Shown one piece after another: positions 1 through 64,000 of a stretch of 64,000 nt of DNA. The position numbers were made by a program, and so were the translations under genes. Numbering within the stretch: position 1 is the stretch's first letter; the number at the start of each line of letters is the position of its first letter. The stretch lies in the UHGV virus genome UHGV-0038496; one strand, given 5' to 3'. Under the pieces are notes generated by a model. The model saw nothing but the letters and a program-made list of their open reading frames with translations. It was not told the DNA's origin and ran no database searches. Origin of the DNA: a virus.

Positions 1-157
1 AACCTGCAACCCGCTCGTAGAAACGTTGCATTGCACGGCACTGAATTGAATGAAGGAGCACTTCTTCCGCTGTATTGTCGATGAGTTCGCCCACTTCACG
101 GGCATCCAGTTCAACCTCTACAGCACGTTCAATGTGCTCTGTGCCTTTAACTTTCAT
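1..157 (-). CDS. hypothetical protein, partial (C-terminus lies beyond the window start)
   Basis: Minus-strand ORF starting at ATG about 155-157 (MKVKGTEHIERAVEV...) and running off the window edge; ATGA-type overlap with the 154..375 ORF. Confidence 0.35.
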   Translation of the reverse strand, partial: MKVKGTEHIERAVEVELDAREVGELIDNTAEEVLLHSIQCRAMQRFYERVAG

Positions 158-375
158 TCCTCTATCTCCTCGAATACAGCGTGAGTGTAAGTACCCACCA
201 CTTCCCACGTACCGTCAAGCTGTGGAGTTGTGTACCATGACTCACCATCATCGTCTATGACCATCAAATTACTAGCTATTTGAGGAGACTTCTGGAGTAC
301 GTAAGTACCACCTTCTGTAAACCAAAATGCTTTAGGGTTGACGAATTTAGCTTTTACTAAGATATAGTCTTCCAT
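154..375 (-). CDS. hypothetical small acidic protein
   Basis: 73-aa ORF in track; C-terminal DG.W.V.G...FEE pattern shared with the neighbouring 387..638 ORF. Confidence 0.4.
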   Translation of the reverse strand: MEDYILVKAKFVNPKAFWFTEGGTYVLQKSPQIASNLMVIDDDGESWYTTPQLDGTWEVVGTYTHAVFEEIEE

Positions 376-386
376 GGTAGTGCCCC

Positions 387-638
387 TTAAAGTTCTTCAA
401 ATTCTGCAATTAGTTCCAGACCTTCGACAGTCCACACACCGTCTTCCTGTTCGATTGCTGACCATTCAAACGGTACTCTTTCGTCTTTAACCAGGTAGAT
501 TCCTTCTTCACCTTCTTCCTCTGACAGGACGAGTACGTACTCATGGCCTTCAACAAATAAACCTTCCAGGTGTGGATAACCGTCATCTTCACCTGCTGCG
601 TAAACACATACTACTGGGATTACTTCACGTTCTGTCAT
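387..638 (-). CDS. hypothetical small acidic protein (weak paralogue of 154..375)
   Basis: 83-aa ORF in track; RBS-like AGGAGAG upstream of the ATG at 638. Confidence 0.45.
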   Translation of the reverse strand: MTEREVIPVVCVYAAGEDDGYPHLEGLFVEGHEYVLVLSEEEGEEGIYLVKDERVPFEWSAIEQEDGVWTVEGLELIAEFEEL

Positions 639-657
639 GGCTCACTCTCCTGATCGG

Positions 658-678
658 GGAGGGGAAGTATTCCCCTCC
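658..678 (-). other. GC-rich stem-loop without a U-tract, just upstream of an RBS
   Basis: 7-bp stem GGAGGGG/CCCCTCC with 7-nt loop between polymerase exon 2 stop and the RBS of the 387..638 gene. Confidence 0.35.
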
Positions 679-695
679 AGTATGTTATTGATTTA

Positions 696-1049
696 TCAAT
701 GGCATTCGCCCCACGAGTATCCCACCAGACCTTCACCTGAGATTTGGAAAGGTGCCTTCATGATGCGAGCTGCTTGGTGGAAGCACTTAACAACCATTTC
801 ACCAACCTTGCAATGAATCAACTGGCATTTGCCGTTTTCGTTTATGATTGGATCATACACGGTTTTACCGTTGCTGTCAACTACTTCTTCACCATTTTCA
901 TCTTTACGGGCTTTTTTGTATTTGTTGCCAGTAAAGATACGACCTTTTGCTTCCTCCTCTGCTTTGAATTTTTCCAGTTCTTCCAGAGTATCAAACTCAT
1001 AAACGGTCTTAAACATGCCGTTATCTGGAATTTCATACTGATATTCATC
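696..1049 (-). CDS. DNA polymerase, family A, exon 2 (C-terminal 117 aa)
   Basis: Reading frame opens after an in-frame stop at about 1125 and ends ...VGYSWGECH, like family A polymerase C-termini (T7 ...NWAICH, E. coli Pol I ...WDQAH, from memory); joining it to exon 1 gives LLVH|DEYQYEI, restoring motif C (HDE). The ORF track calls it as a separate GTG-initiated 118-aa ORF. Confidence 0.65.
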   Translation of the reverse strand, partial: DEYQYEIPDNGMFKTVYEFDTLEELEKFKAEEEAKGRIFTGNKYKKARKDENGEEVVDSNGKTVYDPIINENGKCQLIHCKVGEMVVKCFHQAARIMKAPFQISGEGLVGYSWGECH

Positions 1050-1971
1050 CACATGTTCAAGGAGTTCGTTACGCTCCCCCGCACCTTTACGTGCAAAGCC
1101 ACAAGATTTCTCCTGTGGGTCGGACTATCTCACGTTCCTAGATCAGCCACAGGAACCCTCCCATTTCGACCGCACTTGCTGGCCTACTCTACTCGCTTCT
1201 TCACATCAACCTGTGTTGACGCTATGCTTTCGATAGTCTCTGAACGCGACTACCAGGTGTAGTTTTTAGAGATGTGTTTCCACTGCCTTCTTTGCTTTAT
1301 GGCTCTGACTGTTCCATAAGGATACCCAAGATCCCTAATCTCGCACTGTCTCATACCACTTTGCAACAGTTCACAAATCTCTATCACCTCAGCTTCTGTT
1401 AGCACAGCGTTAGCGTTATACTCGCCTACTGGCCTAACTCTGAGGTCATTATCATAAGCGTGTTTGATATTTTTGCCTTGAGTTGTCCACTCCAGATTCC
1501 AGTATGCATTGTTGTACTTATTCCCATCTTTATGGTTCACATAGGTGAATTTTTCAGGATCAGGATTCGGTACAAAGCATTCAGCAACCAAGCGGTGAAC
1601 ACCTTTTGTACACTGCTTCCCATCAATGAACATGATTACGCAAAGGTAACCTCTACCGTTATCAAAACTGAACATTGTTGTGTGATCACGTTTAGATAAA
1701 GGTATTGTTCCGTCATCAAACACAGTGTATCCATGATAATCAAATGATCTAGCCATTTTAACTACACCTCTTTAGTCTTCGCTGCGGGTTGGCATATTGA
1801 GTTTTACCACATTTTGGCATAAAAGTCAACTTAGCGTTCCCGTCAATTAAAGAGGTTATTCGACATAGATTACTCTATGAAGCCACAATGATGTTTATGG
1901 TAATAGATGATTCTTCTGACACCTAGGTCATACCAAGTTTTATTATCTATTTTCAAGGTCATCAGGTTGCG
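1050..1971 (-). mobile_element. group I intron (about 0.92 kb) in the DNA polymerase gene, carrying an HNH ORF
   Basis: Conserved core elements read on the minus strand in canonical order: P-like AATTGACGGGAACGC (rc of 1834-1848), Q-like AACCCGCAGC (rc of 1781-1790), R-like GTTCAGAGACTATCG (rc of 1231-1245), S-like GAGATAGTCCGAC (rc of 1119-1131). Upstream exon ends in U (CAT), intron ends in G (GTG). Boundaries are predicted, not folded. Confidence 0.7.
1250..1756 (-). CDS. intron-encoded HNH homing endonuclease
   Basis: 168 aa with HNH_3-type motif VHRLVAECF...VNHKDGNKYNN..NLEW.T...N.KHA and a C-terminal HTH-like tail; RBS GAGGTG upstream; lies between the Q and R elements of the intron. 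Confidence 0.8.
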   Translation of the reverse strand: MARSFDYHGYTVFDDGTIPLSKRDHTTMFSFDNGRGYLCVIMFIDGKQCTKGVHRLVAECFVPNPDPEKFTYVNHKDGNKYNNAYWNLEWTTQGKNIKHAYDNDLRVRPVGEYNANAVLTEAEVIEICELLQSGMRQCEIRDLGYPYGTVRAIKQRRQWKHISKNYTW

Positions 1972-4329
1972 ATGAACCAATAAGCCTACCAGATCACACA
2001 ATGAAGCACCACCATTCTGCTGATATGCATTCAGCAAGGAGTGTTTAGAGCGTGTCCAGATGGCATGACCATCGAAAGCATAGATAAATTTCTTACCTGT
2101 CGCCTCCCAGAATTTCTCAAGTGCCTCTTTACGACCTTTCAGGCCGAAGTTGGTATCCCAGAATGCGTCAATTACTTGCTGACCAACCTCTGGCACAACG
2201 TCAAGCATATCCGCTACTTTATCCTTTTGAGCACCATACATCACGCCATAAGTGATTGGCTTACCATCACCACGGGAAACCTCTCTGCCCACAACTTTAG
2301 AGTAGGCTTTGGCGTTCAAAGCATGTGCGTCCCCTTCGCTTATGATCCTGTAATACGCCCCGTTGTCGAAATCGTAAGCACCCCATGCACCTATCAGCTG
2401 TTCAAGGTTGGAACCATCAACACCCAACTGATACTTACCTGGAGCAGGTTTCCAGAGACTACGCATCTCTTTACCCAGCACAACCTTTGGTGAAGGTTTA
2501 GGCTGGTTGGCACATATTTTATGTTTCTGTCGTCCGGTAGCAGTCAAACCGGAGCTTTCTGCTGGTAAGCGGTGATCGATCTGCAATCTCGGATGATTCA
2601 ACAATCCAGTATCAACCTTATCCTCTTTGATTGGGTCGAGTACTGACCTACGGTTACGCAATGACAGCCAGAACACAATGTCTTTTGCCATCTCTCCTTG
2701 CAATCTTGCCAGATTAGGACACAAATGCCCGAAGCTATCTTTCAGCTGTGGGGATGTTGGTAGCCCTCTGGCTTTACGCCGGAACTTGGCGAACACCTCC
2801 TGTTCAACCCTGGGGGAGTTCTTACGACTCATGAACTTCGCTTCTGAAATTTTGAATCGCGCATCCCTGTTCAGTTCACGAATGATCAGGGTACGATACT
2901 CGGATGTTTCCAGTTCATCCATGTACTCCCTTACTTTAGCATCAATTTCAGCATCCGGCAACTGTTTTTTGTGGTAGTCACGGGTTAAATCTTTCGTTCT
3001 CCACATTGTTGGTTGCCAGCCTACAGAGATCAGATAACGCTTGATATCCATCTGGTTATTCATTCTCATGGGCACCATGCAATCAGGCATTTTCTTATCC
3101 TGCAAATCCTTAATTGCCTGCTGCATCAAATCATCCGGCAGAGGTTTAGGTGCTTCCTCTGACCGTGCTGCCCTCAGAAAGTCTGCCTGTTTTTCAGGAT
3201 CAGTGCAACCTCTTTCCTCACACCATTTAACACCTGTAGCACTAACACTCCCATCTTTGTTGAAAGCCCGTTTAGGTGCAGGTTTGAAGTCAAAAGCTGC
3301 TTCATTAACCGGATACCCAAGTTTGTTCTTCAACCAGCTGTAGCCGTGTGAAGAGATACTACCATCTGTATTGAACGGTTTCTGTGGGAACTTAGGCTTC
3401 TGGGCCTCTGAAATTTCTTTCAGTGGCAGCTGTGGTTCCACACGATCAGCGATCTCTTTCATCATGTCATCGCATTTCTGACGTAAAGCTATCGCCCCAT
3501 CAATATCAAAGTAAACACCTTGTCTTGCTTGTAAGCCCATCAAGAAGTGCTGGAGCATACCACGACGCAGAGCATACTTCCAAGTGATTTGTTTGAATCC
3601 GCTGGGTTTCTCTTTGTCTGGATCATACATAAAGTTTTGCATGTCAGATTTGCCGTAGAATGTCCCTTTGGACTCGGCGATCAGTTCGTCCCAGAGCAAT
3701 TCCTGAATGATAACGTCTTCCCATACACGGTCTACGTATTTCCAGAGTGGAAGATTGCGCCAGTCATCAATCTTAACTTTCTGGTTGCCAAGTGCATAGC
3801 CCCAAGCCATCAACCCATGTGGACCTACAGCTTGACTTTTCTTAGTTACCGGATTGAATACCGCCTCTGGACAACCTTTCGGTAACGGGCGATCAGGCCA
3901 CAATATACGACTCATCGGCAAAGTATCAAACAGGTTAACCCTGTGACCGTTGATGGTCCCCATGCAATCTTTATCTTCGAACAGGTCGAAATGAATGCCT
4001 GATAATTTTTCAAATAGGATAAAATCGTAGTCAAAACAGTTGTGACCCACTAAAGCGGTTGGCGACCAATCAGAATGTCCTGTCAGCCACTCTTCCATAT
4101 ACCCAAAGTCAGCAACCCGCACCTGACAGTTTTTGTAAACTGTTTGTTTATTGAGAGCGAATTGTTTCGCTGTTTCTACATCTTCCTCGGAGTAATGAGT
4201 CCTGTCGTTTAGCGGCAGGAATAGTATGAAGTTGTTTTTATGATGTTGTTTGTACAATGTGCAATGATAGTAGAGGTCTTTTTCATCAAGCAACCCACTA
4301 CTTTCTGCGTCAAAAGCCCACAATGCCAT
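1972..4329 (-). CDS. DNA polymerase, family A (T7-like), exon 1 with 3'-5' exonuclease domain
   Basis: N-terminal exo motifs FDAESSGL and HNCFDYD; polymerase motif A VDGSNLEQLIGAW (T7 VDASGLELR); motif B R..GK.ITYGVMYG; the track ORF runs 34 codons into the intron to a stop at 1870 with no HDE motif; RBS AAGGAG before the ATG at 4329. Confidence 0.85.
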
Positions 4330-4345
4330 ATGTTCTCCTTATAAG

Positions 4346-4371
4346 GGGGAGTTGGCTGTACTGCTCTCCCC
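4346..4371 (-). other. GC-rich stem-loop without a U-tract, between primase-helicase and polymerase
   Basis: Stem GGGGAG/CTCCCC with 14-nt loop, immediately upstream of the polymerase RBS. Confidence 0.3.
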
Positions 4372-4386
4372 ACTCTCAGTTAAGCA

Positions 4387-6459
4387 TCAGAACGGACAAT
4401 CTTCATCCTCAGGGAACTCCTGTTGGATTACGCTTTGATCGTCCCCTCCATCATCCTCTTCTTCTCCTTCCGCGTCAACAGCTTTTGGTTGAGGTTTCAC
4501 ATCGGCGGTAACTTTACCTTCTGGAGTTTCCACAACAACATGCTCTTCATTGTCAAACATATCTTGCGGCCTCCAGACAATATCTCCATCTTTGTTCAGG
4601 AAGAAACCTGTCTCCTTATCCCACACCCAGTCGCTGGCATCGGAGAATTTACCAGTCTCAGGGTTCATAATCAGCACATCAGCTATGCCTAAGGTTTTAG
4701 CTGGCCTGTTTTTCAGGCTAACTAAACGAACACGCCCACGGGACCTGTCAGGCATCTCTTCTGCTTCTACCCCTATGACAACCCAACTGAGTTGCTCCAT
4801 CGATCCACTACCACGAAGGTTTTCTTTACGGACAGGATACCAGAACGGTAAAGCCCTGCCTTCTTTATCCTTCGGTGGGATAATCTCTGTGCGACGCAAG
4901 TGGGCAATCGCCAGGATGAACACATTAAATTGCTTACAGAACGCTGCAAGCTGTGTCATTGCAAGGTCTAACTCTTTGCGTTCATCTTTTACATTCAAAC
5001 CAGAGATAACCATCGACAGGTGATCCAGCACGATGTAACGACAATGATACAAGCACACCATCTGTTTCAGTTTTGTGATCAGGTCGTTTACAGGTATTGA
5101 ACCGAAGTGCCGGAATACCCTGATTTTGTCAGCATCAACCCAGGCTTTGTGGATATCAAAGTGCTCCTGCTCGGTTAGATACTTGCTTGGATCTTCCATG
5201 AAATTCTTGATATCGTATCCCAGCTGGTTAGCATACAGTGAGTTGATGGCTTCTTCTGGGTCTTCTTCCAGGTGAATCATACACAACCTGTCTTCTGGGT
5301 CGTAGTCATCAGCTTTAGCCACCGTAGGATCCATCAGGTATTTAGCTATCTGGTGCTCAATTTTCTTGGCTACCGTAGTCTTACCACCACCAGAAGGACC
5401 AGTCAGCATAACCAGTGTGCCTTTATGCAAACCTTTCAGCATTTTCTGTAGTTTAGGGAACTCTGCCCCAATATCAACCCCGTTGGTGGATTTTTTACGT
5501 AAATCTTCGATTGAGAAATCACTCAGGCCTGCTACAGCATCTGGCACGTATTTGATCGGGTTTTTGAACATATCGTGAATTTGATCATACTTTTTAGCCT
5601 GGAACAAATCACGGATATCTTTGTAACCCTCTGGATCATTTACTTCACTCGGATACTGCACATGGAAAACGTTGTCAGCCATCAGGAAAGCTGCAACATT
5701 GTGAGTGGCTTCAACACCTTTGGTGACATGTTTTAGCTTCTCAACATCGTTTGCAGCGTCGTTGTCGAAGGCCAGGACAATCTCATCAAAGCTACGAATG
5801 AACTTCTCGTTGTTGGCAAAAGCATCTACGGCATTCGCGCAACCACAGTTAAGCCCTACCACGTTGATTGTGGGAAAACCTTTAGCAGAACCACCATCCT
5901 GCACCGCTTTAATACCGTCAAGAACGCTTTGTGCCCACGCTTTAGCTTTTTTATTTGATGATGGATCTGTAGCTATTTTCCTCACCATCATCCATTCAGT
6001 CTGCCACGCAGCAATAACGTCGCCTTCACCTTCGCAGACAATGATTTTACGATGGTCCGAGCCTTCCCCAACCATTTTCTGACCAAAGAACTGGCTGTTG
6101 GCCTTAACAACAGAAACTACGGTAAAATGCCCCTTCTGCTCTTTTGGGATAGTCCAGTCACGTTTCTTGTAACCAGTCAGGTTGCCATACTTATCGTAAT
6201 ACGGAAAGTATGTAGCAACAATATCCACCCCGTTCTCTTCTGAAACTGCGGAACGGATCCCGAAGTATTTAGCAGCTTCTAAACCTATGTTTTGCTGCGG
6301 AACTTTCAGTATCTTTGTAGAAGCCAGAACACTTTCGACTGTTTCTTGCTCTTTCTCGTCTCTGTAATCTCTTCTCACACTCCCTCCGCTTCTCCATTTT
6401 GTTGCTTGTGGGTTAGGTTGACCAAACTTGGCATAAGCTGAACTAAAGAAATTACCCAT
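4387..6459 (-). CDS. DNA primase-helicase (T7 gp4-like; TOPRIM plus DnaB-like helicase)
   Basis: TOPRIM-like IIVCEGEGDVIAAW, Walker A MLTGPSGGGKTT, helicase motifs (VLDHLSMV, AIAHLRR); 690 aa. Confidence 0.85.
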   Translation of the reverse strand: MGNFFSSAYAKFGQPNPQATKWRSGGSVRRDYRDEKEQETVESVLASTKILKVPQQNIGLEAAKYFGIRSAVSEENGVDIVATYFPYYDKYGNLTGYKKRDWTIPKEQKGHFTVVSVVKANSQFFGQKMVGEGSDHRKIIVCEGEGDVIAAWQTEWMMVRKIATDPSSNKKAKAWAQSVLDGIKAVQDGGSAKGFPTINVVGLNCGCANAVDAFANNEKFIRSFDEIVLAFDNDAANDVEKLKHVTKGVEATHNVAAFLMADNVFHVQYPSEVNDPEGYKDIRDLFQAKKYDQIHDMFKNPIKYVPDAVAGLSDFSIEDLRKKSTNGVDIGAEFPKLQKMLKGLHKGTLVMLTGPSGGGKTTVAKKIEHQIAKYLMDPTVAKADDYDPEDRLCMIHLEEDPEEAINSLYANQLGYDIKNFMEDPSKYLTEQEHFDIHKAWVDADKIRVFRHFGSIPVNDLITKLKQMVCLYHCRYIVLDHLSMVISGLNVKDERKELDLAMTQLAAFCKQFNVFILAIAHLRRTEIIPPKDKEGRALPFWYPVRKENLRGSGSMEQLSWVVIGVEAEEMPDRSRGRVRLVSLKNRPAKTLGIADVLIMNPETGKFSDASDWVWDKETGFFLNKDGDIVWRPQDMFDNEEHVVVETPEGKVTADVKPQPKAVDAEGEEEDDGGDDQSVIQQEFPEDEDCPF

Positions 6460-7186
6460 TGAGTTTGCTCCTTACAACGGGTTCGTTGGCTTCAAATACT
6501 GCTAATGCCCAACCACGAGGTGTCAGGCTCCTGATCATTTTGGTACGAGGAGATTTTCCTCCCAGCTTGGTATGTTGGAAAGAATACCCATTTACATCAC
6601 AAATCTGCGGCACAGGTCGTTTCTCAGGGACAACAAAACCATTTCCGAACCATCCACAGGTTAGCTTCGGATAAGCATCCCTGGGCTTAATCAGGTCAGG
6701 GAACCACGGGTTCTGATCGTCTTCCGGCAGATAGCCACCATACTCATACGGATGGAACTTGTAGTCCGGTTTACGCCACATATTGGACATAACACCAACA
6801 GGGTTCTCCACATGCCACGGACAATTATACATGTTACCCAGCGTTTCTGCAATACGTGCATCTTTTACAGCATTGACCTGAATCAACGGATCTTTTTGTA
6901 GTTTTTTCTTGAAATGCGCTGCCCCAGATACCGCTAAGTGGGTACATGGTGGAAACGACAGGATGAAATCTGGTGCAGGATACATCCCCAGGGTTTCTTG
7001 TGGAAACCACGGGTCAATCCAGTAGTCGATGTACTGAATGTTAGGGTGTTCCTCTACTACCTCTGCATAGCTCCCGTGATCTGCCCCTTCTGCGTTGAAG
7101 CAGAAGCACAGATACCCTGCATCAGCCCAGGGTTTGACAGCAATATCAGAGCCATTGAATAATGCCCACACTACGCCTTGCTTCAT
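6452..7186 (-). CDS. hypothetical protein (about 244 aa)
   Basis: Track ORF 6452..7258 trimmed to the ATG at 7184-7186 (MKQGVVWALFNG...) because it has an RBS GGAGGG 9 nt upstream and the longer reading frame runs through a terminator hairpin. Confidence 0.5.
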   Translation of the reverse strand: MKQGVVWALFNGSDIAVKPWADAGYLCFCFNAEGADHGSYAEVVEEHPNIQYIDYWIDPWFPQETLGMYPAPDFILSFPPCTHLAVSGAAHFKKKLQKDPLIQVNAVKDARIAETLGNMYNCPWHVENPVGVMSNMWRKPDYKFHPYEYGGYLPEDDQNPWFPDLIKPRDAYPKLTCGWFGNGFVVPEKRPVPQICDVNGYSFQHTKLGGKSPRTKMIRSLTPRGWALAVFEANEPVVRSKLNG

Positions 7187-7212
7187 ACTATTTAGCCCTC
7201 CAAACACAAAAA

Positions 7213-7232
7213 CCCCGCCCTTTCGGGCAGGG
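7213..7232 (-). terminator. rho-independent terminator
   Basis: GC hairpin CCCCGCCC-TTTC-GGGCAGGG followed on the minus strand by TTTTTGTGTTTG; downstream of the 7239..7712 gene. Confidence 0.6.
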
Positions 7233-7238
7233 CTGTTA

Positions 7239-7712
7239 TTACTCGACGCGAATCCCAATTGTATACTCTGTTGAGACTAATGTCAAGTCTATGTTTAAAA
7301 TTTTATTCAGTTGTTCGAAATGTTCCTCTGTCAGATAAATCTTTTCAGAGGCTGTGCCAGTTAAATGATACTTCAGGAACCCAGGGTAATCGCTTATAGC
7401 GTAGCGTAGGCACCGCATTTCAGTTGGGTTGATGTAACCGTCATGCATCACCATCTGAGCTACGCCCAGTCCAGCATAGAAGCTCTGAGACTCTTTCAAG
7501 TAGTGCTCCCATACTGTTGTTTCTTTTTTAATCAATCCGAAGAACTTCTCTTCGACATAACGTTTGTTTTTAAGATATTTCAGAATCCTGTTACCAATCA
7601 CTGCAAGATCACGGAATTTAAGAGCAGCTTTTTGTAGCGTTTCCCGTGGTACTTCAATCAGGTCTTGTGCAGCAGGACCAATCTTCCAGAGATAGTCGCT
7701 TTCGTAAATCAT
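7239..7712 (-). CDS. hypothetical protein
   Basis: 157-aa ORF; overlaps neighbours in operon-like fashion. Confidence 0.5.
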   Translation of the reverse strand: MIYESDYLWKIGPAAQDLIEVPRETLQKAALKFRDLAVIGNRILKYLKNKRYVEEKFFGLIKKETTVWEHYLKESQSFYAGLGVAQMVMHDGYINPTEMRCLRYAISDYPGFLKYHLTGTASEKIYLTEEHFEQLNKILNIDLTLVSTEYTIGIRVE

Positions 7713-7990
7713 TTTTTAGCTACCCTCCTGCTTTGGTTTTTGATCCAGTCTGCTTCCAGTGTTTCCAGAACAAAATCGATATCAATATCTTCAAGTACTG
7801 GTGTCGGCGTAGGAACAATCTTAGCTTCATCTACGTTTTTAACCAGCGTGTAAATGATATTGCCCTGTGGTGTTATACACTGTCCTGTGATAACATAGCC
7901 TTCGTCAACGTATTTGCTTAAATCCTTTTCCATAGAATTAAGGCAGCTATCAATACACGGAACCCCGATAATCTTTACATCAGCAGCCAT
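7709..7990 (-). CDS. hypothetical protein
   Basis: 93-aa ORF; start/stop overlap with flanking genes. Confidence 0.45.
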   Translation of the reverse strand: MAADVKIIGVPCIDSCLNSMEKDLSKYVDEGYVITGQCITPQGNIIYTLVKNVDEAKIVPTPTPVLEDIDIDFVLETLEADWIKNQSRRVAKK

Positions 7991-8286
7991 CAGAAGCCTC
8001 CTGTTTCATCAGCAAACGAAGATAGCACATCCGCAGAGTGTAAGTGTTCTTTCAGAGCTTTGTGGGCTGCAAAGTTGATTTTATTACGTAAACCTTTAGG
8101 CAAAAGGAAGAACGGTAATTTGTTACCATCTTTGTAAACTTCAATCTCTACGATTTCGCGGAAGCCGTAGTAATCAATGTCTGATGCACGTTCATTGTAA
8201 TCTGGCAATTGGACTCGGCACAGGCATTCACATACATACTCTTCATGTGTGAAATCCAGATAGAAACTGTGTAATTTGTTAGCCAT
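7990..8286 (-). CDS. hypothetical protein (about 98 aa)
   Basis: Track ORF starts with GTG at 8313; likely start is ATG at 8284-8286 (MANKLHSF...) preceded by AAGGAGA. Confidence 0.45.
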   Translation of the reverse strand: MANKLHSFYLDFTHEEYVCECLCRVQLPDYNERASDIDYYGFREIVEIEVYKDGNKLPFFLLPKGLRNKINFAAHKALKEHLHSADVLSSFADETGGF

Positions 8287-8304
8287 GACTGTCTCCTTAG
8301 TAGT

Positions 8305-8322
8305 GGGGAGCACCTGCTCCCC
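8305..8322 (-). other. GC-rich stem-loop without a U-tract, upstream of an RBS
   Basis: GGGGAGC-ACCT-GCTCCCC hairpin between the 8353..8706 gene and the RBS of the 7990..8286 gene. Confidence 0.35.
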
Positions 8323-8352
8323 TTCATGCTTCTGATATTACCAAAGTTGGGA

Positions 8353-8706
8353 TTATATGTCAAGTTCTTCTACAACACGAAGAATCAATTCAAACGCAGT
8401 GCCGTCTGCGTCAACGCAATCCAAACCTTCGATAATGAAAGTTACAATGTCTTCCACACCCGTGTCTTCCCCGAAGTTAACAGTCAGGAATTGACCTACT
8501 TCGAAAACAGTATCAGAGAACACAAAAGCATGGTAAACATCATAATCTTCATTGTCTGCCACCAGCAGCAAATCGTGATTCTTATGACGTTGTGTGAAGT
8601 CGTGCACTGTTACATCTTGTGGTTCAGATGTATCAACATCAGCGACGTAATTAACAATATTAGCCAGCAGACTCATTATCGGCCTCCTTTTTAACCTTAG
8701 CTTCAA
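8353..8706 (-). CDS. hypothetical protein
   Basis: 117-aa acidic ORF; overlaps the helicase gene end. Confidence 0.45.
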   Translation of the reverse strand: MKLRLKRRPIMSLLANIVNYVADVDTSEPQDVTVHDFTQRHKNHDLLLVADNEDYDVYHAFVFSDTVFEVGQFLTVNFGEDTGVEDIVTFIIEGLDCVDADGTAFELILRVVEELDI

Positions 8707-10048
8707 GATCTTTTCTTACTTTTTCATCCAACCCAGGGAATGTATCGGCGTAAAACTGTATCACCCTTGGGTCTACGATAATATCACTTTCTCTAACAGG
8801 ACGCAAGAGGGTAATGCTCTGAATTTTCTTAGCACGGCTAAGAGCAACATAAGTCATTCCTGCCGCGAATGCACCTCTCTTACCTAAATCAAGGTTGTAA
8901 GCCTCCAGAGTAAGCCCCTGGCATTTATGGATTGTATAGGCATACCCAGATTTCAAAGGTAACTGTTCGAATGACCCTGTGGTTATTCTTTCAATCACTC
9001 TTTTCTTTTTACGGGTAGCCCAGTCAAATTTGATAGACGGTTTGTATTCGTAACTCTCCCATAACTTAGTAGGTACAGTAACAAGTGTACCATCATCCAG
9101 CTCAATGTCAACCTTATCTGTGTGAAATTCTAAAATTGTGCCACGGGATCCATTCACATAATGTGGAACTTTGTGTTTAGGATCAAGGTCGTTAGCAACA
9201 ATCATAACTTTCATGCCTACTTTCAGATACATAGTATCTTCCACTGGCAAGTGATTAGCAGGAAATCTGCCTTTCAAGACCCCCTTGTACATCTTTTCTT
9301 TGCCATTTACACGATCATAGAACTCCCTGTTTATCTCTTCCACCCTTTTGTTGGTTGAGCACAAAATAATGGCATCAGAAGGTTGACCACCATGATAGCA
9401 ACGGGAGTTTAGTTCCTTCACCACATCTTTGGTTCTGCGACCTTCTCGGACACAGTTTAACATTGTGGCAAACCTAATTGACTCCTGCCTGAATTGCTCC
9501 ACAAGGGCAACACATTTCAGGTTGAGGTCTTTCCAGGATTGTGTGTAGAAGCAAAGGTCAGTGTCCCAATATTTGTAGTAATCCTCTCTTTCTTGCATAG
9601 AGATAACAGGCTCTGCCTGGTAGAAATCCCCAAACATGATCACCTGTAAACCTCCGAAAGGTTCATTAGATTTACGAAGGTGTTGGAGTTTCTTATCCAT
9701 CTCCACAAACTTATCCGCACGAACCATAGACACTTCATCAATGACTAAGGTTCGTAGTGCTTTACTTTTGAGAGGTTTGGCTGTTTTAGAACGAATCTCT
9801 GTGAAATCTTCTGGGACAGTCACACCTGCTGACAGGTCAAAAGCCCTGTGTGCGGTAACACCGCCAGCGTTAAGTGCAGCTACCCCTGTTGGGGCAACAA
9901 CCATACAAGATTCGCCGAGTAAAGATTGTATGTCTTGCAAAAGATGAGTCTTACCAGTGCCACCTGGCCCACTGATATAGACATTTTCACCACATAACAC
10001 AGCGGCGAGAGCGGCATCCGTGCCAATCTCATAGGTTTGTTCTTCCAC
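8660..10048 (-). CDS. ATP-dependent DNA helicase, Dda/RecD/PIF1-like (SF1B)
   Basis: Walker A GPGGTGKTHLL, APTGVAA, and C-terminal AYTIHKCQGLT...ALSRA motifs typical of RecD/Dda helicases. Confidence 0.8.
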   Translation of the reverse strand: MEEQTYEIGTDAALAAVLCGENVYISGPGGTGKTHLLQDIQSLLGESCMVVAPTGVAALNAGGVTAHRAFDLSAGVTVPEDFTEIRSKTAKPLKSKALRTLVIDEVSMVRADKFVEMDKKLQHLRKSNEPFGGLQVIMFGDFYQAEPVISMQEREDYYKYWDTDLCFYTQSWKDLNLKCVALVEQFRQESIRFATMLNCVREGRRTKDVVKELNSRCYHGGQPSDAIILCSTNKRVEEINREFYDRVNGKEKMYKGVLKGRFPANHLPVEDTMYLKVGMKVMIVANDLDPKHKVPHYVNGSRGTILEFHTDKVDIELDDGTLVTVPTKLWESYEYKPSIKFDWATRKKKRVIERITTGSFEQLPLKSGYAYTIHKCQGLTLEAYNLDLGKRGAFAAGMTYVALSRAKKIQSITLLRPVRESDIIVDPRVIQFYADTFPGLDEKVRKDLEAKVKKEADNESAG

Positions 10049-10057
10049 TCTTCCTCC

Positions 10058-11341
10058 TTAGAAGAAGATCTCTTCTATTACGTTGCCATCACGGTCAACT
10101 ACATACTCATTCGGCATATCTTCCGTGCGTTTAACAGGAGCCGTGAGTATTTCGAAGCGGCAGCAACGGCATTTAGCAAAGTCGTAGTCATACGGCACAC
10201 TAACCACATCTGCTGGGTCAACAGCCACTTTAGTTAACACACCGTATCCTTTGGCATACTCAGCGCTTGCACAGTGCAGGCCGTGAGAGCAAGCCACCTT
10301 TGGGTTATCCTCTACAAAGTTACGAGGCATTGAGATAAAGCAGCCTTCGTATTGTGGGACTTTACCAGAATGGTAGTCTACACAGCTTCCGTCAGCCTTC
10401 TGAGTTACACCACGGAAACATTCTATACGACCATCAGGTAGAATGTCAATATCATTTGCCTGCATAAAGTTGTAGAGCATGTCTACAGACTTAGCAGACG
10501 GGTTACGAAGCAGACGGACCAGGAACTTGATGTAGCGTTCATCCAGAGTGCCTTCTGCCGCATCCTTTTCAATCCGTTTGGCGATAGTGGAAGTCAGGTG
10601 CACACCATAGTAGAAGAGTTCACCATCACGCATTACGAGGTGATTTTCCAGGTACACCACTTCAATACTTTCCTCTTCCTCTTTCTCCGCGTCCTTAATG
10701 AGCTGAATTGCACCATCGAAGTCGTTAGCACCAACTCTTGCAAACACTTCTTTGTAGAGTTCTTCGTTGTCCTCATCAGCTGTTACAGTGTAAGTCTCTT
10801 CACGAGTGATAATCTGGATCATGCTGCCGAAGATAACCACGACAGGTTCACCATCTGGCACTTTTGGCACCAGGTCATCAGCATTGTAAATCGCTTCATC
10901 ACTGGATGGTTCAACCTCTAAAGGTGAGGCATCACCGTAGTAAGTCGCTGCGTGTTCTGCTGGGGTGTAAACAAGGTTTTTAGGACTTGCATTTTCCCAG
11001 TGCAATACCCCTACTACATTGCCAGGGTATTTTACCACCCAACGCGGAACAGTCGCATAAGGGCCACGGTCGATGAGTGTGGAACCTTCCATGCAGTTTT
11101 CTTTGAACTTACGAGCCTCTCCACGAGAAGCAAACTCTGCATAGTAGTATTCCACTTCCAAAAATTCATTATCAATGTCGCAATTTTTCGGGGAATGTAC
11201 GTCTATCCACCATTCGCCATCGAGAAGATACGGTTTACCCACAGGAAAGCCACGGCTTTCATATTTTGCTTTTGCTACACGAGCATCGTTACGAGTTTTG
11301 TAAGTACGCACGTATACAGCTACGGTTGAACAGTCTGACAT
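10058..11341 (-). CDS. rIIB-like protein (tentative)
   Basis: 427-aa ORF immediately downstream of, and start/stop-overlapping with, the rIIA-like gene; assignment is by position only. Confidence 0.35.
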   Translation of the reverse strand: MSDCSTVAVYVRTYKTRNDARVAKAKYESRGFPVGKPYLLDGEWWIDVHSPKNCDIDNEFLEVEYYYAEFASRGEARKFKENCMEGSTLIDRGPYATVPRWVVKYPGNVVGVLHWENASPKNLVYTPAEHAATYYGDASPLEVEPSSDEAIYNADDLVPKVPDGEPVVVIFGSMIQIITREETYTVTADEDNEELYKEVFARVGANDFDGAIQLIKDAEKEEEESIEVVYLENHLVMRDGELFYYGVHLTSTIAKRIEKDAAEGTLDERYIKFLVRLLRNPSAKSVDMLYNFMQANDIDILPDGRIECFRGVTQKADGSCVDYHSGKVPQYEGCFISMPRNFVEDNPKVACSHGLHCASAEYAKGYGVLTKVAVDPADVVSVPYDYDFAKCRCCRFEILTAPVKRTEDMPNEYVVDRDGNVIEEIFF

Positions 11342-13353
11342 TATTCAGTCTCCTTCTTAGCTTTCATTAATTCAATATATTCAACAACTTCTGGTTTATC
11401 CCAGTAATCCCCCTGGATGCGTTTCAGCAACGGGTAGCGTTTGTATACACCATCCATGTAGCGACGAGCACATTTCACATGAAGGTTCACAAGATGATCT
11501 GCTCTGTCAGCCAGATCCCTATACTTCCACGAGTAGCATCCCATCCACATACGGACCTTATACTTGTTTTCTTTTACTTCTGGGTCAATGCACATTTTCA
11601 CACCGAGTTTTCCCAGTTGCATTTTATATTTTGTGTAACCTGTTGTGTTTGCAGCTTTCATCAAAAGCCAGTTCCAGGCATCCTGTTCCAGAACAGGTTT
11701 TGCATCAACCTCTGTGATAATTCTACAATCTTCTGTCACCCATGTCAAGCGACTTTCAGCAACCATGTAAACATCTTCATCCTGTGGGATACCAAAGGCT
11801 TCACGGAAGACCACCGGATCCTGTTGGTAGATGTTATTGTTTTCACCCAACCAACTGCGGCCTCTCTGGATATCACCATCATACGGGATGCAGTATTTTA
11901 TATCTTTAAAATCCTGCTTACTGATGCGTTCGCGGCAGAACCAACCGTGTTCATCCATCTTTTTGACATAATAGCCCGGTTGATACGTGCTCGCCTGGCA
12001 TTGGTCTTTTGGTGGCTTAGGTAGCTCAGACAGTAGATACAGCACGTCACTGTAGAACGGATCGTTCACATATTTAGCCAGCTCCTCTGACAGGTACGGG
12101 TCTTCCACATAGTAGACGTTGCGGCCTGTCTCATTAGCCAGATAGTTACATTTAATCCGGTTGAACTTACCGTTTGCGTCATTCAGTACCAGCTTACGGC
12201 CTGCTGAAAACTCTGAAGGGCCGTACATATCTCGTTTCAGAGAGTTAGCACCAATCCGAGTACCACCTACGAACACAGGCAACTCATTGATGACTGGGAC
12301 AGTACGACCTTGCATAATGGCTTTCCATTTAGCAGTCATGAACTTCCAGCCCACCAGACGCGAGAAGAAACCACCAGACTCTTTAATGATACGACGGGCT
12401 TCAACCCCAGAAGTGGCCTTATTCAGCAGCACTTCAATCTCTTCACCACGTTTACTGATACCTTCATCCACAAAGGCTTTCAGCTGTTCGAGGAACCCAC
12501 CATCATCATCACCCTCAATCGTCCATTCACGGCCAAGGTTGATATCGCAATCGCCAATCGGAATCTCTACCACCAGGCGCGGATAATCTACCAGAGATTC
12601 AAGATACTCTGAACGATAAGGTTGGTGACCCATCACAACACGGCTTTCCATAGAGCAAGTATTGCCGTGGTAGATGTACAGAGTCCATCCACCTTTTTTG
12701 TATGTGTAGTCAACGTTGCTTCTAAATTGCTCCAGCATCCGTGTGGTGATCGGATCCGACACCTCGAACGGAAACTTAGCATAGTTCAGGCATGAAGCTA
12801 TCGCATGGCGATACGCAGACACATCCCTTTTGCTCACAGGGAACCGGATTGTGATGCCGTTATGCTGCGTAGAAGGCTCGCTACGCGTCTTAGTGACTTT
12901 CGGTATACCTTTGTCCATAAAGACAAGATATTCGCTTCTTGTGCCGTTATAGACGCTTATAACGTTAAAGGCTTCTACCTTGCTCAGAGGTGCTTTTGAG
13001 CCAATGCCTTTGGCACCTACCAGCTCATTACTCTGGCGCTTAGTGGAGTCGCCCAACGTCATAAAAATTGTGCGTACAGTCTCTTCAGACATGCCGAGGC
13101 CTTCATCCTGCACAGAGAAGTAAGGCTCAAGGTCGGTTGGTGTATGGATCTTGATAGGCACATCTTTACGACCTGCTTCAACATGAGCATCCACAGCATT
13201 GAAGATAGGCTCACGACAGGAAGCGAGTAAAGGATCTTTGTAAATACCTTTGATAATCAGGCCAAACGTCTCCGCATTCAGCGCGATTGTCCCTGTGGTA
13301 ACTTCACTCTTACCGAGAATGTTTGCTTCTTTATGGTCACTTTTAATAATCAT
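11341..13353 (-). CDS. rIIA-like protein with N-terminal GHKL-type ATPase fold
   Basis: N-terminal MIIKSD..., then GHKL boxes NAVDAH, DEGLGM, GAKGIGSKA; 670 aa, similar in size to T4 rIIA (about 725 aa, from memory). Confidence 0.55.
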   Translation of the reverse strand: MIIKSDHKEANILGKSEVTTGTIALNAETFGLIIKGIYKDPLLASCREPIFNAVDAHVEAGRKDVPIKIHTPTDLEPYFSVQDEGLGMSEETVRTIFMTLGDSTKRQSNELVGAKGIGSKAPLSKVEAFNVISVYNGTRSEYLVFMDKGIPKVTKTRSEPSTQHNGITIRFPVSKRDVSAYRHAIASCLNYAKFPFEVSDPITTRMLEQFRSNVDYTYKKGGWTLYIYHGNTCSMESRVVMGHQPYRSEYLESLVDYPRLVVEIPIGDCDINLGREWTIEGDDDGGFLEQLKAFVDEGISKRGEEIEVLLNKATSGVEARRIIKESGGFFSRLVGWKFMTAKWKAIMQGRTVPVINELPVFVGGTRIGANSLKRDMYGPSEFSAGRKLVLNDANGKFNRIKCNYLANETGRNVYYVEDPYLSEELAKYVNDPFYSDVLYLLSELPKPPKDQCQASTYQPGYYVKKMDEHGWFCRERISKQDFKDIKYCIPYDGDIQRGRSWLGENNNIYQQDPVVFREAFGIPQDEDVYMVAESRLTWVTEDCRIITEVDAKPVLEQDAWNWLLMKAANTTGYTKYKMQLGKLGVKMCIDPEVKENKYKVRMWMGCYSWKYRDLADRADHLVNLHVKCARRYMDGVYKRYPLLKRIQGDYWDKPEVVEYIELMKAKKETE

Positions 13354-13375
13354 TGGTCAGGCCCCATAGCAGTTA

Positions 13376-13394
13376 GCCCCTCGGTAAGAGGGGC
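13376..13394 (-). other. GC-rich stem-loop without a U-tract
   Basis: GCCCCTC-GGTAA-GAGGGGC hairpin between the 13407..13775 gene and the rIIA-like start. Confidence 0.3.
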
Positions 13395-13406
13395 AAGTGT
13401 TGTGGA

Positions 13407-13775
13407 TTAATTGTCGTGGAGGAGTTCATCTTCCACTTCCCTGTAAATCTCCACGCATTCATCTTGATAGAAGAATGTCTTATCCTTAAGTTGCAGACCG
13501 AAGAGTTCAGCACTATCTTTGTGGCAAGCTCTCACCATCTCTGCAATGTCATAACGTAGCAGATCGTCATTTTCAAAGAAACCTGCTTTATCCTTAACGT
13601 AGATGAAGAAATACTCACTATCAGAACAAGTTAACATCAACTCATCCCAGATTTCATCACCTTCACGATCCTGAACTGTGATAACCCGTGTTGATCTGCA
13701 ATGATACTCTTCCTCTGGATGGTCTGTCAATACCACCAGGAAATTACCACGGCGTTTCTTACCTAATGCAGCCAT
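13407..13775 (-). CDS. hypothetical protein
   Basis: 122-aa ORF. Confidence 0.45.
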   Translation of the reverse strand: MAALGKKRRGNFLVVLTDHPEEEYHCRSTRVITVQDREGDEIWDELMLTCSDSEYFFIYVKDKAGFFENDDLLRYDIAEMVRACHKDSAELFGLQLKDKTFFYQDECVEIYREVEDELLHDN

Positions 13776-13785
13776 TGTGCACTCC

Positions 13786-14979
13786 TTAAGCCTTAGCTAA
13801 CAAGTCACGGAACTCTTCCCCAAACTGTTTGACGATAGTCATCAGGTTAGGGTATGCTTTAATCAGTTTAGCCATGATTTTCTCACGACCATGCTCTTTG
13901 TTCACCAGAATAGCATTGCCAAGTGCATTCGGGCTAATCATCGCTTTGAACACAGAGAATACGAAGTCTCTGTTGTCATTCTGGAAGTTGCTCCATAAAT
14001 ATTCCAGGAAGTTCGCAGCACTGCTAACCACTTCGTCATCATCGACTTCAATGTTAGCCATCATGTTGCGTAAGCCAATACAACCTTCTGAACCCAGAAT
14101 CCAGATGAGGTCTGGAGATTTCTGGCCTTTGAACTCTTTGACTGCCCCAGCAAAGATATCCCCAATCTCTGGCAGATTGCGTTTCTTCGTGTGGTAAGTC
14201 ATAATCTCCAGCATCATCGTGTGACCAATCGTCCCCTGTAACAGGACACGGGCTTCAGCTTCTGAAACCAGACGGCGATCAAGGTCCCACAGAATATCCG
14301 AAGCAGTTACCCATGAACGAGGTGTGGCGAATGCAGGACAGTTGCAGTCTGCCATTGCTTCGTAGTTCTCAATAGATGACGGCTGGCGTTTCAAATAACC
14401 GATCACAGAAGAATGCACACCTTGTGGGAATGCATAGTCTTCCAGGAAGACGTTGGCATCTGGGATAACTTCTACAATAGTTAAACGGTTTGCCAGAGGT
14501 GCTTCCAATACAGACAGCACTGCACCATCACCAGAACGGTTACCTGCACCTACAAACACCGCACCTTTCGGGAATTTGTAGCAACCGCATTTGTGGTCCA
14601 ACATGATCTGCATGGCTACTTTCTGGAGAAAATTATCTGCATGGTTCATTTCATCCAGCAGAATAATACCTTCCCAGTCTGGATCAGTAGGCCAGAAGCT
14701 CGGTGTGGCAAACACAGTGCGAGTTGTGCCATCTTCCTCTGTTACCGGAACAGGCAGGCCAGACAGGTCTGTTGGGTCTTTATCTGACAAACGAACATCG
14801 ATCAAGTTATCTTCCCGTTCTCCAAATAGTTTATCGGCAGTTTGCTTGATGACCTGGCTCTTACCAACACCAGGAGAACCCAGTATAAATAAAGATTTGC
14901 CGTGACGCTGGGCAAACTTGATCATAGCAGGCAACTCACGAACTGTAATCTGCCCACTTTCGAAAATGTTTCTTGACAT
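13786..14979 (-). CDS. AAA+ ATPase (MoxR/AAA_5-like)
   Basis: Walker A GSPGVGKSQ, Walker B ILLDEMNHA; 397 aa. Confidence 0.75.
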   Translation of the reverse strand: MSRNIFESGQITVRELPAMIKFAQRHGKSLFILGSPGVGKSQVIKQTADKLFGEREDNLIDVRLSDKDPTDLSGLPVPVTEEDGTTRTVFATPSFWPTDPDWEGIILLDEMNHADNFLQKVAMQIMLDHKCGCYKFPKGAVFVGAGNRSGDGAVLSVLEAPLANRLTIVEVIPDANVFLEDYAFPQGVHSSVIGYLKRQPSSIENYEAMADCNCPAFATPRSWVTASDILWDLDRRLVSEAEARVLLQGTIGHTMMLEIMTYHTKKRNLPEIGDIFAGAVKEFKGQKSPDLIWILGSEGCIGLRNMMANIEVDDDEVVSSAANFLEYLWSNFQNDNRDFVFSVFKAMISPNALGNAILVNKEHGREKIMAKLIKAYPNLMTIVKQFGEEFRDLLAKA

Positions 14980-15230
14980 TAGTAAAGCTCCTCTCTTGCT
15001 TCGTAAGTATGTTCAAAGTTTTCAAGTTCTGTCATTACATCGAAGACAGGGATGCCATACGCTATGTCGAAATTATAAGCCATTCTACCAGCTACAACTT
15101 CTTGTGGGTCAATTGCCCGATTAGCGTAGAAGTATGCAGGGGTGCACCTACGTGATCCACCCCTCATGCCGCTATGATAATACTTTTCGTAGTCCCTGTC
15201 AAAGTCTAATTCTCTATATTGGTTTGACAT
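14979..15230 (-). CDS. hypothetical protein
   Basis: 83-aa ORF; ATGA-type overlap with the ATPase gene. Confidence 0.4.
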   Translation of the reverse strand: MSNQYRELDFDRDYEKYYHSGMRGGSRRCTPAYFYANRAIDPQEVVAGRMAYNFDIAYGIPVFDVMTELENFEHTYEAREELY

Positions 15231-15245
15231 AGATCAACCTCCGTG

Positions 15246-15620
15246 TTAGAAAGTAGTTTTCACCCACAGATTGTGCCTGTCTGCCCAGTCATAAAGCTCA
15301 GACATGGCATAATCAAAATCTTCCATAGGTGTGATCAAAATATCAATTTCCTCATTGATATAAGCGTGGACCTCTTTACTAAACTCTTCCGGTGGGAGAA
15401 TTGCCAGGAAGTGCTCAACCACATCGTCAAGATCCCAGTCATATTCTGGGCAATCTGCGTTTAATTGCCGTGGGTAGAGTTCAGCTATTTTTCGGGCTAT
15501 CCGTTTGGCGAACTTGTGGACATTATTGCCAGTCCACTCCTGGATTGTACCATCTTCAAGTGGGAGTCCTTCCCACCAGTCAGACAGATCCAGCGTCTTA
15601 TTCCACCGTGCCATAGTCAT
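15246..15620 (-). CDS. hypothetical protein
   Basis: 124-aa ORF in an overlapping small-gene array. Confidence 0.45.
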   Translation of the reverse strand: MTMARWNKTLDLSDWWEGLPLEDGTIQEWTGNNVHKFAKRIARKIAELYPRQLNADCPEYDWDLDDVVEHFLAILPPEEFSKEVHAYINEEIDILITPMEDFDYAMSELYDWADRHNLWVKTTF

Positions 15621-15883
15621 TCTCCCACATCTACCGTTGTAGAGATGACCAGATTTTTAGGGCCAATATCCAGCTCTGCCAGAGGTTTAGAATCACCACC
15701 TGCATACAAAGCCTGGCACACTGTAGGCATCATATCTTCCGGGATATACTCTAACAGGTTAAGTGAGATGTAACCTTTATCTTCTTTCACGAAGTGGATG
15801 ATCATCAGATCGCCAGCTTCAAAGAGGCTACCATCAACTTTAACGTCTTCTGCATTCAGATAAACATTTACGATTGTTTTCAT
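15617..15883 (-). CDS. hypothetical protein
   Basis: 88-aa ORF with 4-nt overlaps on both sides. Confidence 0.45.
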   Translation of the reverse strand: MKTIVNVYLNAEDVKVDGSLFEAGDLMIIHFVKEDKGYISLNLLEYIPEDMMPTVCQALYAGGDSKPLAELDIGPKNLVISTTVDVGE

Positions 15884-16158
15884 TCTTCGATCTCCACTTC
15901 AAATTCTGCTACACATTCAGCTGGGTCGATAAAATCTTCTGCTTCGCAGATAGGTTGACCATACCCATACTTCAATAAATCTTCTACACCTTTTTTCTGT
16001 AGGTGAGCAATCTTCTTATCCAGATCTTCTGGCAAACACCCCATCAGGAAAGCTAAATCCTTCTCTGGGATACATACAGCCAGACACTCTCCAGCTGTCA
16101 TAAGAATTATTTCATCCAGAACCACAGGTTCCATATTACGCAGGACGACTATTTTCAT
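15880..16158 (-). CDS. hypothetical protein
   Basis: 92-aa ORF with 4-nt overlaps. Confidence 0.45.
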   Translation of the reverse strand: MKIVVLRNMEPVVLDEIILMTAGECLAVCIPEKDLAFLMGCLPEDLDKKIAHLQKKGVEDLLKYGYGQPICEAEDFIDPAECVAEFEVEIEE

Positions 16159-16433
16159 TCTCCAACCCCCAGAGCATATGCAGGAGCTTCTTCAAATGCC
16201 AGAACCAGACGATGATTGTGGCGTGGGTCCAGGAAGATTTTAGTTACCCGTAAGCACACAGTGTAACCGTCCATTGCTGCCACAACGTAGTCACCAGGAT
16301 ACGGCAGTTTATCACCAGGGTTAACGAATGCATGGCCCATAGCCAGTTCGTCATCTGTTGTGTGGTGCATTGCAAACCATACAGCATCTGCCTGTGCATC
16401 TTCACCTACGTGGAAAATCTGAGGTTTTTTCAT
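16155..16433 (-). CDS. hypothetical protein
   Basis: 92-aa ORF with overlaps. Confidence 0.45.
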   Translation of the reverse strand: MKKPQIFHVGEDAQADAVWFAMHHTTDDELAMGHAFVNPGDKLPYPGDYVVAAMDGYTVCLRVTKIFLDPRHNHRLVLAFEEAPAYALGVGE

Positions 16434-17326
16434 TAGAAGTCTCCTTCGTATTTAATCTTAGCTTCTTCATCCCACTTCAACATAGGACGAAGTAATTCTA
16501 ACTCATTACCCAGCAGGTTGTCAACCCATAATTGATCTTTTATTCCCATCGCTTCCATAACTTCAAGAGATTCAGGTGAGAATTTACCATCCTCCCCTTT
16601 GAATGACTCCAAAGTATCCGAGCTAACACGGGCATATTCCATACGGCTATCACGCTTCCGGTACTGGAACATCAGGAATTCCCCTGTTGTGTGATACTTG
16701 TTGATCAGCATAACAGGTTCCCCACCCAGAGCTGTGTATTCCCGTGACTTAATCTGCAACGGGGCGAAGTCACTTACACTCTGGTTACCAGTCATCCTGC
16801 TAGTTATTTTCCCATCGTAGCAGAAAACGTATGGCAAGTCAAGCAGGTCAATAGAAATATCTGAAGAGTAACATACACTCCTGCCGTTCAAACTATAATA
16901 AACATACACCATAAAAGGCTGCATGTCAAATGCTTTTGCAAGCATTTTGAAGAAACCTCTCTCTCCACCGATAATGCCGTTCATAAAATAAGGATGCTCT
17001 GCTATAGAGGCAAAGCCTTGTTGGAAACGGAACATGACACACCCAGCACGCTGCCACGATACAGCCTTATTGATCTCCATGCTGAAGCTACCCATAAAAT
17101 TATGGCCTGGCATATCTTCTTTAGTGAACATCCAGTGGAAATCATCAAACCCTGCACTATTGATCGTAGTGTTGATTGAGTTTGCTATTAAGTTGTAGAA
17201 CGGGTGGCAAGCTGTGAACAGTCTGCGACGATACAGGATACTCTCATACAAAGAAGAAAGTATTGTTCCCACATCTGTTGGGGCTTGACTCATAGGGTCA
17301 AATGGTGTAATATGATGCTCAAACAT
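16433..17326 (-). CDS. hypothetical protein (about 297 aa)
   Basis: Track ORF trimmed to ATG at 17324-17326 (MFEHHITPFD...) with RBS GAGAGGAA 7 nt upstream; the longer version would overlap the divergent promoter region. Confidence 0.5.
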   Translation of the reverse strand: MFEHHITPFDPMSQAPTDVGTILSSLYESILYRRRLFTACHPFYNLIANSINTTINSAGFDDFHWMFTKEDMPGHNFMGSFSMEINKAVSWQRAGCVMFRFQQGFASIAEHPYFMNGIIGGERGFFKMLAKAFDMQPFMVYVYYSLNGRSVCYSSDISIDLLDLPYVFCYDGKITSRMTGNQSVSDFAPLQIKSREYTALGGEPVMLINKYHTTGEFLMFQYRKRDSRMEYARVSSDTLESFKGEDGKFSPESLEVMEAMGIKDQLWVDNLLGNELELLRPMLKWDEEAKIKYEGDF

Positions 17327-17400
17327 GGAAAGGTTCCTCTCTTGTTCTGTTATTGGCGAAGAATAGATCAAGATGAACCAAAAGTCAACAACATTTTTAG

Positions 17401-17429
17401 TTGACAAGGGTAAAATTTCATGTTAATGT
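17401..17429 (+). promoter_or_regulatory. sigma70-like promoter (TTGACA, 17-nt spacer, TAATGT)
   Basis: -35 TTGACA at 17401-17406, -10 TAATGT at 17424-17429, about 35 nt upstream of the ATG at 17464. Confidence 0.45.
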
Positions 17430-17463
17430 TCGCCCTAAATACACACAAGCAAGGACATTTGCT

Positions 17464-18498
17464 ATGGCTAAAACAAACATTCAGTATCTGGAGGGCTGCT
17501 ATCAACCGTGGGAGTTGGAGAAGCTGAATAAAAAGTATAAACGTAAACAGGGTAATGCTAAGAAAAGGGGCATCATGTTTACGTTAACGTGGGAGGAATG
17601 GCTCTTTTTTGGGAAAAAATTATTAGGTGATGGGGTTTGTGACTACTCACTTATCCCATTCGACATGCATACAGATGAAAACGGGATAGGTAACCCGTTC
17701 TATCCTTCTCTCGAACGCATAGATTGTGAAGGTGCATACGCATTACACAATTGTTGTGTAGTGGGCACTCGTTGTAACGAGTTAAAAGACTCACTGGTTG
17801 ATCGTGCCAATGCGGTTCTCGTTAAGGATCGCCATGATCGTAAGATTGTCAAAAACATGATTCTCCATATGTCTGATGAACGAATGGAGGCCCTGAAAGA
17901 AGAATACTCTTTCGAAAACTTCATGCGCCAGTATGGCTCTGAAGAAGACAAAGCTGAACTCGGCCTGTTGGGTGGTGAAGAACTTTTGCAACAAATTGAA
18001 GCTAAGGAGGAAGAACCTATGACACCTGCACAGGAATTACGTGAGTTCATGGACAAACGTGCTGAAAAACATGTCAGGGACATTGCGAAAGAGCCTGTGG
18101 CTGAAGAAACGGCTGAAGTTGAAGAAGTACAAGCCGAAGTTGTTGAGGACCGTACAGACGCTCCTGAAGAGCCTAAACCGCTACCTCAGGCATTACCACC
18201 AGATGTGGCTGTTGCTCAGGCTTATGCTTTCTACTGCCAGGTCTTCTACGACATAGGTATGAAAGTGGATCTGACATTCGGACAGTTCAAACAAGTGTAC
18301 CAGAAAAAATGTTGTGCACTGACTGGTGAACGCCTGGGTGACGGACTTAAATCTATCCTGGTGGCTGATCGTGATAAAGGTTTTGTCAAAGGTAACTTCA
18401 TGGTAGTTACACCTGTGATGGAAAAAGCGATGACTGACCTCATGAAAACGACTAACATGACGATGGCAGAGCTTGCAAACATCTTCAAAAAGGTGTAA
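17464..18498 (+). CDS. hypothetical protein with two Cys-containing domains separated by an acidic linker
   Basis: Start moved to the ATG at 17464 (MAKTNIQYLEG...), which has an AAGGA RBS and sits downstream of the promoter; N- and C-terminal segments share a F.LT...KK..G.C pattern around an EEPVAEETAEVEEVQAEVVED linker. Confidence 0.5.
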   Translation: MAKTNIQYLEGCYQPWELEKLNKKYKRKQGNAKKRGIMFTLTWEEWLFFGKKLLGDGVCDYSLIPFDMHTDENGIGNPFYPSLERIDCEGAYALHNCCVVGTRCNELKDSLVDRANAVLVKDRHDRKIVKNMILHMSDERMEALKEEYSFENFMRQYGSEEDKAELGLLGGEELLQQIEAKEEEPMTPAQELREFMDKRAEKHVRDIAKEPVAEETAEVEEVQAEVVEDRTDAPEEPKPLPQALPPDVAVAQAYAFYCQVFYDIGMKVDLTFGQFKQVYQKKCCALTGERLGDGLKSILVADRDKGFVKGNFMVVTPVMEKAMTDLMKTTNMTMAELANIFKKV

Positions 18499-18517
18499 GA
18501 TAGTAGAAAATAACAAC

Positions 18518-18537
18518 GAGGGGGCTTTTGCCCCCTT
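18518..18537 (+). terminator. weak intrinsic terminator or attenuator
   Basis: GGGGGC-TTTT-GCCCCC hairpin followed by TTTGG; located between the 17464..18498 gene and the RBS GGAGGA of the next gene. Confidence 0.3.
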
Positions 18538-18549
18538 TGGAGGATCGTA

Positions 18550-20004
18550 GTGGACGCAAGAAGTTCAGAACTGATTTTAGCACAGAAACCAGAAGCTCTA
18601 CGTATGCTCCAGGGTGCTCGCATGTGGCTCATGGAAAGACTGAGCTTCTACGGTGTGCTCCTGTCAGGCTTACAATTTGTTGAGAACCACACATGGTGTG
18701 ACACTATTGCCACAGACCATAAGCGGATTTACTACAATCCAGAGTTCATCGTGGGTGTTTGTCAGGAACGCCGTGCTATCATTCTGCCTAAGTGCGATGA
18801 TAAAATGAAAGAACAGCTGGATGCTTTCTATGCACCTAAAACGCTTAAAGAGGTTGCTTTTCTCCTGTGTCATGAGATAGGTCACATCATTGCTGATCAC
18901 ATCAGCCGTGGTAAAGCCTTCTCTGATCACAACCTGTTTAACCAGGCTGCTGACCACGTTATTAATACGGGGCTGATGGAAGATTTAGCTGAACCGCCAT
19001 GTGCAATGTTCCCACACGGCATTCGCACACAGCTGAAAAAAGGCCAGCCGTTTGCATTCCTTGAGTATTGCTATTGTGATAAGAAATACCACGGGTGGAT
19101 AACTGAAAAAGTTTATGCAGACCTGGAAAAACAACAACAGCAGCAACAAGGTAAAGGACAAAGTGCCAGTGGTGGTGGTCTACGAGCCACAGATACTCAC
19201 ATGGGTGACGGACAAGGCCAGTCTGACAACCTCAGTGAAGCTATGGGCTACGAAAAAGGCAACCAGCCACCAATGACTCAGGCAGAGAGAGATGCAGCAA
19301 TGCAGGACTCTGGGGACATGATGGAAGCTGCTATGCAGGCGGCAGGTGGTGAAGGTCCGGCACAGGTGCGTGAGTGGATCAAAAATCGCAATAAGCCTAT
19401 TATCAACTATCTGGATGTGATTCGCCAGCGTATGTTGTCACACCGGAAAGCTGATATGACTTATCGCCGTCCGGCACGTCGCTCTGGTGCTTTAACTCAC
19501 ACATTACGTAACAAAGGGGCTATCAACAATCGCCAGTCTGTTATTCTCCCAGGTCGCAACCAGGAGAAAACGATTGACATAGTGGTTGCATTCGACGTAT
19601 CAGGCTCTATCTCTCAACGAACTCTGAAACGTATCACTTCAGAAATCGGTGGGTTGTGCAGCCTGTATAAAGAGTTCAAAGTTACAATGTTCTGTTGGTC
19701 AACAGAAGTTGGTGATGTTCAGGTATACACTCACCAGAATATTGCACAGATGCCTGACTACCAGATTAAGTCTACGTTCGGTACTCGCGCAGGCTGTGTG
19801 TTTGAATATCTGGATAAACATCTGTCTGATGTTCAGGATGTGATTATCTTTACTGACCTGTATCTTGAATCAGATTTTGAAAAAGAGGTTGACAGGAACA
19901 ACTGGGATAAGTATAATACGCTCTGGATCAGGACAGAAGGTGGTAACAAGAACTATACGCCATCTTTTGGCAGAACTATTGATTTGATTGAAAACGCTAA
20001 ATAG
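18550..20004 (+). CDS. putative zinc metallopeptidase-like plus von Willebrand factor A domain protein
   Basis: GTG start with RBS GGAGGA; HExxH motif LCHEIGHIIADH in the N-terminal half; vWA MIDAS-like VAFDVSGSIS in the C-terminal half; Q/G-rich low-complexity linker. Confidence 0.65.
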   Translation: MDARSSELILAQKPEALRMLQGARMWLMERLSFYGVLLSGLQFVENHTWCDTIATDHKRIYYNPEFIVGVCQERRAIILPKCDDKMKEQLDAFYAPKTLKEVAFLLCHEIGHIIADHISRGKAFSDHNLFNQAADHVINTGLMEDLAEPPCAMFPHGIRTQLKKGQPFAFLEYCYCDKKYHGWITEKVYADLEKQQQQQQGKGQSASGGGLRATDTHMGDGQGQSDNLSEAMGYEKGNQPPMTQAERDAAMQDSGDMMEAAMQAAGGEGPAQVREWIKNRNKPIINYLDVIRQRMLSHRKADMTYRRPARRSGALTHTLRNKGAINNRQSVILPGRNQEKTIDIVVAFDVSGSISQRTLKRITSEIGGLCSLYKEFKVTMFCWSTEVGDVQVYTHQNIAQMPDYQIKSTFGTRAGCVFEYLDKHLSDVQDVIIFTDLYLESDFEKEVDRNNWDKYNTLWIRTEGGNKNYTPSFGRTIDLIENAK

Positions 20005-20015
20005 GAGACACAGTT

Positions 20016-20267
20016 ATGGCAACATCTGTATCTTTAAGAGAGCTTGAACCTGTGGTCAAACCTCTCAGAAATTTTAAACCGGGCACGGTTGTAGAAATCC
20101 TGGTGGCAGCTGAAGCACGCAATGTGTTAATCATGGAGGATAACTCTTATGACGGTGGCATCTACACTGTAGACCTGGAAGACTTCTCTTTACAAATTAT
20201 GGACGGTGATTTATCTGCAACAGAAGTTAATGCAGAAATCGTCCTTTGCGGATACGCTCGTCATTAA
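20016..20267 (+). CDS. hypothetical protein
   Basis: 83-aa ORF following the previous gene by 11 nt. Confidence 0.45.
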   Translation: MATSVSLRELEPVVKPLRNFKPGTVVEILVAAEARNVLIMEDNSYDGGIYTVDLEDFSLQIMDGDLSATEVNAEIVLCGYARH

Positions 20268-20282
20268 CAGGGGGACCCAGCC

Positions 20283-20717
20283 ATGCTGACTAAACGCCAA
20301 TGCCAATCTTCGGGCGAAAAACAATGGAAGAAGGAGTGGTTTGGGGTAGAAGTATGCCAGCTTCGGCTGGGTACTTACCTTGACTACGTTTACTACCGTA
20401 ATAACTATGAGATTGTTCAGTACGAGGCCTTTTACACTAAACATCTGATAGAGATTAGCCGTAAGATTCAGGGGCCTGTGGGGACTAAAGAAGACTGGAA
20501 AGTCATCGTGCCGATGGATATGATCTCTGATCCGGCTCACCCAACAGATGATGAAAATATGATGGTCGAATTGATGTTAGGTCTTGACGACCTTGAAATT
20601 GCGATCTATCATATGTGTGTTGAGGCAGCTGCTGCTGACTTTGAAGAGAAGCTCGACGAGCAGGAATTACAAAGTCTTTTAACAGAAAAACTTAAAGAAT
20701 ATTTTACGGGGGATTGA
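20283..20717 (+). CDS. hypothetical protein
   Basis: 144-aa ORF. Confidence 0.45.
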   Translation: MLTKRQCQSSGEKQWKKEWFGVEVCQLRLGTYLDYVYYRNNYEIVQYEAFYTKHLIEISRKIQGPVGTKEDWKVIVPMDMISDPAHPTDDENMMVELMLGLDDLEIAIYHMCVEAAAADFEEKLDEQELQSLLTEKLKEYFTGD

Positions 20718-20718
20718 T

Positions 20719-20955
20719 ATGTTTGCTCGCAAGCCAGAAATGGATAAAGATGTGTTGGGTCACCTGATGCGTTGCCGTCTGGTATGGCAAGAAGCTCGTC
20801 AAGACCGTAAAGTCGTTGTAGTCAGTAACAGTGACGATCCATTCAAGAACTATCGTGAGATGATGGATCTGTACATCCGTCGTGGCCTTGTCAAAGTGGT
20901 TAAACTGGATGACCTGACTGAAGAAGACCTGGAAGGTACGGTGGTAGAACTATGA
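20719..20955 (+). CDS. hypothetical protein
   Basis: 78-aa ORF, 1-nt gap from the upstream gene. Confidence 0.45.
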   Translation: MFARKPEMDKDVLGHLMRCRLVWQEARQDRKVVVVSNSDDPFKNYREMMDLYIRRGLVKVVKLDDLTEEDLEGTVVEL

Positions 20956-21545
20956 GCAACGTAGAATTTTTTACTAACAATCTCCAGAGGGACCTGGATA
21001 CTTTTCTCGAATCTGAGTGGAATGACTACTGGGATAATTATTTTGCCAGTTCTCGCTTCAATGCCTTCAAGATGATATTCGAAAAGTATATCTTCCCAGT
21101 ACCACGGTACTACAGGGAAGAAACTTACACTACTAAGTGTAAAGTGATGATAAGGGCTTTGAAGAACAATGATCATCCCAGTGTAAGTGATCTTCGCAAC
21201 ATGGTCCACGATGTTGATGGTGAAATGCACGTCAGAATCTGGAGAAAACGCGAGAAGCACAAGAAAGAGCTACTACAGTTCGGAGTTGACCTCCTGACTA
21301 ACCGTAATGCTTGTGGCAATAACGGTGGCCCTTGCGTGATGGAAAAACGTGCACCAAAACTGTTGGATCGCTTACTGCGGGATCCGATGGGGATGGATAT
21401 GCTGCGTTTGAGCCTGTTCAAATACATCAAAAAGTGTGTGGATGGTGAGGGATGGGCAATGTCTGCCAAACACTACGGTGAGGATGATGACCCAAACGAA
21501 GGTATCAACCTTCTGCTTCAATTGTTGGAGGGTAATGATGAGTGA
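20952..21545 (+). CDS. hypothetical protein
   Basis: 197-aa ORF with ATGA overlap with the upstream gene. Confidence 0.45.
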   Translation: MSNVEFFTNNLQRDLDTFLESEWNDYWDNYFASSRFNAFKMIFEKYIFPVPRYYREETYTTKCKVMIRALKNNDHPSVSDLRNMVHDVDGEMHVRIWRKREKHKKELLQFGVDLLTNRNACGNNGGPCVMEKRAPKLLDRLLRDPMGMDMLRLSLFKYIKKCVDGEGWAMSAKHYGEDDDPNEGINLLLQLLEGNDE

Positions 21546-21981
21546 TCCATACAGCAAAGAGCAACTGAAAGCAGACTTCGGTAAAATCTTGATGGAAGAT
21601 GCTGACTGGTACTTCCACAAACAAGGTTGGTACGCCAAGTCAACAGCCGCGACAGGTAGTGTCGGTGTCAACATCGTGTGGAAGCTGATGGAAAACTTTG
21701 ATCAGACAGGGAACATTATCGCCCATATTAGTGAGAATCAGGTCCACATGAGCCGTGTGAGAATCCTGGAAGGCTTGCTGGAGTCTGGGGATAACAACAT
21801 CCAACACGCTAAAGCAGCTTTACAGGATGCCTACACAGAGATAATTATAGCGACCTTAAACCAACGCAGACGCTACGAGAAGGCTTTTATCCACCACTCG
21901 GCAGAGTATTTACTGTATGGCAGGATGGATGGTTATGGTCCACTTCTGGCGCTAAGAGATAAAAACTGCACCAGAGAATGA
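21538..21981 (+). CDS. hypothetical protein
   Basis: Track ORF 21436..21981 trimmed to ATG at 21538 (MSDPYSKEQ...) preceded by GGAGGG; the longer form would overlap about 100 nt of the upstream gene. Confidence 0.45.
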   Translation: MSDPYSKEQLKADFGKILMEDADWYFHKQGWYAKSTAATGSVGVNIVWKLMENFDQTGNIIAHISENQVHMSRVRILEGLLESGDNNIQHAKAALQDAYTEIIIATLNQRRRYEKAFIHHSAEYLLYGRMDGYGPLLALRDKNCTRE

Positions 21982-22148
21982 TGGAATCACCTTGTGGGCC
22001 AGGGGTTGTGGAATTGGTGCTGGCAGAATTTATCAGGCCGTACGTGGAAGAACAACCTCTTCACACAATGCCACCTGGACAATACGGTAAAGGTGAGTAT
22101 ATCAACGAACCAAGTAAACTGATTGATCTGATTTTGCAGTTTGACTAA
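21978..22148 (+). CDS. hypothetical small protein (56 aa)
   Basis: ORF below the track cutoff, read by hand (MMESPCGPGV...LILQFD); ATG overlaps the upstream stop. Confidence 0.3.
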   Translation: MMESPCGPGVVELVLAEFIRPYVEEQPLHTMPPGQYGKGEYINEPSKLIDLILQFD

Positions 22149-22168
22149 AAAAAGAAAGTAAAAATCCC

Positions 22169-22197
22169 TTGACATGGAATGATGGTTGTGTTAAGAT
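22169..22197 (+). promoter_or_regulatory. sigma70-like promoter (TTGACA, 17-nt spacer, TAAGAT)
   Basis: -35 TTGACA 22169-22174, -10 TAAGAT 22192-22197; the track ORF 22179..22403 starts inside this promoter, so its true start is taken as 22251. Confidence 0.5.
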
Positions 22198-22250
22198 GCT
22201 TCCATCAAATGAAGAGAAGCACAGTTCAACAGATAAATAAGGAGTCAGCC

Positions 22251-22403
22251 ATGAAATACAATATCGACAATTTAGCTTGTTTCAAAGAAGATTTTGCAGA
22301 TTCTATGGATCAGGCTTGTCCGGGTGAAATTCCTGTACAAGGTGCAGACAAAGATGAAGTAAAAGAGTTCTGCATTGATAATCTTGGCGCATTCGATAAA
22401 TAG
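22251..22403 (+). CDS. hypothetical small protein (50 aa)
   Basis: ATG at 22251 (MKYNIDNLACF...) with a strong RBS AAGGAG 7 nt upstream, downstream of the promoter. Confidence 0.5.
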   Translation: MKYNIDNLACFKEDFADSMDQACPGEIPVQGADKDEVKEFCIDNLGAFDK

Positions 22404-22414
22404 GGGGGTGGGTT

Positions 22415-22558
22415 ATGAAAATAAGACTCGAAGTTTTAGCACTGGTTGCAATGGGTTTGATAGTTCTGGGTGTTCATGCTATGGATGTTGATTGGGGCGC
22501 AGTAGCTGAGAGCATGGCTCAGGCACATCCGATGGGCCTGATGCAAATGAACTTCTAA
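22415..22558 (+). CDS. hypothetical small hydrophobic protein (47 aa)
   Basis: Hand-read ORF MKIRLEVLALVAMGLIVLGVHA... with G-rich RBS; followed directly by a terminator. Confidence 0.35.
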   Translation: MKIRLEVLALVAMGLIVLGVHAMDVDWGAVAESMAQAHPMGLMQMNF

Positions 22559-22566
22559 CTGTATAG

Positions 22567-22592
22567 GCCCCGCTTCGGCGGGGCTTATTTTT
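22567..22592 (+). terminator. rho-independent terminator
   Basis: GCCCCGC-TTCG-GCGGGGC hairpin followed by TTATTTTTGTCTTTT. Confidence 0.7.
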
Positions 22593-22629
22593 GTCTTTTC
22601 CACACAACTGATTGAGTGAAAGAAAACTG

Positions 22630-22658
22630 TTGACATGCCCCGTGCGTTGTGGTATAAA
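22630..22658 (+). promoter_or_regulatory. sigma70-like promoter (TTGACA, 17-nt spacer, TATAAA)
   Basis: -35 TTGACA 22630-22635, -10 TATAAA 22653-22658, upstream of the ATG at 22690. Confidence 0.55.
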
Positions 22659-22689
22659 TACTCCATCAACAGAACGAAGGACCACTACG

Positions 22690-22965
22690 ATGACTAAAGA
22701 ACAGTTACGCTACCTTGAATACGGCCTGTCGATGGTGCAGGAAGGTCTGTCTGCTGCATACCGCATGAATATGCAAGCCAAAGCTAACGATGCCCGTATC
22801 AACCAGATCCTGGATATGGACTTTGCCGAGTTCACAGTTCATGCCAAAGAGATCCCACAGCTGATAAAAGAAAATGAAGAACTGGATCGCAAGATTCATT
22901 GCATCATTGAAGCTGCGGAAAACACACATGCTTTTGCATACAAATTTTTGAAAAATAAGGAGTAG
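22690..22965 (+). CDS. hypothetical protein (91 aa)
   Basis: Start moved to ATG at 22690 (MTKEQLRYLEYG...) with RBS GAAGGA, downstream of the promoter. Confidence 0.5.
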   Translation: MTKEQLRYLEYGLSMVQEGLSAAYRMNMQAKANDARINQILDMDFAEFTVHAKEIPQLIKENEELDRKIHCIIEAAENTHAFAYKFLKNKE

Positions 22966-22968
22966 GCT

Positions 22969-23460
22969 ATGGATTCTGGCTACGATGACGGTAGTGGGGA
23001 TATTTTTGATTACAGCAGTTTAACCACTTCTCTGCCGTTTGAAACACGTAATGGCACGAAGATTGCTGCATTTGACTTCGATAATACGTTCAATGCAGAG
23101 CCTTTCATCTTCGCCTCATTTGTTGGCGCGTTGCAGAAGGCTGGTTGGTATTGCTGCTTTGTCACATTCCGGTTCCCTGAACAGGACAGCTGTGACATTC
23201 GAATGTGGGCTGAAAAGCTGGGTATGGATATCTTCTACACTTCTGGTGTACAGAAAGCAGCTTACATGGCTACGATGGGCATCTTCCCAGATATCTGGGT
23301 TGATGATAACCCAGCAGGTATCCCAGCTAAAAACCAACTGGAGTTCGCCAGGGATGAAGTGATGTATAAACGTAAAGCTAAACAGAATAACTGGCCTCTT
23401 GTTATAGAGGACTACCCAGAACCTGAAGCTGAACCAGAGGAGTACTTACATGAAAAATAA
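22969..23460 (+). CDS. putative HAD-superfamily phosphatase / nucleotidase-like protein
   Basis: Motif I-like AAFDFDNTF (DxDxT) near the N-terminus; 163 aa. Confidence 0.4.
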   Translation: MDSGYDDGSGDIFDYSSLTTSLPFETRNGTKIAAFDFDNTFNAEPFIFASFVGALQKAGWYCCFVTFRFPEQDSCDIRMWAEKLGMDIFYTSGVQKAAYMATMGIFPDIWVDDNPAGIPAKNQLEFARDEVMYKRKAKQNNWPLVIEDYPEPEAEPEEYLHEK

Positions 23461-23635
23461 AATCAGACAACTCTACCACTTCGTGATGTGGAGAGGTTTA
23501 CGTGCATGGGCTAAAGCTCATCGTCGCTTCTTCGGTTACGGTGATGCTTATATCCATCTACATCTGGCTGCTATTCAGCACCACGATGAATACATCGAAG
23601 CAATCGTTCTTGGGGACAGAGACTTCTTACATTGA
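23450..23635 (+). CDS. hypothetical protein
   Basis: 61-aa ORF overlapping the upstream gene end. Confidence 0.35.
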   Translation: MKNKIRQLYHFVMWRGLRAWAKAHRRFFGYGDAYIHLHLAAIQHHDEYIEAIVLGDRDFLH

Positions 23636-23646
23636 TAAAAATTTTG

Positions 23647-23674
23647 TTGACAGGGACGTTAAATTGTGTATAAT
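23647..23674 (+). promoter_or_regulatory. sigma70-like promoter (TTGACA, 16-nt spacer, TATAAT)
   Basis: -35 TTGACA 23647-23652; consensus -10 TATAAT 23669-23674 preceded by TG; about 35 nt upstream of the RBS GAGGAG and the ATG at 23708. Confidence 0.6.
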
Positions 23675-23707
23675 ACACCACATCAAAGAGAGATGAGGAG
23701 TGCAGAA

Positions 23708-23893
23708 ATGAGTAAACGTTATCCTTCAGACAATCCTTATGTTATCGCACTTGGTGCACTGTGTGTTATGCTTGTACTTGTTGCAGTGATTGTGGCAGAC
23801 TATCTGGACATTCAGCAGCAGATCGAGTGCATGAAGCTGTTAAAAGCTAAAGTTGCAGCATTCCAGGCAGATATTTTCAACATTACACACTGA
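23708..23893 (+). CDS. small membrane protein (one predicted transmembrane helix)
   Basis: MSKRYPSDNPYVIALGALCVMLVLVAVIVADYL...; hydrophobic helix; RBS GAGGAG. Confidence 0.5.
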   Translation: MSKRYPSDNPYVIALGALCVMLVLVAVIVADYLDIQQQIECMKLLKAKVAAFQADIFNITH

Positions 23894-23901
23894 GGCCGGA
23901 T

Positions 23902-24042
23902 ATGGACTTGTATTTCATGGTAGACTTAGCTCTGCAAGGTTTTCTTCCAGGTGTCTTCCTGGATGCTCCACCACTCTGGTTGGCCTTCTGGTTGATGATT
24001 GTGGTAGTGATTAACGGTATTCTGGATGCATGTAAAAAGTGA
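23902..24042 (+). CDS. small membrane protein (46 aa)
   Basis: Hand-read ORF MDLYFMVDLALQGFLPGVFLDAPPLWLAFWLMIVVVINGILDACKK; RBS GAGG. Confidence 0.4.
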   Translation: MDLYFMVDLALQGFLPGVFLDAPPLWLAFWLMIVVVINGILDACKK

Positions 24043-24051
24043 GGTGCCAAA

Positions 24052-24249
24052 ATGTCTCTGTATGATATTATTATGTTTATCTTTTGGTTAATTTTTATTG
24101 TTCTGCAAGCTGTAGCGGGTGTACGAGTAGCGGAAATGAAAGGCTACGAGAAGTGGTGGCAGAAACTGCTGGCATTCTTGTTTGCTCCGTACGCAATCAT
24201 CATGATTGTTTTGTTCCTAAAAGATAAAAAACATCCTTCTGAAGAATAA
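24052..24249 (+). CDS. small membrane protein (two predicted transmembrane helices)
   Basis: MSLYDIIMFIFWLIFIVLQAVAGV...LLAFLFAPYAIIMIVLFL...; RBS GAGGTG. Confidence 0.5.
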   Translation: MSLYDIIMFIFWLIFIVLQAVAGVRVAEMKGYEKWWQKLLAFLFAPYAIIMIVLFLKDKKHPSEE

Positions 24250-24282
24250 TCCTTCCTCTTAATCATCTCCTCAAACAAAAAA

Positions 24283-24301
24283 GGGGGCCATCAAGGCCCC
24301 C
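24283..24301. terminator. bidirectional rho-independent terminator at the convergence of plus-strand early genes and the minus-strand structural cluster
   Basis: Hairpin GGGGGCC-ATCAA-GGCCCCC flanked by an A-run on the plus strand (a U-run for the minus-strand transcript) and by AAATTGTTT on the plus side. Confidence 0.7.
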
Positions 24302-24327
24302 AAATTGTTTCCTCTGTTATTATGCTA

Positions 24328-27300
24328 TTACGCTTCCTTGAAGTTAAATCCCGCACGACAAGCTGTCTGAGAGATTCCTTGTACAGAAACAGAAAGCGAT
24401 ATGTAGGTTTTACCGTTTTCCATATCGTTCCAGTTGAGTTCATAACCGCACCAACCAGATTCACTCAGTGCAACCGTAGGAGAAGAATAACCGAATTTGG
24501 CTAATCTTGACGGGTCGCCTGTGTAAATCGTTAGCTGGCCTGACGGTACACCTTTAAGTTCTGGGATATACATACCACCAAAAACTCTCATCGGGTAACT
24601 TACCAGTGTCTGGTAGCTACACGGTTGAGCAGAGAATGTCTCCATATTGCTTGTACCGTAAGGTTGCGGATAAGCCCCGTCAGTCGGGTTACCTACCCAC
24701 GCCCTGTATTGCGGGTGAATCTCTTTAACCGTAATCGTGGTCGTCTTCGTGAAGACTGTTCCGTTAGTATCAGTACAGGAGTATGTGATAACAGCTGTAC
24801 CTACACCCACGAATTTAACCTGACCTGTATCAGTGGTGATCGTGACGGCATCCGGGTTATTCGTTGACCAGGACTCTGAAGCAGCAACTGCGCCATCAGG
24901 TTGCATAGTCGGTTTACGCATAACACCGCTACCACCTTTGATACCAATTCCGTTGAACGGGTTAGGCAGATCGCTCAAGCCTGTAATAACAGTACCGGAA
25001 CCACATTTCCAGTTATAGAGTTTACTAAAGGTATATGAACCTTCGCCGTAAGAAACTTTAGCTGTAATTGTGATAACCGCTGAACCGTTTTTCAGAGCGT
25101 TGATAGCGAATTTACGGTCAGTGAGTTTGGTAGCAACAAAGACTGTTGGATCACTTGAAGTAACCTCAAAGCTCAGACTTGCTGCACCACCAGGTAAGAA
25201 GTTGTCCGTAACGTAGAAGCCTGACTGCGTACCTGACTGGCTATAAGGATAAGTACCACGTTCCTGATAGGCATTCGTTGGAGAATAGAAGCCTTTCAGC
25301 AAGAACTCATAGGTCACGCTTGAACCAGCGGCCCATGTGTGGTTATTGTTCATTAAAGCCCAGCTGTCAGAGTTACTGAATCCATAAATGGAGACACTAC
25401 CTGATTTCGCAGTTACCCTCGGAGATATTTCCAAAGCACCTTTGGTGTAAGGGCCTGCCATATTATCTCTTAAAGTACTGGTTTCATCAGAAGCCTCAAC
25501 CATGGCGGTAAGTTTTGTACCAGCGGATTCTTTACCTGTTTCATCCGTCCAGCGAATTTCAACTGGAACACACCATGCACCAAGTTCAGCGTTCCCGTTA
25601 GGTATTGTACCATCAGTTGGAGTATGGTAAGTGTATGCAAGATCTTTTCTTACCACGAACTCAGCGAGGTTGCTGTAAGCAGAGTTTGCAGCAATTATTG
25701 CACCGTCCAGAGCTTTTTGCGGGTAAATCAGTATATATTCATCCGCAATCCAACTGGTGTTGGGCATACCCCACCATTTCTTATCGCTGTCTGGAGACAG
25801 TTCGCATCCTGTTCTAACATCCATATACTGAATCCGTTTCGTATATTCGATATTAGAATAAGTTTGTGCAACTCTAGGACCCAAAGCCCCCGAAGTTTTG
25901 TCATAAACCATCATAGATAGTGTGACAGGATCCGGGCGTGATATACCGAAGCATTCTACCAGTTTTTCTTTCGGTAATGCACAACAGTTGTCATTAGACG
26001 CATTGGTTGTGGTGTAAACCAATTTGTTATTACTGTCCCATACCTGCAACTGAATGTTGCCAGGTGTCCAGCTTGTGTACTTGGACATGTCGTCGAAGTA
26101 CAGGAACAAATCCCCATCTGCGTTCGTATTTGCATACGTGTTAGCTGAGGTTTTATTCCAACATGGTAAGGTGAACCAACGAGGAATCTGTTTCTGAATA
26201 AGATTACCGCCTATTGCCTGACAAATTTCTCTAGAGAGAACTTCACGGGCAAGAGGTTTGTAACCCCATTCGATCATTGACCCATTGTAACCTTCCACTT
26301 TGTAGGCATCTGAACCTTCCTGGAACAGGATACGAGTCACAGCTGAGTTATAAGAGTTTACAGGTTTAACTGCAAACTGAGAGTAAACCCTCATCCTCAT
26401 ATTCTGCCATTCTCTACCACCGATCTCCCATTGGTTGTCATAGCAACGCATCAGAGAGGTCCAGCAGATCGGAGCCATACGCAAGCCATCGCCGAATCCT
26501 TTTGTCTGGTCATTGAATATTTTCCAGAGGAAAATGTTTACTGACCACATGGCTCTGTGGAAGTTGAACCAGTTGACAGAACGAGCAGCGTTTTGAAGAG
26601 AAGTACCATCAAGATTAGGCCACACAGCATTAACCAGCATATCTTCTGTACCTGCATCCAGAACTACCCCTCTGATTCTCGGAACACGATTTGCACGGTC
26701 TGCTTCGCACCAATTCTTGATTAGCTGGAGTTGTCTACCATAAACCTCGGACTGATCGGTTTTCTCCAACATCACCTGTTTAACATGAACAATAGGATCA
26801 CCATAGTTACCGTTAATAGCCTCTGGTAGCATAGTCTGACCAAAGTCAAAACGGATACCACTCAAAGTGTTTCCACTGTCGGTTGCCCAATCAGCTACGG
26901 AGCTGAAGTCAAACTCAAACAGCCACCAGCCTGCACCTAACAGAATACGTCTGCATTTTGAGGTGTCTGTGCTGGTGATTTTCCGAACTTCCCTATACCC
27001 CTCGCTATTAATATTATAATAGCAATCAATGATGTAAGGTGATGTACCTGAAGCATTACCTGTAGGCACATTTTTACCGATCTGATCACAACTAACAACC
27101 AGTTTTACTTGCTGGAATCCTGAGGACATTGGTACTGACATAGCGGTAGCAGCCAGATCACCACGCGGATCGTGAACTTTCTCAATACAGATGAAACCAT
27201 CCAGAACACTTGAACCAGATGGTGTTACATTCTGCGGAATAAAGTTGCAGGTCTGGTTCATTTGAGTCCATGAACCTATCTCTTTATCCATCAGGTTGCA

Positions 27301-30159
27301 ACGGGCATCGCTGTAAAGCTCACCAGGCCCCCAGTAATACTGAGCATAGCAGTTAAAGAACCATCTTGTTCCATCATATTTGTTTTTATCCACCTGGACT
27401 TCGTTGGCCTGTTTCAGCAAGAATGTATGAGTCTCCGTGAAGATAGCAGGCAGTGTCTGGCATTGGCGAGGCACATAGCCTTGTCCGTTGTTGAACCATT
27501 GGTTACAGCAATAATCACGCAAATAATCGTAACTGCAATATTTGCTGTTAGCATCTTCACTATCGAACAGCGCCAGGTTAGTACCACCAGCACACATGAT
27601 ATATTCATTAACAAATTTATCACTGCGTACAGTTTTTGAATCGACTGTGAACCATTTGGCTTCTGGATCTGTATCCTTAACACGGGTATCTTTAATACAG
27701 ACGTAACACAGGTTAGTAACACCCAGTTTTTTCTGCATATCACGTTTCATACCAAGCATGAATTTGGTGGCACTGGCACCAGGTGTAACAGTGTAATACC
27801 AGTCAGCATCGTGTGCACCAACAACACGAGGATCCTCTTTGAACGCAGCAATGCTGTATGCTACGTTGTTAGCAGGATTAGCAGGTGTTACTTTCGCCTG
27901 AATATCCCCATAGCTGTTCTTAACAATCTCTACAGTGATATCCCCACCGCGTGGTGTACGGATAATCTTACGTGAAGTATCGGCAGAACCACCACCCAGG
28001 GTTAACCCGATATTCTGGTGAGTACCGTCATAGTATTCAATCGTTGATTCCCAACGTAAACCGAAGAAACCAGCATCGTAGCTGACGACTTTCAATGTGC
28101 GTGCACCTCCAGCAGGTTTTTGAGGCGTAGGCCACGGGTTAGCATGGTCGTGAACGTTCAGAGAAGTCCCATTCTGTTCATTGACCTGGTACATTTTACC
28201 ACCAGCACCGTTAGGGTTGTATTCCCACAATGCCTGATTAGCACCTATGTATTTGTACATCTCAGGGCGTTGGTCGTAAATTTCCTGAGTCACATCGTAG
28301 GTCACAGAACCTGCATCTTTTCTGTGCAATCTGATTTTGAATGCATCAGCGTTTTCAGTTGCAGGCTGTGCAGTATCCAGACCTAAGTAAGTCGTGCTAC
28401 CCAAAGATAAGGAACGGTTCAAACCTGTAGTGTACCATGCACTATCAGCTGGGATCATAGGTATGATCGTGTTCCAGTTAATGTTTCTGGTAAGATGTGT
28501 GTGAGTACCAGTTTTATCATGATAGGTGATTTTTACATGGTACAGACCACGACGATCAATGTTTTTGTTCTGTTGGGTAATAAGACAATCCCATAAACCG
28601 AATTCCGAATGGTTAGCATAAGCTGTATACAAAGGATCAGAAACAACTGTCTGTGCAGCATTGGTGATCTCAACTTTGTCGATAAACCACGTTGCACCCC
28701 TAGGCAGAGGTTTAACTCTCAGTTGAACTGTATCCCCAACATAGATGTTGTTAACAGGGTGTTCAGACCCCCATCCGTTGACTCTACTAACTTCTTCAAC
28801 CTCAAAACTGGATACCGGAACGTTCTTAATCCAGTTTGGGTCTACCTGTGTGAAACCTTGAGAACTAAGTTGACCACCGAACAGGTTATTGCAGCCTGCG
28901 AAGTTACCACGAGGAACACCAGACCACCAAAGTTTACCGTTCACCACGGTCAGTGTGCCCATGTAACCTTCACGGTTAATACCTTGGAAGTAAACATTCT
29001 CTGCCCAACTGACAGGTGTACGTTGCTCAACATATGCAGCTGTAGCAATCGCCTGTTTGTGTTGGAACTGTGCACGGGGGTTGGCTTCAGCAGAAGACCA
29101 GCCAACATCGTTACACAGGTTACGAGAGAAGCCTCTGTACTGTTTTGAACCATTATTGAAGAAGATACCATTGGTAGCGTGACCTCTTGCAATAATCACT
29201 TCGTGAGTGTAGGTAATGTTCAATGAACGCCAGGTTTTATCTCCCCAGGAATTCTGTCCATAAAATACGTATACAGGTAAGCCAGAACCGTCTGTGTGAA
29301 TACGTTCTGTAGCAACTATGGCCCCATTCGGACCACACATAAACCATTTGTAGGTTTCACTATTACCAAGCAGATTTGCCCATGTACCGTGCTCTGGTGG
29401 ATAAACCAGGGTAAGCTGACTGTTATTACGCAAGAAATCGTAACCAGCAACCCAATAGCCGTCTGGGCCACCATAGATCACAGAGTTATCATGAACTTCC
29501 AGATTCAATGCAGGGTTTTTCCACTGGCCTGTTACAGGATCCTGAGAAGTTTCGGCAATTTTAACAGGGTTAGCATGTTGGTTTTTATCCACATGCAAAG
29601 AACCGTAGGTGTTATTACCTGAACCATAGATATCCCAGATACCTTCACCTTCAGGTGCACCAATCACCCAGCAAGTGTTGTTCATACCGCCACAGACTTC
29701 GATTAGGCGCTCAGGATGCGTATCAAGCCCCAGAGTGGTCGTAATTTGTGAAGGTAATGCAGTCCACTTAGTTACACAAACATCGTTACCACCAGCCGCT
29801 GTGGAGCCGATAAGACCAGCTGTACAACCGATGTAAAAGAATTTATGATCGAAACTTTCAATCACAAAAGAACGGTCTGCTCTCCAGACATGGTTGATGT
29901 TACGGATCGACTCGTTCGGATAAATACATTCATTGCGGTTGCCTGTTCCGCATTCGCCATATTTGTTAGCGCCTGTCAGAACCAGTAAACCATCCGCATA
30001 AAGAATTGCCAGACTATTTACATATGCTACTGAGTTGCTTGTGCCATCACTTTTATCTATTGGATAGGACAGAACAGCAAGTTCCTTGATCCCATCCTTC
30101 GAGTCCAGATGGAAATTAGCAAGTTTTAACAGAGGAATTGGAAACATTGTGTTCTCCAT
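24328..30159 (-). CDS. very large tail fibre / adhesin-like structural protein (1943 aa)
   Basis: N-terminal region with RCC1-like repeats (LVLTGANKYGECGTG, YGSGNNTYGSL); C-terminal Ig-like segments (AVITITAKVSYGEG..., VTITTDTGQVKFVGVGTAVITYS...); RBS GGAGAA. Confidence 0.6.
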   Translation of the reverse strand: MENTMFPIPLLKLANFHLDSKDGIKELAVLSYPIDKSDGTSNSVAYVNSLAILYADGLLVLTGANKYGECGTGNRNECIYPNESIRNINHVWRADRSFVIESFDHKFFYIGCTAGLIGSTAAGGNDVCVTKWTALPSQITTTLGLDTHPERLIEVCGGMNNTCWVIGAPEGEGIWDIYGSGNNTYGSLHVDKNQHANPVKIAETSQDPVTGQWKNPALNLEVHDNSVIYGGPDGYWVAGYDFLRNNSQLTLVYPPEHGTWANLLGNSETYKWFMCGPNGAIVATERIHTDGSGLPVYVFYGQNSWGDKTWRSLNITYTHEVIIARGHATNGIFFNNGSKQYRGFSRNLCNDVGWSSAEANPRAQFQHKQAIATAAYVEQRTPVSWAENVYFQGINREGYMGTLTVVNGKLWWSGVPRGNFAGCNNLFGGQLSSQGFTQVDPNWIKNVPVSSFEVEEVSRVNGWGSEHPVNNIYVGDTVQLRVKPLPRGATWFIDKVEITNAAQTVVSDPLYTAYANHSEFGLWDCLITQQNKNIDRRGLYHVKITYHDKTGTHTHLTRNINWNTIIPMIPADSAWYTTGLNRSLSLGSTTYLGLDTAQPATENADAFKIRLHRKDAGSVTYDVTQEIYDQRPEMYKYIGANQALWEYNPNGAGGKMYQVNEQNGTSLNVHDHANPWPTPQKPAGGARTLKVVSYDAGFFGLRWESTIEYYDGTHQNIGLTLGGGSADTSRKIIRTPRGGDITVEIVKNSYGDIQAKVTPANPANNVAYSIAAFKEDPRVVGAHDADWYYTVTPGASATKFMLGMKRDMQKKLGVTNLCYVCIKDTRVKDTDPEAKWFTVDSKTVRSDKFVNEYIMCAGGTNLALFDSEDANSKYCSYDYLRDYCCNQWFNNGQGYVPRQCQTLPAIFTETHTFLLKQANEVQVDKNKYDGTRWFFNCYAQYYWGPGELYSDARCNLMDKEIGSWTQMNQTCNFIPQNVTPSGSSVLDGFICIEKVHDPRGDLAATAMSVPMSSGFQQVKLVVSCDQIGKNVPTGNASGTSPYIIDCYYNINSEGYREVRKITSTDTSKCRRILLGAGWWLFEFDFSSVADWATDSGNTLSGIRFDFGQTMLPEAINGNYGDPIVHVKQVMLEKTDQSEVYGRQLQLIKNWCEADRANRVPRIRGVVLDAGTEDMLVNAVWPNLDGTSLQNAARSVNWFNFHRAMWSVNIFLWKIFNDQTKGFGDGLRMAPICWTSLMRCYDNQWEIGGREWQNMRMRVYSQFAVKPVNSYNSAVTRILFQEGSDAYKVEGYNGSMIEWGYKPLAREVLSREICQAIGGNLIQKQIPRWFTLPCWNKTSANTYANTNADGDLFLYFDDMSKYTSWTPGNIQLQVWDSNNKLVYTTTNASNDNCCALPKEKLVECFGISRPDPVTLSMMVYDKTSGALGPRVAQTYSNIEYTKRIQYMDVRTGCELSPDSDKKWWGMPNTSWIADEYILIYPQKALDGAIIAANSAYSNLAEFVVRKDLAYTYHTPTDGTIPNGNAELGAWCVPVEIRWTDETGKESAGTKLTAMVEASDETSTLRDNMAGPYTKGALEISPRVTAKSGSVSIYGFSNSDSWALMNNNHTWAAGSSVTYEFLLKGFYSPTNAYQERGTYPYSQSGTQSGFYVTDNFLPGGAASLSFEVTSSDPTVFVATKLTDRKFAINALKNGSAVITITAKVSYGEGSYTFSKLYNWKCGSGTVITGLSDLPNPFNGIGIKGGSGVMRKPTMQPDGAVAASESWSTNNPDAVTITTDTGQVKFVGVGTAVITYSCTDTNGTVFTKTTTITVKEIHPQYRAWVGNPTDGAYPQPYGTSNMETFSAQPCSYQTLVSYPMRVFGGMYIPELKGVPSGQLTIYTGDPSRLAKFGYSSPTVALSESGWCGYELNWNDMENGKTYISLSVSVQGISQTACRAGFNFKEA

Positions 30160-30166
30160 ATAGTAA

Positions 30167-30188
30167 AGCCTCTCCCGCAGGAGAGGCT
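30167..30188 (-). other. GC-rich stem-loop between two tail genes
   Basis: 9-bp stem AGCCTCTCC/GGAGAGGCT with 4-nt loop, followed by TTACTATAT and the RBS of the 1943-aa gene; no strong U-tract. Confidence 0.35.
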
Positions 30189-30194
30189 AATTAA

Positions 30195-31949
30195 TTAACG
30201 TTGTGCAATAATAACGTCCACAATATCACCGAAACCTGGGTAGGTAAGTTGACAAAGTGTTACGCTACTGGCTTTGTTGTTAACTACAGGAGTTGCAGAC
30301 AGGATTGCATACTTATCACTGAATGTGACCTGATGCCCTGTAGCATCCTGACGGAAATAAATTACCACTGAGAACGGGTTAGGTTTATCTTCTTCCGAAG
30401 CTGCTGTAACACCAGGCCACGTTGCTACGTTCAGGTTGCCAGTAACTTCGACAACATACATGCTGGCATTGCCTGATGGGGTCCATGTTCCGGTAGCTCC
30501 AGCGATATCCTCAGATTCGAATTCTAGTTTGGTTGTGCGGATCTTCTCAATTGTGGTGCTACCACCAACGCTAAGGTTACCGTTGATACTAACGTTACCT
30601 GAGGCGTTCATGATCCCGCAGTTGAGAGTTTTACCCGTATAATCCGGCATCCAACCTGTTAATGTACCAGAGATTTGGAGGTTATGGATGTAGGTTGTTC
30701 CTGAACCTGCTGCGTTCAGGCTTACATCCCCATTAACTTGCAAATTGCGATTCACATTGCAATCGGTGAAGTTACCAGTATTGATGGTGGCAGTCGTACC
30801 ATTCAAGGTTGTAATTGCAGCTTTATTTGCAACAATACCGTTACCTTCAAAAGTAGCCTGCTGGTTAGATTTGAATGTGTCAGCAGACAAATCTTTAACC
30901 TTCGCATTACCCTGAATAACCACGGATCCACCAACCTGCAAGTCACCGTTGACACGGGCATCATTGGTTGTTTCCAGGTAGTTCGGGTAAATATCCAAAC
31001 CATCAACAGAGTGAACAATACCTTCAACTTTACCAAGTACTTTCAGGTCTTTGACCTGGGTTACACCGTCAACCGTCAGGGTGGGTTCCTGAACATCTTT
31101 TTGAGAATTACCACGAATATAAACGTAGTCAAAGTAGTTGTTACCACGACCATCAAAGTGAACAGTGTTGTTATCACTTACCGGAGCACCATTGTGGATC
31201 ACATCAGAGGTCAACAGGTGAGTCTCGATGTTGTAAGGATCCAGCATTGTAGAGGTCCAGTTAGTGTGGTTCTTGTCTGTCCAGTTAAAATTAATAGCGG
31301 AATCTCTACCTGTCAAGGTCAGCTCTTTGAAACGCCCAGCAAAGTCAGAAGCATTCAAGGGGCCACGTAAGGTCAAAGTACCGTTAATGACGGTATTGGT
31401 TAATTCTGATAAGCCACGAACAACCAGAGAACCAATTGTGACCTCCATACCAGCCATGGCTTCAAAAATGCTGTCTACATAGTCAACAACAAATGTGGTG
31501 TTGGCAATGGACAGAGATTTATCATTCATCGGCGGTGTCGGAACACGCGGATCACCCTGGAAGAGTGGGCTACTCAGTTTAGCATAAAATTCAGCAAGCA
31601 CGTTGGCATCGGTGTACAATCTCCACGCTGTGGATTTGGACGGATCGGATGGCAAACGTACTGGCGTAGATTTAGATGCTCCAGGAGCATACCACCATGT
31701 GATTTTTCCATCTGCTTTGTATTCGTAAATCTGGTTAAATACTGTGGTGGAAGAACCATATACCCACGGGATTGGTGGAGTTTTAAAATACAGGTTATCA
31801 AGTAATGCTTTGCGGATGGTAGGGATGGTTGTACCATCCTCTACCACAACTTCATCCACAGCAGTACCATTGACAACCAGATGGAGGCGCTCAGAGTCAA
31901 TTATGACCTGATCCACGGCCTCTTCAAAGTTTGTCATGTCTTGAGCCAC
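30195..31949 (-). CDS. tail fibre / tailspike-like protein (584 aa)
   Basis: Repetitive N/T/G/S-rich beta-type sequence; position within the fibre cluster. Confidence 0.45.
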   Translation of the reverse strand: MAQDMTNFEEAVDQVIIDSERLHLVVNGTAVDEVVVEDGTTIPTIRKALLDNLYFKTPPIPWVYGSSTTVFNQIYEYKADGKITWWYAPGASKSTPVRLPSDPSKSTAWRLYTDANVLAEFYAKLSSPLFQGDPRVPTPPMNDKSLSIANTTFVVDYVDSIFEAMAGMEVTIGSLVVRGLSELTNTVINGTLTLRGPLNASDFAGRFKELTLTGRDSAINFNWTDKNHTNWTSTMLDPYNIETHLLTSDVIHNGAPVSDNNTVHFDGRGNNYFDYVYIRGNSQKDVQEPTLTVDGVTQVKDLKVLGKVEGIVHSVDGLDIYPNYLETTNDARVNGDLQVGGSVVIQGNAKVKDLSADTFKSNQQATFEGNGIVANKAAITTLNGTTATINTGNFTDCNVNRNLQVNGDVSLNAAGSGTTYIHNLQISGTLTGWMPDYTGKTLNCGIMNASGNVSINGNLSVGGSTTIEKIRTTKLEFESEDIAGATGTWTPSGNASMYVVEVTGNLNVATWPGVTAASEEDKPNPFSVVIYFRQDATGHQVTFSDKYAILSATPVVNNKASSVTLCQLTYPGFGDIVDVIIAQR

Positions 31950-31958
31950 GTTATCTCC

Positions 31959-32273
31959 TTAAGCCTTCGGTTCTTCGTCTTTTTGATGATCAGGATGTTG
32001 GCATCCCCAACGAAGTGCAATAAACTTACTGATTAATTGTGGGCAAGCAACTGAAGGAGCATAGATCCATGCATACCATTCCGGCAGGGTATCGGTGTAC
32101 CCCATGTGCAGGAAGACGATAGTCATGGCAAGCATACCAATGTTGGACCACAACTTAGCCTGAGATACCTTATTGGGATCGTCCGGTGCTGCGACCAGCA
32201 TCCACAAAAAGGATTTGATTTTCTTGAACATCACCCCTTCTTTACAATGTCTGTACTGTGATCCATTGACCAT
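31959..32273 (-). CDS. hypothetical membrane protein
   Basis: 104-aa ORF with hydrophobic segments (FLWMLVAAP..., MLAMTIVFLHM); true start may be the internal MFKKIK. Confidence 0.4.
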   Translation of the reverse strand: MVNGSQYRHCKEGVMFKKIKSFLWMLVAAPDDPNKVSQAKLWSNIGMLAMTIVFLHMGYTDTLPEWYAWIYAPSVACPQLISKFIALRWGCQHPDHQKDEEPKA

Positions 32274-33306
32274 TTACCAGTTTCTGGAGTGGAGCGGCCC
32301 AATAGCCAGCACCACGCAATTGTTTCTTGTTACCATTCTGCCAACCACGCATTACGTAGCCAGCTCTTACACGGTTATCACCTGTACCGTCTATCAGCAT
32401 ACCTCCACAACGAACATCGGAGATAGCTGGTTGCGGTAGCGCTAATGTTAAGTTGCCGTTACCATCTGCTGTGGCACCGTTTACTGACCTGCAAACATGT
32501 CTTCCACCTACGACGTGATAATTACCACGGGTTGTGTGACTATCGCAGTTAAAACTGTTGGTATGAAGGTTACCACAAGAGGTCTGGCTTGATACAGAAG
32601 CTGTACTCCAGATACTAACAGTGTTACCGTTCATAGAACCAGCACGTAAGTTATCAGCAGCGATAATGTCACCTACTACGGACAATCTACCACGGTTTGG
32701 AGAGATAGCACACAGTTTCATCAGTGTGAACAGGCTACCACCTACAGGGTGGAATCTGTAGCGGAACCCTTCTGTACCTGTGTAGTAGGATGCTTCAAGG
32801 TCTGCTGTACCGTAGTTGTCGGACATACGAAAATCGAAATAGGTTTTATCCCCACCTTTATACCCAGGGGTATCTGCAATCGTGGAACAGTAAATCGCAC
32901 AAGTATCTGTATTGGCAGATGTGAAATTAATCCTTGTAACCCCTAAAGTCATGTTACCTTTCAAGGTATCCCCTGTCAGGTGAACATAACGGTCATCCAT
33001 CTCCGCTATTGTCAGGCAACCAAGATTTTCCCTTGCAGCAGCTTTGTCCGGTATCTCTGCCAGGTTGTTAGCAACTCGTAAAAAACGGTCATCCCACCCT
33101 GGGATGGCCTCTTCGTTCATGTATTTCAGCCAGTTACCAATCATGTTGAACTCAAAATTCATATGCTCAACAGCAATTTTCTGACTGAAGTCCCAACCCG
33201 CTAACCTCCGTTCATCATTGGGCTGGACCTTATTCAATTCTCGTGTGGTGTCAAGCAGTGCATCCTGATATGCCCACACCTCAAGTGGATAAGTCGGTTT
33301 TGGCAT
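32242..33306 (-). CDS. tail fibre protein, paralogue A (354 aa)
   Basis: N-terminus MPKPTYPLEVWA... and C-terminus ...RGAGYWAAPLQKLVNGQWITVQTL nearly identical to the 34345..35385 product; central region divergent. Confidence 0.65.
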   Translation of the reverse strand: MPKPTYPLEVWAYQDALLDTTRELNKVQPNDERRLAGWDFSQKIAVEHMNFEFNMIGNWLKYMNEEAIPGWDDRFLRVANNLAEIPDKAAARENLGCLTIAEMDDRYVHLTGDTLKGNMTLGVTRINFTSANTDTCAIYCSTIADTPGYKGGDKTYFDFRMSDNYGTADLEASYYTGTEGFRYRFHPVGGSLFTLMKLCAISPNRGRLSVVGDIIAADNLRAGSMNGNTVSIWSTASVSSQTSCGNLHTNSFNCDSHTTRGNYHVVGGRHVCRSVNGATADGNGNLTLALPQPAISDVRCGGMLIDGTGDNRVRAGYVMRGWQNGNKKQLRGAGYWAAPLQKLVNGQWITVQTL

Positions 33307-33335
33307 GTTTTCTCCTGACTAAAATTCTTGACATT

Positions 33336-33364
33336 ATTTTAGCACTAAACTCCTCAAAATGCAA
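33336..33364 (-). promoter_or_regulatory. sigma70-like promoter (TTGCAT, 17-nt spacer, TGC-TAAAAT)
   Basis: Read on the minus strand: TTGCAT, 17 nt, TAAAAT preceded by TGC; followed by RBS AGGAGAAAAC and the ATG at 33306. Confidence 0.45.
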
Positions 33365-33386
33365 CCAGAGGCTTCCTTGCCGTTGG

Positions 33387-33701
33387 TTATTTCTCCTTGT
33401 TACTCAGGAGAATCTGGATAATTTGTTGAATGTCGCTCCGCAATCCATTAACGTCACTTTTGACCTCTTTCCTTAACTCGTCAAGGTTATCTTGAATATC
33501 TTTAAGACGCTGGTTCAACACCGCGTCAAGTCTATCTTTTGTAACCATATTGCTTTTCACCAAAATAAGGTCCTTCTCTAAATCATCCAATCTTTTAGAG
33601 ACGGCTTTCCACTTTACGTGCCACTGACCAAAAATCCAGACACCTATCGGGACAATAACGCTCATGATTATCTCAAAAAGCGTACCAAAGTCCAGTTCCA
33701 C
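33387..33701 (-). CDS. hypothetical membrane-anchored coiled-coil protein
   Basis: N-terminal hydrophobic helix IIMSVIVPIGVWIFG then heptad-like charged sequence. Confidence 0.4.
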   Translation of the reverse strand: MELDFGTLFEIIMSVIVPIGVWIFGQWHVKWKAVSKRLDDLEKDLILVKSNMVTKDRLDAVLNQRLKDIQDNLDELRKEVKSDVNGLRSDIQQIIQILLSNKEK

Positions 33702-33710
33702 ATTACCTCC

Positions 33711-34328
33711 TTAGAAGGCTGGGCGATCAGGGATATGTATGTTAGGGGCTTTGTTTATATCAATCTCCAGTAGGTGAATCCTGTAAAGTTTCAGTTCCTT
33801 AACAAACTGCTCCTGTTCAGGAGATAGTATATAATCCAAGTCCAGCATGTCGCTGAAAGCTCCAAGCCTTGCTGTAGCCCATTGCAATTCTTCTTCAATG
33901 ATCTGCTGTGCAGCATCGATGTAAGGTTTGTTATCAACAACAAATTTCTCACCATCCCAGCGGTAGGCATTGATCATGTTCTCAATGTCTTCCGGGAACT
34001 CCTCTCGTTTACCGTGCAGGACTTGAAGACCATCACTGGGGAAAATACCTGCGGGATCTGTGGTTACAATTTTCAGTAAACCATCGGATTCTATAACTGC
34101 GAACAGGTATTCTACTCCAGATTCCTGGGCAATTTGCTGTAATTCTCGTGTCTGGGCGTACCAGTCACCGTGCTCATTGCGAAGGAAGTAAGCAGAATAA
34201 CGAGCGTAATCTTCAATCTCCTGCTCTGTTAATTCCAAGGTTTGTGGCTGATCTTCATCGAGAGCCAACACCATCGGGCGAGGCTCTTGCGGATCATACA
34301 GCTCAAAACCTGTAGCCATTTTGATCAT
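33711..34328 (-). CDS. putative tail fibre assembly / chaperone protein
   Basis: 205-aa acidic protein immediately downstream of a fibre gene; assignment by position and composition only. Confidence 0.3.
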   Translation of the reverse strand: MIKMATGFELYDPQEPRPMVLALDEDQPQTLELTEQEIEDYARYSAYFLRNEHGDWYAQTRELQQIAQESGVEYLFAVIESDGLLKIVTTDPAGIFPSDGLQVLHGKREEFPEDIENMINAYRWDGEKFVVDNKPYIDAAQQIIEEELQWATARLGAFSDMLDLDYILSPEQEQFVKELKLYRIHLLEIDINKAPNIHIPDRPAF

Positions 34329-34344
34329 AATATGTAACCCTCAA

Positions 34345-35385
34345 TTATAGTGTCTGAACGGTAATCCACTGTCCGTTAACAAGTTTCTGTAGCGGAGCTG
34401 CCCAGTAACCTGCACCACGGAGTTCTTTTTTGTTACCGTTAGCCCATCCTCTCATAACATAACCCGGACGTACCCTATTATTAGAAACCCCATCGATCAA
34501 CATACCGCCGCAGCGAATATCCTGAACGCCTGAAGCTGGGATACTGATAGTCAAGTTACCATTACCATCCGCGTTCACACCGTTGACTGAACGAACTACA
34601 TGGCGACCACCAACCACACAATACTGGCTACGGACTGTCATGTTATCGACGTTGGAACCACCGTTAGCATAGAAGCTACCTGTGGTCAACTGGCTCGATA
34701 CGCTGACGTTACCGAAGGAAGCTGTACCAGTAATGGTGACTGTGTTGGAACGCACGTTGTCCTGTGCTTCAATGTTACCAATGACTTTGAGAAGTGCACG
34801 GTTAACAGAGATAGCATTCAGATGCATCAGTGTAAACTCTGGGTTGATATCCGGTTGTGTAGGTTGGAATCTCCAACGGAAAGCATCAACTATGGAAGTA
34901 CCACCATCGTCGAATGAACCAACGTTATCCATCAAGCAGAAGTCTAACAAGGTTTTATCTGGACTGATTGTGGTTTCTATCCACGCCGCATCTGTTTCCG
35001 CTGCCGCAAAGTTAATGCGTTGCAATCCCAGAGGACCTGTCATTGTGTCACCAGTGATCTTGACGTAACGTGCGTCAGTCTCAGCTTTAGTAACAATGCC
35101 GAGGTTTTTACGGGCAATCTCTACATTCAAAAGATCGCTCAAGTTGTTGTCCTTAATAAGATAACGTCCTTCCATAGACGGGATCTGATCTTCGGAAATG
35201 TATTTGGCCCAGGTAGCCAGCATGTTGATGAGGTAGTTCAACTCTTCACATGATGGTTTCTGCCCTTTATCCCAACCTTTTCTCCAGAGATCGTCAATAG
35301 GACGCATCTTATTCTGTTTATGGGAGTTGGGGAGGATTTGATCCTCCGCAGCCCATATCTCTAAAGGAAAACTAGGTTTAGCCAT
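34345..35385 (-). CDS. tail fibre protein, paralogue B (346 aa)
   Basis: Shares N-terminal (MAKPSFPLEIWA...) and C-terminal (...RGAGYWAAPLQKLVNGQWITVQTL) blocks with the 32242..33306 product. Confidence 0.65.
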   Translation of the reverse strand: MAKPSFPLEIWAAEDQILPNSHKQNKMRPIDDLWRKGWDKGQKPSCEELNYLINMLATWAKYISEDQIPSMEGRYLIKDNNLSDLLNVEIARKNLGIVTKAETDARYVKITGDTMTGPLGLQRINFAAAETDAAWIETTISPDKTLLDFCLMDNVGSFDDGGTSIVDAFRWRFQPTQPDINPEFTLMHLNAISVNRALLKVIGNIEAQDNVRSNTVTITGTASFGNVSVSSQLTTGSFYANGGSNVDNMTVRSQYCVVGGRHVVRSVNGVNADGNGNLTISIPASGVQDIRCGGMLIDGVSNNRVRPGYVMRGWANGNKKELRGAGYWAAPLQKLVNGQWITVQTL

Positions 35386-35398
35386 TTATTTCTCCTGA

Positions 35399-37477
35399 TT
35401 ATGAAAGGTCTGGTGGTGTCACATCTTCTGTGTAGCTTTTAAGGGCTGTCTGCCCCATGTGAACAACAGTTGACTCTTTCGCACTGAATGTGATACTATC
35501 ATTCATAAGTTGAGGATAAGCCCATACGTACTGCTGTACTTCTGGGTAATGATACTCAGTGGTGCAGATATTACCACAGATCATTCTCCACAAAAATTCC
35601 TGATAGTTCTTCTCTGGGTCATAGCCATACACCGGAGCTAAATCTTTACCTGGTACAAACCCTGCGAGGTAGTGGATTTCGTTCCTGTTCCACCCCAAGG
35701 TTTTACGAGGATGTTCGATAGCTTCGAATGAACGTTCTATTTTCCCATTCATAACCCAATCATAGCATTCTGAACAGAAGAAGTCAAGTACTCCTGACTC
35801 TTTCTTGTACTCATCCGGCAGGTTAAGTTTTTCCATCACTGTACCAACAATGGTGGGATAGAAAACAAGGACTGTAACCTGAGCGCCAGGGAATGCTGCT
35901 TTAATTCCGGCAGAGATTGTTGCAATTCTCTGACCGAATTTTTTACGACAGAATGCGATGTACCTGTCATAAACACCACCAGTTAATGGTTTGTCAATGG
36001 TGCCCATGTCAAGTGCATACTCTCCTGTTTCCCTGTAGAACAGCTCTTTTGTGGTGTAGTCGTAAATACAAGGCTTGCGAGAGTCTGTATTGTACCACCA
36101 CCACGGTTCGCCAATCTGCATAATAACAGGAAGGTTTTTACTTTTCAAGATCTGAGCGAAGTTTTTAAAGACGCTCAGCAGGAATGTCATACCCCCTTCG
36201 ATACAAGGCGATAACAGGTAGCTGCAAGGTGTATACCCTGTCTTAGCGTAGCTATCGTCCCATTCGCGTTGAGTCCATTCCAGAGGACAGGCATCACTAT
36301 AAAGCTCCATGCTGACAGAGAACATTGCATCAGTGAATCCGTAACGAGTCAAATTGTAAGCAAAGTCATCATGCCATGCTTTGGCAGCTTTGTTCAGAGT
36401 ACCTGATCTGTCGATTTCCCATTTGTGAGTTGAGCTTCCCCATGAGTAATTATAATAGTGACTCATACCGCAATAGTGGTTGATTCTACCACGGTAGCCA
36501 AGTTTCTGGAGGTTGTAAAGAACACGCGCTGGGGAAACATTCCACATATCATCGTATGCAGTGCAAGCCCTTAAATCGTGACCTTCTACAGTCAGATCAT
36601 TAAGCTGCATGTATTTCCAGCCAGTGTCCGGCTCCAGCATATCAATGCGAAGTTCACAGTCAACATTAGTTGTGCGAACGTCTGTGCTGTTGGCAACATA
36701 ATCCTTAGGCATTAACGGGATCAGGATCTTGCGAACCTGACGAGGGTCAACTGCCACCAAGTAATTATTTTTGTCAACACCCAGACAATCCTCAAAATTG
36801 AGGTGAATATCTGCTGTGGTTTTATCAGCAGAAATGTTAGAAGCATAGTCCGACATACGGACGTAAACTATTGTACCATCAACAAGAGTGATAGTAATTG
36901 TGGCCTGACCTGGGGTTGTAAAGTCAAGAGCGTTGGTGAACTTGACCCTGAACCACAGCTTGGTATTACGCATCTCATAATGATCATCATATCCTACACC
37001 AAAATGGTCGTATGTGTCAACTGTTTCCCAGATTGCTCCAGACATACCCCCCATCGTACGTGAAGTCATTGTGACAATCACTGTGGAGTTGTCTGACTTG
37101 ATCGATGTACTCTCAGTCGGCTGGCAATTTGTTACCCAGTAGCGTGGGTGGAACATTCGTTCTTCTCGTGTTCCCCATTCAAGTCTGCTCAAATCTTCTC
37201 GTGAAATGATCGTGCATTTTGCTTGTTTGGTCCCAATTACCGTCCCCTGTGAGGGGGTATGGAACTGCATATAGAAGCTACGAGGCAGTCTGTTAGGTTT
37301 TTTATCCACAATATTAACAGGGATATCCACAAAAGCAGAATCCACTGGGATGATCGCCTTGCCTTCGACGTGAGTGTAATCACGCCCAGGCACAGCGGTA
37401 TCTGCCAGGGTGTTATACATAAATTCTGCCTGGAGTGTGGTGTAATCCCTGTAAGTTCTGAATACAGCGGTTGCCAT
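35399..37477 (-). CDS. large tail-associated protein (692 aa), possibly enzymatic
   Basis: Location between baseplate and fibre genes; Trp/Tyr-rich central region (GEPWWWY); no family assigned. Confidence 0.4.
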   Translation of the reverse strand: MATAVFRTYRDYTTLQAEFMYNTLADTAVPGRDYTHVEGKAIIPVDSAFVDIPVNIVDKKPNRLPRSFYMQFHTPSQGTVIGTKQAKCTIISREDLSRLEWGTREERMFHPRYWVTNCQPTESTSIKSDNSTVIVTMTSRTMGGMSGAIWETVDTYDHFGVGYDDHYEMRNTKLWFRVKFTNALDFTTPGQATITITLVDGTIVYVRMSDYASNISADKTTADIHLNFEDCLGVDKNNYLVAVDPRQVRKILIPLMPKDYVANSTDVRTTNVDCELRIDMLEPDTGWKYMQLNDLTVEGHDLRACTAYDDMWNVSPARVLYNLQKLGYRGRINHYCGMSHYYNYSWGSSTHKWEIDRSGTLNKAAKAWHDDFAYNLTRYGFTDAMFSVSMELYSDACPLEWTQREWDDSYAKTGYTPCSYLLSPCIEGGMTFLLSVFKNFAQILKSKNLPVIMQIGEPWWWYNTDSRKPCIYDYTTKELFYRETGEYALDMGTIDKPLTGGVYDRYIAFCRKKFGQRIATISAGIKAAFPGAQVTVLVFYPTIVGTVMEKLNLPDEYKKESGVLDFFCSECYDWVMNGKIERSFEAIEHPRKTLGWNRNEIHYLAGFVPGKDLAPVYGYDPEKNYQEFLWRMICGNICTTEYHYPEVQQYVWAYPQLMNDSITFSAKESTVVHMGQTALKSYTEDVTPPDLS

Positions 37478-38166
37478 TAAGCCTCCGTAACGATAGTTGC
37501 GTCAACAACAATATTTTCACACCAAACAGTGGTGGAACCCCAATCAGGCCGTTCATCCGGTACATAAACCAGAGTAGCAATACCGTCTACCCCGAACTGC
37601 TCATCGTCCCAGACTGATCCAAATCCAGCAGCTGTATCATCTCCAGCAAAACCAAATGCCCTGCCCTGTGATTCTGTCAATCTCAGGTGAGTTGGCAGCG
37701 GCATCATATCAAGGATCTGATCAACTGCCTGACTAATGTCGAAGCAAGTTTTCCTGACGTTAATGTCGAATCGGAAGTTGTCCCCAGCCCATGTATCGAA
37801 ATTGTTTCTGCCCAGCAGCTGTTGTAGCGTAGAGATCACATCCTCACGCGTACCACCACGGGACAAAGATGCCTGTTGAATAATAAGTGTAGCACGATAG
37901 TCTGCATCTTGCAAGCCATTTCTTTTTATGCCAAACTGCTTACCAATCTCATCAAAATATTTACCGCTGGCATTGTTAAGTAGACGGCCTTCTGCAAGAG
38001 CAACTAACATCTCATCAACAGTCTGCAACCTTTTAAGGTAGATAGACAGGAACGTTGTCAGGTCTTCTTTCTCTCTCAGAAAATCGCCGGGGAGGTAATC
38101 CAGACCTCCCTCAACGAAATCTGGCAGAGTGTGAATGTGGTTAACATCTATTTTCTTCTCTGCCAT
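37477..38166 (-). CDS. putative baseplate protein (P2 gpI-like position)
   Basis: 229-aa ORF directly downstream of the baseplate J-like gene; assignment by gene order. Confidence 0.3.
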   Translation of the reverse strand: MAEKKIDVNHIHTLPDFVEGGLDYLPGDFLREKEDLTTFLSIYLKRLQTVDEMLVALAEGRLLNNASGKYFDEIGKQFGIKRNGLQDADYRATLIIQQASLSRGGTREDVISTLQQLLGRNNFDTWAGDNFRFDINVRKTCFDISQAVDQILDMMPLPTHLRLTESQGRAFGFAGDDTAAGFGSVWDDEQFGVDGIATLVYVPDERPDWGSTTVWCENIVVDATIVTEA

Positions 38167-38175
38167 AACTCCACC

Positions 38176-39666
38176 TTAAATGATTTGCTGGAATGTGATG
38201 TTGTTTTCATCAAGGTCAAACACCTCTGACATTGCAGCTGTAATGTCAGTAGCTGTATAAGCCTCATCTGAAGCACCAATCGGTTTCACATGGATGCTCA
38301 ATTTGTTAAAACGACCGATACTAACAGCAGCAGAAGCAGCACCTACAAGCTGAATGTTGTAAAGCGTATCTGCAATATCGAGGCCGTTAACAACTGCCAT
38401 CATGGCATCTATGATTGATTCTTTTTCGGTAGCAGAAAGTGCCACACCGGAATACGTTACCTTAACGTCCAGACGGTAAGTATTTGCTTTGGAGTAGTAA
38501 ATTCTTTCCACCTGACCATCTGAGGTGTTGATATCGTAGAACAGGTTACCGTAAGTCCTGTTCGTACAAGCAACCGTATCATACAGAGCCTGACAAATAT
38601 CAGCAGTGGAGCCACCAAACACAACCACCTGGAACTTATAAGGCGGGATGCCTAAGTTGTTAGTCTTATCTGTGTTGTTGGTGAATACCCTGACTTTACT
38701 TACCCCAGCCACATTGTGAATCGCACTCAGGATCGCAGGACGAGTAGCTTTAGCAGTTACCGTGTTGGTGCTTGTAGCTCTCAGGCGATACTCAGCGTCT
38801 GTCTCTACGTTTGTACCTTCGTTGAACATCTCTCTGTTGGTGAGGGAGATGAAACCACTAGGTGTCGGAGAGATCGTGGTAACAGTGTTTGCTTCACGGG
38901 ACATTTCACCTGCTTCAGAAGCGATGACTTCCAGCACGACTGTACGTTCACCAACAATCGGAGAAATACGGAAGTCAACTTTACTGTTCAGGCCTACACG
39001 TTCAAGAGTGGCATCATAGCCAATCCACAACGTACCTGTGGACATATCCACTTGAATCAAATCTTCGTTCAAAAGCGTGGAGTTGTCAACAATAAATTGC
39101 TTGATCTCACCATAGAAACTAACAAGGTCTGTGGAATCCAGTGCCTTATCAGTAAGAATCATGGTTTTGGTAAAAATAGTGCCATCAACCTGATTGGTCA
39201 TCTGGAATATGTATTTACCAATTCTGAGATCCGGTGCTGTTATCTTGTGAGCAATTATGTTGCCTGCTACCTGTGCATTACTTGCGAGTTTGAAGTTACC
39301 ACTGTCAATGCTATAAGTTTCTGTGTCGTAAATCATATTATAAGGGACAGTACTGTTGATTGTCAACTGGCACTGACCAGAAGCCTTAGTACGCCCTCTA
39401 CGATAAACACCTTGTCTCCCCAGTAATTCATCAAGGTAGATGCCTTCTGCCCCGTACAGCGTCTGGGAGGCGTATACAGCAGCCATCATGAGGATTAACT
39501 GGTATTCACGTTCGTTAAAGATTGTGGTGAGCTTGTCAGCAACCGAGTTGCTCTGGACGTTGAAATTATCCCCGAACGCCCTGATCAAGCTCTGCTTAGT
39601 TTCAACGATCAAATCGTTAAGTGTGGGCAATATAAACCCAGCATCTGTTAAACCATATTTAGCCAT
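38176..39666 (-). CDS. putative baseplate J-like protein
   Basis: Track ORF trimmed to ATG at 39664-39666 (MAKYGLTDAG...) with RBS GAGAGGAAAT, downstream of a terminator-promoter pair; size and position match baseplate wedge proteins. Confidence 0.4.
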   Translation of the reverse strand: MAKYGLTDAGFILPTLNDLIVETKQSLIRAFGDNFNVQSNSVADKLTTIFNEREYQLILMMAAVYASQTLYGAEGIYLDELLGRQGVYRRGRTKASGQCQLTINSTVPYNMIYDTETYSIDSGNFKLASNAQVAGNIIAHKITAPDLRIGKYIFQMTNQVDGTIFTKTMILTDKALDSTDLVSFYGEIKQFIVDNSTLLNEDLIQVDMSTGTLWIGYDATLERVGLNSKVDFRISPIVGERTVVLEVIASEAGEMSREANTVTTISPTPSGFISLTNREMFNEGTNVETDAEYRLRATSTNTVTAKATRPAILSAIHNVAGVSKVRVFTNNTDKTNNLGIPPYKFQVVVFGGSTADICQALYDTVACTNRTYGNLFYDINTSDGQVERIYYSKANTYRLDVKVTYSGVALSATEKESIIDAMMAVVNGLDIADTLYNIQLVGAASAAVSIGRFNKLSIHVKPIGASDEAYTATDITAAMSEVFDLDENNITFQQII

Positions 39667-39700
39667 ATTTCCTCTCAGTTGGGAGAAACCCTTGTGACCT

Positions 39701-39729
39701 ATTTTACCAAAAAACAGCAAAATAGTCAA
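39701..39729 (-). promoter_or_regulatory. sigma70-like promoter (TTGACT, 17-nt spacer, TGG-TAAAAT)
   Basis: Read on the minus strand: TTGACT (rc of 39724-39729), 17 nt, TGG then TAAAAT (rc of 39701-39706). Confidence 0.5.
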
Positions 39730-39745
39730 TTACAGATACAAAAAA

Positions 39746-39761
39746 CCCCGCCGAAGCGGGG
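39746..39761 (-). terminator. rho-independent terminator
   Basis: CCCCGC-CGAA-GCGGGG hairpin followed on the minus strand by TTTTTTGTATCTG; downstream of the 39787..40233 gene. Confidence 0.7.
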
Positions 39762-39786
39762 TAATGTATCAGGAGAAACTTGAATT

Positions 39787-40233
39787 TTATTCTTCCTTGT
39801 TACGCAGTTTTTCAACCACCTGTGTAAGCTCTGCAAGGCTTTTCTCAAGTTCTTGCAAACTTGACACTTGTTGTTCCAGCTCAGCAATCCTGTTCTGTGC
39901 TTCAATCAGTTTAGCTTCCTGCTCTGCAATCAGTAATTGTTCTGTGCTTGGCTCTACAAGCTCTGGTTCTTCCATTTCCAGAGATAGAGGCATAATTGCA
40001 GCTTCCATTGCTTCATCAAAATAATCCACCAAAGCCCATTCTTCCAGCTCAAAATCGAAAATTGCCATCTGGCCTTCAGGAATTACATCCGGCGGGGCAA
40101 TTGTTGTGCACAGTGCAGGCAATCCGGTGTGAGGTGGAATTTGGATATCCACTTCGTTCACGAAGGCAAATGTGTCATTTGTCACATTGTAAACGTGAAC
40201 AACTTGCATTTCATCTGACATTTCAAAAGCCAT
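39787..40233 (-). CDS. putative tail fibre assembly protein
   Basis: Start moved to ATG at 40231-40233 (MAFEMSDEMQ...) with RBS GAGGG; N-terminal domain then C-terminal coiled coil; sits directly after the 1635-aa fibre gene. Confidence 0.4.
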   Translation of the reverse strand: MAFEMSDEMQVVHVYNVTNDTFAFVNEVDIQIPPHTGLPALCTTIAPPDVIPEGQMAIFDFELEEWALVDYFDEAMEAAIMPLSLEMEEPELVEPSTEQLLIAEQEAKLIEAQNRIAELEQQVSSLQELEKSLAELTQVVEKLRNKEE

Positions 40234-40280
40234 AGTTTTAACCCTCATGATTGAAGCGTTTGTTAATCTCTGCAACAGCA

Positions 40281-40311
40281 GAGAGGATTAACGTTTTCAT
40301 GCAATCCTCTC
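40281..40311 (-). other. intergenic stem-loop (9-bp stem, 13-nt loop)
   Basis: GAGAGGATT...AATCCTCTC inverted repeat immediately after the fibre stop codon; no U-tract on the coding strand. Confidence 0.35.
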
Positions 40312-40318
40312 TTTTCTG

Positions 40319-43300
40319 TTACGCTAAACGCACAATATAGTTAAATGCAACGTTCTTAACGGTGTTTTCCGTATTACCCGCAGCATTAACCGTGATTGTG
40401 TGGCTGTGTGCACCAATACCAACTGTATGACTGTGTGAGCCGATACCTACGGAGTGGGTGTGAGTACCATTCCCGTCGATAGATCCACTCAGTGAGTGTG
40501 TGTGGGCACCATCCCAAGAAGTTTTAGCCGCCCTCGACACAGCTGTTTTACCAGTAAACGAGCTACTGGTAAGTTTCCACAAAGTCTGTGAACCCTCAGT
40601 AGTGTAACCATCCTGGAAAGTACTAGCACCTGCACCATCCTGGACCTGACAACCGGAACGAGCGTGTTGGTGAGAACCACCAGAACCAACGCTACCCTTG
40701 AGACTGTGACCGTGCCAGCCACTTTCGCCAGTAGTTTTACTACCATAGTTGAAACCAGAAGTGGTTTTAGTACCAAGATCCACACTGTTGGAACTTGCAC
40801 CGTGGGTGTGTGATTTGATACCGTCAGCTTCGGTTGACAGAACATCACGACCAGTGGCTGGTTTACCTTTAATGGTCTGACCACGCATGTCAGGGAGAAC
40901 CCCGCTCGGATACGCAGCAGCCAGTTTAGGATAAGCAGCTTTGTCGAATCCCTGACCAGCCATGATAGCATAACCAGAAGGTGCTGTGTCAGTAGGCCAC
41001 GGTAGCGGAACACCAACCGGAACTCCTGTTTCAGCAAGGTTAACACCATCCATAGTCAGGAACTGGTTTGCTGTAACAATATTACCAGTAATGTTACCGT
41101 TTACTGAGAAATATTTATGCAAGTTATCTTCAGCTGTACCACAGTGGAATACCCAATCGGAAACACCCTGCTCGATATCGGTAGTATCTAAGATTTGGAA
41201 TTCCAAAACGTTCTTACGAGTACTTCCGTTACCCCAATAGTACAATCTGCCGTTATTAGCAGGTAAATTGGAGTTGTTGCTAGGATTGTCAGAACCACCA
41301 ACATGAATGAGCAACTCTTTATCTGTTTCGTCAACATTACGATTCGAGCGTAACTGGATAGCTTTACCAGAATCGTGCCGCCAAACTTCCCACATGTAAG
41401 TTGACCCAGTTCTATCCATGTTACCAACACGGGTATATCTGTCACCAAAACGTGTGATGTACTCCTGTACGCAGCCTTTCGGATTGTTTGCATTGTTCTG
41501 GTAAACAATCAGAGTACCAGCGTACGGTGCTGGGTAATGCCTTTCAGTTGTACAGTCAGCATCTTTTGGTTGGTGGTAAATACCCTCACGAGTACCATCG
41601 TAAGTGTTCAGGTCTGTAGCGTCAAGGCCTACACCTTTATGAGTTAAGATCCTGTTCCATGGTCTGTGATAACCAGCTTCAATGGATCTTGTATACATCT
41701 GGTCAAGGCGACCAGCCATCTGGAAAGCATAGTTTCCAGAGAATGATACAGATATACCACCAACAACCATTGAACCTTCAGGCCCGTTGGTGCTGCCAGC
41801 CATCACTTTGCACGGATTGTTAGCCCCGAACTGGTTGTTCCAGTCACCACTTGTATGGCATACAAAACCACTAGGTGAGTGGAGAGTACCGTCAGCATTA
41901 AAGTTCCAGAATTTATGAGCAGAACCTGTCATATCCCGGACAATAACCTGACCACCAGAACCTGCTGCACGGAATTCAGCCTGACCTAAGTTACCGCATT
42001 TAGAGGTGAACGTACAGTTGATTAAATCTTCTGTACCCTCGGATCTTGTCAGGAAGCCTGCGTTAGATTCAAGAGCTTTACGGGTTGTCTGGCTACCTGG
42101 GCAGATGTATTTCAGACCATTGAACCAGAGTTCTGTTTCACCCATCTCTGTTTTGTTCTGCAAGAACCATTTTTCTCTGGAACCACGATACATCCATTGG
42201 TTACAGTAGAAACCGCTTACACCACCTGTAAAGTCGAAGAGTGCACGCGTGTTGGTTATGCCGTCACCCAATAATGCCTCTTTAAGGCTGGTGATACCTG
42301 CTTTGTATACAACCCCATCGTTATTTTCCGTAGGAGTACCGGATACAAAGTCGTTAGCATAAGTACGAACATCTGTTACTACAGAACTTGCATAAACATA
42401 GACAGGGAACGCTTTTTCATGGACATAGATGGCAGCATATTGCTGATTGCCACGAGTAGGAACAAGCAACCCCAAAATGGACGCTTCATTCTGGTAAAAG
42501 TTGATAATACCGTAGGCAGAATCACCTCTGTCTGTCCAACCACCAGTGCGATACCAACATCTCAGGGTGGAACAGTTCATAGGTTCACTACCCATCGCAG
42601 ATCTGGTATGAATGAGGAGGTCTGTACCAATTGTACCGTTTACCGAAGGTGTGTTGATAATAACAGGATAATATTTATCCTCTTCCGCACCATCAGGTTT
42701 CTGAATTACGAAAGGTGTCGTGTTTACAGCAGAACCACCTGTACCAGTGCTGCTACCACCGCCTTCACCACCGGAGATACCTATGCGTTCTAACCATGCT
42801 TTAACTTCGGTATCAGATACACAGCCTGTACCACCTTTTTCTACTGGGAGTACACCTGTGATCTTATCATCGGTTAAACCAACAGAATCCATTTTACCTA
42901 AAGCACGACCACCGAGGTTAGTCCATGCAGTGGCTGGATCTTTGGCACCAGTACCACCATTGGCAATAGGAAGTGGGATAGTACCTAGACCTTTAGAAGA
43001 ATAACATCCCCAAGCGTCACCACCAGTATTTACGTACAAATACGCAGTACCTGCTTTATTACAAAGCTGAGTCTCACCACCAGTTGTCTGAGTCAGACGA
43101 TCAACCGAAAGGTTGACACGAGCATCAGCAACGGTTCTCGCACCTGTACCGCCTTGGGAGATACTCAAAGGTTGCCAGTTACCAATTTTAGGGTTAAATG
43201 CCCCCCACTGACCGTCAGCATCAACCTGTAAGTAGCAGCCGTTAGCTTGAACGTCAGTAGAACAAACGATAGTCCTTGTATCGGTGGAACGGATGAAGCG

Positions 43301-45226
43301 GGTTAACTTCAAGCTAGTTTTCAAACCGTCGAGACTGTTTGCACCTGTACCACCTTTAGCCACAGGCAGCACACCAGTGATCTTGCCATCTGTCAACGCA
43401 ATGCTATCAAGTTTACCCAGAGCTTTACCACCCAAGTTAGCCCATGCGGTGTTCGCATCTCTTGCACCAGTACCACCCTGACCGATTGCCAGCGGGATGT
43501 AAGAGCTGTTGGCAATATCATAAGCACCCCAGAGTTTACCCTCTGTAATGATCAGTTTGGCAGTGTTTGTTGGGTTGTTGACGGCAGTTTCAGAACCTGC
43601 CTGTACAAGTCTGTTAACCTGTAAAGTATTACGGGTTGTATTCAGATCACGTACAGTAAAGGTGTTACAAGCAACAGTATACGGAACTTCAAAGTTACCG
43701 TCCTCGTTGAAACCCAGGTATCTGTGAATCTGGTTACCTTCTGGACCTTTTTTCAGGTGCAGGGTTAACCATGTTTTATTATCGTTACGGACTTCTGAGT
43801 AAATACGGAAACCGTGTTCTTCTGTCGTACCGTTAGCTTTGTATTTAGTACCATTCAGAATACCTGAAGGACCAACGTTGTTACTTACAGCTCTCAGATA
43901 CAGATTGCTAAAACTGGGTGAATTACCTGCACCAATCCCTATCCACTCACGGAAGCCGTTCGTGTTCACAGGTCTTGACCAGGTTACCCATTGCTGCCAG
44001 GTTTTTTCACCTGCATTATACCAGCGAGAATAATAGGTATCTTCGGTGTTGAACGGATGATATTCCTGACGGCAACCATCTCCCCCGTTCACGTTGTTCT
44101 GCAATACAATCAGTACACCTGCCTGTTGGCAAGGATAACCGTTAGCAGCAGTAGCAAGAGCTGACACTGGTTGATAGTAAACACCAGCTTCATTACCTTT
44201 CAGGTTATTGATATTGAAATTAGCTTCCAGTGCAGTATGGGATCTGTGGAATACCGCAAAGTTACGACGGAACGAAGCAGCATCACGAACACCTGTACCA
44301 CCCTGTTCTACACCCAGAGGTTGCCAGTTATTAGCAGTAGGGTTGTAATACCCCCAACGACCAGAAGTATCCAGTTGCAGGTACGGGACATTACCAATGT
44401 CTTCACCAGAGAAAATAGCCGTACGAGACGGATTAGTCTGGTCAAAACGGTTGAATTCAGATTTTAATGCATGTCTGTGGCATACCGCTTTGTGAGTTTC
44501 TTTGGAAACACGGATGGTGTAGATCGCACCAGTTTTGCCACCCTGCATAATAGCTTCGTACACGTTGGAAGTGGAGGTTTCCGCAACTTTCGATACGAAA
44601 CCATTTAAAGTGCCTTCACCTCTTGCAACATCAGGGAACTGAACAGTTGCTTTTTCATCCATTACGATGTGGCCTGCATAGCCTTCGAGGTAGTTAGCAT
44701 TTGATACAACAGTTACCCTTTCGAAGCTCAGGCCGTTCAGCACACGTACAGCTTCAAAAGCAGCATCAATAGCTTCATCCATAGTATCCTGAATGGTTCT
44801 ACCATCTTCAGTCAATACCAGGGAAGCACCGATTGTGGAACCTAACTCGTCACGTAAAGACGGGTCAGTGTAAACCGACCATGCACCATCAGTTACGCCA
44901 CCATCTTCGTAGGGACTTGACAATGAAGGTACAGTATGCGGGTATCCACCTGTCCAGCGTAAGTATAAATCTTCTTCCTCGTAGTAGCAGAAGTCCATCG
45001 GACCATTCAGGGTGCCACCGTCATGGAAGTTGACAACGTGGGAGAGAGTCGGATCACCTGCCATCAGATCTTTCACTGAAGTTCTGCGGGTGAGGTCTGG
45101 TTGCTGAACGATCAGATAGTCTTCTTCTTTGTTGACTTCTGTGGTTACAGGCAAAGACTCAATCCTGACAAGTTTCACATCTGCCATTGTTTCTCCTGTT
45201 AGGAGGGCCGAAGCCCTCCAGATCAA
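40319..45226 (-). CDS. giant tail fibre protein (1635 aa) with internal repeats and C-terminal His-X-His array
   Basis: Repeated modules around GGTG (QGGTGARD..., ANGGTGAKD..., GVLPV.KGGTG); C-terminal HTHSLSG...[23 protein letters not shown]...[11 protein letters not shown]. Confidence 0.7.
42826..43500 (-). repeat. tandemly duplicated coding modules within the giant fibre gene
   Basis: Two roughly 60-codon blocks (about 42826-43010 and 43306-43500) encode near-identical peptides (...[25 protein letters not shown]...); also seen as mirrored plus-strand shadow ORFs in the track. Confidence 0.5.
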
Positions 45227-47829
45227 ATATACAAGTTGCGATATTGAGCGTAAAGGCCCAGACCTCTCAGTATTTCACCGGAGTGGAAACCTACAGGATC
45301 TGAGTTAGCCCAACAGCCGTTAAGGATATTAGTGCCATTGACAAAATAATGTCTCTGTAAGTCATTCATGCAGGCTTCAACTACTGGGTCAATCTGTGCC
45401 CATGTGTAACCTGCCAAACCTGCATAACAACAACCAGCTAACCATTCAGCGGTGATCCATTGTCTGTCACCTCTGTCCTGATTGGAATAGCCACCTGTCG
45501 TACTGAAATCTGTGGGTAATCTGCCACCATTCGCTGACTGGAATCTGTTCAGGAAAGCAATCCATTTCTGGCAATACTGTTCCAGACGTTCATCCACAGG
45601 TTTTTTATTTTTCTTCAATTCGTAAAGTGCTCTGCAACCAGCAAGGAATGCTCTGCTTTGCATTTTAGAATTGTCCAGCATCATGAACCCACCAATCAGG
45701 CTACCTTTCTGCCAGTTGTAAGCTGTGTAGACAGGACCTTCTGTGCGAAATACGACTGAATATTGCTGCTGAGCATCATACAGGAATTTAACACAGTTAG
45801 TAAGCTCTGCAAGATCTGTAGGTTCTTCACCCATACAGAATACCGCAGGGTACTGTTCGCCAGCTACCGGATAGGCAGGTCTTTCTTCCAGCAAATAATT
45901 GTCTGGATCAGCAACCTTACCTGTAGGCCATGCCCCTGGTGCATAGTTCAGGCTGTCAAATTTGTAATCTGCGACATAGCAATCACCAAGTTTAGCAGTT
46001 GCTGCCACACGGGATGCGAGATGCATTGAGAATCTTACGATGTAAACATCACCTACAAAGTTAAAGAACTCTGGTAAATTGTTTACACAATATAGATTGA
46101 AAATGCCATCGCCAATCTTAGTAGTTGCCAGCTTAATGGTGATCTGAGTCACCTCTTTCAGGTTGGCAAAGAACGGTTTCACTTCATCAGCAGTGTGATT
46201 AGGCTGCGTAGTTTCAAGCAGAAAATCACCAATTGACAAGTTTTCAGTGACCCAGTTTGCACCTGTGCCATGTAGATCAGTATACCATAACCAGCCATCT
46301 TTATCAAGGAAATTAATCCTGACAATATCTGCTGTGCATTGATAAGTAATGGAACGCAGTGCTCTCGTGCCATTAAAATCAAAAACAACCTGACCGCTTG
46401 AGATATTCAACGAAGCGTAGTTATCGCTGTGGCCTAGCAAGGTACTGGAGTAGCCCATGCTCAGAACAGCACCACCACTGGCTGTTAATCTTTCTTCTTT
46501 TGGCAGAAGATAGGATTCACCGAACTCTGGAGATACCCTTACGAAGTCGCGGATCTCAAAAGTGTTGGTCTGCATACCTGTTCCACCGAACGGAACACCA
46601 ACACGGTACTCTATGTTTTTACCATAACCATCATCAATGGTGAAATATGGCTGGAACAGAACATTATCACCACCGAATTCGATTACTATGGCAGAATCCC
46701 TGTTCACTTTATACGTAAGACCGCGTTGAACAACTTCACAAGGTTTACGTGCCCCCATACCAATGTTGATATAACCTTCGGCATCACGGGTGAGTGTAGG
46801 TCTGTTACCTGTGATTGTCACATTACCATCTGCAAAAGGCGCTCTAATCTCCGTGGTGCGTCTGCAAATCATATCATAGGCATTTGGGTTACAGTACGCT
46901 AATAGCTCGCTGTGGGCCTTCTTATAGGCCTCAAAATACTTGCTTTCGTAAGTGATCGAATAAAGTGCATAGCAAGCATCACACCACATTGCCAGTGCGT
47001 CAACAGGTTCTGGCTGATCAGGTGCTGTCACGTTGCATGGAGAAGTGATCACCGGATCATAGCGTTTGATCTCTTTACCGCCCTGTGCAACAGGTAGACG
47101 TACTGCATAGTTTAATTTGTGTGTGCCGTTAACCGAAGTGCTGGCTAACTGAACAGTACCGTACTCAGAAGCAGCATGTCCTGTATCAGCGATAGTGCCG
47201 TTGGCCCAGTAACGATTACCATCCCAGGCTATGTACCAATCAACAGGGTATTTCGTACCAGATGCATACCAGTTCGGAGCAGCATCTGTACCTGCATACA
47301 CATCAGAATTCATAGAATTACGACCTAAAGCACCATCGTAGGCCATAACTGCAACATCAAGATACTCACCCCAGGTAGGTGAGCCAGAGGGAATTTTAGC
47401 TCTCCCTTTGCTGAAAGAGATGTTCACCCCTTTAAAACCACCATGTTGTGGAATACCGTCATCTGTTAATGGGTAGTGGGAAATACGATTGCATTTTCCT
47501 TCTACTGCAAAGTTACCTGTTAAATGTTTATCATAAGCATCCCAGCAGGCTTTTGCTCTGGCTAACCAGAACTCATCCTCTGTTGCTCTGTATACCTCTA
47601 CGTAACCCAGGATCAACACAGCCTGAGCCTCTGGAGTCGTCCAGTCATTGTTGATAGTGGAACCCTTCCAACCGCTGGCGATCAGATGTTCAGGATCAAC
47701 AAGAAAGTTCTGACTATTCGGGCTAACTGTAAGGCCAGTGTTTTTATCGAGGCACGTCCTGTGCCCCTCTATCATCTGGTATACGTTATCAATGCCGTGT
47801 TGAATACGCATATTACCTAGCTCCTGCAA
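45223..47829 (-). CDS. large tail / baseplate-associated protein (868 aa)
   Basis: Position in the structural operon, overlapping the giant fibre gene start; no family assigned. Confidence 0.4.
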
Positions 47830-48481
47830 TGATTAGTGAGCCGTACCACGTTAATCCGTTATCATACGTCTCAAGTTTAAAAATGTCTGTAGCACCCTGG
47901 GTAAAGGTAAGAATAGGTTTTCTACCAAATGCCCAACGGATGTTATCAGGCCAGTAAATTTTACTGCCACCTGCGGTCTGTGTGACTACAACCGTAACAG
48001 AACGTGCTGTACCTTCAACACCTTCTGTCTCATTGTCAAAGACTAATGTGGTGTCAGTAGTCAGGCGAACAATGAAAGTATCTGCAACTTTAAGGTCAAG
48101 TTCCAGTGTACCACCAATGGCACCATAGTCAATTATGCCACCAGAAGCAGTTACCGGAAGTTCACCGAAGACTGCCCATGCACCAGCTCTCACACCACCA
48201 GCTCCTTCCAACGTGGAGTCCGGCAGGATTACTTTCGGATACTCGCCGTTCCAGGTGTAGTAGCGGTTAGTCTCAGTATCATAGGCAAGGTCTTTTTTGC
48301 TATCTAAATGACCACCTTCGTTAAAATAGACAATCTTCGCAATGCCGATATCATTCAGCATATCATTAATTTTGGCCTTACGTGTGCCATCTGACTGGTT
48401 GACAACTAAGAAGTCATCTGTCAATACTGTAGACACATCATCAAGGTCTGGGATAGGAATTGTAGGATAAGCTACAGCCAT
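47813..48481 (-). CDS. hypothetical tail / baseplate protein
   Basis: 222-aa ORF in the structural operon. Confidence 0.4.
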   Translation of the reverse strand: MAVAYPTIPIPDLDDVSTVLTDDFLVVNQSDGTRKAKINDMLNDIGIAKIVYFNEGGHLDSKKDLAYDTETNRYYTWNGEYPKVILPDSTLEGAGGVRAGAWAVFGELPVTASGGIIDYGAIGGTLELDLKVADTFIVRLTTDTTLVFDNETEGVEGTARSVTVVVTQTAGGSKIYWPDNIRWAFGRKPILTFTQGATDIFKLETYDNGLTWYGSLIIAGAR

Positions 48482-48491
48482 AAGATCTCCA

Positions 48492-49256
48492 TTAGTTCAC
48501 ATCAATACCACGGTCAGATTGGTTAGCGATAGCTTCGCCATCTGTTGTCGAAATAACACCAGAAAATTCACGTTCATCAACAACAGTTTTGAAATTGTTT
48601 CTGTTGATCGTTTGATCAGCATCCGTAAGCAGCAGGTCTTTGTTCTGTGCAAGCAGAGAACCAACTGGGATTGGGTTTTCCATTTCAGGACCAGACCATT
48701 CGCTCCACCATGTAGCATCACCAGTACGCGGTAGACGGAAGTTGATCAGATAGTAAAGTTTGTTAGCCCACTTGATCCAACCATCGTCATCACACAGGGA
48801 TGTAGAGCCAGCTTCTGGTTGTGGGTATTCAAACTGGTCGAAGCCTATGAATGCAATCCTGACGATCTCATTCTCTTTGGTAACCACCTCAAAGAATGCC
48901 TGATAGGTACGGGATCTGCGATCCATTGTGGATTCGAAGTTAATAATGTTCAAAACATCCGGTTCTTCACGGGCAATGGAACGAATCTTGTTATCAAGAA
49001 TGGTTTTCATTACCTTTTTGCCAATGTAATCGAGATATGGGAAACCGAACGTCTCGTCCCAATACCACGACCCTTTCCATGTGTTGAACCTCATCCAAAG
49101 CCTTTGTCGTAGGCTTATCTGGTTTGACTCTATCACCTGAAGACCAGAACGTATGTCCAGGTCCCCCGTAACAGGGTCCATTAAGAAATCTGAATACAGT
49201 GTTGACATTTCTTCTCCTGTTAACCGGGTGTAGAAGTGCGACCGCCATGAGGACAA
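48492..49256 (-). CDS. hypothetical tail / baseplate protein
   Basis: 254-aa ORF in the structural operon. Confidence 0.4.
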   Translation of the reverse strand: MSSWRSHFYTRLTGEEMSTLYSDFLMDPVTGDLDIRSGLQVIESNQISLRQRLWMRFNTWKGSWYWDETFGFPYLDYIGKKVMKTILDNKIRSIAREEPDVLNIINFESTMDRRSRTYQAFFEVVTKENEIVRIAFIGFDQFEYPQPEAGSTSLCDDDGWIKWANKLYYLINFRLPRTGDATWWSEWSGPEMENPIPVGSLLAQNKDLLLTDADQTINRNNFKTVVDEREFSGVISTTDGEAIANQSDRGIDVN

Positions 49257-49903
49257 GCATAAGTGTGGGCTTTGTATTCCTGATAGAAACTATCAAGGTC
49301 AACGCCGTTGGCAGTGATCATTCTCCCTTCAGGAGTGACCTTTGCCCCATTCATCACGATGTTACCATCTGTCTTAGCAGTCAGGCTTGCTGCCCCGTTG
49401 TTGAAGCTAAACTCACCAGATTGATCCACAACCAAAGTACCAGCCGGAGTCTGCAATGTAAAGTCTCCGTTCGGTGTCATTGTGAAATGCACTTGGTCAT
49501 TATACAGCTCAACGTTCTCCGGGTCAATAGGCATTGCATTACCATCTGAATGGACAGAAGTAATCGCCCATCCAGGGAACAGGCCATGAGTTTGCATATC
49601 GTCGTTGTTGTTCTCATTACGTTCAGAGAACTGCAAACCAACGATATCCCCAGGCTTGATTGGTAACGTCAGCCTTGCCTTACCACCATTGGCAGATACC
49701 ATTTGAAGCGGAACATCGTAAATCAGTGGAAAGCGATCCACATCGTCATCTTCAAAATATGTCTCAGCCAGAGGCTGGACAGAAGCAGAAGGAATGGAGT
49801 AGTCCACAGAGACAACTCTTGCTCTCACAGAAGTGTGAAAGCCTCGCATCGTCTCCTCGATGAAACTACGAAACGCTGCATCTTTTCTGGCAAGTGTTCC
49901 CAT
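49220..49903 (-). CDS. putative baseplate spike / assembly protein V-like
   Basis: 227 aa with a beta-rich repetitive C-terminal half, in the position of P2 gpV / Mu gp45-type spikes. Confidence 0.4.
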   Translation of the reverse strand: MGTLARKDAAFRSFIEETMRGFHTSVRARVVSVDYSIPSASVQPLAETYFEDDDVDRFPLIYDVPLQMVSANGGKARLTLPIKPGDIVGLQFSERNENNNDDMQTHGLFPGWAITSVHSDGNAMPIDPENVELYNDQVHFTMTPNGDFTLQTPAGTLVVDQSGEFSFNNGAASLTAKTDGNIVMNGAKVTPEGRMITANGVDLDSFYQEYKAHTYACPHGGRTSTPG

Positions 49904-50568
49904 TATTCCTCCTGACTGTCATCAACTAGTAGAGAATCTCTGTAAGAAATTGCGTCAGATAGGTCTTTAAACTGCCTTCTTCTCTTCCCCGGAACTTGAA
50001 CTCTCCACCTGCCACGTTCTTTAGCAAAACGGATATATTTTTCTCCAGACAGATTATCAGACCTTGCTCTTACCTTAATCTTAGGTGCTATACCTGAGGC
50101 AATATCCTCCTCCGCTCGTTCCCTGGCCTCCACAGCTTCTTCAAAAGTATCAAAACTTCCAAGGCTATATTTATGGTTACCATGCACTACCGCTGCTTTC
50201 CACTTGTGCTTAGTATTGCAATAGTGGACACCCGCGACACCTGAAGTGTTATTAATATTTAAATTTTTTCTTTTAATACAAGAGGTGTTCACAGCAGGTG
50301 TGACCAGCTCTAAATTCTCAATGCGGTCATCCCCCCGAATGCCGTTTATGTGGTTAATAACCAACCCTTCTGGGATAGGGCCATTGAACATTTCCCAGAC
50401 AACCCTATGTCTGTAGAAACGTTCATGACCTACACCAACATGCCAGTACCCGTGCCCCGAATCGCACCCAACTTTTGCCCCTGTGTAATGCCCGTTGCGG
50501 CTGGTTTTCCAGAACAACTCCCCATCTACATATAGAAAATGCTCATGAAAATTAATCATCGCTTCCAT
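49903..50568 (-). CDS. free-standing HNH homing endonuclease with AP2-type DNA-binding domain
   Basis: HNH_3 motif LVINHINGIRGDDRIENLELVTPAVN; AP2-like SGVAGVHYCNTKHKWKAAVVHGNHKYSLGSFDTFEEAVEARERA; likely start is the second ATG at 50559 (RBS GAGGA); overlaps both neighbours. Confidence 0.75.
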   Translation of the reverse strand: MEAMINFHEHFLYVDGELFWKTSRNGHYTGAKVGCDSGHGYWHVGVGHERFYRHRVVWEMFNGPIPEGLVINHINGIRGDDRIENLELVTPAVNTSCIKRKNLNINNTSGVAGVHYCNTKHKWKAAVVHGNHKYSLGSFDTFEEAVEARERAEEDIASGIAPKIKVRARSDNLSGEKYIRFAKERGRWRVQVPGKRRRQFKDLSDAISYRDSLLVDDSQEE

Positions 50569-51601
50569 CCTCTATAACACCAGCGTAACACTCCCCAAGG
50601 CCCAATTCTGTAATCCAATCACCTCCTTCAACTTGCCCTTTGTGGTGAACTGTAATCACTTTGTAGAAGCCTGTGTACCGTCTACTTTTCAGGTAGATTG
50701 TTGATTCAGGGATAATTGCACCATTCAGCACCGTGGTCACCGTCAGGCCAACATCCTCTTTTGGATTTTTCTTTTTCTTTTTCTTACCAGTTACACCAGC
50801 TTGTTCATCTGTGATCGGGCTTTTACCTTCTTTGCCACCACCTTTGGCAGCAGCTTTTGCTTTACGTTTTTTAGCAGGTTCTGGGTTCTTAGGTGTGGGA
50901 GAACCGTGCATACCAGTCTCTGCACTGATCTCGTAGACTGAATCTTTAAACCGTTTACCAGTCTTAGTCCAGTAGACTGCGCCATCCTGAACGCTGAAAT
51001 TAGAGTTGGTAAGACGTGCAAACTTCCTAAGGTTCTCAGCCGTGTTGCCGGAGAAAGCCATAGAATATTGCAAAGTCTGATTCCCGAACTTAACCACACG
51101 TCCACGGGGCAGGTTCATATCGTTCAAAAGATCATTCAACACCGTATCCATCGGAGTACCTTTGGCATACGATCTTGTTGTCTGGCATTTGATAATGTTC
51201 TCTGTACCATCACCGAAGATCAGTTTAGTCTTACGGGTTGGACCATCCCACGTATCTTCCACAAACTCAACTGTGCCGGAGAAGATAACCTGGTTATCGT
51301 TATCATAGCCTGCTTCAAGCAGAACAGCAACGGCATCTGCTTGATGGGCATCAAGATAGTTCACTGTATCATCTGACAAGTTGTAGACAATCACATAGCC
51401 TTTGTTTGGCTCTTTGGAATTATCTTTCTGCAAATCAAACTCGATGTTGGCGAATCCGGTATCGGAGCTGATCTCATAGACACCGGAATCTGATTCACTA
51501 CGCTTTTGAACTGCTTTCGGGATATCCACCTTCGTTTTCCCTTTAGCGACCACACATCTACCGAAGAGTAATCGCCAGGTTCTGTGTCTGTACTCAGCCA
51601 T
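50552..51601 (-). CDS. putative baseplate hub / tail protein with poly-Lys tract
   Basis: 349 aa; position after tape measure and two small tail genes; internal KKRKAKAAAKGGGKEGK...GKKKKKKNPKED. Confidence 0.4.
   Translation of the reverse strand: MAEYRHRTWRLLFGRCVVAKGKTKVDIPKAVQKRSESDSGVYEISSDTGFANIEFDLQKDNSKEPNKGYVIVYNLSDDTVNYLDAHQADAVAVLLEAGYDNDNQVIFSGTVEFVEDTWDGPTRKTKLIFGDGTENIIKCQTTRSYAKGTPMDTVLNDLLNDMNLPRGRVVKFGNQTLQYSMAFSGNTAENLRKFARLTNSNFSVQDGAVYWTKTGKRFKDSVYEISAETGMHGSPTPKNPEPAKKRKAKAAAKGGGKEGKSPITDEQAGVTGKKKKKKNPKEDVGLTVTTVLNGAIIPESTIYLKSRRYTGFYKVITVHHKGQVEGGDWITELGLGECYAGVIEDGSDD
50755..50780 (-). repeat. homopolymer-rich simple repeat (CTTTTT)n encoding a poly-lysine tract
   Basis: Plus strand tttttctttttctttttctt inside the hub-like gene. 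Confidence 0.6.
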
Positions 51602-51604
51602 AAA

Positions 51605-51982
51605 TTACTCCATGTAGATTTCATCGTAGAGGCTTGCAGGTGTACCGTACACCAGTTGCAGCTCAGAACGTGCACCCATATTATAGCGACCACAGCGGCC
51701 CCAGAAAAGCTGATCCTTAAAACTCAGGACTATCAGCTTACCTTTTGGTAAGTCATCCCTGTAATGTAGGCCATCGAGAATGTCCTGGCAGGCGCAAACT
51801 TTTCGGCATACCAGAGGATCATCCCCTAATGCACCGAGAGATAACCACCAGGATTCATCCCTCTCATTCCATTGCAGTCGCATTTCGTAGGTTTCATTAT
51901 CAAGCACAACACGCATAGTTTGGTCTGCATATCCATCAATGTCCCACGTAAACGTGATGACACATACTTCTTTGATTTCCAT
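51605..51982 (-). CDS. hypothetical tail protein
   Basis: 125-aa ORF in the structural operon. Confidence 0.4.
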   Translation of the reverse strand: MEIKEVCVITFTWDIDGYADQTMRVVLDNETYEMRLQWNERDESWWLSLGALGDDPLVCRKVCACQDILDGLHYRDDLPKGKLIVLSFKDQLFWGRCGRYNMGARSELQLVYGTPASLYDEIYME

Positions 51983-51990
51983 ACGCCACC

Positions 51991-52875
51991 TTATTTGTTG
52001 TCATGCATGTAGTTATTTTGCTCAGAAGGAACGATTGTAGAGTTACCACCATATTCCTGACGATAGGCTTCCTGAACAGTCATACCAGAGTTTTTTAGCT
52101 GGATGTTTTTCTGTCCGTCCCACTTCTGTTTAGCATTGGTGTATGTCGTATCTGCATACGGACTGGCATTAGCAGAGTTACCAACGTTACTGTCCTTCGT
52201 GCAATCGTTAACCGCACCTTTCTGTTTTGATTTATCAACCTTTTTAGGATTTGTGTAGACAGTAGCATTGACCATCTTGTTGAGGACGAAAGTTCTGAAC
52301 TCTGTCAGCTCAACATCGAACACCAAAGCAGCACCTTCACCTGTGCTTTTCTTCGCACTACATTTGGTAACTATGTAGTTTTCAAGGATAGCTTCCTCGG
52401 TTACCAACGTAACCAATTGTCTTCTCTTGATAACTTCACCCATTGCCTGTAATGCAGCTTCAGGCCTTGCAGAGTCTGCTGGTCTTTGTGGGTCAGTGTT
52501 TCTGTCAATGTAGTTTTGTTCGTACACTATGTGTGGTGAAGTATTCACCCTACCTGTGAAGGAGAATACTGCATCCTTGATCACTGCGTGATCCGAAATC
52601 GTAACACGGTCTTCGACCGCAAACTGTGTTTTATCAACACTTCTGTCGAAAGTATAATTCTCAATCTGGTCAAATATGATAGCGATATCGTTGGTGAAGT
52701 TTTTACCCTTCAACTCAATGTTACGACCACCATAATTCAAGCCGCTGATGAACAAAGTAAACTGTACGTCCTCTGTCTCTTTCTCAGCTTCTTCTGCCTT
52801 CTCTGACCTGACCAGCTGAGGTTTATATAGGTCTTTTTCATCGACCACTTTTTCTACACCGGGTGTATATGGCAT
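51991..52875 (-). CDS. hypothetical tail protein
   Basis: 294-aa ORF; RBS GGAGAGG; first gene after the terminator-promoter pair downstream of the tape measure gene. Confidence 0.45.
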   Translation of the reverse strand: MPYTPGVEKVVDEKDLYKPQLVRSEKAEEAEKETEDVQFTLFISGLNYGGRNIELKGKNFTNDIAIIFDQIENYTFDRSVDKTQFAVEDRVTISDHAVIKDAVFSFTGRVNTSPHIVYEQNYIDRNTDPQRPADSARPEAALQAMGEVIKRRQLVTLVTEEAILENYIVTKCSAKKSTGEGAALVFDVELTEFRTFVLNKMVNATVYTNPKKVDKSKQKGAVNDCTKDSNVGNSANASPYADTTYTNAKQKWDGQKNIQLKNSGMTVQEAYRQEYGGNSTIVPSEQNNYMHDNK

Positions 52876-52909
52876 AACCTCTCCAGTTGCTAGTAGTCAC
52901 CATTTCATA

Positions 52910-52938
52910 ATTATACCATAGAAATGGGGTTTTTACAA
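52910..52938 (-). promoter_or_regulatory. sigma70-like promoter with extended -10 (TTGTAA, 17-nt spacer, TGG-TATAAT)
   Basis: Read on the minus strand: TTGTAA (rc of 52933-52938), 17 nt, TGGTATAAT (TATAAT = rc of 52910-52915). Confidence 0.55.
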
Positions 52939-52954
52939 GTTACATAAAAGAAAA

Positions 52955-52971
52955 GGGGCCGCGAAGGCCCC
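52955..52971 (-). terminator. rho-independent terminator after the tape measure gene
   Basis: GGGGCC-GCGAA-GGCCCC hairpin followed on the minus strand by TTTTCTTTTATG. Confidence 0.7.
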
Positions 52972-52979
52972 TTGAAAGG

Positions 52980-54088
52980 TTAGTTAGTAGGACTTGCAAA
53001 CAGGTTAATATCTTTCCAATTTTCCCATTCAAATCTTGCATCCAGCATTTCTTCGAACTGAGCAGCGTCAAACTCGATTGTAATTTTACCCTCACCAACT
53101 TCCAGAGGAATTGGAGGAATTTCGAAGGATGGTAACGGATCCAAAGGTGTACTTGGAGTTGGATTAGCTCTGTAGGTAATCGGGTTAAGCATACGGTAAT
53201 CCAGGCCAAGGAAAGATGAAATGCCGTTAACACCATCGACAAGCCACTGCGGATGTTTGGTCACGTCAGTTTCCTGGTGGTAGTTTTGCATCCAATCATC
53301 CAACATACCAGCACCTTCGTACCCCATGTAGCCCAGAGCTAATGGTCCTTTCCATTTCCACAGTCCACCAAGTAACCGTGCAAACAATCCTTTCTTAGCC
53401 ATGGCTGCTGCACCACCCGCAGCTGCACCACCTGCGGCGGCACCACCGAGAGCACCTGCAACACCTCCGGCAGCTTTAATCATACCCAGGGTTGCGGCAA
53501 CAGCTTTGACGATTCTCAGCAATTTCCATACGGCGTTAACAACAACTAAGATGGAGAAAGCATAGCCTACCCATTTAGCTTTGCTGAATGTTTCATCAAC
53601 AGTGTCACTTGTATCTTTGACTTCTTTTTTCAGCAGACCAAAGTGGTCTTTGACTTGCAACCACCAGATACGGATACTGACAATCGTGTTGTTCAATTCA
53701 CCAACAATGTCGTTCAGACCCTGGATAAATCCAGATACAAACTCACCAGCCTGCATGATCATTGGGGTGAATGTTTCTCCTGTGCGGATCAGGGTGTAAT
53801 AAAACTCGGTGAGTTCATCTGACCATGTGGTGAACAGTTTTTGTTTAGTCAATTCGATGAAAGTTTTCAAACGGTTTTCAGCCAGAACGTTAGATTTCTG
53901 CATACGTTCATAACCAGCAGCTGACGCTTCGTTCATGTACTTAGCAACGTATTTCATCATTTTGGCTGTTTTGACCTGGCCTTTCTGCATCATGTCCATG
54001 AATTGTTCCATAGACAGCTCAGACAGGTTGAAAGCCTCTTTTGTTGCTTTAATGAACGGCTCGTAAGCACCTGGCATTGCTTCAGCTA
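52980..54088 (-). CDS. tail tape measure protein, exon 2
   Basis: Track ORF is TTG-initiated with an in-frame stop just upstream at 54108-54110; contains a Gly/Ala-rich hydrophobic segment (GGVAGALGGAAAGGAAAGGAAAMAKKG) typical of tape measure proteins; predicted 3' splice site after G at 54089. Confidence 0.6.
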
Positions 54089-54917
54089 CCAATGTCCAGA
54101 CAGTTCGCTACGCTGTCCCGGTGTGCTAAGACACCCGCCACACATTTCTGTGTGGAGCAGACTATATCTTCTCTGGATAACCAGAGCCAACCATTTCAGA
54201 GGCGCTTGCCTCTTACACCGCTACACTCATCACGGTTAGTCGTTGAGCACATAACTTATAAATCTTTCAGCAGTTTAGACCATGCTTTCTTAGTCTTGAT
54301 TCGAACAATTGCTGATCTGCAAGCACCAAATTCTTCCATCAAATCTGTTGTATTCTCAAACCGCCTGTTATAAATTTCGATAACCTCTTCTGCTGTGAGC
54401 TTATGATTGGCATTTGACTCACCAGAGGCATCATTCAGGCCATTTGCAAAAGCATGTTTCTGATTGCCAGATCGAGTAACATACTCCAGATTATCTTTAT
54501 GGTTGTTTGCTTTATTACCGTCCTTATGGTTAACTTCCATCCCAGGTTGTGGAGGTTCACCAAGGAAAGTAAGGGCAACTATTCTGTGAACAAGATACAA
54601 CACACATTTGCCGTTTACCCGAAAGTAAACGCGTTTGTAACCATTGTGTATTGTCTGCTCAGTCAACTGCTTCCGTGTGTTTCTTCTTGTAGAGAATATT
54701 GCACCGTCCTCTCTACAGAAGTACCCATCGTGACCAGGAACTGGTCGGATTTCTAAGTTACTTCGCTGCGGATTATCCATTGTTACATCCTCCAAACTTT
54801 TTACCATACCCCGAGTAGTTACTTCGGGCCATAAACATGTTACCACATTTATTTGGTATTTGGAAGGCTTTAGGAGCTTCCCGCAATTAGGTTGGTTTTA
54901 TAACAGCTAGTATGTCA
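54089..54917 (-). mobile_element. group I intron (about 0.83 kb) in the tape measure gene, carrying an HNH ORF
   Basis: Read on the minus strand: P-like AATTGCGGGAAGC (rc of 54876-54888), Q AATCCGCAGC (rc of 54765-54774), R-like TCAACGACTAA (rc of 54236-54246), S AAGATATAGTCT (rc of 54159-54170). Candidate P1: exon AACAGU pairs with intron GCUGUU, with U-G at the splice site. Intron 3' end GGACAUUGG is homologous to the polymerase intron 3' end GAACAUGUG. Boundaries predicted only. Confidence 0.65.
54256..54780 (-). CDS. intron-encoded HNH homing endonuclease (paralogue of the 1250..1756 product)
   Basis: HNH_3 motif VHRIVALTF...VNHKDGNKANNHKDNLEYVT...NQKHA; shared LTAEEVIEI block; start taken as ATG at 54778-54780 with RBS GGAGGA (track ORF extends upstream to 54846). 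Confidence 0.8.
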   Translation of the reverse strand: MDNPQRSNLEIRPVPGHDGYFCREDGAIFSTRRNTRKQLTEQTIHNGYKRVYFRVNGKCVLYLVHRIVALTFLGEPPQPGMEVNHKDGNKANNHKDNLEYVTRSGNQKHAFANGLNDASGESNANHKLTAEEVIEIYNRRFENTTDLMEEFGACRSAIVRIKTKKAWSKLLKDL

Positions 54918-56142
54918 ACTGTTGTTTTAGTTCCTCAGACATTACCTGTCCTTTACCAAGCATTTGCTGTATCGCCATAATACCACGCTGATATTTTACT
55001 TCATCAGCACCATATGACGCAGCATATTGCGAATAAGCAGAGAACAGATCACGGACTTCCTGCCCTGTCATTTGGTTTTTGGCGTTTACTGCCATTTGAG
55101 AGTAGCCTTGCAGACCTGATTTCAGGTCGAAGCCTAATCTCATAGCTTCACCTTGTACGAATGCAACTTCCGAGTTAGCTTTCGTAGGATCACCCATAAC
55201 GTTGGTAAGAGCAGCACTCGCACCTTCCATCATGTGACCGGATTTGTTAACACTGACAATTGCAGAGAATGCGGTGTACGCTTTAGTCAAATCCATGACT
55301 GTTGTTCTTAATTTATTAAAAGCGGTGCTCAGAGTCATGGTTCCAGCAGCAGCATTAGCAAACCCCTTCTGCATTGCAGCGATCTGGGCGTTGAAAGTTG
55401 ACTTACCTATCAACCCTTTTGCATATTGCTGTTCAACCTGACGGTAGCCACCTAACATATCCCTAAAATTAGCCCCATAACGAGCTGTCAGACGCGTTGA
55501 CATGTTGGTAAGGTGTGTTAGCCTATCCATACCCACATTATTGCGTTTGGGCGTTCCTGAGCTGCCATTTTGCTTGTGCCATCTGTTCATTGCAGCAGTC
55601 TGGGCACGAACAAGTGCTGGGTTGGAAGCTACACCACCCATGTTGGGGTTACCTGGGATATATCTGAAGGTATTTGCTCTGGACAGAGCACGGGGTGAGA
55701 CTGGTTTGTTGGAGAAGTAGGAACTACCTAAGCCACCACTTTTCTTAGCCAGTTTGGATTGTTCCTGATAGAATTTACGCATTCTCACCAATTCAGGATC
55801 TTTGGCAGTCATCTGACCGACAACCTGTTTCCTTCTGGCGTTCTCACGTTTTTCTATCGCAGATCGTACAGCAGCTTCACGTTTAGCCTGGGATACAGCT
55901 TCCTGATGCATACGGCGTTGCTGTTGCAACTGTTTATTCTGTACCCTCTGAACAATCTGACCAGTCTTCTCCATCGATGCTTGCCAGGCTTTCAGAGGAT
56001 TCCCCTTTCCCAAAGAATCGCCCAGCTTTGTAAACTCCCTGCCTAATCCTTTAATTCTTTCAATAGCTTTTTTATAGCTATTGTTATCGATCTCAAATGT
56101 AATTCGGTTTGTGGTTGTGGCAACCACTTTGTTACCAGCCAT
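54918..56142 (-). CDS. tail tape measure protein, exon 1
   Basis: Long alpha-helical, Q/A/K-rich N-terminal region; RBS AGGAGAG before ATG at 56142; the track ORF continues three codons into the intron to a TAG at 54907. Confidence 0.6.
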
Positions 56143-56167
56143 ATTCTCTCCTGGTTAGTAATAAAAA

Positions 56168-56196
56168 AGGGCCGGATCCTTTCGGAACCAGCCCTT
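56168..56196 (-). terminator. rho-independent terminator (probably partial) upstream of the tape measure gene
   Basis: Long hairpin AGGGCTGGTTCC-GAAA-GGATCCGGCCCT followed on the minus strand by TTTTTTATT; no promoter between it and the tape measure start. Confidence 0.6.
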
Positions 56197-56200
56197 TGCT

Positions 56201-56446
56201 TTAACGTCTACGTTTCGCTTTTGCCTGGGCTATCCTGGCTTCTTGCTCTCTCTCAAACTCTTTGTTTTGAACACCGTCAAGGAACTCTTCTATGTCAAGA
56301 TACTCACACAACATCAAGAAGTAGTCCATGTCGGCGCTGTTGAGAGATTCATAGTTCTCACCACGAAACCCTTTCAACACTTTACACCACAGGAAATCGA
56401 ACCAGCTAAGTGAGCTATGCTTCCTTGCCCACTCGCTGGCCTGCAA
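56201..56446 (-). CDS. hypothetical protein (tail assembly region)
   Basis: 81-aa ORF between the chaperone-like gene and tape measure. Confidence 0.4.
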   Translation of the reverse strand: MQASEWARKHSSLSWFDFLWCKVLKGFRGENYESLNSADMDYFLMLCEYLDIEEFLDGVQNKEFEREQEARIAQAKAKRRR

Positions 56447-56457
56447 TACGACTTTGC

Positions 56458-56922
56458 TTATTCCTGAGTTTCCTGGTCCAGACTGTTGATCTGATGCGCC
56501 ATTTGCAATCCCTGCAACATCGCCATCAGGCCGTCTAAACCTTCTTGCGTGAAAAAAGATCCGTAGTTAACCTCCAGCACTTTACCAGCCAGTTTGAGCA
56601 TTGCAAACAGGTTGCCAGCGAAGAGTGCATCTATGTCTACTTTATCCACGCCATCAACGACAACATCTGCGAACAGGATATCGAACAGTTCGTCAATCGA
56701 TTTATCGTCAAGTTGTTCGAATAAGTACACCAGTGCGGTTGGTAACACTTCTGCGAGGTTTTTACCACCGTTCAACAATTCACCACCAATGGCTCCCATC
56801 GGCACTGCAATAATCCTGCCAATTTTAGGAAGGTTATGCATTGCCTGGCGTGGTCCCCAGTGATTTATAATGAAGTTGTGTCCGACTAAATCTATTTCTG
56901 TAGTAGGTCTGAAGTTTGGCAT
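56458..56922 (-). CDS. putative tail assembly chaperone
   Basis: 154-aa ORF in the position typical of tail chaperones, upstream of tape measure; RBS AAGGG. Confidence 0.35.
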   Translation of the reverse strand: MPNFRPTTEIDLVGHNFIINHWGPRQAMHNLPKIGRIIAVPMGAIGGELLNGGKNLAEVLPTALVYLFEQLDDKSIDELFDILFADVVVDGVDKVDIDALFAGNLFAMLKLAGKVLEVNYGSFFTQEGLDGLMAMLQGLQMAHQINSLDQETQE

Positions 56923-56969
56923 TTCTCGTTACCCTTAAAGTTAGTTGTCATGCGTTATCGCATAGATTT

Positions 56970-56998
56970 ATTATAGCATTGTACTCACTTTTTGTCAA
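56970..56998 (-). promoter_or_regulatory. consensus sigma70 promoter (TTGACA, 17-nt spacer, TGC-TATAAT) followed by a short inverted repeat
   Basis: Read on the minus strand: TTGACA (rc of 56993-56998), 17 nt, TATAAT (rc of 56970-56975) preceded by TGC; the hairpin ATGCG-ATAA-CGCAT lies at about +5 to +20. Confidence 0.6.
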
Positions 56999-57008
56999 TG
57001 CAAACAGA

Positions 57009-57026
57009 AAGCCTCCGAAGAGGCTT
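57009..57026 (-). terminator. rho-independent terminator overlapping the nuclease stop codon
   Basis: AAGCCTC-CGAA-GAGGCTT hairpin followed on the minus strand by TTTCTGTTTG. Confidence 0.55.
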
Positions 57027-58563
57027 ATAACCACTTAGCTCTCCATACCCATTTAATCTTACCACTATCCCACAACCGGATAGCCCCAACCAAATCTTCT
57101 ATCTCCCGCTCTGTACGAGGATCAATAGACTTATCTGGGTTGAAGTCTACATCAGATCTGCCAATCTCCTCCAGACGTTTAGGAATCAATCGACGTTGCC
57201 AGTGTGGTTTCGGACGCAAACCATTAGCAGGGTGGAATACTCTGTAGTCAGGTTTGCCATACGTTTCAGCAACAAATCCCAACACTTCATAAACCCCACC
57301 AGCGAAGTAGTCATTCATACTGAATGAACTAACCTCTTCTGGATTATTCTCCCTGATAAACGTTTTAAACAGTCTAGATGCCCCACCACGAACAGAACAG
57401 CTTGATGCAAATCTTGATAACTCCCATGTTGCCTTAGTCGTACCGTTAGCTCTGGCCTGACCTCTCGTAGTTTTACCGTAGCCGAAGCTCATGATTGCTA
57501 CAATTTCACCTTCTTTCGTTTTCAGAGCCAGATTGATAGGGTTAGGAGAATGGCCCTGCGGGTGGTAAGCGTCGTAAAACTCTTTGCACTCTATTGATTT
57601 TAGATGCACAACTTCACACTCCCTGGCATTTACTTTACGCTCACCATTACACCCCAAAGCATGAGCCAGCAACTGGCTGAACACTTTCTGGTTGTTATCC
57701 CAATCATAGTCCGTGATCTGGATCAGGCGAATACCTTTCTCTTTACAGGCTAACCACTTGTTGTAATGGTAGTCTTTAGACTTATGATTATCACCATGCC
57801 AGAAGACACCGTTAACTTCAATCGCCACACGTTTTGATGGGACAAAGATATCTAACTCTTTGCCATCATCCAAGATAGTGCGGTTAGACTGCTCCGCGTC
57901 TGGACAGATAGATTTTACAAAGTCAAAGACAGATCCTTCCACTTTAGAAGTCAATTTTGCACAATGCCTGCACCCATGACCTCTGTGAATGTGTTCTTTC
58001 ACAGGCTGTTGGAACTCTGATCCACATTTTGTGCATTCAATATTGAGAATGCCTTTCTTCCTTTCATCATAAAACATACTTTTGTAAACGTATTTATCTT
58101 TGTGGACCTCTTTAGCTTGTTCCACAACTTCTTCAAAAGAGTTTCTGCTTTTTCTACCACGAGTCATGTTAGCACAACGAGGGCAGCCCTGTCCTCTCAA
58201 ATGTTTGCTAGGTTTTTGTGAGAACACGCCGTGGTCAGGGCAAATAATGTTCACATTTGTCACTCTATCTTTATACACAACCTCAGAGTAATCGTAACGA
58301 TCACCATGTTTTTCTTTGGCCTTTTCGATAAATTCTTCCCTGTTTCCACGTTTACGCTCAAGGTAACATTCTTTGCACCCCTCCCCTTTTCTGTGAGCAT
58401 TCGCTTCTACCGAAAACACGCCATGTTTTTTGCAAATAATGTTAACTTTTTCTCTGCTACCTTTGTACTCAGTTTGACTGTAATCATACATTTCTTCAAA
58501 CTCAGGGTTTTCTTTGAAGACGGCTGTTAGCCATTCTTCTTTTGTATAACCTTTTCCAGCCAT
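57025..58563 (-). CDS. putative homing-type endonuclease: three tandem zinc-ribbon-like repeats plus Vsr-like PD-(D/E)xK nuclease domain
   Basis: Three roughly 45-aa repeats (Y.YS...Y......NIICP.HGVF......H..G.GC..C); nuclease-like block DIFVPSKRVAIEVNGVFWHGDNH resembling the FVDGCFWHGH core of Vsr (from memory); start set at ATG 58561-58563 (MAGKGYTKEEW...) with RBS AGGAG. Confidence 0.65.
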   Translation of the reverse strand: MAGKGYTKEEWLTAVFKENPEFEEMYDYSQTEYKGSREKVNIICKKHGVFSVEANAHRKGEGCKECYLERKRGNREEFIEKAKEKHGDRYDYSEVVYKDRVTNVNIICPDHGVFSQKPSKHLRGQGCPRCANMTRGRKSRNSFEEVVEQAKEVHKDKYVYKSMFYDERKKGILNIECTKCGSEFQQPVKEHIHRGHGCRHCAKLTSKVEGSVFDFVKSICPDAEQSNRTILDDGKELDIFVPSKRVAIEVNGVFWHGDNHKSKDYHYNKWLACKEKGIRLIQITDYDWDNNQKVFSQLLAHALGCNGERKVNARECEVVHLKSIECKEFYDAYHPQGHSPNPINLALKTKEGEIVAIMSFGYGKTTRGQARANGTTKATWELSRFASSCSVRGGASRLFKTFIRENNPEEVSSFSMNDYFAGGVYEVLGFVAETYGKPDYRVFHPANGLRPKPHWQRRLIPKRLEEIGRSDVDFNPDKSIDPRTEREIEDLVGAIRLWDSGKIKWVWRAKWL

Positions 58564-58596
58564 CGAAAAACTCCTAGTAGTTTTAAACACAGGGGA

Positions 58597-58626
58597 ACTA
58601 TACCACAAAACATTAGCTTTTGTCAA
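58597..58626 (-). promoter_or_regulatory. sigma70-like promoter with extended -10 (TTGACA, 18-nt spacer, TGG-TATAGT)
   Basis: Read on the minus strand: TTGACA (rc of 58621-58626), 18 nt, GTGGTATAGT (TATAGT = rc of 58597-58602); about 30 nt upstream of the nuclease RBS. Confidence 0.55.
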
Positions 58627-58642
58627 ACCCTATAAACAAGAA

Positions 58643-58662
58643 AGGCCACCCGAAGGTGGCCT
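58643..58662 (-). terminator. rho-independent terminator after the tail tube gene
   Basis: AGGCCACC-CGAA-GGTGGCCT hairpin followed on the minus strand by TTTCTTGTTTATAG. Confidence 0.7.
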
Positions 58663-58668
58663 GTAACA

Positions 58669-59142
58669 TTAAATGATACCAGTTAAACCTGCAAGTCCCA
58701 TCATTGCAGATTCAATGTTATCTTTGTTCAACCAGCAATCCAGTACGCCGATTTCCCAGTCCAGTTGTGCAACTTCTGTACCGTAGGTCAGGTCAGGTTG
58801 CTTCTGGATCCAACCGATTGTGGAAATACCAGGACCCTGGCTACCTTCCAGCAGAACAGGGAAGAATACAAGCCCTGTGATAGATGCTTGTTTCTGCCAG
58901 TCTGACAGGTAGGCGTTCCATGCTGCTGTGTTCTGGAGAGATACAGTCATTACACCAGATTGGTTACGGGATAATGCTGCACTCATTTCACCATCCACGC
59001 CTACATGCGGGTAGATGTTATCTTCGTTACGAGAGACAACGATTTTGGTGTCTGCCGCAAAACCTGATACACGCTGACCCATCAAATAAAGTTTTACTTT
59101 TTTCGGGTCATATGCATAGGGTGTTAAAATATCTGTGACCAT
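58669..59142 (-). CDS. putative tail tube protein
   Basis: 157-aa ORF immediately downstream of the sheath gene, with RBS AGGAGGG; gene order sheath-tube typical of contractile tails. Confidence 0.55.
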   Translation of the reverse strand: MVTDILTPYAYDPKKVKLYLMGQRVSGFAADTKIVVSRNEDNIYPHVGVDGEMSAALSRNQSGVMTVSLQNTAAWNAYLSDWQKQASITGLVFFPVLLEGSQGPGISTIGWIQKQPDLTYGTEVAQLDWEIGVLDCWLNKDNIESAMMGLAGLTGII

Positions 59143-59153
59143 TTACCCTCCTG

Positions 59154-60539
59154 TTACGCAGTCATTGCCTGGGCATTCGTGCTGGTTGTACCAGTTTTAT
59201 CCAGCAATACATTGATGCGGATTTTCACGAAGTGCAGAGCATTGTTGTAAACCATTTCTACTTTAACACCTTCCAGGGTACGAGCAGCCAGCTGGTTAGC
59301 AGGGATGGTAGCACGTTTTGGAACAGTGATAATCGGATCGTAGAATACGCTGTTTTCTTCATCATACCCAGTCAGGATAGCACCGTTACGGATACCAACG
59401 TTGATCGGGTCGTTCATCAGAACAGATTTAATAACAGGCAGGTCGTCATCAGACATTTTCATGCTCATGCCCATGTTGGATCTGCGATGCATGTAGCCAA
59501 ACATAGATTCTTCGGAACGGAATTTGATCCAGTGGGAGAATCTGATTACGTCAGCATATTGGCCTGAAGCGCATTTACCTTCCCAGAAGCAACCAACACC
59601 GTTGATCATTCTGTAGAAGTTCAGGTTGTTGTCCCACAATGCCATTCTCTGACCGACACCCATGTTCGGAGGAGTGATACCTGGCATTTTTTTCAGGTGT
59701 AAGCTGTCACCATAAGACGGGTCATTGGATGCCATTGCACCGATGATACCACCTTCTGGGAAGTCCATGTTAGCACGAGGATCCCACATACCTAAAGTAT
59801 CAAGCTGGAGCTGTTTGAGAGCATAACCAATACCACTTTCTACACCCATTGCATCTTGATCAGCAGTGGAGTAAACGTGAAGTTTGTAGTTAGCTTGTGC
59901 CCATTTTGCAAGAGCTGTGATAGCAGTAACGCTGTGGTCTTCGGAGCACAGGAAATACCAGTTACTGTTTTCATCATTAATGTCATCAACGACTGTCTGA
60001 GGAGTTTCACTGGATTTATTTTCAATTTTGAAATCGCCAGCACCGTAGCCAACGGTAGCACCTTTGATGGTAACTTTACCGGAGTTAGCTTTAGCAGTTA
60101 CACTGGCACCTGACAAGATTTCATCACCAGTAATAGCTGTAGCCAAAGCCTCAGCGATTGTGGAAGCAGCAGTACCACCACCAACTGGAATGACTATGGC
60201 GCGATCATAATTAGGGATTGCTACGTTTACGATAACTTGGGATTCAGCTGGGAATACGCCACCAACAAAGTCAACAACAGTTTCTGTTGCAGCCTGACGA
60301 CCGATGACGATGTATTGCGGCGGGAACTCACCACCGAAAGCGTTAGAAGCGAAGGTGTGAGCAGCACTGCCTGGTGCAAAACCATCGTCAACTAACTGAT
60401 CGAGTTCAGCGTAAACGCGAGCGCGTTCAGTAAAATTATTGTGGATGGCAATAAACAAGGGAGTTTCGAAGCCTACTGTGTCAATCGGCTGTGTACCCAG
60501 GTTTACTTGCACATCGACAACTTTATCATTGTAAGGCAT
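59154..60539 (-). CDS. putative tail sheath protein
   Basis: About 461 aa (track ORF is GTG-initiated at 60566; ATG at 60537-60539 has RBS AAGAGGAAA); size, composition and position upstream of the tube gene. Confidence 0.6.
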   Translation of the reverse strand: MPYNDKVVDVQVNLGTQPIDTVGFETPLFIAIHNNFTERARVYAELDQLVDDGFAPGSAAHTFASNAFGGEFPPQYIVIGRQAATETVVDFVGGVFPAESQVIVNVAIPNYDRAIVIPVGGGTAASTIAEALATAITGDEILSGASVTAKANSGKVTIKGATVGYGAGDFKIENKSSETPQTVVDDINDENSNWYFLCSEDHSVTAITALAKWAQANYKLHVYSTADQDAMGVESGIGYALKQLQLDTLGMWDPRANMDFPEGGIIGAMASNDPSYGDSLHLKKMPGITPPNMGVGQRMALWDNNLNFYRMINGVGCFWEGKCASGQYADVIRFSHWIKFRSEESMFGYMHRRSNMGMSMKMSDDDLPVIKSVLMNDPINVGIRNGAILTGYDEENSVFYDPIITVPKRATIPANQLAARTLEGVKVEMVYNNALHFVKIRINVLLDKTGTTSTNAQAMTA

Positions 60540-60611
60540 TTGTTTCCTCTTCAATATCTTGTGCACAGGATATTAACAAGCAGCATAATCATTACGCTGC
60601 ATGGAGAACGA

Positions 60612-61160
60612 TTACTGACCAGGGTCGATAACCGCTTGACTGTCATCAGCAGGGTGGAGAACATGAAGCTCAGCTTCGATGCCCTGAAGATCTTCGAACG
60701 CTGCCATGTCAGTCTCAATAAACCTGACGTTAAACGTCATCATTACTGTGGCTCTTACCTCATATGCTTGCTTATTCATCGGGACTCGCAGAGGTGAGAT
60801 TGTAGAGGCCGAAGAATAGGCGTACATAGAACCACCAGGAAAGAATTTATCGTAAAACATCGGAAGGTTTATTGCTTGCAATAATCTGGACAATGCTGCA
60901 TATGCTTTACCACGGTAGGCAGTTAACATATAGGTAACTGTGTAATTGTGGGTAACGTAAGCAACACCCTCTTCGGTCTGGAACTCGTTATCTTCCCAGA
61001 TGTGAGGTTGGATACCCATCGTTTCAAGAAGGATAAACTCACCATCTGGTTTTGGAATGATCTCCTGATCACCCATGATGACACGTCTGCCTGTGGCAAC
61101 TCTTGCCATCTTAGCGACAATTTCCTCCAGATCATTAAAAACTTTTTCAAACTCTTCCAT
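60612..61160 (-). CDS. hypothetical neck / tail completion protein
   Basis: 182-aa ORF upstream of the sheath gene. Confidence 0.35.
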   Translation of the reverse strand: MEEFEKVFNDLEEIVAKMARVATGRRVIMGDQEIIPKPDGEFILLETMGIQPHIWEDNEFQTEEGVAYVTHNYTVTYMLTAYRGKAYAALSRLLQAINLPMFYDKFFPGGSMYAYSSASTISPLRVPMNKQAYEVRATVMMTFNVRFIETDMAAFEDLQGIEAELHVLHPADDSQAVIDPGQ

Positions 61161-61597
61161 CAGATTGTGTCTCCTTCGTTATTTGTGGGTTCTTCCACAA
61201 CATAGGAGCGGTATCTTTCCACACCTGACGTATGATACTGATCGCATTTCAGAACAGTGAACCATGTTAATTCACCATGCAGGTTAGGCAACTGAATCTG
61301 ATCTGCAAGCTGGTATTCCCCTTCATTTGGGCTACGCAGACGTACAGAGGAATAAACCGTATACGCTTCGTATTGTCTACCACCTTCGGGGTTAATTTGC
61401 GAGGAGTAGTCTTTAGCCGCACGGCCTGTTAAAGGCTGCATAACGCATTCTAAAACATCGAACTCTTCTATCTCAAGCTCAACACCTTTGTTAGCAAAAG
61501 GGCTGTTATCGATGCGTTTAAGCGTTCTGTGACGACCTTTGAAAGTCTTCCTAGGAATTAATTTATTTTTACCAATCAATCTGTAGCCTACAGCCAT
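61160..61597 (-). CDS. hypothetical neck / tail protein
   Basis: 145-aa ORF with start/stop overlap. Confidence 0.35.
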   Translation of the reverse strand: MAVGYRLIGKNKLIPRKTFKGRHRTLKRIDNSPFANKGVELEIEEFDVLECVMQPLTGRAAKDYSSQINPEGGRQYEAYTVYSSVRLRSPNEGEYQLADQIQLPNLHGELTWFTVLKCDQYHTSGVERYRSYVVEEPTNNEGDTI

Positions 61598-61607
61598 TCA
61601 ACCTCCA

Positions 61608-62075
61608 TTAGTCTTTTAATTGTCCGATCTTGAAGGTTGCCGACTCAAGCAACACATCGTAATGACGCATAGCTTCGTTAAAGCCTTTTTCTTGCGCCCA
61701 TTGTTCGCTTACCGTTGGATTGCTGAACATTCCCGCCTCGATAACGAACTTGATGGCCTCGGCCCCGCCTTTACCGATTTGCTTCAGGACAGTATCTGGA
61801 CTTGCCCCGCGCGATAAAGCACGAAGCAGTCGTTCCATCTGCTTGGGGAGTTCCGCATTGTAAAATACGAAAGCTGTTTCCATGAAATTACGAACCGGAA
61901 GACCATTCCAGCCAAAGTTATGAATTGCAGCCAGTGTTGCCATATTCAGGCCGGAGTAATGTTCTTCGTCGTAAAATCCATAGGAGATAGTTTTACTTTC
62001 CAGCTTAATGAGTTCCCTGTGGAACCTTTCAAGCTGCTTAAAATTGGTTTTAGAAGTGCATTTTATTCTAAGCAC
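61608..62075 (-). CDS. hypothetical head-tail joining protein
   Basis: 155-aa ORF (GTG start in track) directly downstream of a promoter. Confidence 0.35.
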   Translation of the reverse strand: MLRIKCTSKTNFKQLERFHRELIKLESKTISYGFYDEEHYSGLNMATLAAIHNFGWNGLPVRNFMETAFVFYNAELPKQMERLLRALSRGASPDTVLKQIGKGGAEAIKFVIEAGMFSNPTVSEQWAQEKGFNEAMRHYDVLLESATFKIGQLKD

Positions 62076-62093
62076 TTTGCCCCCAATAGATAA

Positions 62094-62122
62094 ATTATAC
62101 CACAGGCTGCAACAATTTTCAA
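62094..62122 (-). promoter_or_regulatory. sigma70-like promoter with extended -10 (TTGAAA, 17-nt spacer, TGG-TATAAT)
   Basis: Read on the minus strand: TTGAAA (rc of 62117-62122), 17 nt, TGGTATAAT (TATAAT = rc of 62094-62099). Confidence 0.5.
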
Positions 62123-62137
62123 TACTAATTTAGCAAA

Positions 62138-62800
62138 TTACCTGCGAGATGGGTATCTTTTTGGTTGTCCAGGTGAACCACTCATAGGTGTGATACCAGA
62201 AACATCAAAGCCACAAACACTGTTACTATGACGTTTAACTCTCTGGAACTCATCTTCACGAACACCACCGATGATAACCAGTCTACCACAGGAATCCAGT
62301 TCAGAGTCAACATAGTCTGGGTTAGCAACCAACCAGTCAAGGAAGTCTCTCCAGCCCTGCCATGTGGTCTGGCCTATGCGAACTTCAACACTTTCATCAC
62401 CGATTTTTTCCATACGGGAACTAATGCTGGACTCACCGCTCGCAACTTCCTGGACCATCAGCCAGCGAACAGCTTGTACCATTGCATCGTATTTGACATT
62501 CGGCAATCTTTCTGGATGATTTTCCAGATCATGTCTCATTACTGCCATTTCAACAAACAAGGCCAGAGTTTCAGGTGGTAACACCTCTTTTGATACATTG
62601 CCCAGCAGGATACGAATAAATGCTGACAACGAATCTTCTCGACCGAACTCAGGATCAATATCATCATCTGGTACAGTTGGCAATTCCGGCTCCGGTTCTG
62701 TTGGTTCTTCAGGTTCAACTGGATCTACTGGTGCTTCGCCTTCACCAGTGCCAGGATCTTGAGAAGTAGGGACTACCTCTTCTTCTTCATACCACGCCAT
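62138..62800 (-). CDS. hypothetical head / neck protein with acidic Pro/Glu-rich N-terminus
   Basis: Start set at ATG 62798-62800 (MAWYEEEEVV...) with RBS GAAGGAGA; track ORF starts at an upstream GTG. Confidence 0.4.
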   Translation of the reverse strand: MAWYEEEEVVPTSQDPGTGEGEAPVDPVEPEEPTEPEPELPTVPDDDIDPEFGREDSLSAFIRILLGNVSKEVLPPETLALFVEMAVMRHDLENHPERLPNVKYDAMVQAVRWLMVQEVASGESSISSRMEKIGDESVEVRIGQTTWQGWRDFLDWLVANPDYVDSELDSCGRLVIIGGVREDEFQRVKRHSNSVCGFDVSGITPMSGSPGQPKRYPSRR

Positions 62801-62833
62801 TCTGTCTCCTTCAAGGATTATGGACACTTAATT

Positions 62834-62862
62834 ATTATACCATGATGACTACAAATTAGCAA
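62834..62862 (-). promoter_or_regulatory. sigma70-like promoter with extended -10 (TTGCTA, 17-nt spacer, TGG-TATAAT)
   Basis: Read on the minus strand: TTGCTA (rc of 62857-62862), 17 nt, CATGGTATAAT (TATAAT = rc of 62834-62839); the -35 overlaps the last codons of the HNH gene. Confidence 0.5.
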
Positions 62863-63548
62863 TGTAGCCATTCAAGAGGCTCAGTAAGCTCCATTTTGTT
62901 ATGTTTTTCAAGATTCATTGCTGCTGGGATAAGCTGCCAGTTCATATGCCAGTGTAAACCACCTTTAGACAGTGGAATCATATGGTCTACGTGCCACTCT
63001 ATCCCAGTTTCTTCCTTACGGATTTCTGCAAGCTCAAACATCTCTTGCAGTACAAAATCATCAAAATCTGAATACCATTTTGGTATAGCGTGCCGTTTTA
63101 TCTCATTTCTGCGAATAGTTGCATTAAGAAACAAATGTTTATTTCGACGATAAGATGCTGCCCTGCGAGCTTTCATCTTCTCTGGGTTAGCCTTCTCCCT
63201 ACGCCTCCTGTTCTCACAGATTCTATCCTTGTTTTTAGCATAGCGTTGTTTATCGTACTCTCTTGCCTTTTCAACATCAGCAGCACGTTTCGCTTTGACC
63301 TTCTCTTTTATCTCTTCACCTTTCCTGGCATAATACTTTTTAGCACGTTGCTTGTGCTCTTCCAACAACTTCTCCCTATTATCAGCATAGTTCTGTCTGT
63401 CTTTCTCGCGGCTGCATTCCAAACATGCTCCGTTAACTGTTAATCTTTCACAAATGTGACCATGTTTGCAAGGCTTACCAGTAAAATAGCGCACCATTCC
63501 ACGTTCTTTAGCAATACTTCTTTGAATGATGTGTAAGTAAAGTTCCAT
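62856..63548 (-). CDS. free-standing HNH endonuclease with N-terminal Cys-rich zinc ribbon and basic coiled region
   Basis: Classic HNH core EWHVDHMIPLSKGGLHWHMNWQLIPAAMNLEKHNK; N-terminal CKHGHICERLTVNGACLEC; K/R-rich linker; RBS GGGGGTG. Confidence 0.75.
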   Translation of the reverse strand: MELYLHIIQRSIAKERGMVRYFTGKPCKHGHICERLTVNGACLECSREKDRQNYADNREKLLEEHKQRAKKYYARKGEEIKEKVKAKRAADVEKAREYDKQRYAKNKDRICENRRRREKANPEKMKARRAASYRRNKHLFLNATIRRNEIKRHAIPKWYSDFDDFVLQEMFELAEIRKEETGIEWHVDHMIPLSKGGLHWHMNWQLIPAAMNLEKHNKMELTEPLEWLHC

Positions 63549-63602
63549 AACACCCCCTATCTCATTTCAAAGAAAGTATAACACAACTGAATATAAAAAT
63601 AA

Positions 63603-63630
63603 AGCCCCAGACCCGAAAAGGTGTGGGGCT
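63603..63630 (-). terminator. rho-independent terminator
   Basis: AGCCCCA...TGGGGCT hairpin followed on the minus strand by TTTATTTTTATAT; downstream of the partial gene at 63653..64000. Confidence 0.6.
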
Positions 63631-63652
63631 AGTAGTGGTGTAATTTTTAATT

Positions 63653-64000
63653 TTACGCTCTAAGAGCTGCTTCGAAATCTTTCATCATGTTGGCGAAAGT
63701 TTTATTTCGAGCTAAGCTCACACCGTATTGTTTAGCGAATGCTTCAAGAGCCACTTTAGAGCCACTCTTGTCTGCTTCGTCTTCTAAAGCAGCAGCTTGC
63801 TGTAGGATGGCATCGACGCTATCGGGAGCAGCTTCTTCCATACTCATTGTCATTATAGCTGGCTCCGCATCCTGTGATTCAGCAGGCGCTGGAGTTTCAG
63901 TTTCACCACTGTCTTCTACAGGCGGTTCAGGTTCTTTCGGTTGTTCCGGTTCTGGCTCAGGATCAGGCTCTGGCGCTGCTGTAGAGATCAGACCTAAATT
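63653..64000 (-). CDS. hypothetical structural protein, partial (N-terminus beyond the window end)
   Basis: Continuous minus-strand reading frame from the window edge through a Pro/Glu-rich segment (PEPDPEPEPEQPKEPEPP) into the 66-aa track ORF ending ...FEAALRA. Confidence 0.45.
   Translation of the reverse strand, partial: NLGLISTAAPEPDPEPEPEQPKEPEPPVEDSGETETPAPAESQDAEPAIMTMSMEEAAPDSVDAILQQAAALEDEADKSGSKVALEAFAKQYGVSLARNKTFANMMKDFEAALRA

Follow-up and report, generated by a model that had tools for sequence, protein, structure and literature searches.

A probable Hef-type homing endonuclease gene with a Mom-like domain in the tail gene block of an rV5-like myovirus

Genes and signals at the tube–chaperone junction

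The window, by which we mean the whole 64,000-nucleotide stretch of virus genome UHGV-0038496 that was analysed, carries a gene for a 512-residue protein between the genes for a tail tube protein and a tail assembly chaperone (Table 1), as the first-pass annotation had described and as the reading frame and the Pfam matches of both neighbours confirm. The likely start of the protein is the ATG at 58563, which lies 7 nt after an AGGAG sequence, and the tube protein encoded upstream shares 90–97% identity with its counterparts in relatives. Rfam searches at gathering thresholds gave no match in the window, and no second copy of the family was found within it. GC content is little informative here (42.4% in the cassette, 44.8% in the window).

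A scan for promoters and terminators recovered every signal that the annotation had proposed around the gene. Consensus matches are not rare: the window has 15 promoter sites that reach 11/12 or better, and four terminators were observed there against 2.6 expected; P1 and P2 are the only window promoters of that quality (at least 11/12) that directly follow a stem-loop, and both are conserved in relatives. The idea that these signals make a self-contained, insulated cassette holds only in part. The terminator behind the tube gene, kept in occupied and empty relatives alike, is native to the locus and lies outside the mobile segment. The -35 box of P1 is also found at empty sites, with the spacer and the -10 element belonging to the cassette, and the homology of the window to two of the compared loci (L009 and L010) stops at 58620. 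Since empty sites have the upstream terminator and the TTGACA box too, the mobile part comprises only the gene, its -10 element and the second terminator; the insertion is discrete, but the cassette is not fully self-contained, and insulation by terminators of its own on both sides is rejected. The second terminator accompanies genes of lineage A, those close to the gene of the window (see below), and is missing after genes of lineage B. A counterpart of P2, TTGACA-17-TAAAAT, is present at empty Vequintavirus sites.

Table 1. Features of the locus, in coordinates of the window
Feature	Position	Strand	Details
Tail tube gene (upstream neighbour)	58669..59142	-	157 aa; Pfam PF11681, 4e-8
Intrinsic terminator of the tube gene	58643..58662	-	8-bp stem with 6 GC pairs, TTCG loop
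Promoter P1	58597..58626	-	TTGACA-18-(TG)TATAGT; 11/12 consensus matches
Shine-Dalgarno sequence	58571..58575	-	AGGAG, read straight from the sequence
Nuclease gene	57025..58563	-	512 aa and stop; within the ORF 58626..57025
Three tandem treble-clef zinc-finger repeats	57949..58542	-	Residues 8-205; predicted sequence-reading module
Vsr-like (EDxHD / I-Bth0305I-type) nuclease domain	57649..57948	-	Residues 206-305
Mom-like GNAT domain	57028..57648	-	Residues 306-512 (~207 aa)
Cassette terminator	57009..57026	-	Overlaps the stop codon of the nuclease gene
Promoter P2	56970..56998	-	TTGACA-17-(TG)TATAAT; 12/12 matches; would restart transcription ahead of the chaperone gene
Tail assembly chaperone gene (downstream neighbour)	56458..56922	-	154 aa; Pfam PF21822, 6e-24

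Three domains of the encoded protein

Placing the domains needed profiles and structure prediction, since single-sequence searches were too weak: against Pfam, NCBIfam and the PDB they returned only sub-threshold Vsr and 3r3p matches for the nuclease region and nothing for the C-terminal 210 residues. The N-terminal repeats match Pfam DUF4379 (37.3 bits, cut-off 24.5) and DUF723, which places a module that the first-pass annotation could assign to no family among zinc fingers already described as DNA-binding modules of phage homing endonucleases (PMC10055350). Three C..[HC]G...GC..C cores are found, at residues 44-66, 108-130 and 177-201, and the similarity between repeats lies far above that of shuffled sequences for R1-R2 (z=18.8) and R2-R3 (z=18.9), with R1-R3 reaching only 3.7. 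The repeats are thus three in number and carry the cysteine/histidine signature proposed for them, but their period is 64-69 residues, a unit of helix plus zinc knuckle, and not about 45. Among 43 homologues little or no variation is seen at C44/H47/C63/C66, C108/H111/C127/C130 and C177/C198/C201, a set that does not include C180. The zinc-finger array is exchanged in two of the loci compared (L003 and L005).

The central region has a Vsr-like catalytic fold of the PD-(D/E)xK type, and its profile match is closer to the homing endonuclease I-Bth0305I (PDB ID: 3r3p; E=3.1e-10) than to Vsr entries (E about 0.5). This places the nuclease core in the Vsr-like EDxHD family of homing endonucleases, as had been suspected from the block DIFVPSKRVAIEVNGVFWHGDNH (residues 238-260). 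The predicted active-site residues are E209, D238, N251, H256 and H266; E209, D238, E249, W255 and H256 are invariant among homologues, and D258, two residues past H256, is nearly so. The position of the fifth EDxHD residue, D222 of I-Bth0305I, is taken by His266 in most members, Asp being found in one of 19 aligned sequences, and this may count against the assignment to homing. The N-terminal NUMOD/HTH region of I-Bth0305I, a trait of that prototype rather than of the catalytic family, is absent here and three DUF4379/DUF723 fingers stand in its place. We rejected the label "HNH endonuclease" attached to PHROG 559, since the protein has no HNH motif and its fold is Vsr-like.

The C-terminal region, about 220 residues of which had seemed unassignable, could largely be placed (~207 residues) as a GNAT domain of Mom type. 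When its predicted model was compared to the PDB with Foldseek, the top match was Mom (PDB ID: 8bv8, chain A; E=1.2e-5, 211 aligned columns against a 222-residue chain, target TM 0.53), and helices 452-466 and 485-491 lie between strands, as does the insertion that typifies Mom near the end of the fold, between its last strands. A profile-profile comparison with the Mom family alignment gave E=2.3e-5, and a full-length homologue (P0042) passes the Pfam Mom threshold (35.2 bits against 27.1); an hhalign comparison with Mu Mom by itself gave no significant score (E=0.21), the profile of the domain found only GCN5 among PDB sequences (E=0.35), and the window protein itself has no match to Pfam Mom (PF25680). 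Since it lacks a Pfam match of its own, yet the homologue passes and the profiles agree, we call the domain a divergent relative of the Mom family and not a Pfam member.

The Mom family invariants H58, R111, S124, Y159, D178 and H183 are shared here, as H334, R384, S396, Y425, D439 and H444, respectively. R111, S124, D149 and R151 are catalytic residues of Mom, of which D149 and R151 are reported to be needed for activity (PMC13219725), and these last two align to M416 and D418. Purifying selection is strong in each of the three domains (dN/dS 0.03-0.12), the Mom-like domain being the most conserved part (0.03-0.10). The role of this domain is probably to bind DNA or flip bases, or else to modify DNA. 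If it modified the adenines of its own genome, the protein might be a single-chain weapon resembling a restriction-modification system, in which the nuclease would attack unmodified DNA of hosts or competitors, as predicted for the Mom-REase fusions of jumbo phages by Iyer et al. 2021 (PMC7824862). The conservation of the domain and the retained Mom residues are consistent with this, as are the early-type sigma-70 promoter and the retention of a family member at the site in every close relative; PA5oct, credited in the same paper with five momylating enzymes, has five matches to our nuclease domain, the best of them annotated as Hef-like. We nonetheless regard a weapon as unlikely, given the residues found at the positions of D149 and R151, the many copies per genome with differing zinc-finger arrays, which are hard to square with genome-wide protection, and the site-specific insertion polymorphism and replacement of alleles at one site described below, which are typical of homing genes.

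The whole protein belongs to a large phage family. It matches PHROG 559 (4.9e-103 over residues 6-510) and PHROG 3339 (1.9e-70), as well as the PADLOC HEase model (E=2e-5). Matches were found in 941 phage records, many annotated as "Hef-like homing endonuclease", with at least 80% of the protein covered in 138; identity to deposited phage genes peaks at about 40%. Family copies reach 9-12 per genome in Campylobacter phages. Endonucleases of the Hef type were assigned to the EDxHD family by Taylor et al. 2011 (PMC3239194), and Hef of phage U5 cleaves nrdB, according to a review (PMC2988022). In the literature covered, outside which the original description of Hef lies, we found no published cleavage data for the exact three-part architecture, no paper linking Mom, Vsr, GNAT and homing endonucleases, and no description of this insertion site or of the host lineage, which is related to Vequintavirus.

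Occupancy of the site in relatives

In Vequintavirus the tube–chaperone junction is uninterrupted in 113 of 118 records and split in the other five, where inserts of 1.6 kb lie exactly after the TTGACA box with clean junctions. For instance, in JEP1 6 bp are replaced by 1645 bp right after this box. More distant relatives (L015-L021) lack the gene and have a gap of about 80 nt between tube and chaperone genes. This polymorphism of presence and absence bears out the earlier view of a discrete cassette inserted between the two genes. A core gene for tail assembly or structure, with an incidental similarity to nucleases, would fit the position within the tail gene block and the presence in all close relatives, but is exceedingly improbable: the gene is missing from the 113 uninterrupted Vequintavirus genomes and from the more distant relatives, the folds are those of a nuclease and a GNAT domain, and the gene has a promoter and terminator of its own. 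We rejected a core role on account of the empty sites in viable, isolated phages. When occupied and empty Vequintavirus genomes were compared over 450 bp on each side, for any hint of where a target or an immunity site might lie, no fixed differences were found besides the 6 bp replaced.

Among the close (genus-level) relatives of the window, the site is occupied in all nine contigs, and a search of 16 IMG/VR loci and of Logan/ENA contigs gave no cassette-free genome of this clade, which weighs against homing. Conserved presence in all relatives had been put forward as the mark of a core gene; such presence is found among the close relatives only, where alleles are non-orthologous, and Vequintavirus sites are mostly empty. 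The alleles include lineage A genes 90-93% identical to the window protein, lineage A genes with swapped zinc fingers (42% identical there, 90-96% in the other two domains) and lineage B genes about 34% identical, and some relatives carry A and B in tandem. Both lineages, a tandem pair and the hybrids occur among phages whose tube proteins are 95-97% identical. Similarity profiles switch partner at about 58650, at about 57950 and again within the chaperone gene. One allele has thus replaced another at a single site, and the free-standing gene is patchy, occupying five of 118 Vequintavirus junctions and differing in allele within the clade of the window. Because close relatives carry non-orthologous alleles at the occupied site, the comparison argues for turnover rather than for a core gene. 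One locus (L006) also has a T5orf172 version, at another position in this module.

In L007, L008 and L002 the gene and its flanks diverge alike, at about 90% nucleotide identity throughout, and this, together with the purifying selection, would also fit a long-resident gene that benefits the phage. Such an accessory gene, no longer mobile and inherited vertically with the tail module, might act as a nuclease that excludes competitors or as a regulator that binds DNA and descends from a homing endonuclease; the CapR regulators, domesticated from endonucleases and bearing the same zinc fingers, are a precedent (PMC10055350), and the want of an empty site in the clade of the window is in keeping with it. 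We hold this to be quite improbable, however, in view of the lineages sharing about 34% identity, the tandem pair and the hybrids in phages with nearly identical tube proteins, the invariant catalytic residues, and the scarcity and clean junctions of the Vequintavirus inserts.

Homing and comparison with known systems

The reading that we favour, and think likely, is that of a free-standing Hef-type (Vsr-like, EDxHD) homing endonuclease gene, which forms a 1.6-kb intergenic cassette in an rV5-like myovirus. Its mobility is supported by the comparative data. The analysis shows what the domains are, where the cassette is bounded, that the site is polymorphic for it, that alleles replace each other there and that selection is purifying; cleavage, the target and homing itself we infer. 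Host RNA polymerase would transcribe the gene from a sigma-70-type promoter composed of the -35 box of the locus and the -10 element of the cassette, the three zinc fingers would read a long DNA target, and the Vsr-like domain (E209, D238, H256) would, in a relative infecting the same cell, cut an allele that lacks the cassette or holds a different one, at the insertion point or beside it. Repair of the break by recombination would copy the cassette, together with markers nearby, into the genome that was cut, and the cassette terminator and the consensus promoter downstream would keep the tail operon expressed. An elaboration, which we regard as unlikely, is that Hef-type homing endonucleases are bifunctional, the Mom-like domain being catalytically active as a DNA (or tRNA-dependent) acyl or aminoacyl transferase that marks adenines in or near the recognition site of the enzyme itself. 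Modification, and not a difference in sequence, would then make the carrier genome immune, and such a homing endonuclease, equipped with its own modification arm, would join the Hef and Mom-REase literatures.

As a homing endonuclease gene, this would be an ordinary one for a phage, and its relatives are already so labelled by annotation pipelines. The locus amounts to a natural experiment, in which one intergenic site is empty, holds lineage A or B, holds both in tandem, or holds hybrids with swapped fingers, and the junctions, lying exactly at promoter elements, show how such genes turn over and remodel the regulation of an operon. The Hef-like homing endonucleases and the Mom-fused nucleases of restriction fold appear as one family, which links two separate literatures. 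Recent work has shown that Mom is a tRNA-dependent aminoacyltransferase acting on DNA, and a strongly conserved Mom-like domain in a site-specific nuclease therefore poses a concrete, testable question.

The closest known systems are the Hef-like genes (Hef of U5; those of Acj9, CP220 and LIMEstone, the last being F-LimIII/VII/VIII/X; PHROG 559 and 3339), to which the protein has a full-length profile match. The nuclease domain matches genes annotated as Hef-like in Acj9, PA5oct and Dickeya phage (F-LimX), and the Mom-like domain matches those of CP220, CP8 and PC5. Like them, the cassette gene is free-standing, intergenic and adjoins conserved structural genes; F-LimVIII of LIMEstone likewise adjoins a tail tube gene (PMC3296691). 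A similar comparison can be made with I-Bth0305I, the EDxHD prototype, which has the same catalytic fold and sequence family, its E170, D196, N208 and H213 corresponding to E209, D238, N251 and H256. An intron encodes that enzyme, in which NUMOD/HTH motifs stand at the N-terminus and the nuclease at the C-terminus (PMC3239194), whereas the gene in the window is free-standing and encodes three zinc fingers, a central nuclease and then the 207-residue GNAT domain.

The T5orf172 (GIY-YIG) homing endonucleases of ICP1 and others have the same repeated CapR/DUF723/DUF4379 fingers, joined here to a Vsr-like catalytic domain; their repeats recombine and their nuclease genes lie at boundaries of genetic exchange (PMC10055350), the same behaviour that is seen here. 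Mu Mom (PDB ID: 8bv8; Pfam PF25680), a tRNA-Gly-dependent DNA adenine N6 aminoacyltransferase, is a stand-alone enzyme, whereas the Mom-like domain here is fused. The Mom-REase fusions described by Iyer et al. 2021 show the same combination of domains, and the PA5oct copies are of the same family; that paper reads the fusion as restriction-modification-like, without a link to Hef homing endonucleases, and the carriers are jumbo phages, unlike the phage studied here, of about 135-140 kb.

Layout of the cassette and its signals

The cassette lies on the minus strand between two genes that Pfam identifies as tail tube protein and tail assembly chaperone; beyond these come the tail sheath gene on the upstream side and the tape measure gene on the downstream side. 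The region 57009-58662 is bounded by a stem-loop terminator at each end, and all of the promoters and terminators listed by the first-pass annotation were recovered by consensus scan. Promoter matches of at least 11/12 occur at 15 sites in the window, so such matches alone are not rare, and the terminator count of the window is about that expected from shuffling. Among these promoter sites, the two in the cassette region are the only ones directly behind a stem-loop, and both are kept in relatives.

Features of the cassette and domains of its product
Feature	Position	Strand	Remarks
Upstream terminator	58662-58643	minus	8-bp stem, TTCG loop; 7 nt past the upstream gene's stop codon
Promoter	58626-58597	minus	TTGACA-18-TATAGT with TG extension
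Long ORF	58626..57025	minus	sole long ORF within 57009-58662
Likely start ATG	58563	minus	seven bases past AGGAG; product 512 aa
Second terminator	57026-57009	minus	overlaps nuclease stop codon
Promoter	56998-56970	minus	TTGACA-17-TATAAT with TG, perfect; 48 nt ahead of next gene
Zinc-finger array	residues 8-205		three tandem repeats, each with a C-x2-[HC]-G...G-C-x2-C core
Nuclease domain	residues 206-305
Mom-like GNAT domain	residues 306-512		"unassigned" in the first-pass annotation

The tape measure gene (minus strand) carries an 829-nt insert of its own (54087-54915) between exon-like parts at 56142..54916 and 54086..52980. Its removal restores a 777-aa frame collinear with the uninterrupted gene at four relatives' loci (L002, L003, L005 and L009); L007, L008 and L010 share the insert. 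An ORF within it (54846..54256) encodes an HNH_3 endonuclease (Pfam 2e-13), and the Rfam group I intron model aligns along its entire length with a score short of the threshold (24.8 bits vs 50, E=6.6e-4). The insert is probably a group I intron that harbours a homing endonuclease gene.

Zinc fingers and nuclease domain

Three tandem zinc-ribbon-like repeats had been noticed from the sequence, and neighbouring repeats are indeed similar far above shuffles (z about 19), though they recur every 64-69 aa and not every 45 or so. The array matches DUF4379 ("probable treble clef zinc finger") above the Pfam cut-off and DUF723 weakly, and its zinc ligand residues are invariant or nearly so in 43 homologues. 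Barth et al. describe repeated DUF723/DUF4379/CapR fingers as DNA-binding modules of phage homing endonucleases, whose repeats recombine with each other (PMC10055350). In two relatives (L003 8001-8645 and L005 8001-8623, against window 57949-58596) the array has been exchanged en bloc, with 42% amino acid identity there and about 91% nucleotide identity over the remainder of the gene, which implies that DNA specificity was changed by domain swapping. A more distant relative, L006, has another homing endonuclease between its capsid and adaptor genes (2840-3985), combining DUF723/DUF4379 fingers with a T5orf172 (GIY-YIG-type) domain; the finger module is thus common to a second nuclease type in the same structural block.

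Single-sequence searches with the nuclease domain gave only sub-threshold matches, to Vsr and the catalytic domain of I-Bth0305I (PDB 3r3p), but a profile of 19 homologues matches 3r3p with E=3.1e-10, the next match being Vsr (E about 0.5). E170, D196, N208 and H213 of I-Bth0305I correspond to E209, D238, N251 and H256, of which N251 is nearly invariant in homologues and the others invariant; the fifth motif position, D222, aligns with His266.

Occupancy of the tube–chaperone site

The window phage is related to the rV5-like coliphages of Vequintavirus, with about 79% DNA identity in the tube gene and protein identities of 90% (tube) and 71% (sheath). Far closer relatives are metagenome contigs only (34-141 kb; sheath proteins 92-96% identical). 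Several phage-collection records numbered MG0656xx ("Campylobacter phage" A147, C2, D1 and others) share more than 98% identity with E. coli Vequintavirus over this region and, judged by this, look mislabelled or contaminated.

Of 118 Vequintavirus records, 113 have tube and chaperone genes joined without interruption and 5 have the junction split. Of three split records inspected, two have an annotated ORF at the site (JEP1, 540 aa; HMD-6, 541 aa), and PDX has a long, unannotated open frame. JEP1 has 1645 bp in place of the 6 bp CACGTT, directly past the TTGACA behind the tube terminator, and the insert belongs to a second nuclease lineage (B), which shows 34% identity to the protein of the window, a member of lineage A. 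Within 450 bp, occupied and empty Vequintavirus genomes show no fixed difference except the replaced hexamer, so for lineage B, and for it alone, the recognition site may span the insertion point, in which case insertion itself would confer immunity. Empty sites (AlexBoehm, L001, 5887-5900; compare JEP1, L024, 2069/3715) keep an orphan TTGACA behind the tube terminator and about 22 nt (CTTGAATTGCTTGAAAGGTTAA) homologous to the final codons of the lineage-B ORF; either they are deletion scars of a once-occupied site or the last 7 codons of the inserted ORF are locus sequence.

A different picture emerges in the window's own clade, where the site is always occupied and the occupants differ. L007, L008 and L002 carry lineage A (90-93% identical), as do L003 (L004 has the same protein) and the first gene of L005, with the swapped array and 90-96% identity in the other two domains. 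L009 and L010 carry lineage B only, and L005, a close relative, has both in tandem (8001-11503; A of 515 aa, B of 621 aa). Where sheath identity falls to 62-63%, lineage A (57% identical) occupies the site in L006 and lineage B in L022. Behind the nuclease gene, L002 has an additional 112-aa ORF (11642-11980) that is absent from the window and has no Pfam match. One main rival, a long-resident gene beneficial to the phage, draws on this absence of empty sites from the clade and on the divergence of the gene together with its flanks.

At the nucleotide level, the window's homology to L009/L010 ends at 58620, just beyond the -35 box, and restarts at about 57002, at the second -35 box, giving a mobile unit of about 57003-58619; the upstream terminator and -35 hexamer are part of the locus. 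Sliding identity shows the window to resemble L003 in the tube and chaperone genes and L007 in the zinc fingers, with switches at about 58650 and 57950. More distant relatives (L015-L021, about 6471-6560) have tube and chaperone separated by just 80 nt, which hold a conserved stem-loop (GCCACATGGATGTGGC) and nothing resembling a sigma-70 promoter. The pairing of terminators with promoters thus seems confined to lineages with a history of carrying the cassette, and the short gap suggests that cassette traffic built the promoter-rich intergenic region.

A known family with a Mom-like domain

The cassette is of a known family: its protein as a whole matches PHROG 559 (5e-103, residues 6-510) and PHROG 3339, "homing endonuclease", and tblastn finds 941 phage records (138 full length; identity about 40% at best), many of which carry the annotation homing endonuclease or Hef-like homing endonuclease. 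The nuclease domain alone matches Acj9, PA5oct and Dickeya (F-LimX) genes so annotated, and three Acinetobacter phage genes called "putative nuclease/acetyltransferase protein". The C-terminal part folds as a GNAT domain whose top PDB match by Foldseek is phage Mu Mom (8bv8; E=1.2e-5, 211 columns aligned, target TM 0.53), and profile-profile comparison with 29 Mom homologues agrees (E=2.3e-5, probability 76%). The window protein has no match to Pfam Mom; P0042, a full-length homologue, is above its threshold. By itself this domain is found in Campylobacter phage Hef-like genes, at 9-11 places per genome. The triple repeat and C-terminal part, which the first-pass annotation could not place, both fall in described families.

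The gene is not decaying: in comparisons with five relatives, dN/dS lies at 0.03-0.12 in every computable domain, lowest in the Mom-like one, and the catalytic residues of the nuclease are invariant. The best reading, which we hold to be probable, takes the cassette for a free-standing homing endonuclease gene of the Hef type. The data show its domain identities, its limits, its polymorphism and the selection on it, from which we infer cleavage, a target and homing. The earlier suggestion of a Vsr-like (EDxHD) homing-type insertion was essentially right, given the 3r3p match, the cassette limits and the occupied/empty polymorphism.

Our literature searches found no paper joining the assignment of Hef-type endonucleases to the EDxHD family (Taylor et al.) with the Mom–restriction-fold nuclease fusions of jumbo phages, interpreted as restriction-modification-like by Iyer et al. 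Such a function is the other main rival here; the conserved Mom-like domain speaks for it, but the family is multi-copy and site-specific in behaviour, and D149 and R151, reported to be necessary for Mu Mom activity (PMC13219725), appear to be lost, aligning with M416 and D418. In the same comparison H58, R111, S124, Y159, D178 and H183 of Mu Mom align with H334, R384, S396, Y425, D439 and H444 of the Mom-like domain.

Follow-up and report, generated by a model that had tools for sequence, protein, structure and literature searches.

The window, as we call the whole stretch of 64,000 nucleotides that was analysed, comes from a metagenomic Vequintavirinae-like (rV5-like) gut myophage. Its 470-aa protein is a tail sheath with 71% identity to that of Vequintavirus, which rules out the T5-like phage that had been guessed from the many HNH genes. 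Towards the end of the window, a gene for an HNH-family endonuclease is found between a Phage_Inh_N-like head gene, which in the full contig codes for 283 aa and matches PF26097 and PHROG 3259/1051, and a head-to-tail adaptor gene (Table 1). The original prediction had placed the HNH gene in the head/neck region, between a terminator and a promoter, without giving a strand; this placement was confirmed, with both signals on the minus strand. An identical copy of the HNH protein is present on four assembled contigs.

Table 1. Features of the HNH locus, in coordinates of the window.
Feature	Position	Strand	Details
Upstream head gene, 3' part, Phage_Inh_N-like	63653..64000, off window end	-	TAA 63655..63653
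Intrinsic terminator, stem-loop AGCCCCACACCUUUUCGGGUCUGGGGCU then UUAUUUUUAU	63593..63630	-	stem-loop 63630..63603
Inserted cassette, compared with empty alleles	62845..63592	-	748 nt replace 7 nt CAGCTTA, net +741 bp
Extended -10 TGTTATACT, putative promoter of HNH gene	63575..63583	-	sequence-level prediction; TGTTATAAT in L009/L010
Shine-Dalgarno AGGGGG of HNH gene	63558..63553	-	AGGAGG in relatives
HNH-family endonuclease ORF, 230 aa	62856..63548	-	ATG 63548..63546, TAA 62858..62856
Residues 20-45, YFTGKPCxxGH...CxxC Cys/His ribbon, putative zinc ribbon	63414..63491	-	conserved
Residues 46-155, basic helical repeat region, putative DNA-binding module	63084..63413	-	35% K+R
Residues 184-217, beta-beta-alpha-metal nuclease core EWHVDH...N203...N212..K215	62898..62999	-	Pfam HNH 184-217
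Sigma-70-type promoter of adaptor gene, predicted	62834..62862	-	TTGCTA-17-TGGTATAAT
Head-to-tail adaptor gene, 220 aa, PF26075 Phage_Adaptor_PhiTE	62138..62800	-	SD GAAGGAGA

The terminator upstream of the HNH gene has a folding energy of -17.7 kcal/mol (z = -4.4), with none of 200 shuffled sequences folding as well, and it is kept, with variants in loop and stem, in all relatives and in the rV5-like phage JohannBauhin. At the other end of the gene, the -35 element TTGCTA of the adaptor promoter (62862..62857) overlaps the HNH codons His-Cys-stop, in keeping with the last codons to which it had been assigned, and is followed by a 17-nt spacer and by TGG TATAAT at 62842..62834. A second extended -10 element (TGTTATACT), missing from the original prediction, lies directly upstream of the HNH gene. 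Transcription would be expected to start some 7 nt past each -10, near 63568 for the nuclease and near 62827 for the adaptor. The motif TGNTATAAT was found 5 times in the window versus 2.2 expected, in all five cases on the coding (minus) strand. For the adaptor gene, ATG 62800 is the true start, and not GTG 62827 of the ORF list, which is only about 7 nt past the adaptor -10 element. When the HNH 5' leader was compared with shuffled sequences in search of an RBS-sequestering hairpin like those of some T4 endonuclease genes, no such structure stood out (z = 0.16).

The N-terminal ribbon of the protein, anticipated as Cys-rich, contains Cys27, Cys33, Cys42 and Cys45 together with His29 and His31; Y21, G24, C27, G30, R35, C42 and C45 are invariant among 43 family members, and the AF2 model shows small beta elements in this part. 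The long K/R-rich helix that had also been claimed corresponds to residues 46-155, where 35% of the residues are Lys or Arg, the pI is 10.45 and long helices are predicted. This region is the most divergent part of the protein among alleles, and the number of repeats varies across the family. In the C-terminal part, the motif WHVDHMIPLSKGGLHWHMNWQLIPAAMNLEKHNK (residues 185-218) reads HVDH...N...N, and D188, H189, N203, N212 and K215 are the catalytic residues that are invariant in the 43 homologues. The description as a classic HNH (HVDH...N...N...H) therefore stood for the HVDH and the two Asn residues but not for the final His: since H216 is not conserved, the motif is a D-H..N..N ('HNN') variant and not a classic H-N-H. 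The 230-aa protein also scores below threshold against Pfam HNH (17.2 bits for a cut-off of 21.4), which was counted against the homing-type reading developed below. This cut-off is passed by 6 of the 43 aligned homologues, with a best E-value of 9.9e-12, and several database relatives carry precomputed PF01844/PF14279 matches.

In the AF2 model (pLDDT 89), the core is formed by strands 185-189 and 204-208 and helix 209-215. The top 24 matches of a Foldseek search of this model against the PDB were all HNH-containing proteins, but weak ones (E 0.38-7), while sequence searches of the PDB with the protein and with a 43-sequence profile only returned spurious matches to synaptotagmin and to the MAT1 coiled coil, and no matching family was found in NCBIfam. 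By its catalytic motif, the predicted protein belongs to the HNH / beta-beta-alpha-metal superfamily. The dN/dS values of the gene with respect to its orthologues (0.09-0.23) correspond to purifying selection, and the 230-codon frame is intact. Together with the invariant catalytic residues, these data indicate that the gene is functional; nuclease activity is a predicted property of its product.

Since a megablast search of the GenBank phages with a 2-kb query around the HNH locus gave no match, presence and absence of the gene were determined in metagenomic relatives (L-numbered contigs); with a 24-kb query, matches were limited to tail genes of rV5-like phages, at about 75% identity. The gene is absent from at least eight close relatives (L003-L006 and L025-L028), and also from JohannBauhin, the rV5-like reference phage examined. 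In the eight empty alleles, the order terminator-ATCAGCTTACA-TGTTATAAT-adaptor is uninterrupted, with 9 nt between the terminator and TGTTATAAT, and the distance from the terminator to the adaptor ATG is 67 nt, compared to 808 nt in the window. The adaptor -10 and all sequence downstream of it are common to the HNH-less alleles, and the empty contig L005 and the occupied contig L009 are 94-100% identical over about 4 kb on each flank. Thus, the absence from close relatives with an intact promoter, by which the original prediction would recognise a homing element, was observed. Terminator, both -10 elements and the HNH ORF are conserved in independent metagenomic relatives. In carriers of the gene, nuclease and adaptor are each preceded by an extended -10 element of their own.

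The same slot is occupied by at least four distinct alleles (71-87% aa identity) from independent samples, and further alleles of at least 90% identity exist. One contig contains a split allele (P0121/P0126). All empty alleles carry the spacer CAGCTTACA and none of them has the left-hand spacer of the occupied alleles; therefore, the empty sites are not deletion products. When the whole IMG/VR collection was scanned with the HNH protein, none of four HNH-less contigs of 117-140 kb was returned, and only relatives with at most 39% identity, on unrelated contigs, were detected. The gene is not relocated elsewhere in these four contigs. In the 5' region of the adaptor gene, no position consistently told occupied from empty alleles, a result that was counted against the homing-type reading and from which it follows that the target would include the junction or the terminator, or lie further away. 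Differences in the terminator loop were considered as a polymorphism linked to occupancy and discarded, the terminator of the empty contig L025 being the same as that of the occupied L011.

These data bear directly on the other possibility raised by the original prediction, namely an HNH protein that cooperates with terminase in packaging; HK97 gp74 and the HNH proteins encoded beside cos sites are of this type. The HNH gene does lie within the morphogenesis cluster, and its N-terminal zinc-ribbon-like motif recalls some cos-site HNH proteins (PMC3592412). However, the nearest terminase ORF, corresponding to the C-terminal part of terL, is located about 5.7 kb upstream, outside the window (in L002, 3547-4332 versus 10001-10693 for HNH), and the portal, protease, scaffold, decoration, capsid and Inh_N genes, six in all, are in between; the HNH gene has neither terminase nor portal nor a genome end as its neighbour. 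It has no counterpart in the eight close relatives, one of them near-isogenic, or in JohannBauhin, and no copy above 41% identity was found in GenBank phage records. Moreover, there is no [CxxC]2 zinc site around the catalytic core, with not a single Cys in positions 156-229. Packaging HNHs are of roughly 100-130 aa, whereas this protein has 230 aa with a long helical insert. Because the gene is missing from nearly identical relatives, the HNH protein is not a component of DNA packaging, and we consider this explanation, which fails on distance to terminase, dispensability and zinc site alike, to be extremely improbable.

The history of the HNH gene is uncoupled from that of its flanks. In the comparison of the window with L011, dS was 1.36 in the HNH gene and 0.085-0.18 in two downstream genes, the 155-aa ORF and HCP, that is, synonymous divergence was 8-16 times as high in the former, while the downstream genes are 92-98% identical. 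The gene itself is a mosaic along its length, the helical module having 43-73% nucleotide identity to the L011 allele and the 3' nuclease domain 83-98%. For phage nuclease genes in general, a clustering of recombination breakpoints has been reported (PMC10448857). The gene is free-standing and intergenic: its start and stop codons are distinct from those of both neighbours, and an Rfam search at 62800-63650 gave no group I intron match. An intron-encoded HNH was discarded as well: the only Intron_gpI match in 52000-64000, at 54138..54927 around another HNH gene, stayed below threshold (24.8 bits). The family has a patchy distribution among unrelated phages (Autographiviridae-like Klebsiella, Xanthomonas and Ralstonia phages), its members adjoining different genes and being present in 2-4 copies per genome, which, as judged from these sequences, fits a mobile nuclease. 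Genes of this kind abound in the host genome: HNH_3 ORFs lie within or beside the genes for tape measure and terL, and the tail tube is followed by a DUF723 endonuclease.

We therefore think it probable that the ORF is a free-standing homing-type (D-H..N..N) endonuclease gene forming a selfish mobile cassette of about 750 bp, with the activity and the target as predicted properties. During co-infection with a relative lacking the cassette, the enzyme would nick or cut the empty allele at or near the locus. Binding to DNA would involve the zinc ribbon at the N-terminus together with the basic helical repeats, and cutting would be done by the C-terminal beta-beta-alpha-metal site, in which H189 may act as the general base and D188/N212 may hold the metal, and recombinational repair from the cassette-bearing genome would copy the cassette into the broken one. 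Just past the terminator, the cassette would have an extended -10 promoter and a ribosome-binding site of its own, and the adaptor gene would retain an extended -10, now with the -35-like TTGCTA provided by the last HNH codons. Because of the extended -10 promoter on each side of the cassette, its insertion would have no polar effect on the neck and tail genes, which are essential.

The same arrangement of promoters could also mean that the cassette moves by promoter/terminator-mediated recombination, as PeSLs do, with the HNH gene as mere cargo and no nuclease-driven homing. In L009 and L010, the same 9-nt TGTTATAAT is present on both sides of the HNH gene, and the cassette could be gained or lost through recombination between the promoter copies on either side of it, with no nuclease involved; this repeat is, however, only 9 nt long, whereas PeSLs, for which there is precedent in T4-type phages (PMC2839356), are longer composite motifs. 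Recombination between the promoter copies would also leave the left-hand spacer behind, which none of the empty alleles has. Elsewhere in the cluster, the only two full-consensus TTGACA-N-TGnTATAnT promoters of the window (none expected by chance) lie on either side of the DUF723 endonuclease, each preceded by a TTCG-loop terminator, and the slot that follows the tail tube is filled by different ORFs in L003 and L004. At both sites, HNH and DUF723, the cargo is nevertheless a nuclease, as homing predicts. We regard movement by recombination with a passive nuclease as unlikely, although the two mechanisms are not mutually exclusive.

Purifying selection on the HNH gene would also be expected of a domesticated nuclease that benefits the phage, by exclusion or degradation of co-infecting competitor genomes, by resolution of branched DNA in the manner of T4 endonuclease VII or by binding and regulating the neighbouring promoters, much as I-TevI represses its own. 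'Endonuclease VII' is indeed the label of PHROG 1035, to which the protein is assigned, and the promoter region of the HNH gene mirrors the promoter of the empty site in terminator tail, 11-nt distance and -10, its extended -10 and the single promoter of the empty alleles being equally far from the T-tract of the terminator; the protein might thus bind there as to an operator, in the way described for I-TevI (PMC2988022). Against such a role, the gene is dispensable in close relatives, marker exclusion is a consequence of homing and not a separate function, and neither T4 endonuclease VII nor any other solved nuclease was detected with the protein or the 43-sequence profile. Membership of the T4 endonuclease VII family was rejected on the same PDB searches and on the lack of a PF02945 match for the HNH query, a domain carried by only one of the 120 homologues listed. 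A beneficial, domesticated nuclease is thus a quite unlikely explanation. A further proposal, to which we also give a low probability, is that the promoter duplication has a function: the terminator-promoter junction of empty sites would be what the nuclease recognises, insertion would split it, and the two partial copies left at the HNH promoter and at the adaptor promoter would serve as operators, making the protein an I-TevI-like repressor of itself and of the neck and tail genes. If true, it would add a dual function to a free-standing HNH protein of an uncharacterised subfamily with a zinc ribbon, swappable basic helical repeats and a D-H..N..N core and, taken jointly with the DUF723 gene between its two promoters, would imply that in rV5-like phages PeSL-like regulatory cassettes shuffle nuclease cargo through the structural cluster.

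In T4, intergenic free-standing HNH genes with an overlapping downstream promoter have been a textbook matter since the 2000s. The cassette described here is ordinary in kind, rV5-like phages being already known to be full of such genes. Following the homing-type reading, the gene should be annotated as a free-standing HNH homing-type endonuclease, and neither as 'endonuclease VII' nor as a packaging HNH. The near-isogenic occupied and empty alleles, with a junction precise to the base, offer a natural experiment for finding the target of the widespread HNH subfamily PHROG 1035. In addition, the predicted promoters illustrate how polarity may be avoided, an extended -10 being brought or kept on each side so that the neck and tail genes would stay expressed.

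Among known systems, the 'endonuclease VII' proteins of PHROG 1035 from Klebsiella, Xanthomonas (FoX1-5), Ralstonia and Escherichia ep3-type phages are true full-length homologues with the same ribbon-repeats-nuclease architecture (32-41% identity, E-values of 1e-19 to 1e-41 in the records listed); the best GenBank relatives, at 41% identity, are in unrelated phages. The name 'endonuclease VII' on these proteins is annotation only, and no solved structure or described member of the subfamily was found. HK97 gp74-type packaging HNHs (Xu and Gupta 2013, PMC3592412) share with our protein the HNH superfamily, the morphogenesis region and a zinc-ribbon-like accessory motif, but this gene is away from terminase and not conserved in relatives, and its product lacks [CxxC]2 and is much longer. 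Like the PeSL cassettes of T4-type phages, in which cargo ORFs lie between repeated terminator-plus-promoter motifs in collinear genomes (Arbiol et al. 2010, PMC2839356; PMC4122927), the HNH slot shows a terminator-promoter pattern, which is clearer around the DUF723 gene. Unlike PeSLs, which have early promoters, the promoters here are sigma-70-like and within the structural cluster, and the repeats are short, as seen in sequence alone.

The abundance of HNH genes is shared with the Certrevirus/Vequintavirinae phages, which are of the same broad group and have many such genes, both free-standing and intron-borne, including one in terL; an example is the related Certrevirus Pectobacterium phage CB7 with its 21 HNH endonuclease genes (PMC7344957). 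The contig of the window follows this habit with HNH_3 ORFs at terL and within the gene for the tape measure. Apart from the gene described here, the HNHs found in the contig, two in the window and one beside terL, belong to Pfam HNH_3 (IENR-type), whereas this one belongs to a different HNH subfamily, PHROG 1035.

The closest parallel in organisation is with the T4 free-standing endonuclease genes, which are intergenic and often embed a downstream promoter in their own coding sequence, favouring their retention (PMC2988022). The overlap with the adaptor promoter, correctly foreseen, is therefore a known theme and no peculiarity. As in the 'intronless homing' genes mobA-mobE and seg (Edgell, Gibb and Belfort 2010, PMC2988022; mobE, PMC2790892), the HNH gene stands alone between conserved phage genes and is polymorphic among close relatives; as in segG, segA, segE, mobB and mobC, the promoter of the essential gene downstream overlaps the endonuclease coding sequence; and, as in some seg genes, it has its own, here predicted, promoter. 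It differs from mob and seg genes in its rV5-like lineage and in an architecture, known here from sequence, of zinc ribbon, basic helical repeats and D-H..N..N core.

The HNH gene predicted among the head and neck genes proved to be a real minus-strand ORF, and the signals expected around it, a terminator before it and a promoter after it whose -35 lies in its last codons, were all present (see table). A second -10 element, missing from the original prediction, was found 5' of the ORF. The sub-threshold Rfam isrL match at this place extends over the upstream gene end and the terminator hairpin only, and was read as a terminator look-alike rather than an sRNA. In the window, TGNTATAAT extended -10 matches occur at 44015, 52910, 56970, 62094 and 62834, all five on the coding strand (-) and four of them just 5' of structural genes (Dit-like protein, tail assembly chaperone, 155-aa protein and adaptor), which suggests that host sigma-70-type promoters recur through the structural cluster. 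The adaptor junction of the rV5-like phage JohannBauhin is without an extended -10 match of this type.

Features of the HNH locus, its protein and the other nuclease genes (window coordinates unless a contig is named)
Feature	Position	Strand	Remarks
Upstream gene, 3' end	stop 63655..63653	(-)	runs past window edge
Terminator stem-loop, then UUAUUUUUAU	63630..63603 (stem-loop)	(-)	-17.7 kcal/mol, z = -4.4 vs shuffles
Rfam isrL match	63598..63676	(-)	sub-threshold, 27.1 bits vs 35-bit gathering score
Extended -10 TGTTATACT	63583..63575	(-)	11 nt past terminator, 5' of HNH ORF
Shine-Dalgarno AGGGGG		(-)	between TGTTATACT and HNH ORF
HNH ORF	62856..63548	(-)	230 aa; ATG at 63548, TAA 62858..62856
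-35-like TTGCTA	62862..62857	(-)	overlaps final HNH codons His-Cys-stop
TGGTATAAT	62842..62834	(-)	17 nt beyond TTGCTA
GAAGGAGA, then adaptor ATG	62800 (ATG)	(-)	
Insertion relative to empty alleles	62845..63592		748 nt in place of 7 nt; net +741 bp
HNH protein, part 1			N-terminal motif YFTGKPCKHGHICERLTVNGACLEC
HNH protein, part 2			middle, 110 residues; 35% Lys+Arg, pI 10.45
HNH protein, part 3			C-terminal motif WHVDHMIPLSKGGLHWHMNWQLIPAAMNLEKHNK
DUF723 / PHROG 559 endonuclease gene	57025..58626	(-)	533 aa
TTGACA-N-TGnTATAnT promoters	58626..58597; 56998..56970		each after TTCG-tetraloop terminator (region 56970..58662 (-))
Tape-measure gene, apparently split	52980..56142	(-)	N-part 54907..56142 (411 aa, PF20155 TMP_3); C-part 52980..54092
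HNH_3 ORF between tape-measure parts	54256..54846		Pfam 2.3e-13
Rfam group I intron match	54138..54927		sub-threshold, 24.8 bits, E 0.0066
Further HNH_3-type ORF	1250..1756	(-)	168 aa; Pfam 8.4e-06, just above threshold
HNH_3 ORF directly 5' of Terminase_6C-only ORF	L002 2661..4332		227 aa and 261 aa; outside window, about 5.7-7 kb beyond position 64000

The N-terminal Cys-rich ribbon and K/R-rich helix that had been predicted were both found in the protein. Pfam HNH scored 17.2 bits against residues 184-217, under the 21.4 cut-off, and PHROG 1035 ('endonuclease VII') matched at 1.7e-20. A large protein database contained 273 homologues at E <= 0.001, and 43 of these were aligned. Since six of the 43 pass Pfam HNH (best E-value 1e-11), membership of the HNH superfamily is well supported by transitivity. 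In this alignment, Y21, G24, C27, G30, R35, C42 and C45 of the Cys/His ribbon and D188, H189, P192, G197, N203, N212 and K215 are invariant, but H216 varies. Hence, the description as a classic HNH protein holds for the superfamily and fails for the final His, and the catalytic signature is instead D-H..N..N. T4 endonuclease VII and I-HmuI share this arrangement; there the metal is bound by Asp and Asn, and the His acts as general base. In the AF2 model (mean pLDDT 89), a small beta element at the N-terminus is followed by helices over 43-153 and 161-181 and then by a beta-beta-alpha unit at 185-215. No solved structure, T4 endonuclease VII included, was matched by sequence to the protein or its family, and the 'endonuclease VII' label of PHROG 1035-type HNH proteins is therefore unsupported. 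Family members in GenBank belong to unrelated phages of Klebsiella, Xanthomonas (FoX), Ralstonia and E. coli (ep3), adjoin different genes, e.g. primase, and in some genomes occupy 2-4 places, a distribution typical of homing endonuclease genes.

A metagenome contig of 140.7 kb from ENA, which contains the window (mapping checked), codes for an identical protein. The neighbouring 470-aa protein is a tail sheath with 71% identity to Vequintavirus (rV5-like) phages, and DNA identity to the tail genes of rV5-like phages is about 75%; judged from these values, the phage is an uncultured and divergent relative of the Vequintavirinae. Along the contig, the genes run HNH_3 ORF, terL C-terminal part, portal, protease, scaffold, decoration, major capsid, Phage_Inh_N-like gene, the HNH gene under study, adaptor (PF26075), 155-aa protein, head-closure, tail terminator, sheath, tube, DUF723 endonuclease, tail assembly chaperone, tape measure N-part, HNH_3 and tape measure C-part. 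The assignment to the head/neck region was correct, and the terminase, searched for beyond the window, is about 5.7 kb away with six genes in between. In JohannBauhin, the homologues of the flanking genes are 59 bp apart, with nothing but a terminator and a ribosome-binding site between them. Low-complexity linkers that are rich in Pro and Glu and differ in length were observed in the Inh_N-like head protein (63653..64000 (-)) and the adaptor N-terminus (62660..62800 (-)); across relatives, Inh_N lengths are 184, 283, 284, 311 and 349 aa, and the adaptor measures 220-233 aa (including contigs L003 and L009-L011).

Relatives were collected by adaptor-protein scans of IMG/VR and metagenome contigs and by exact look-ups of HNH orthologues. 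Eight of them (L003-L006 and L025-L028) carry an empty allele without the HNH gene, in the order terminator, AT, CAGCTTACA, TGTTATAAT, AATTAAGTG..., adaptor, with TGTTAAAAT as the -10 in L006. At least four distinct occupied alleles (window/L002, L009, L010 and L011-L015) have a 230-codon HNH gene in exactly the same slot. In 200-nt windows, the flanks of occupied L009 and empty L005 match at 94-100% identity for about 4 kb to either side. Absence from close relatives with an intact promoter, which the original prediction had tied to a homing element, was found in all eight empties, and it rules out a required role in packaging. A packaging HNH is also contradicted by position and zinc-site architecture (PMC3592412). 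A scan of the whole of IMG/VR with the HNH protein returned none of the four HNH-less contigs (117-140 kb), so the gene has not just been relocated within these genomes. The CAGCTTACA spacer is present in all empties and on the left side of no occupied allele, so the empties are not simple deletions between the two -10 copies. Empty L025 and occupied L011 share a 94% identical left flank and the exact terminator; occupancy is thus scattered across backgrounds, as a mobile element predicts.

All full-length HNH alleles keep the reading frame, with pairwise dN/dS of 0.09-0.23. Between the window and L011, dS was 1.36 in the HNH gene versus 0.085-0.18 in the two downstream genes tested. In the same comparison, the central basic helical module (nt 110-410) has only 43-73% nucleotide identity, with no indels, versus 83-98% in the 3' nuclease domain (92-98% in the downstream genes), which suggests exchange or replacement, or very fast divergence, of a putative DNA-binding module. 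This module was placed at 63084..63413 (-) and compared with L011 872..1171. On one 18.5-kb Logan contig, which carries P0121 and P0126, a frameshift at an A-run after QRAKK divides an orthologue of at least 90% identity into ORFs of 77 aa and 163 aa; this reflects decay of the copy or else an error of assembly. At the sequence level, these data show a nuclease-family gene that is mobile and maintained by selection, occupies one fixed intergenic site and has transcription signals both before and after it. A domesticated function, such as competitor exclusion, junction resolution or promoter regulation, is still conceivable, although the gene is dispensable in relatives.

The prediction that this is the fourth HNH gene agrees with a count that includes the 168-aa HNH_3, DUF723 and tape-measure-associated genes. 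The tape-measure HNH_3 is probably a homing endonuclease carried by an intron within a tail gene. The HNH_3 ORF next to an ORF with the C-terminal terminase domain alone suggests a split or intron-containing terL, an arrangement like that of JohannBauhin, where terL is annotated as a joined CDS; terL of phage CB7 was shown to splice (PMC7344957). The DUF723 gene lies between the only two full-consensus promoters in the window (none expected by chance). In L003 and L004, different ORFs occupy its slot behind the tail tube, a hot spot for cargo that recalls the T4 PeSL cassettes. A PeSL-like recombination through repeated promoter and terminator motifs (PMC2839356) is plausible as a contributing route at the HNH locus.

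For homing itself, we propose that in a mixed infection the enzyme would nick or cut the empty allele and repair would then copy the cassette in, i.e. the 'intronless homing' of T4 seg and mob genes (PMC2988022, PMC2790892). Comparison of occupied and empty alleles identified no cleavage target; the adaptor 5' region has no fixed differences between them, and terminator differences were not linked to occupancy. The cassette would be non-polar, with an extended -10 for both the HNH and the adaptor gene. That of HNH lies at the same distance from the terminator tail (11 nt) as the single promoter of the empties, and that of the adaptor is kept in occupied alleles, with downstream sequence identical to the empties; the adaptor promoter would now have the -35-like TTGCTA that comes from the HNH 3' end. 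Free-standing HNH endonuclease genes are already known to be abundant in the Vequintavirinae-like group, with 21 in CB7 (PMC7344957). The subfamily of the 230-aa protein is uncharacterised, and with near-isogenic alleles of both kinds, empty and occupied, its target can be approached by experiment. Promoter overlap has already been described for T4 elements: downstream-gene promoters are embedded in segG, segA, segE, mobB and mobC, and this helps the endonuclease gene to be retained (Edgell et al., PMC2988022), and the HNH gene resembles them in that the downstream promoter overlaps the endonuclease coding sequence.
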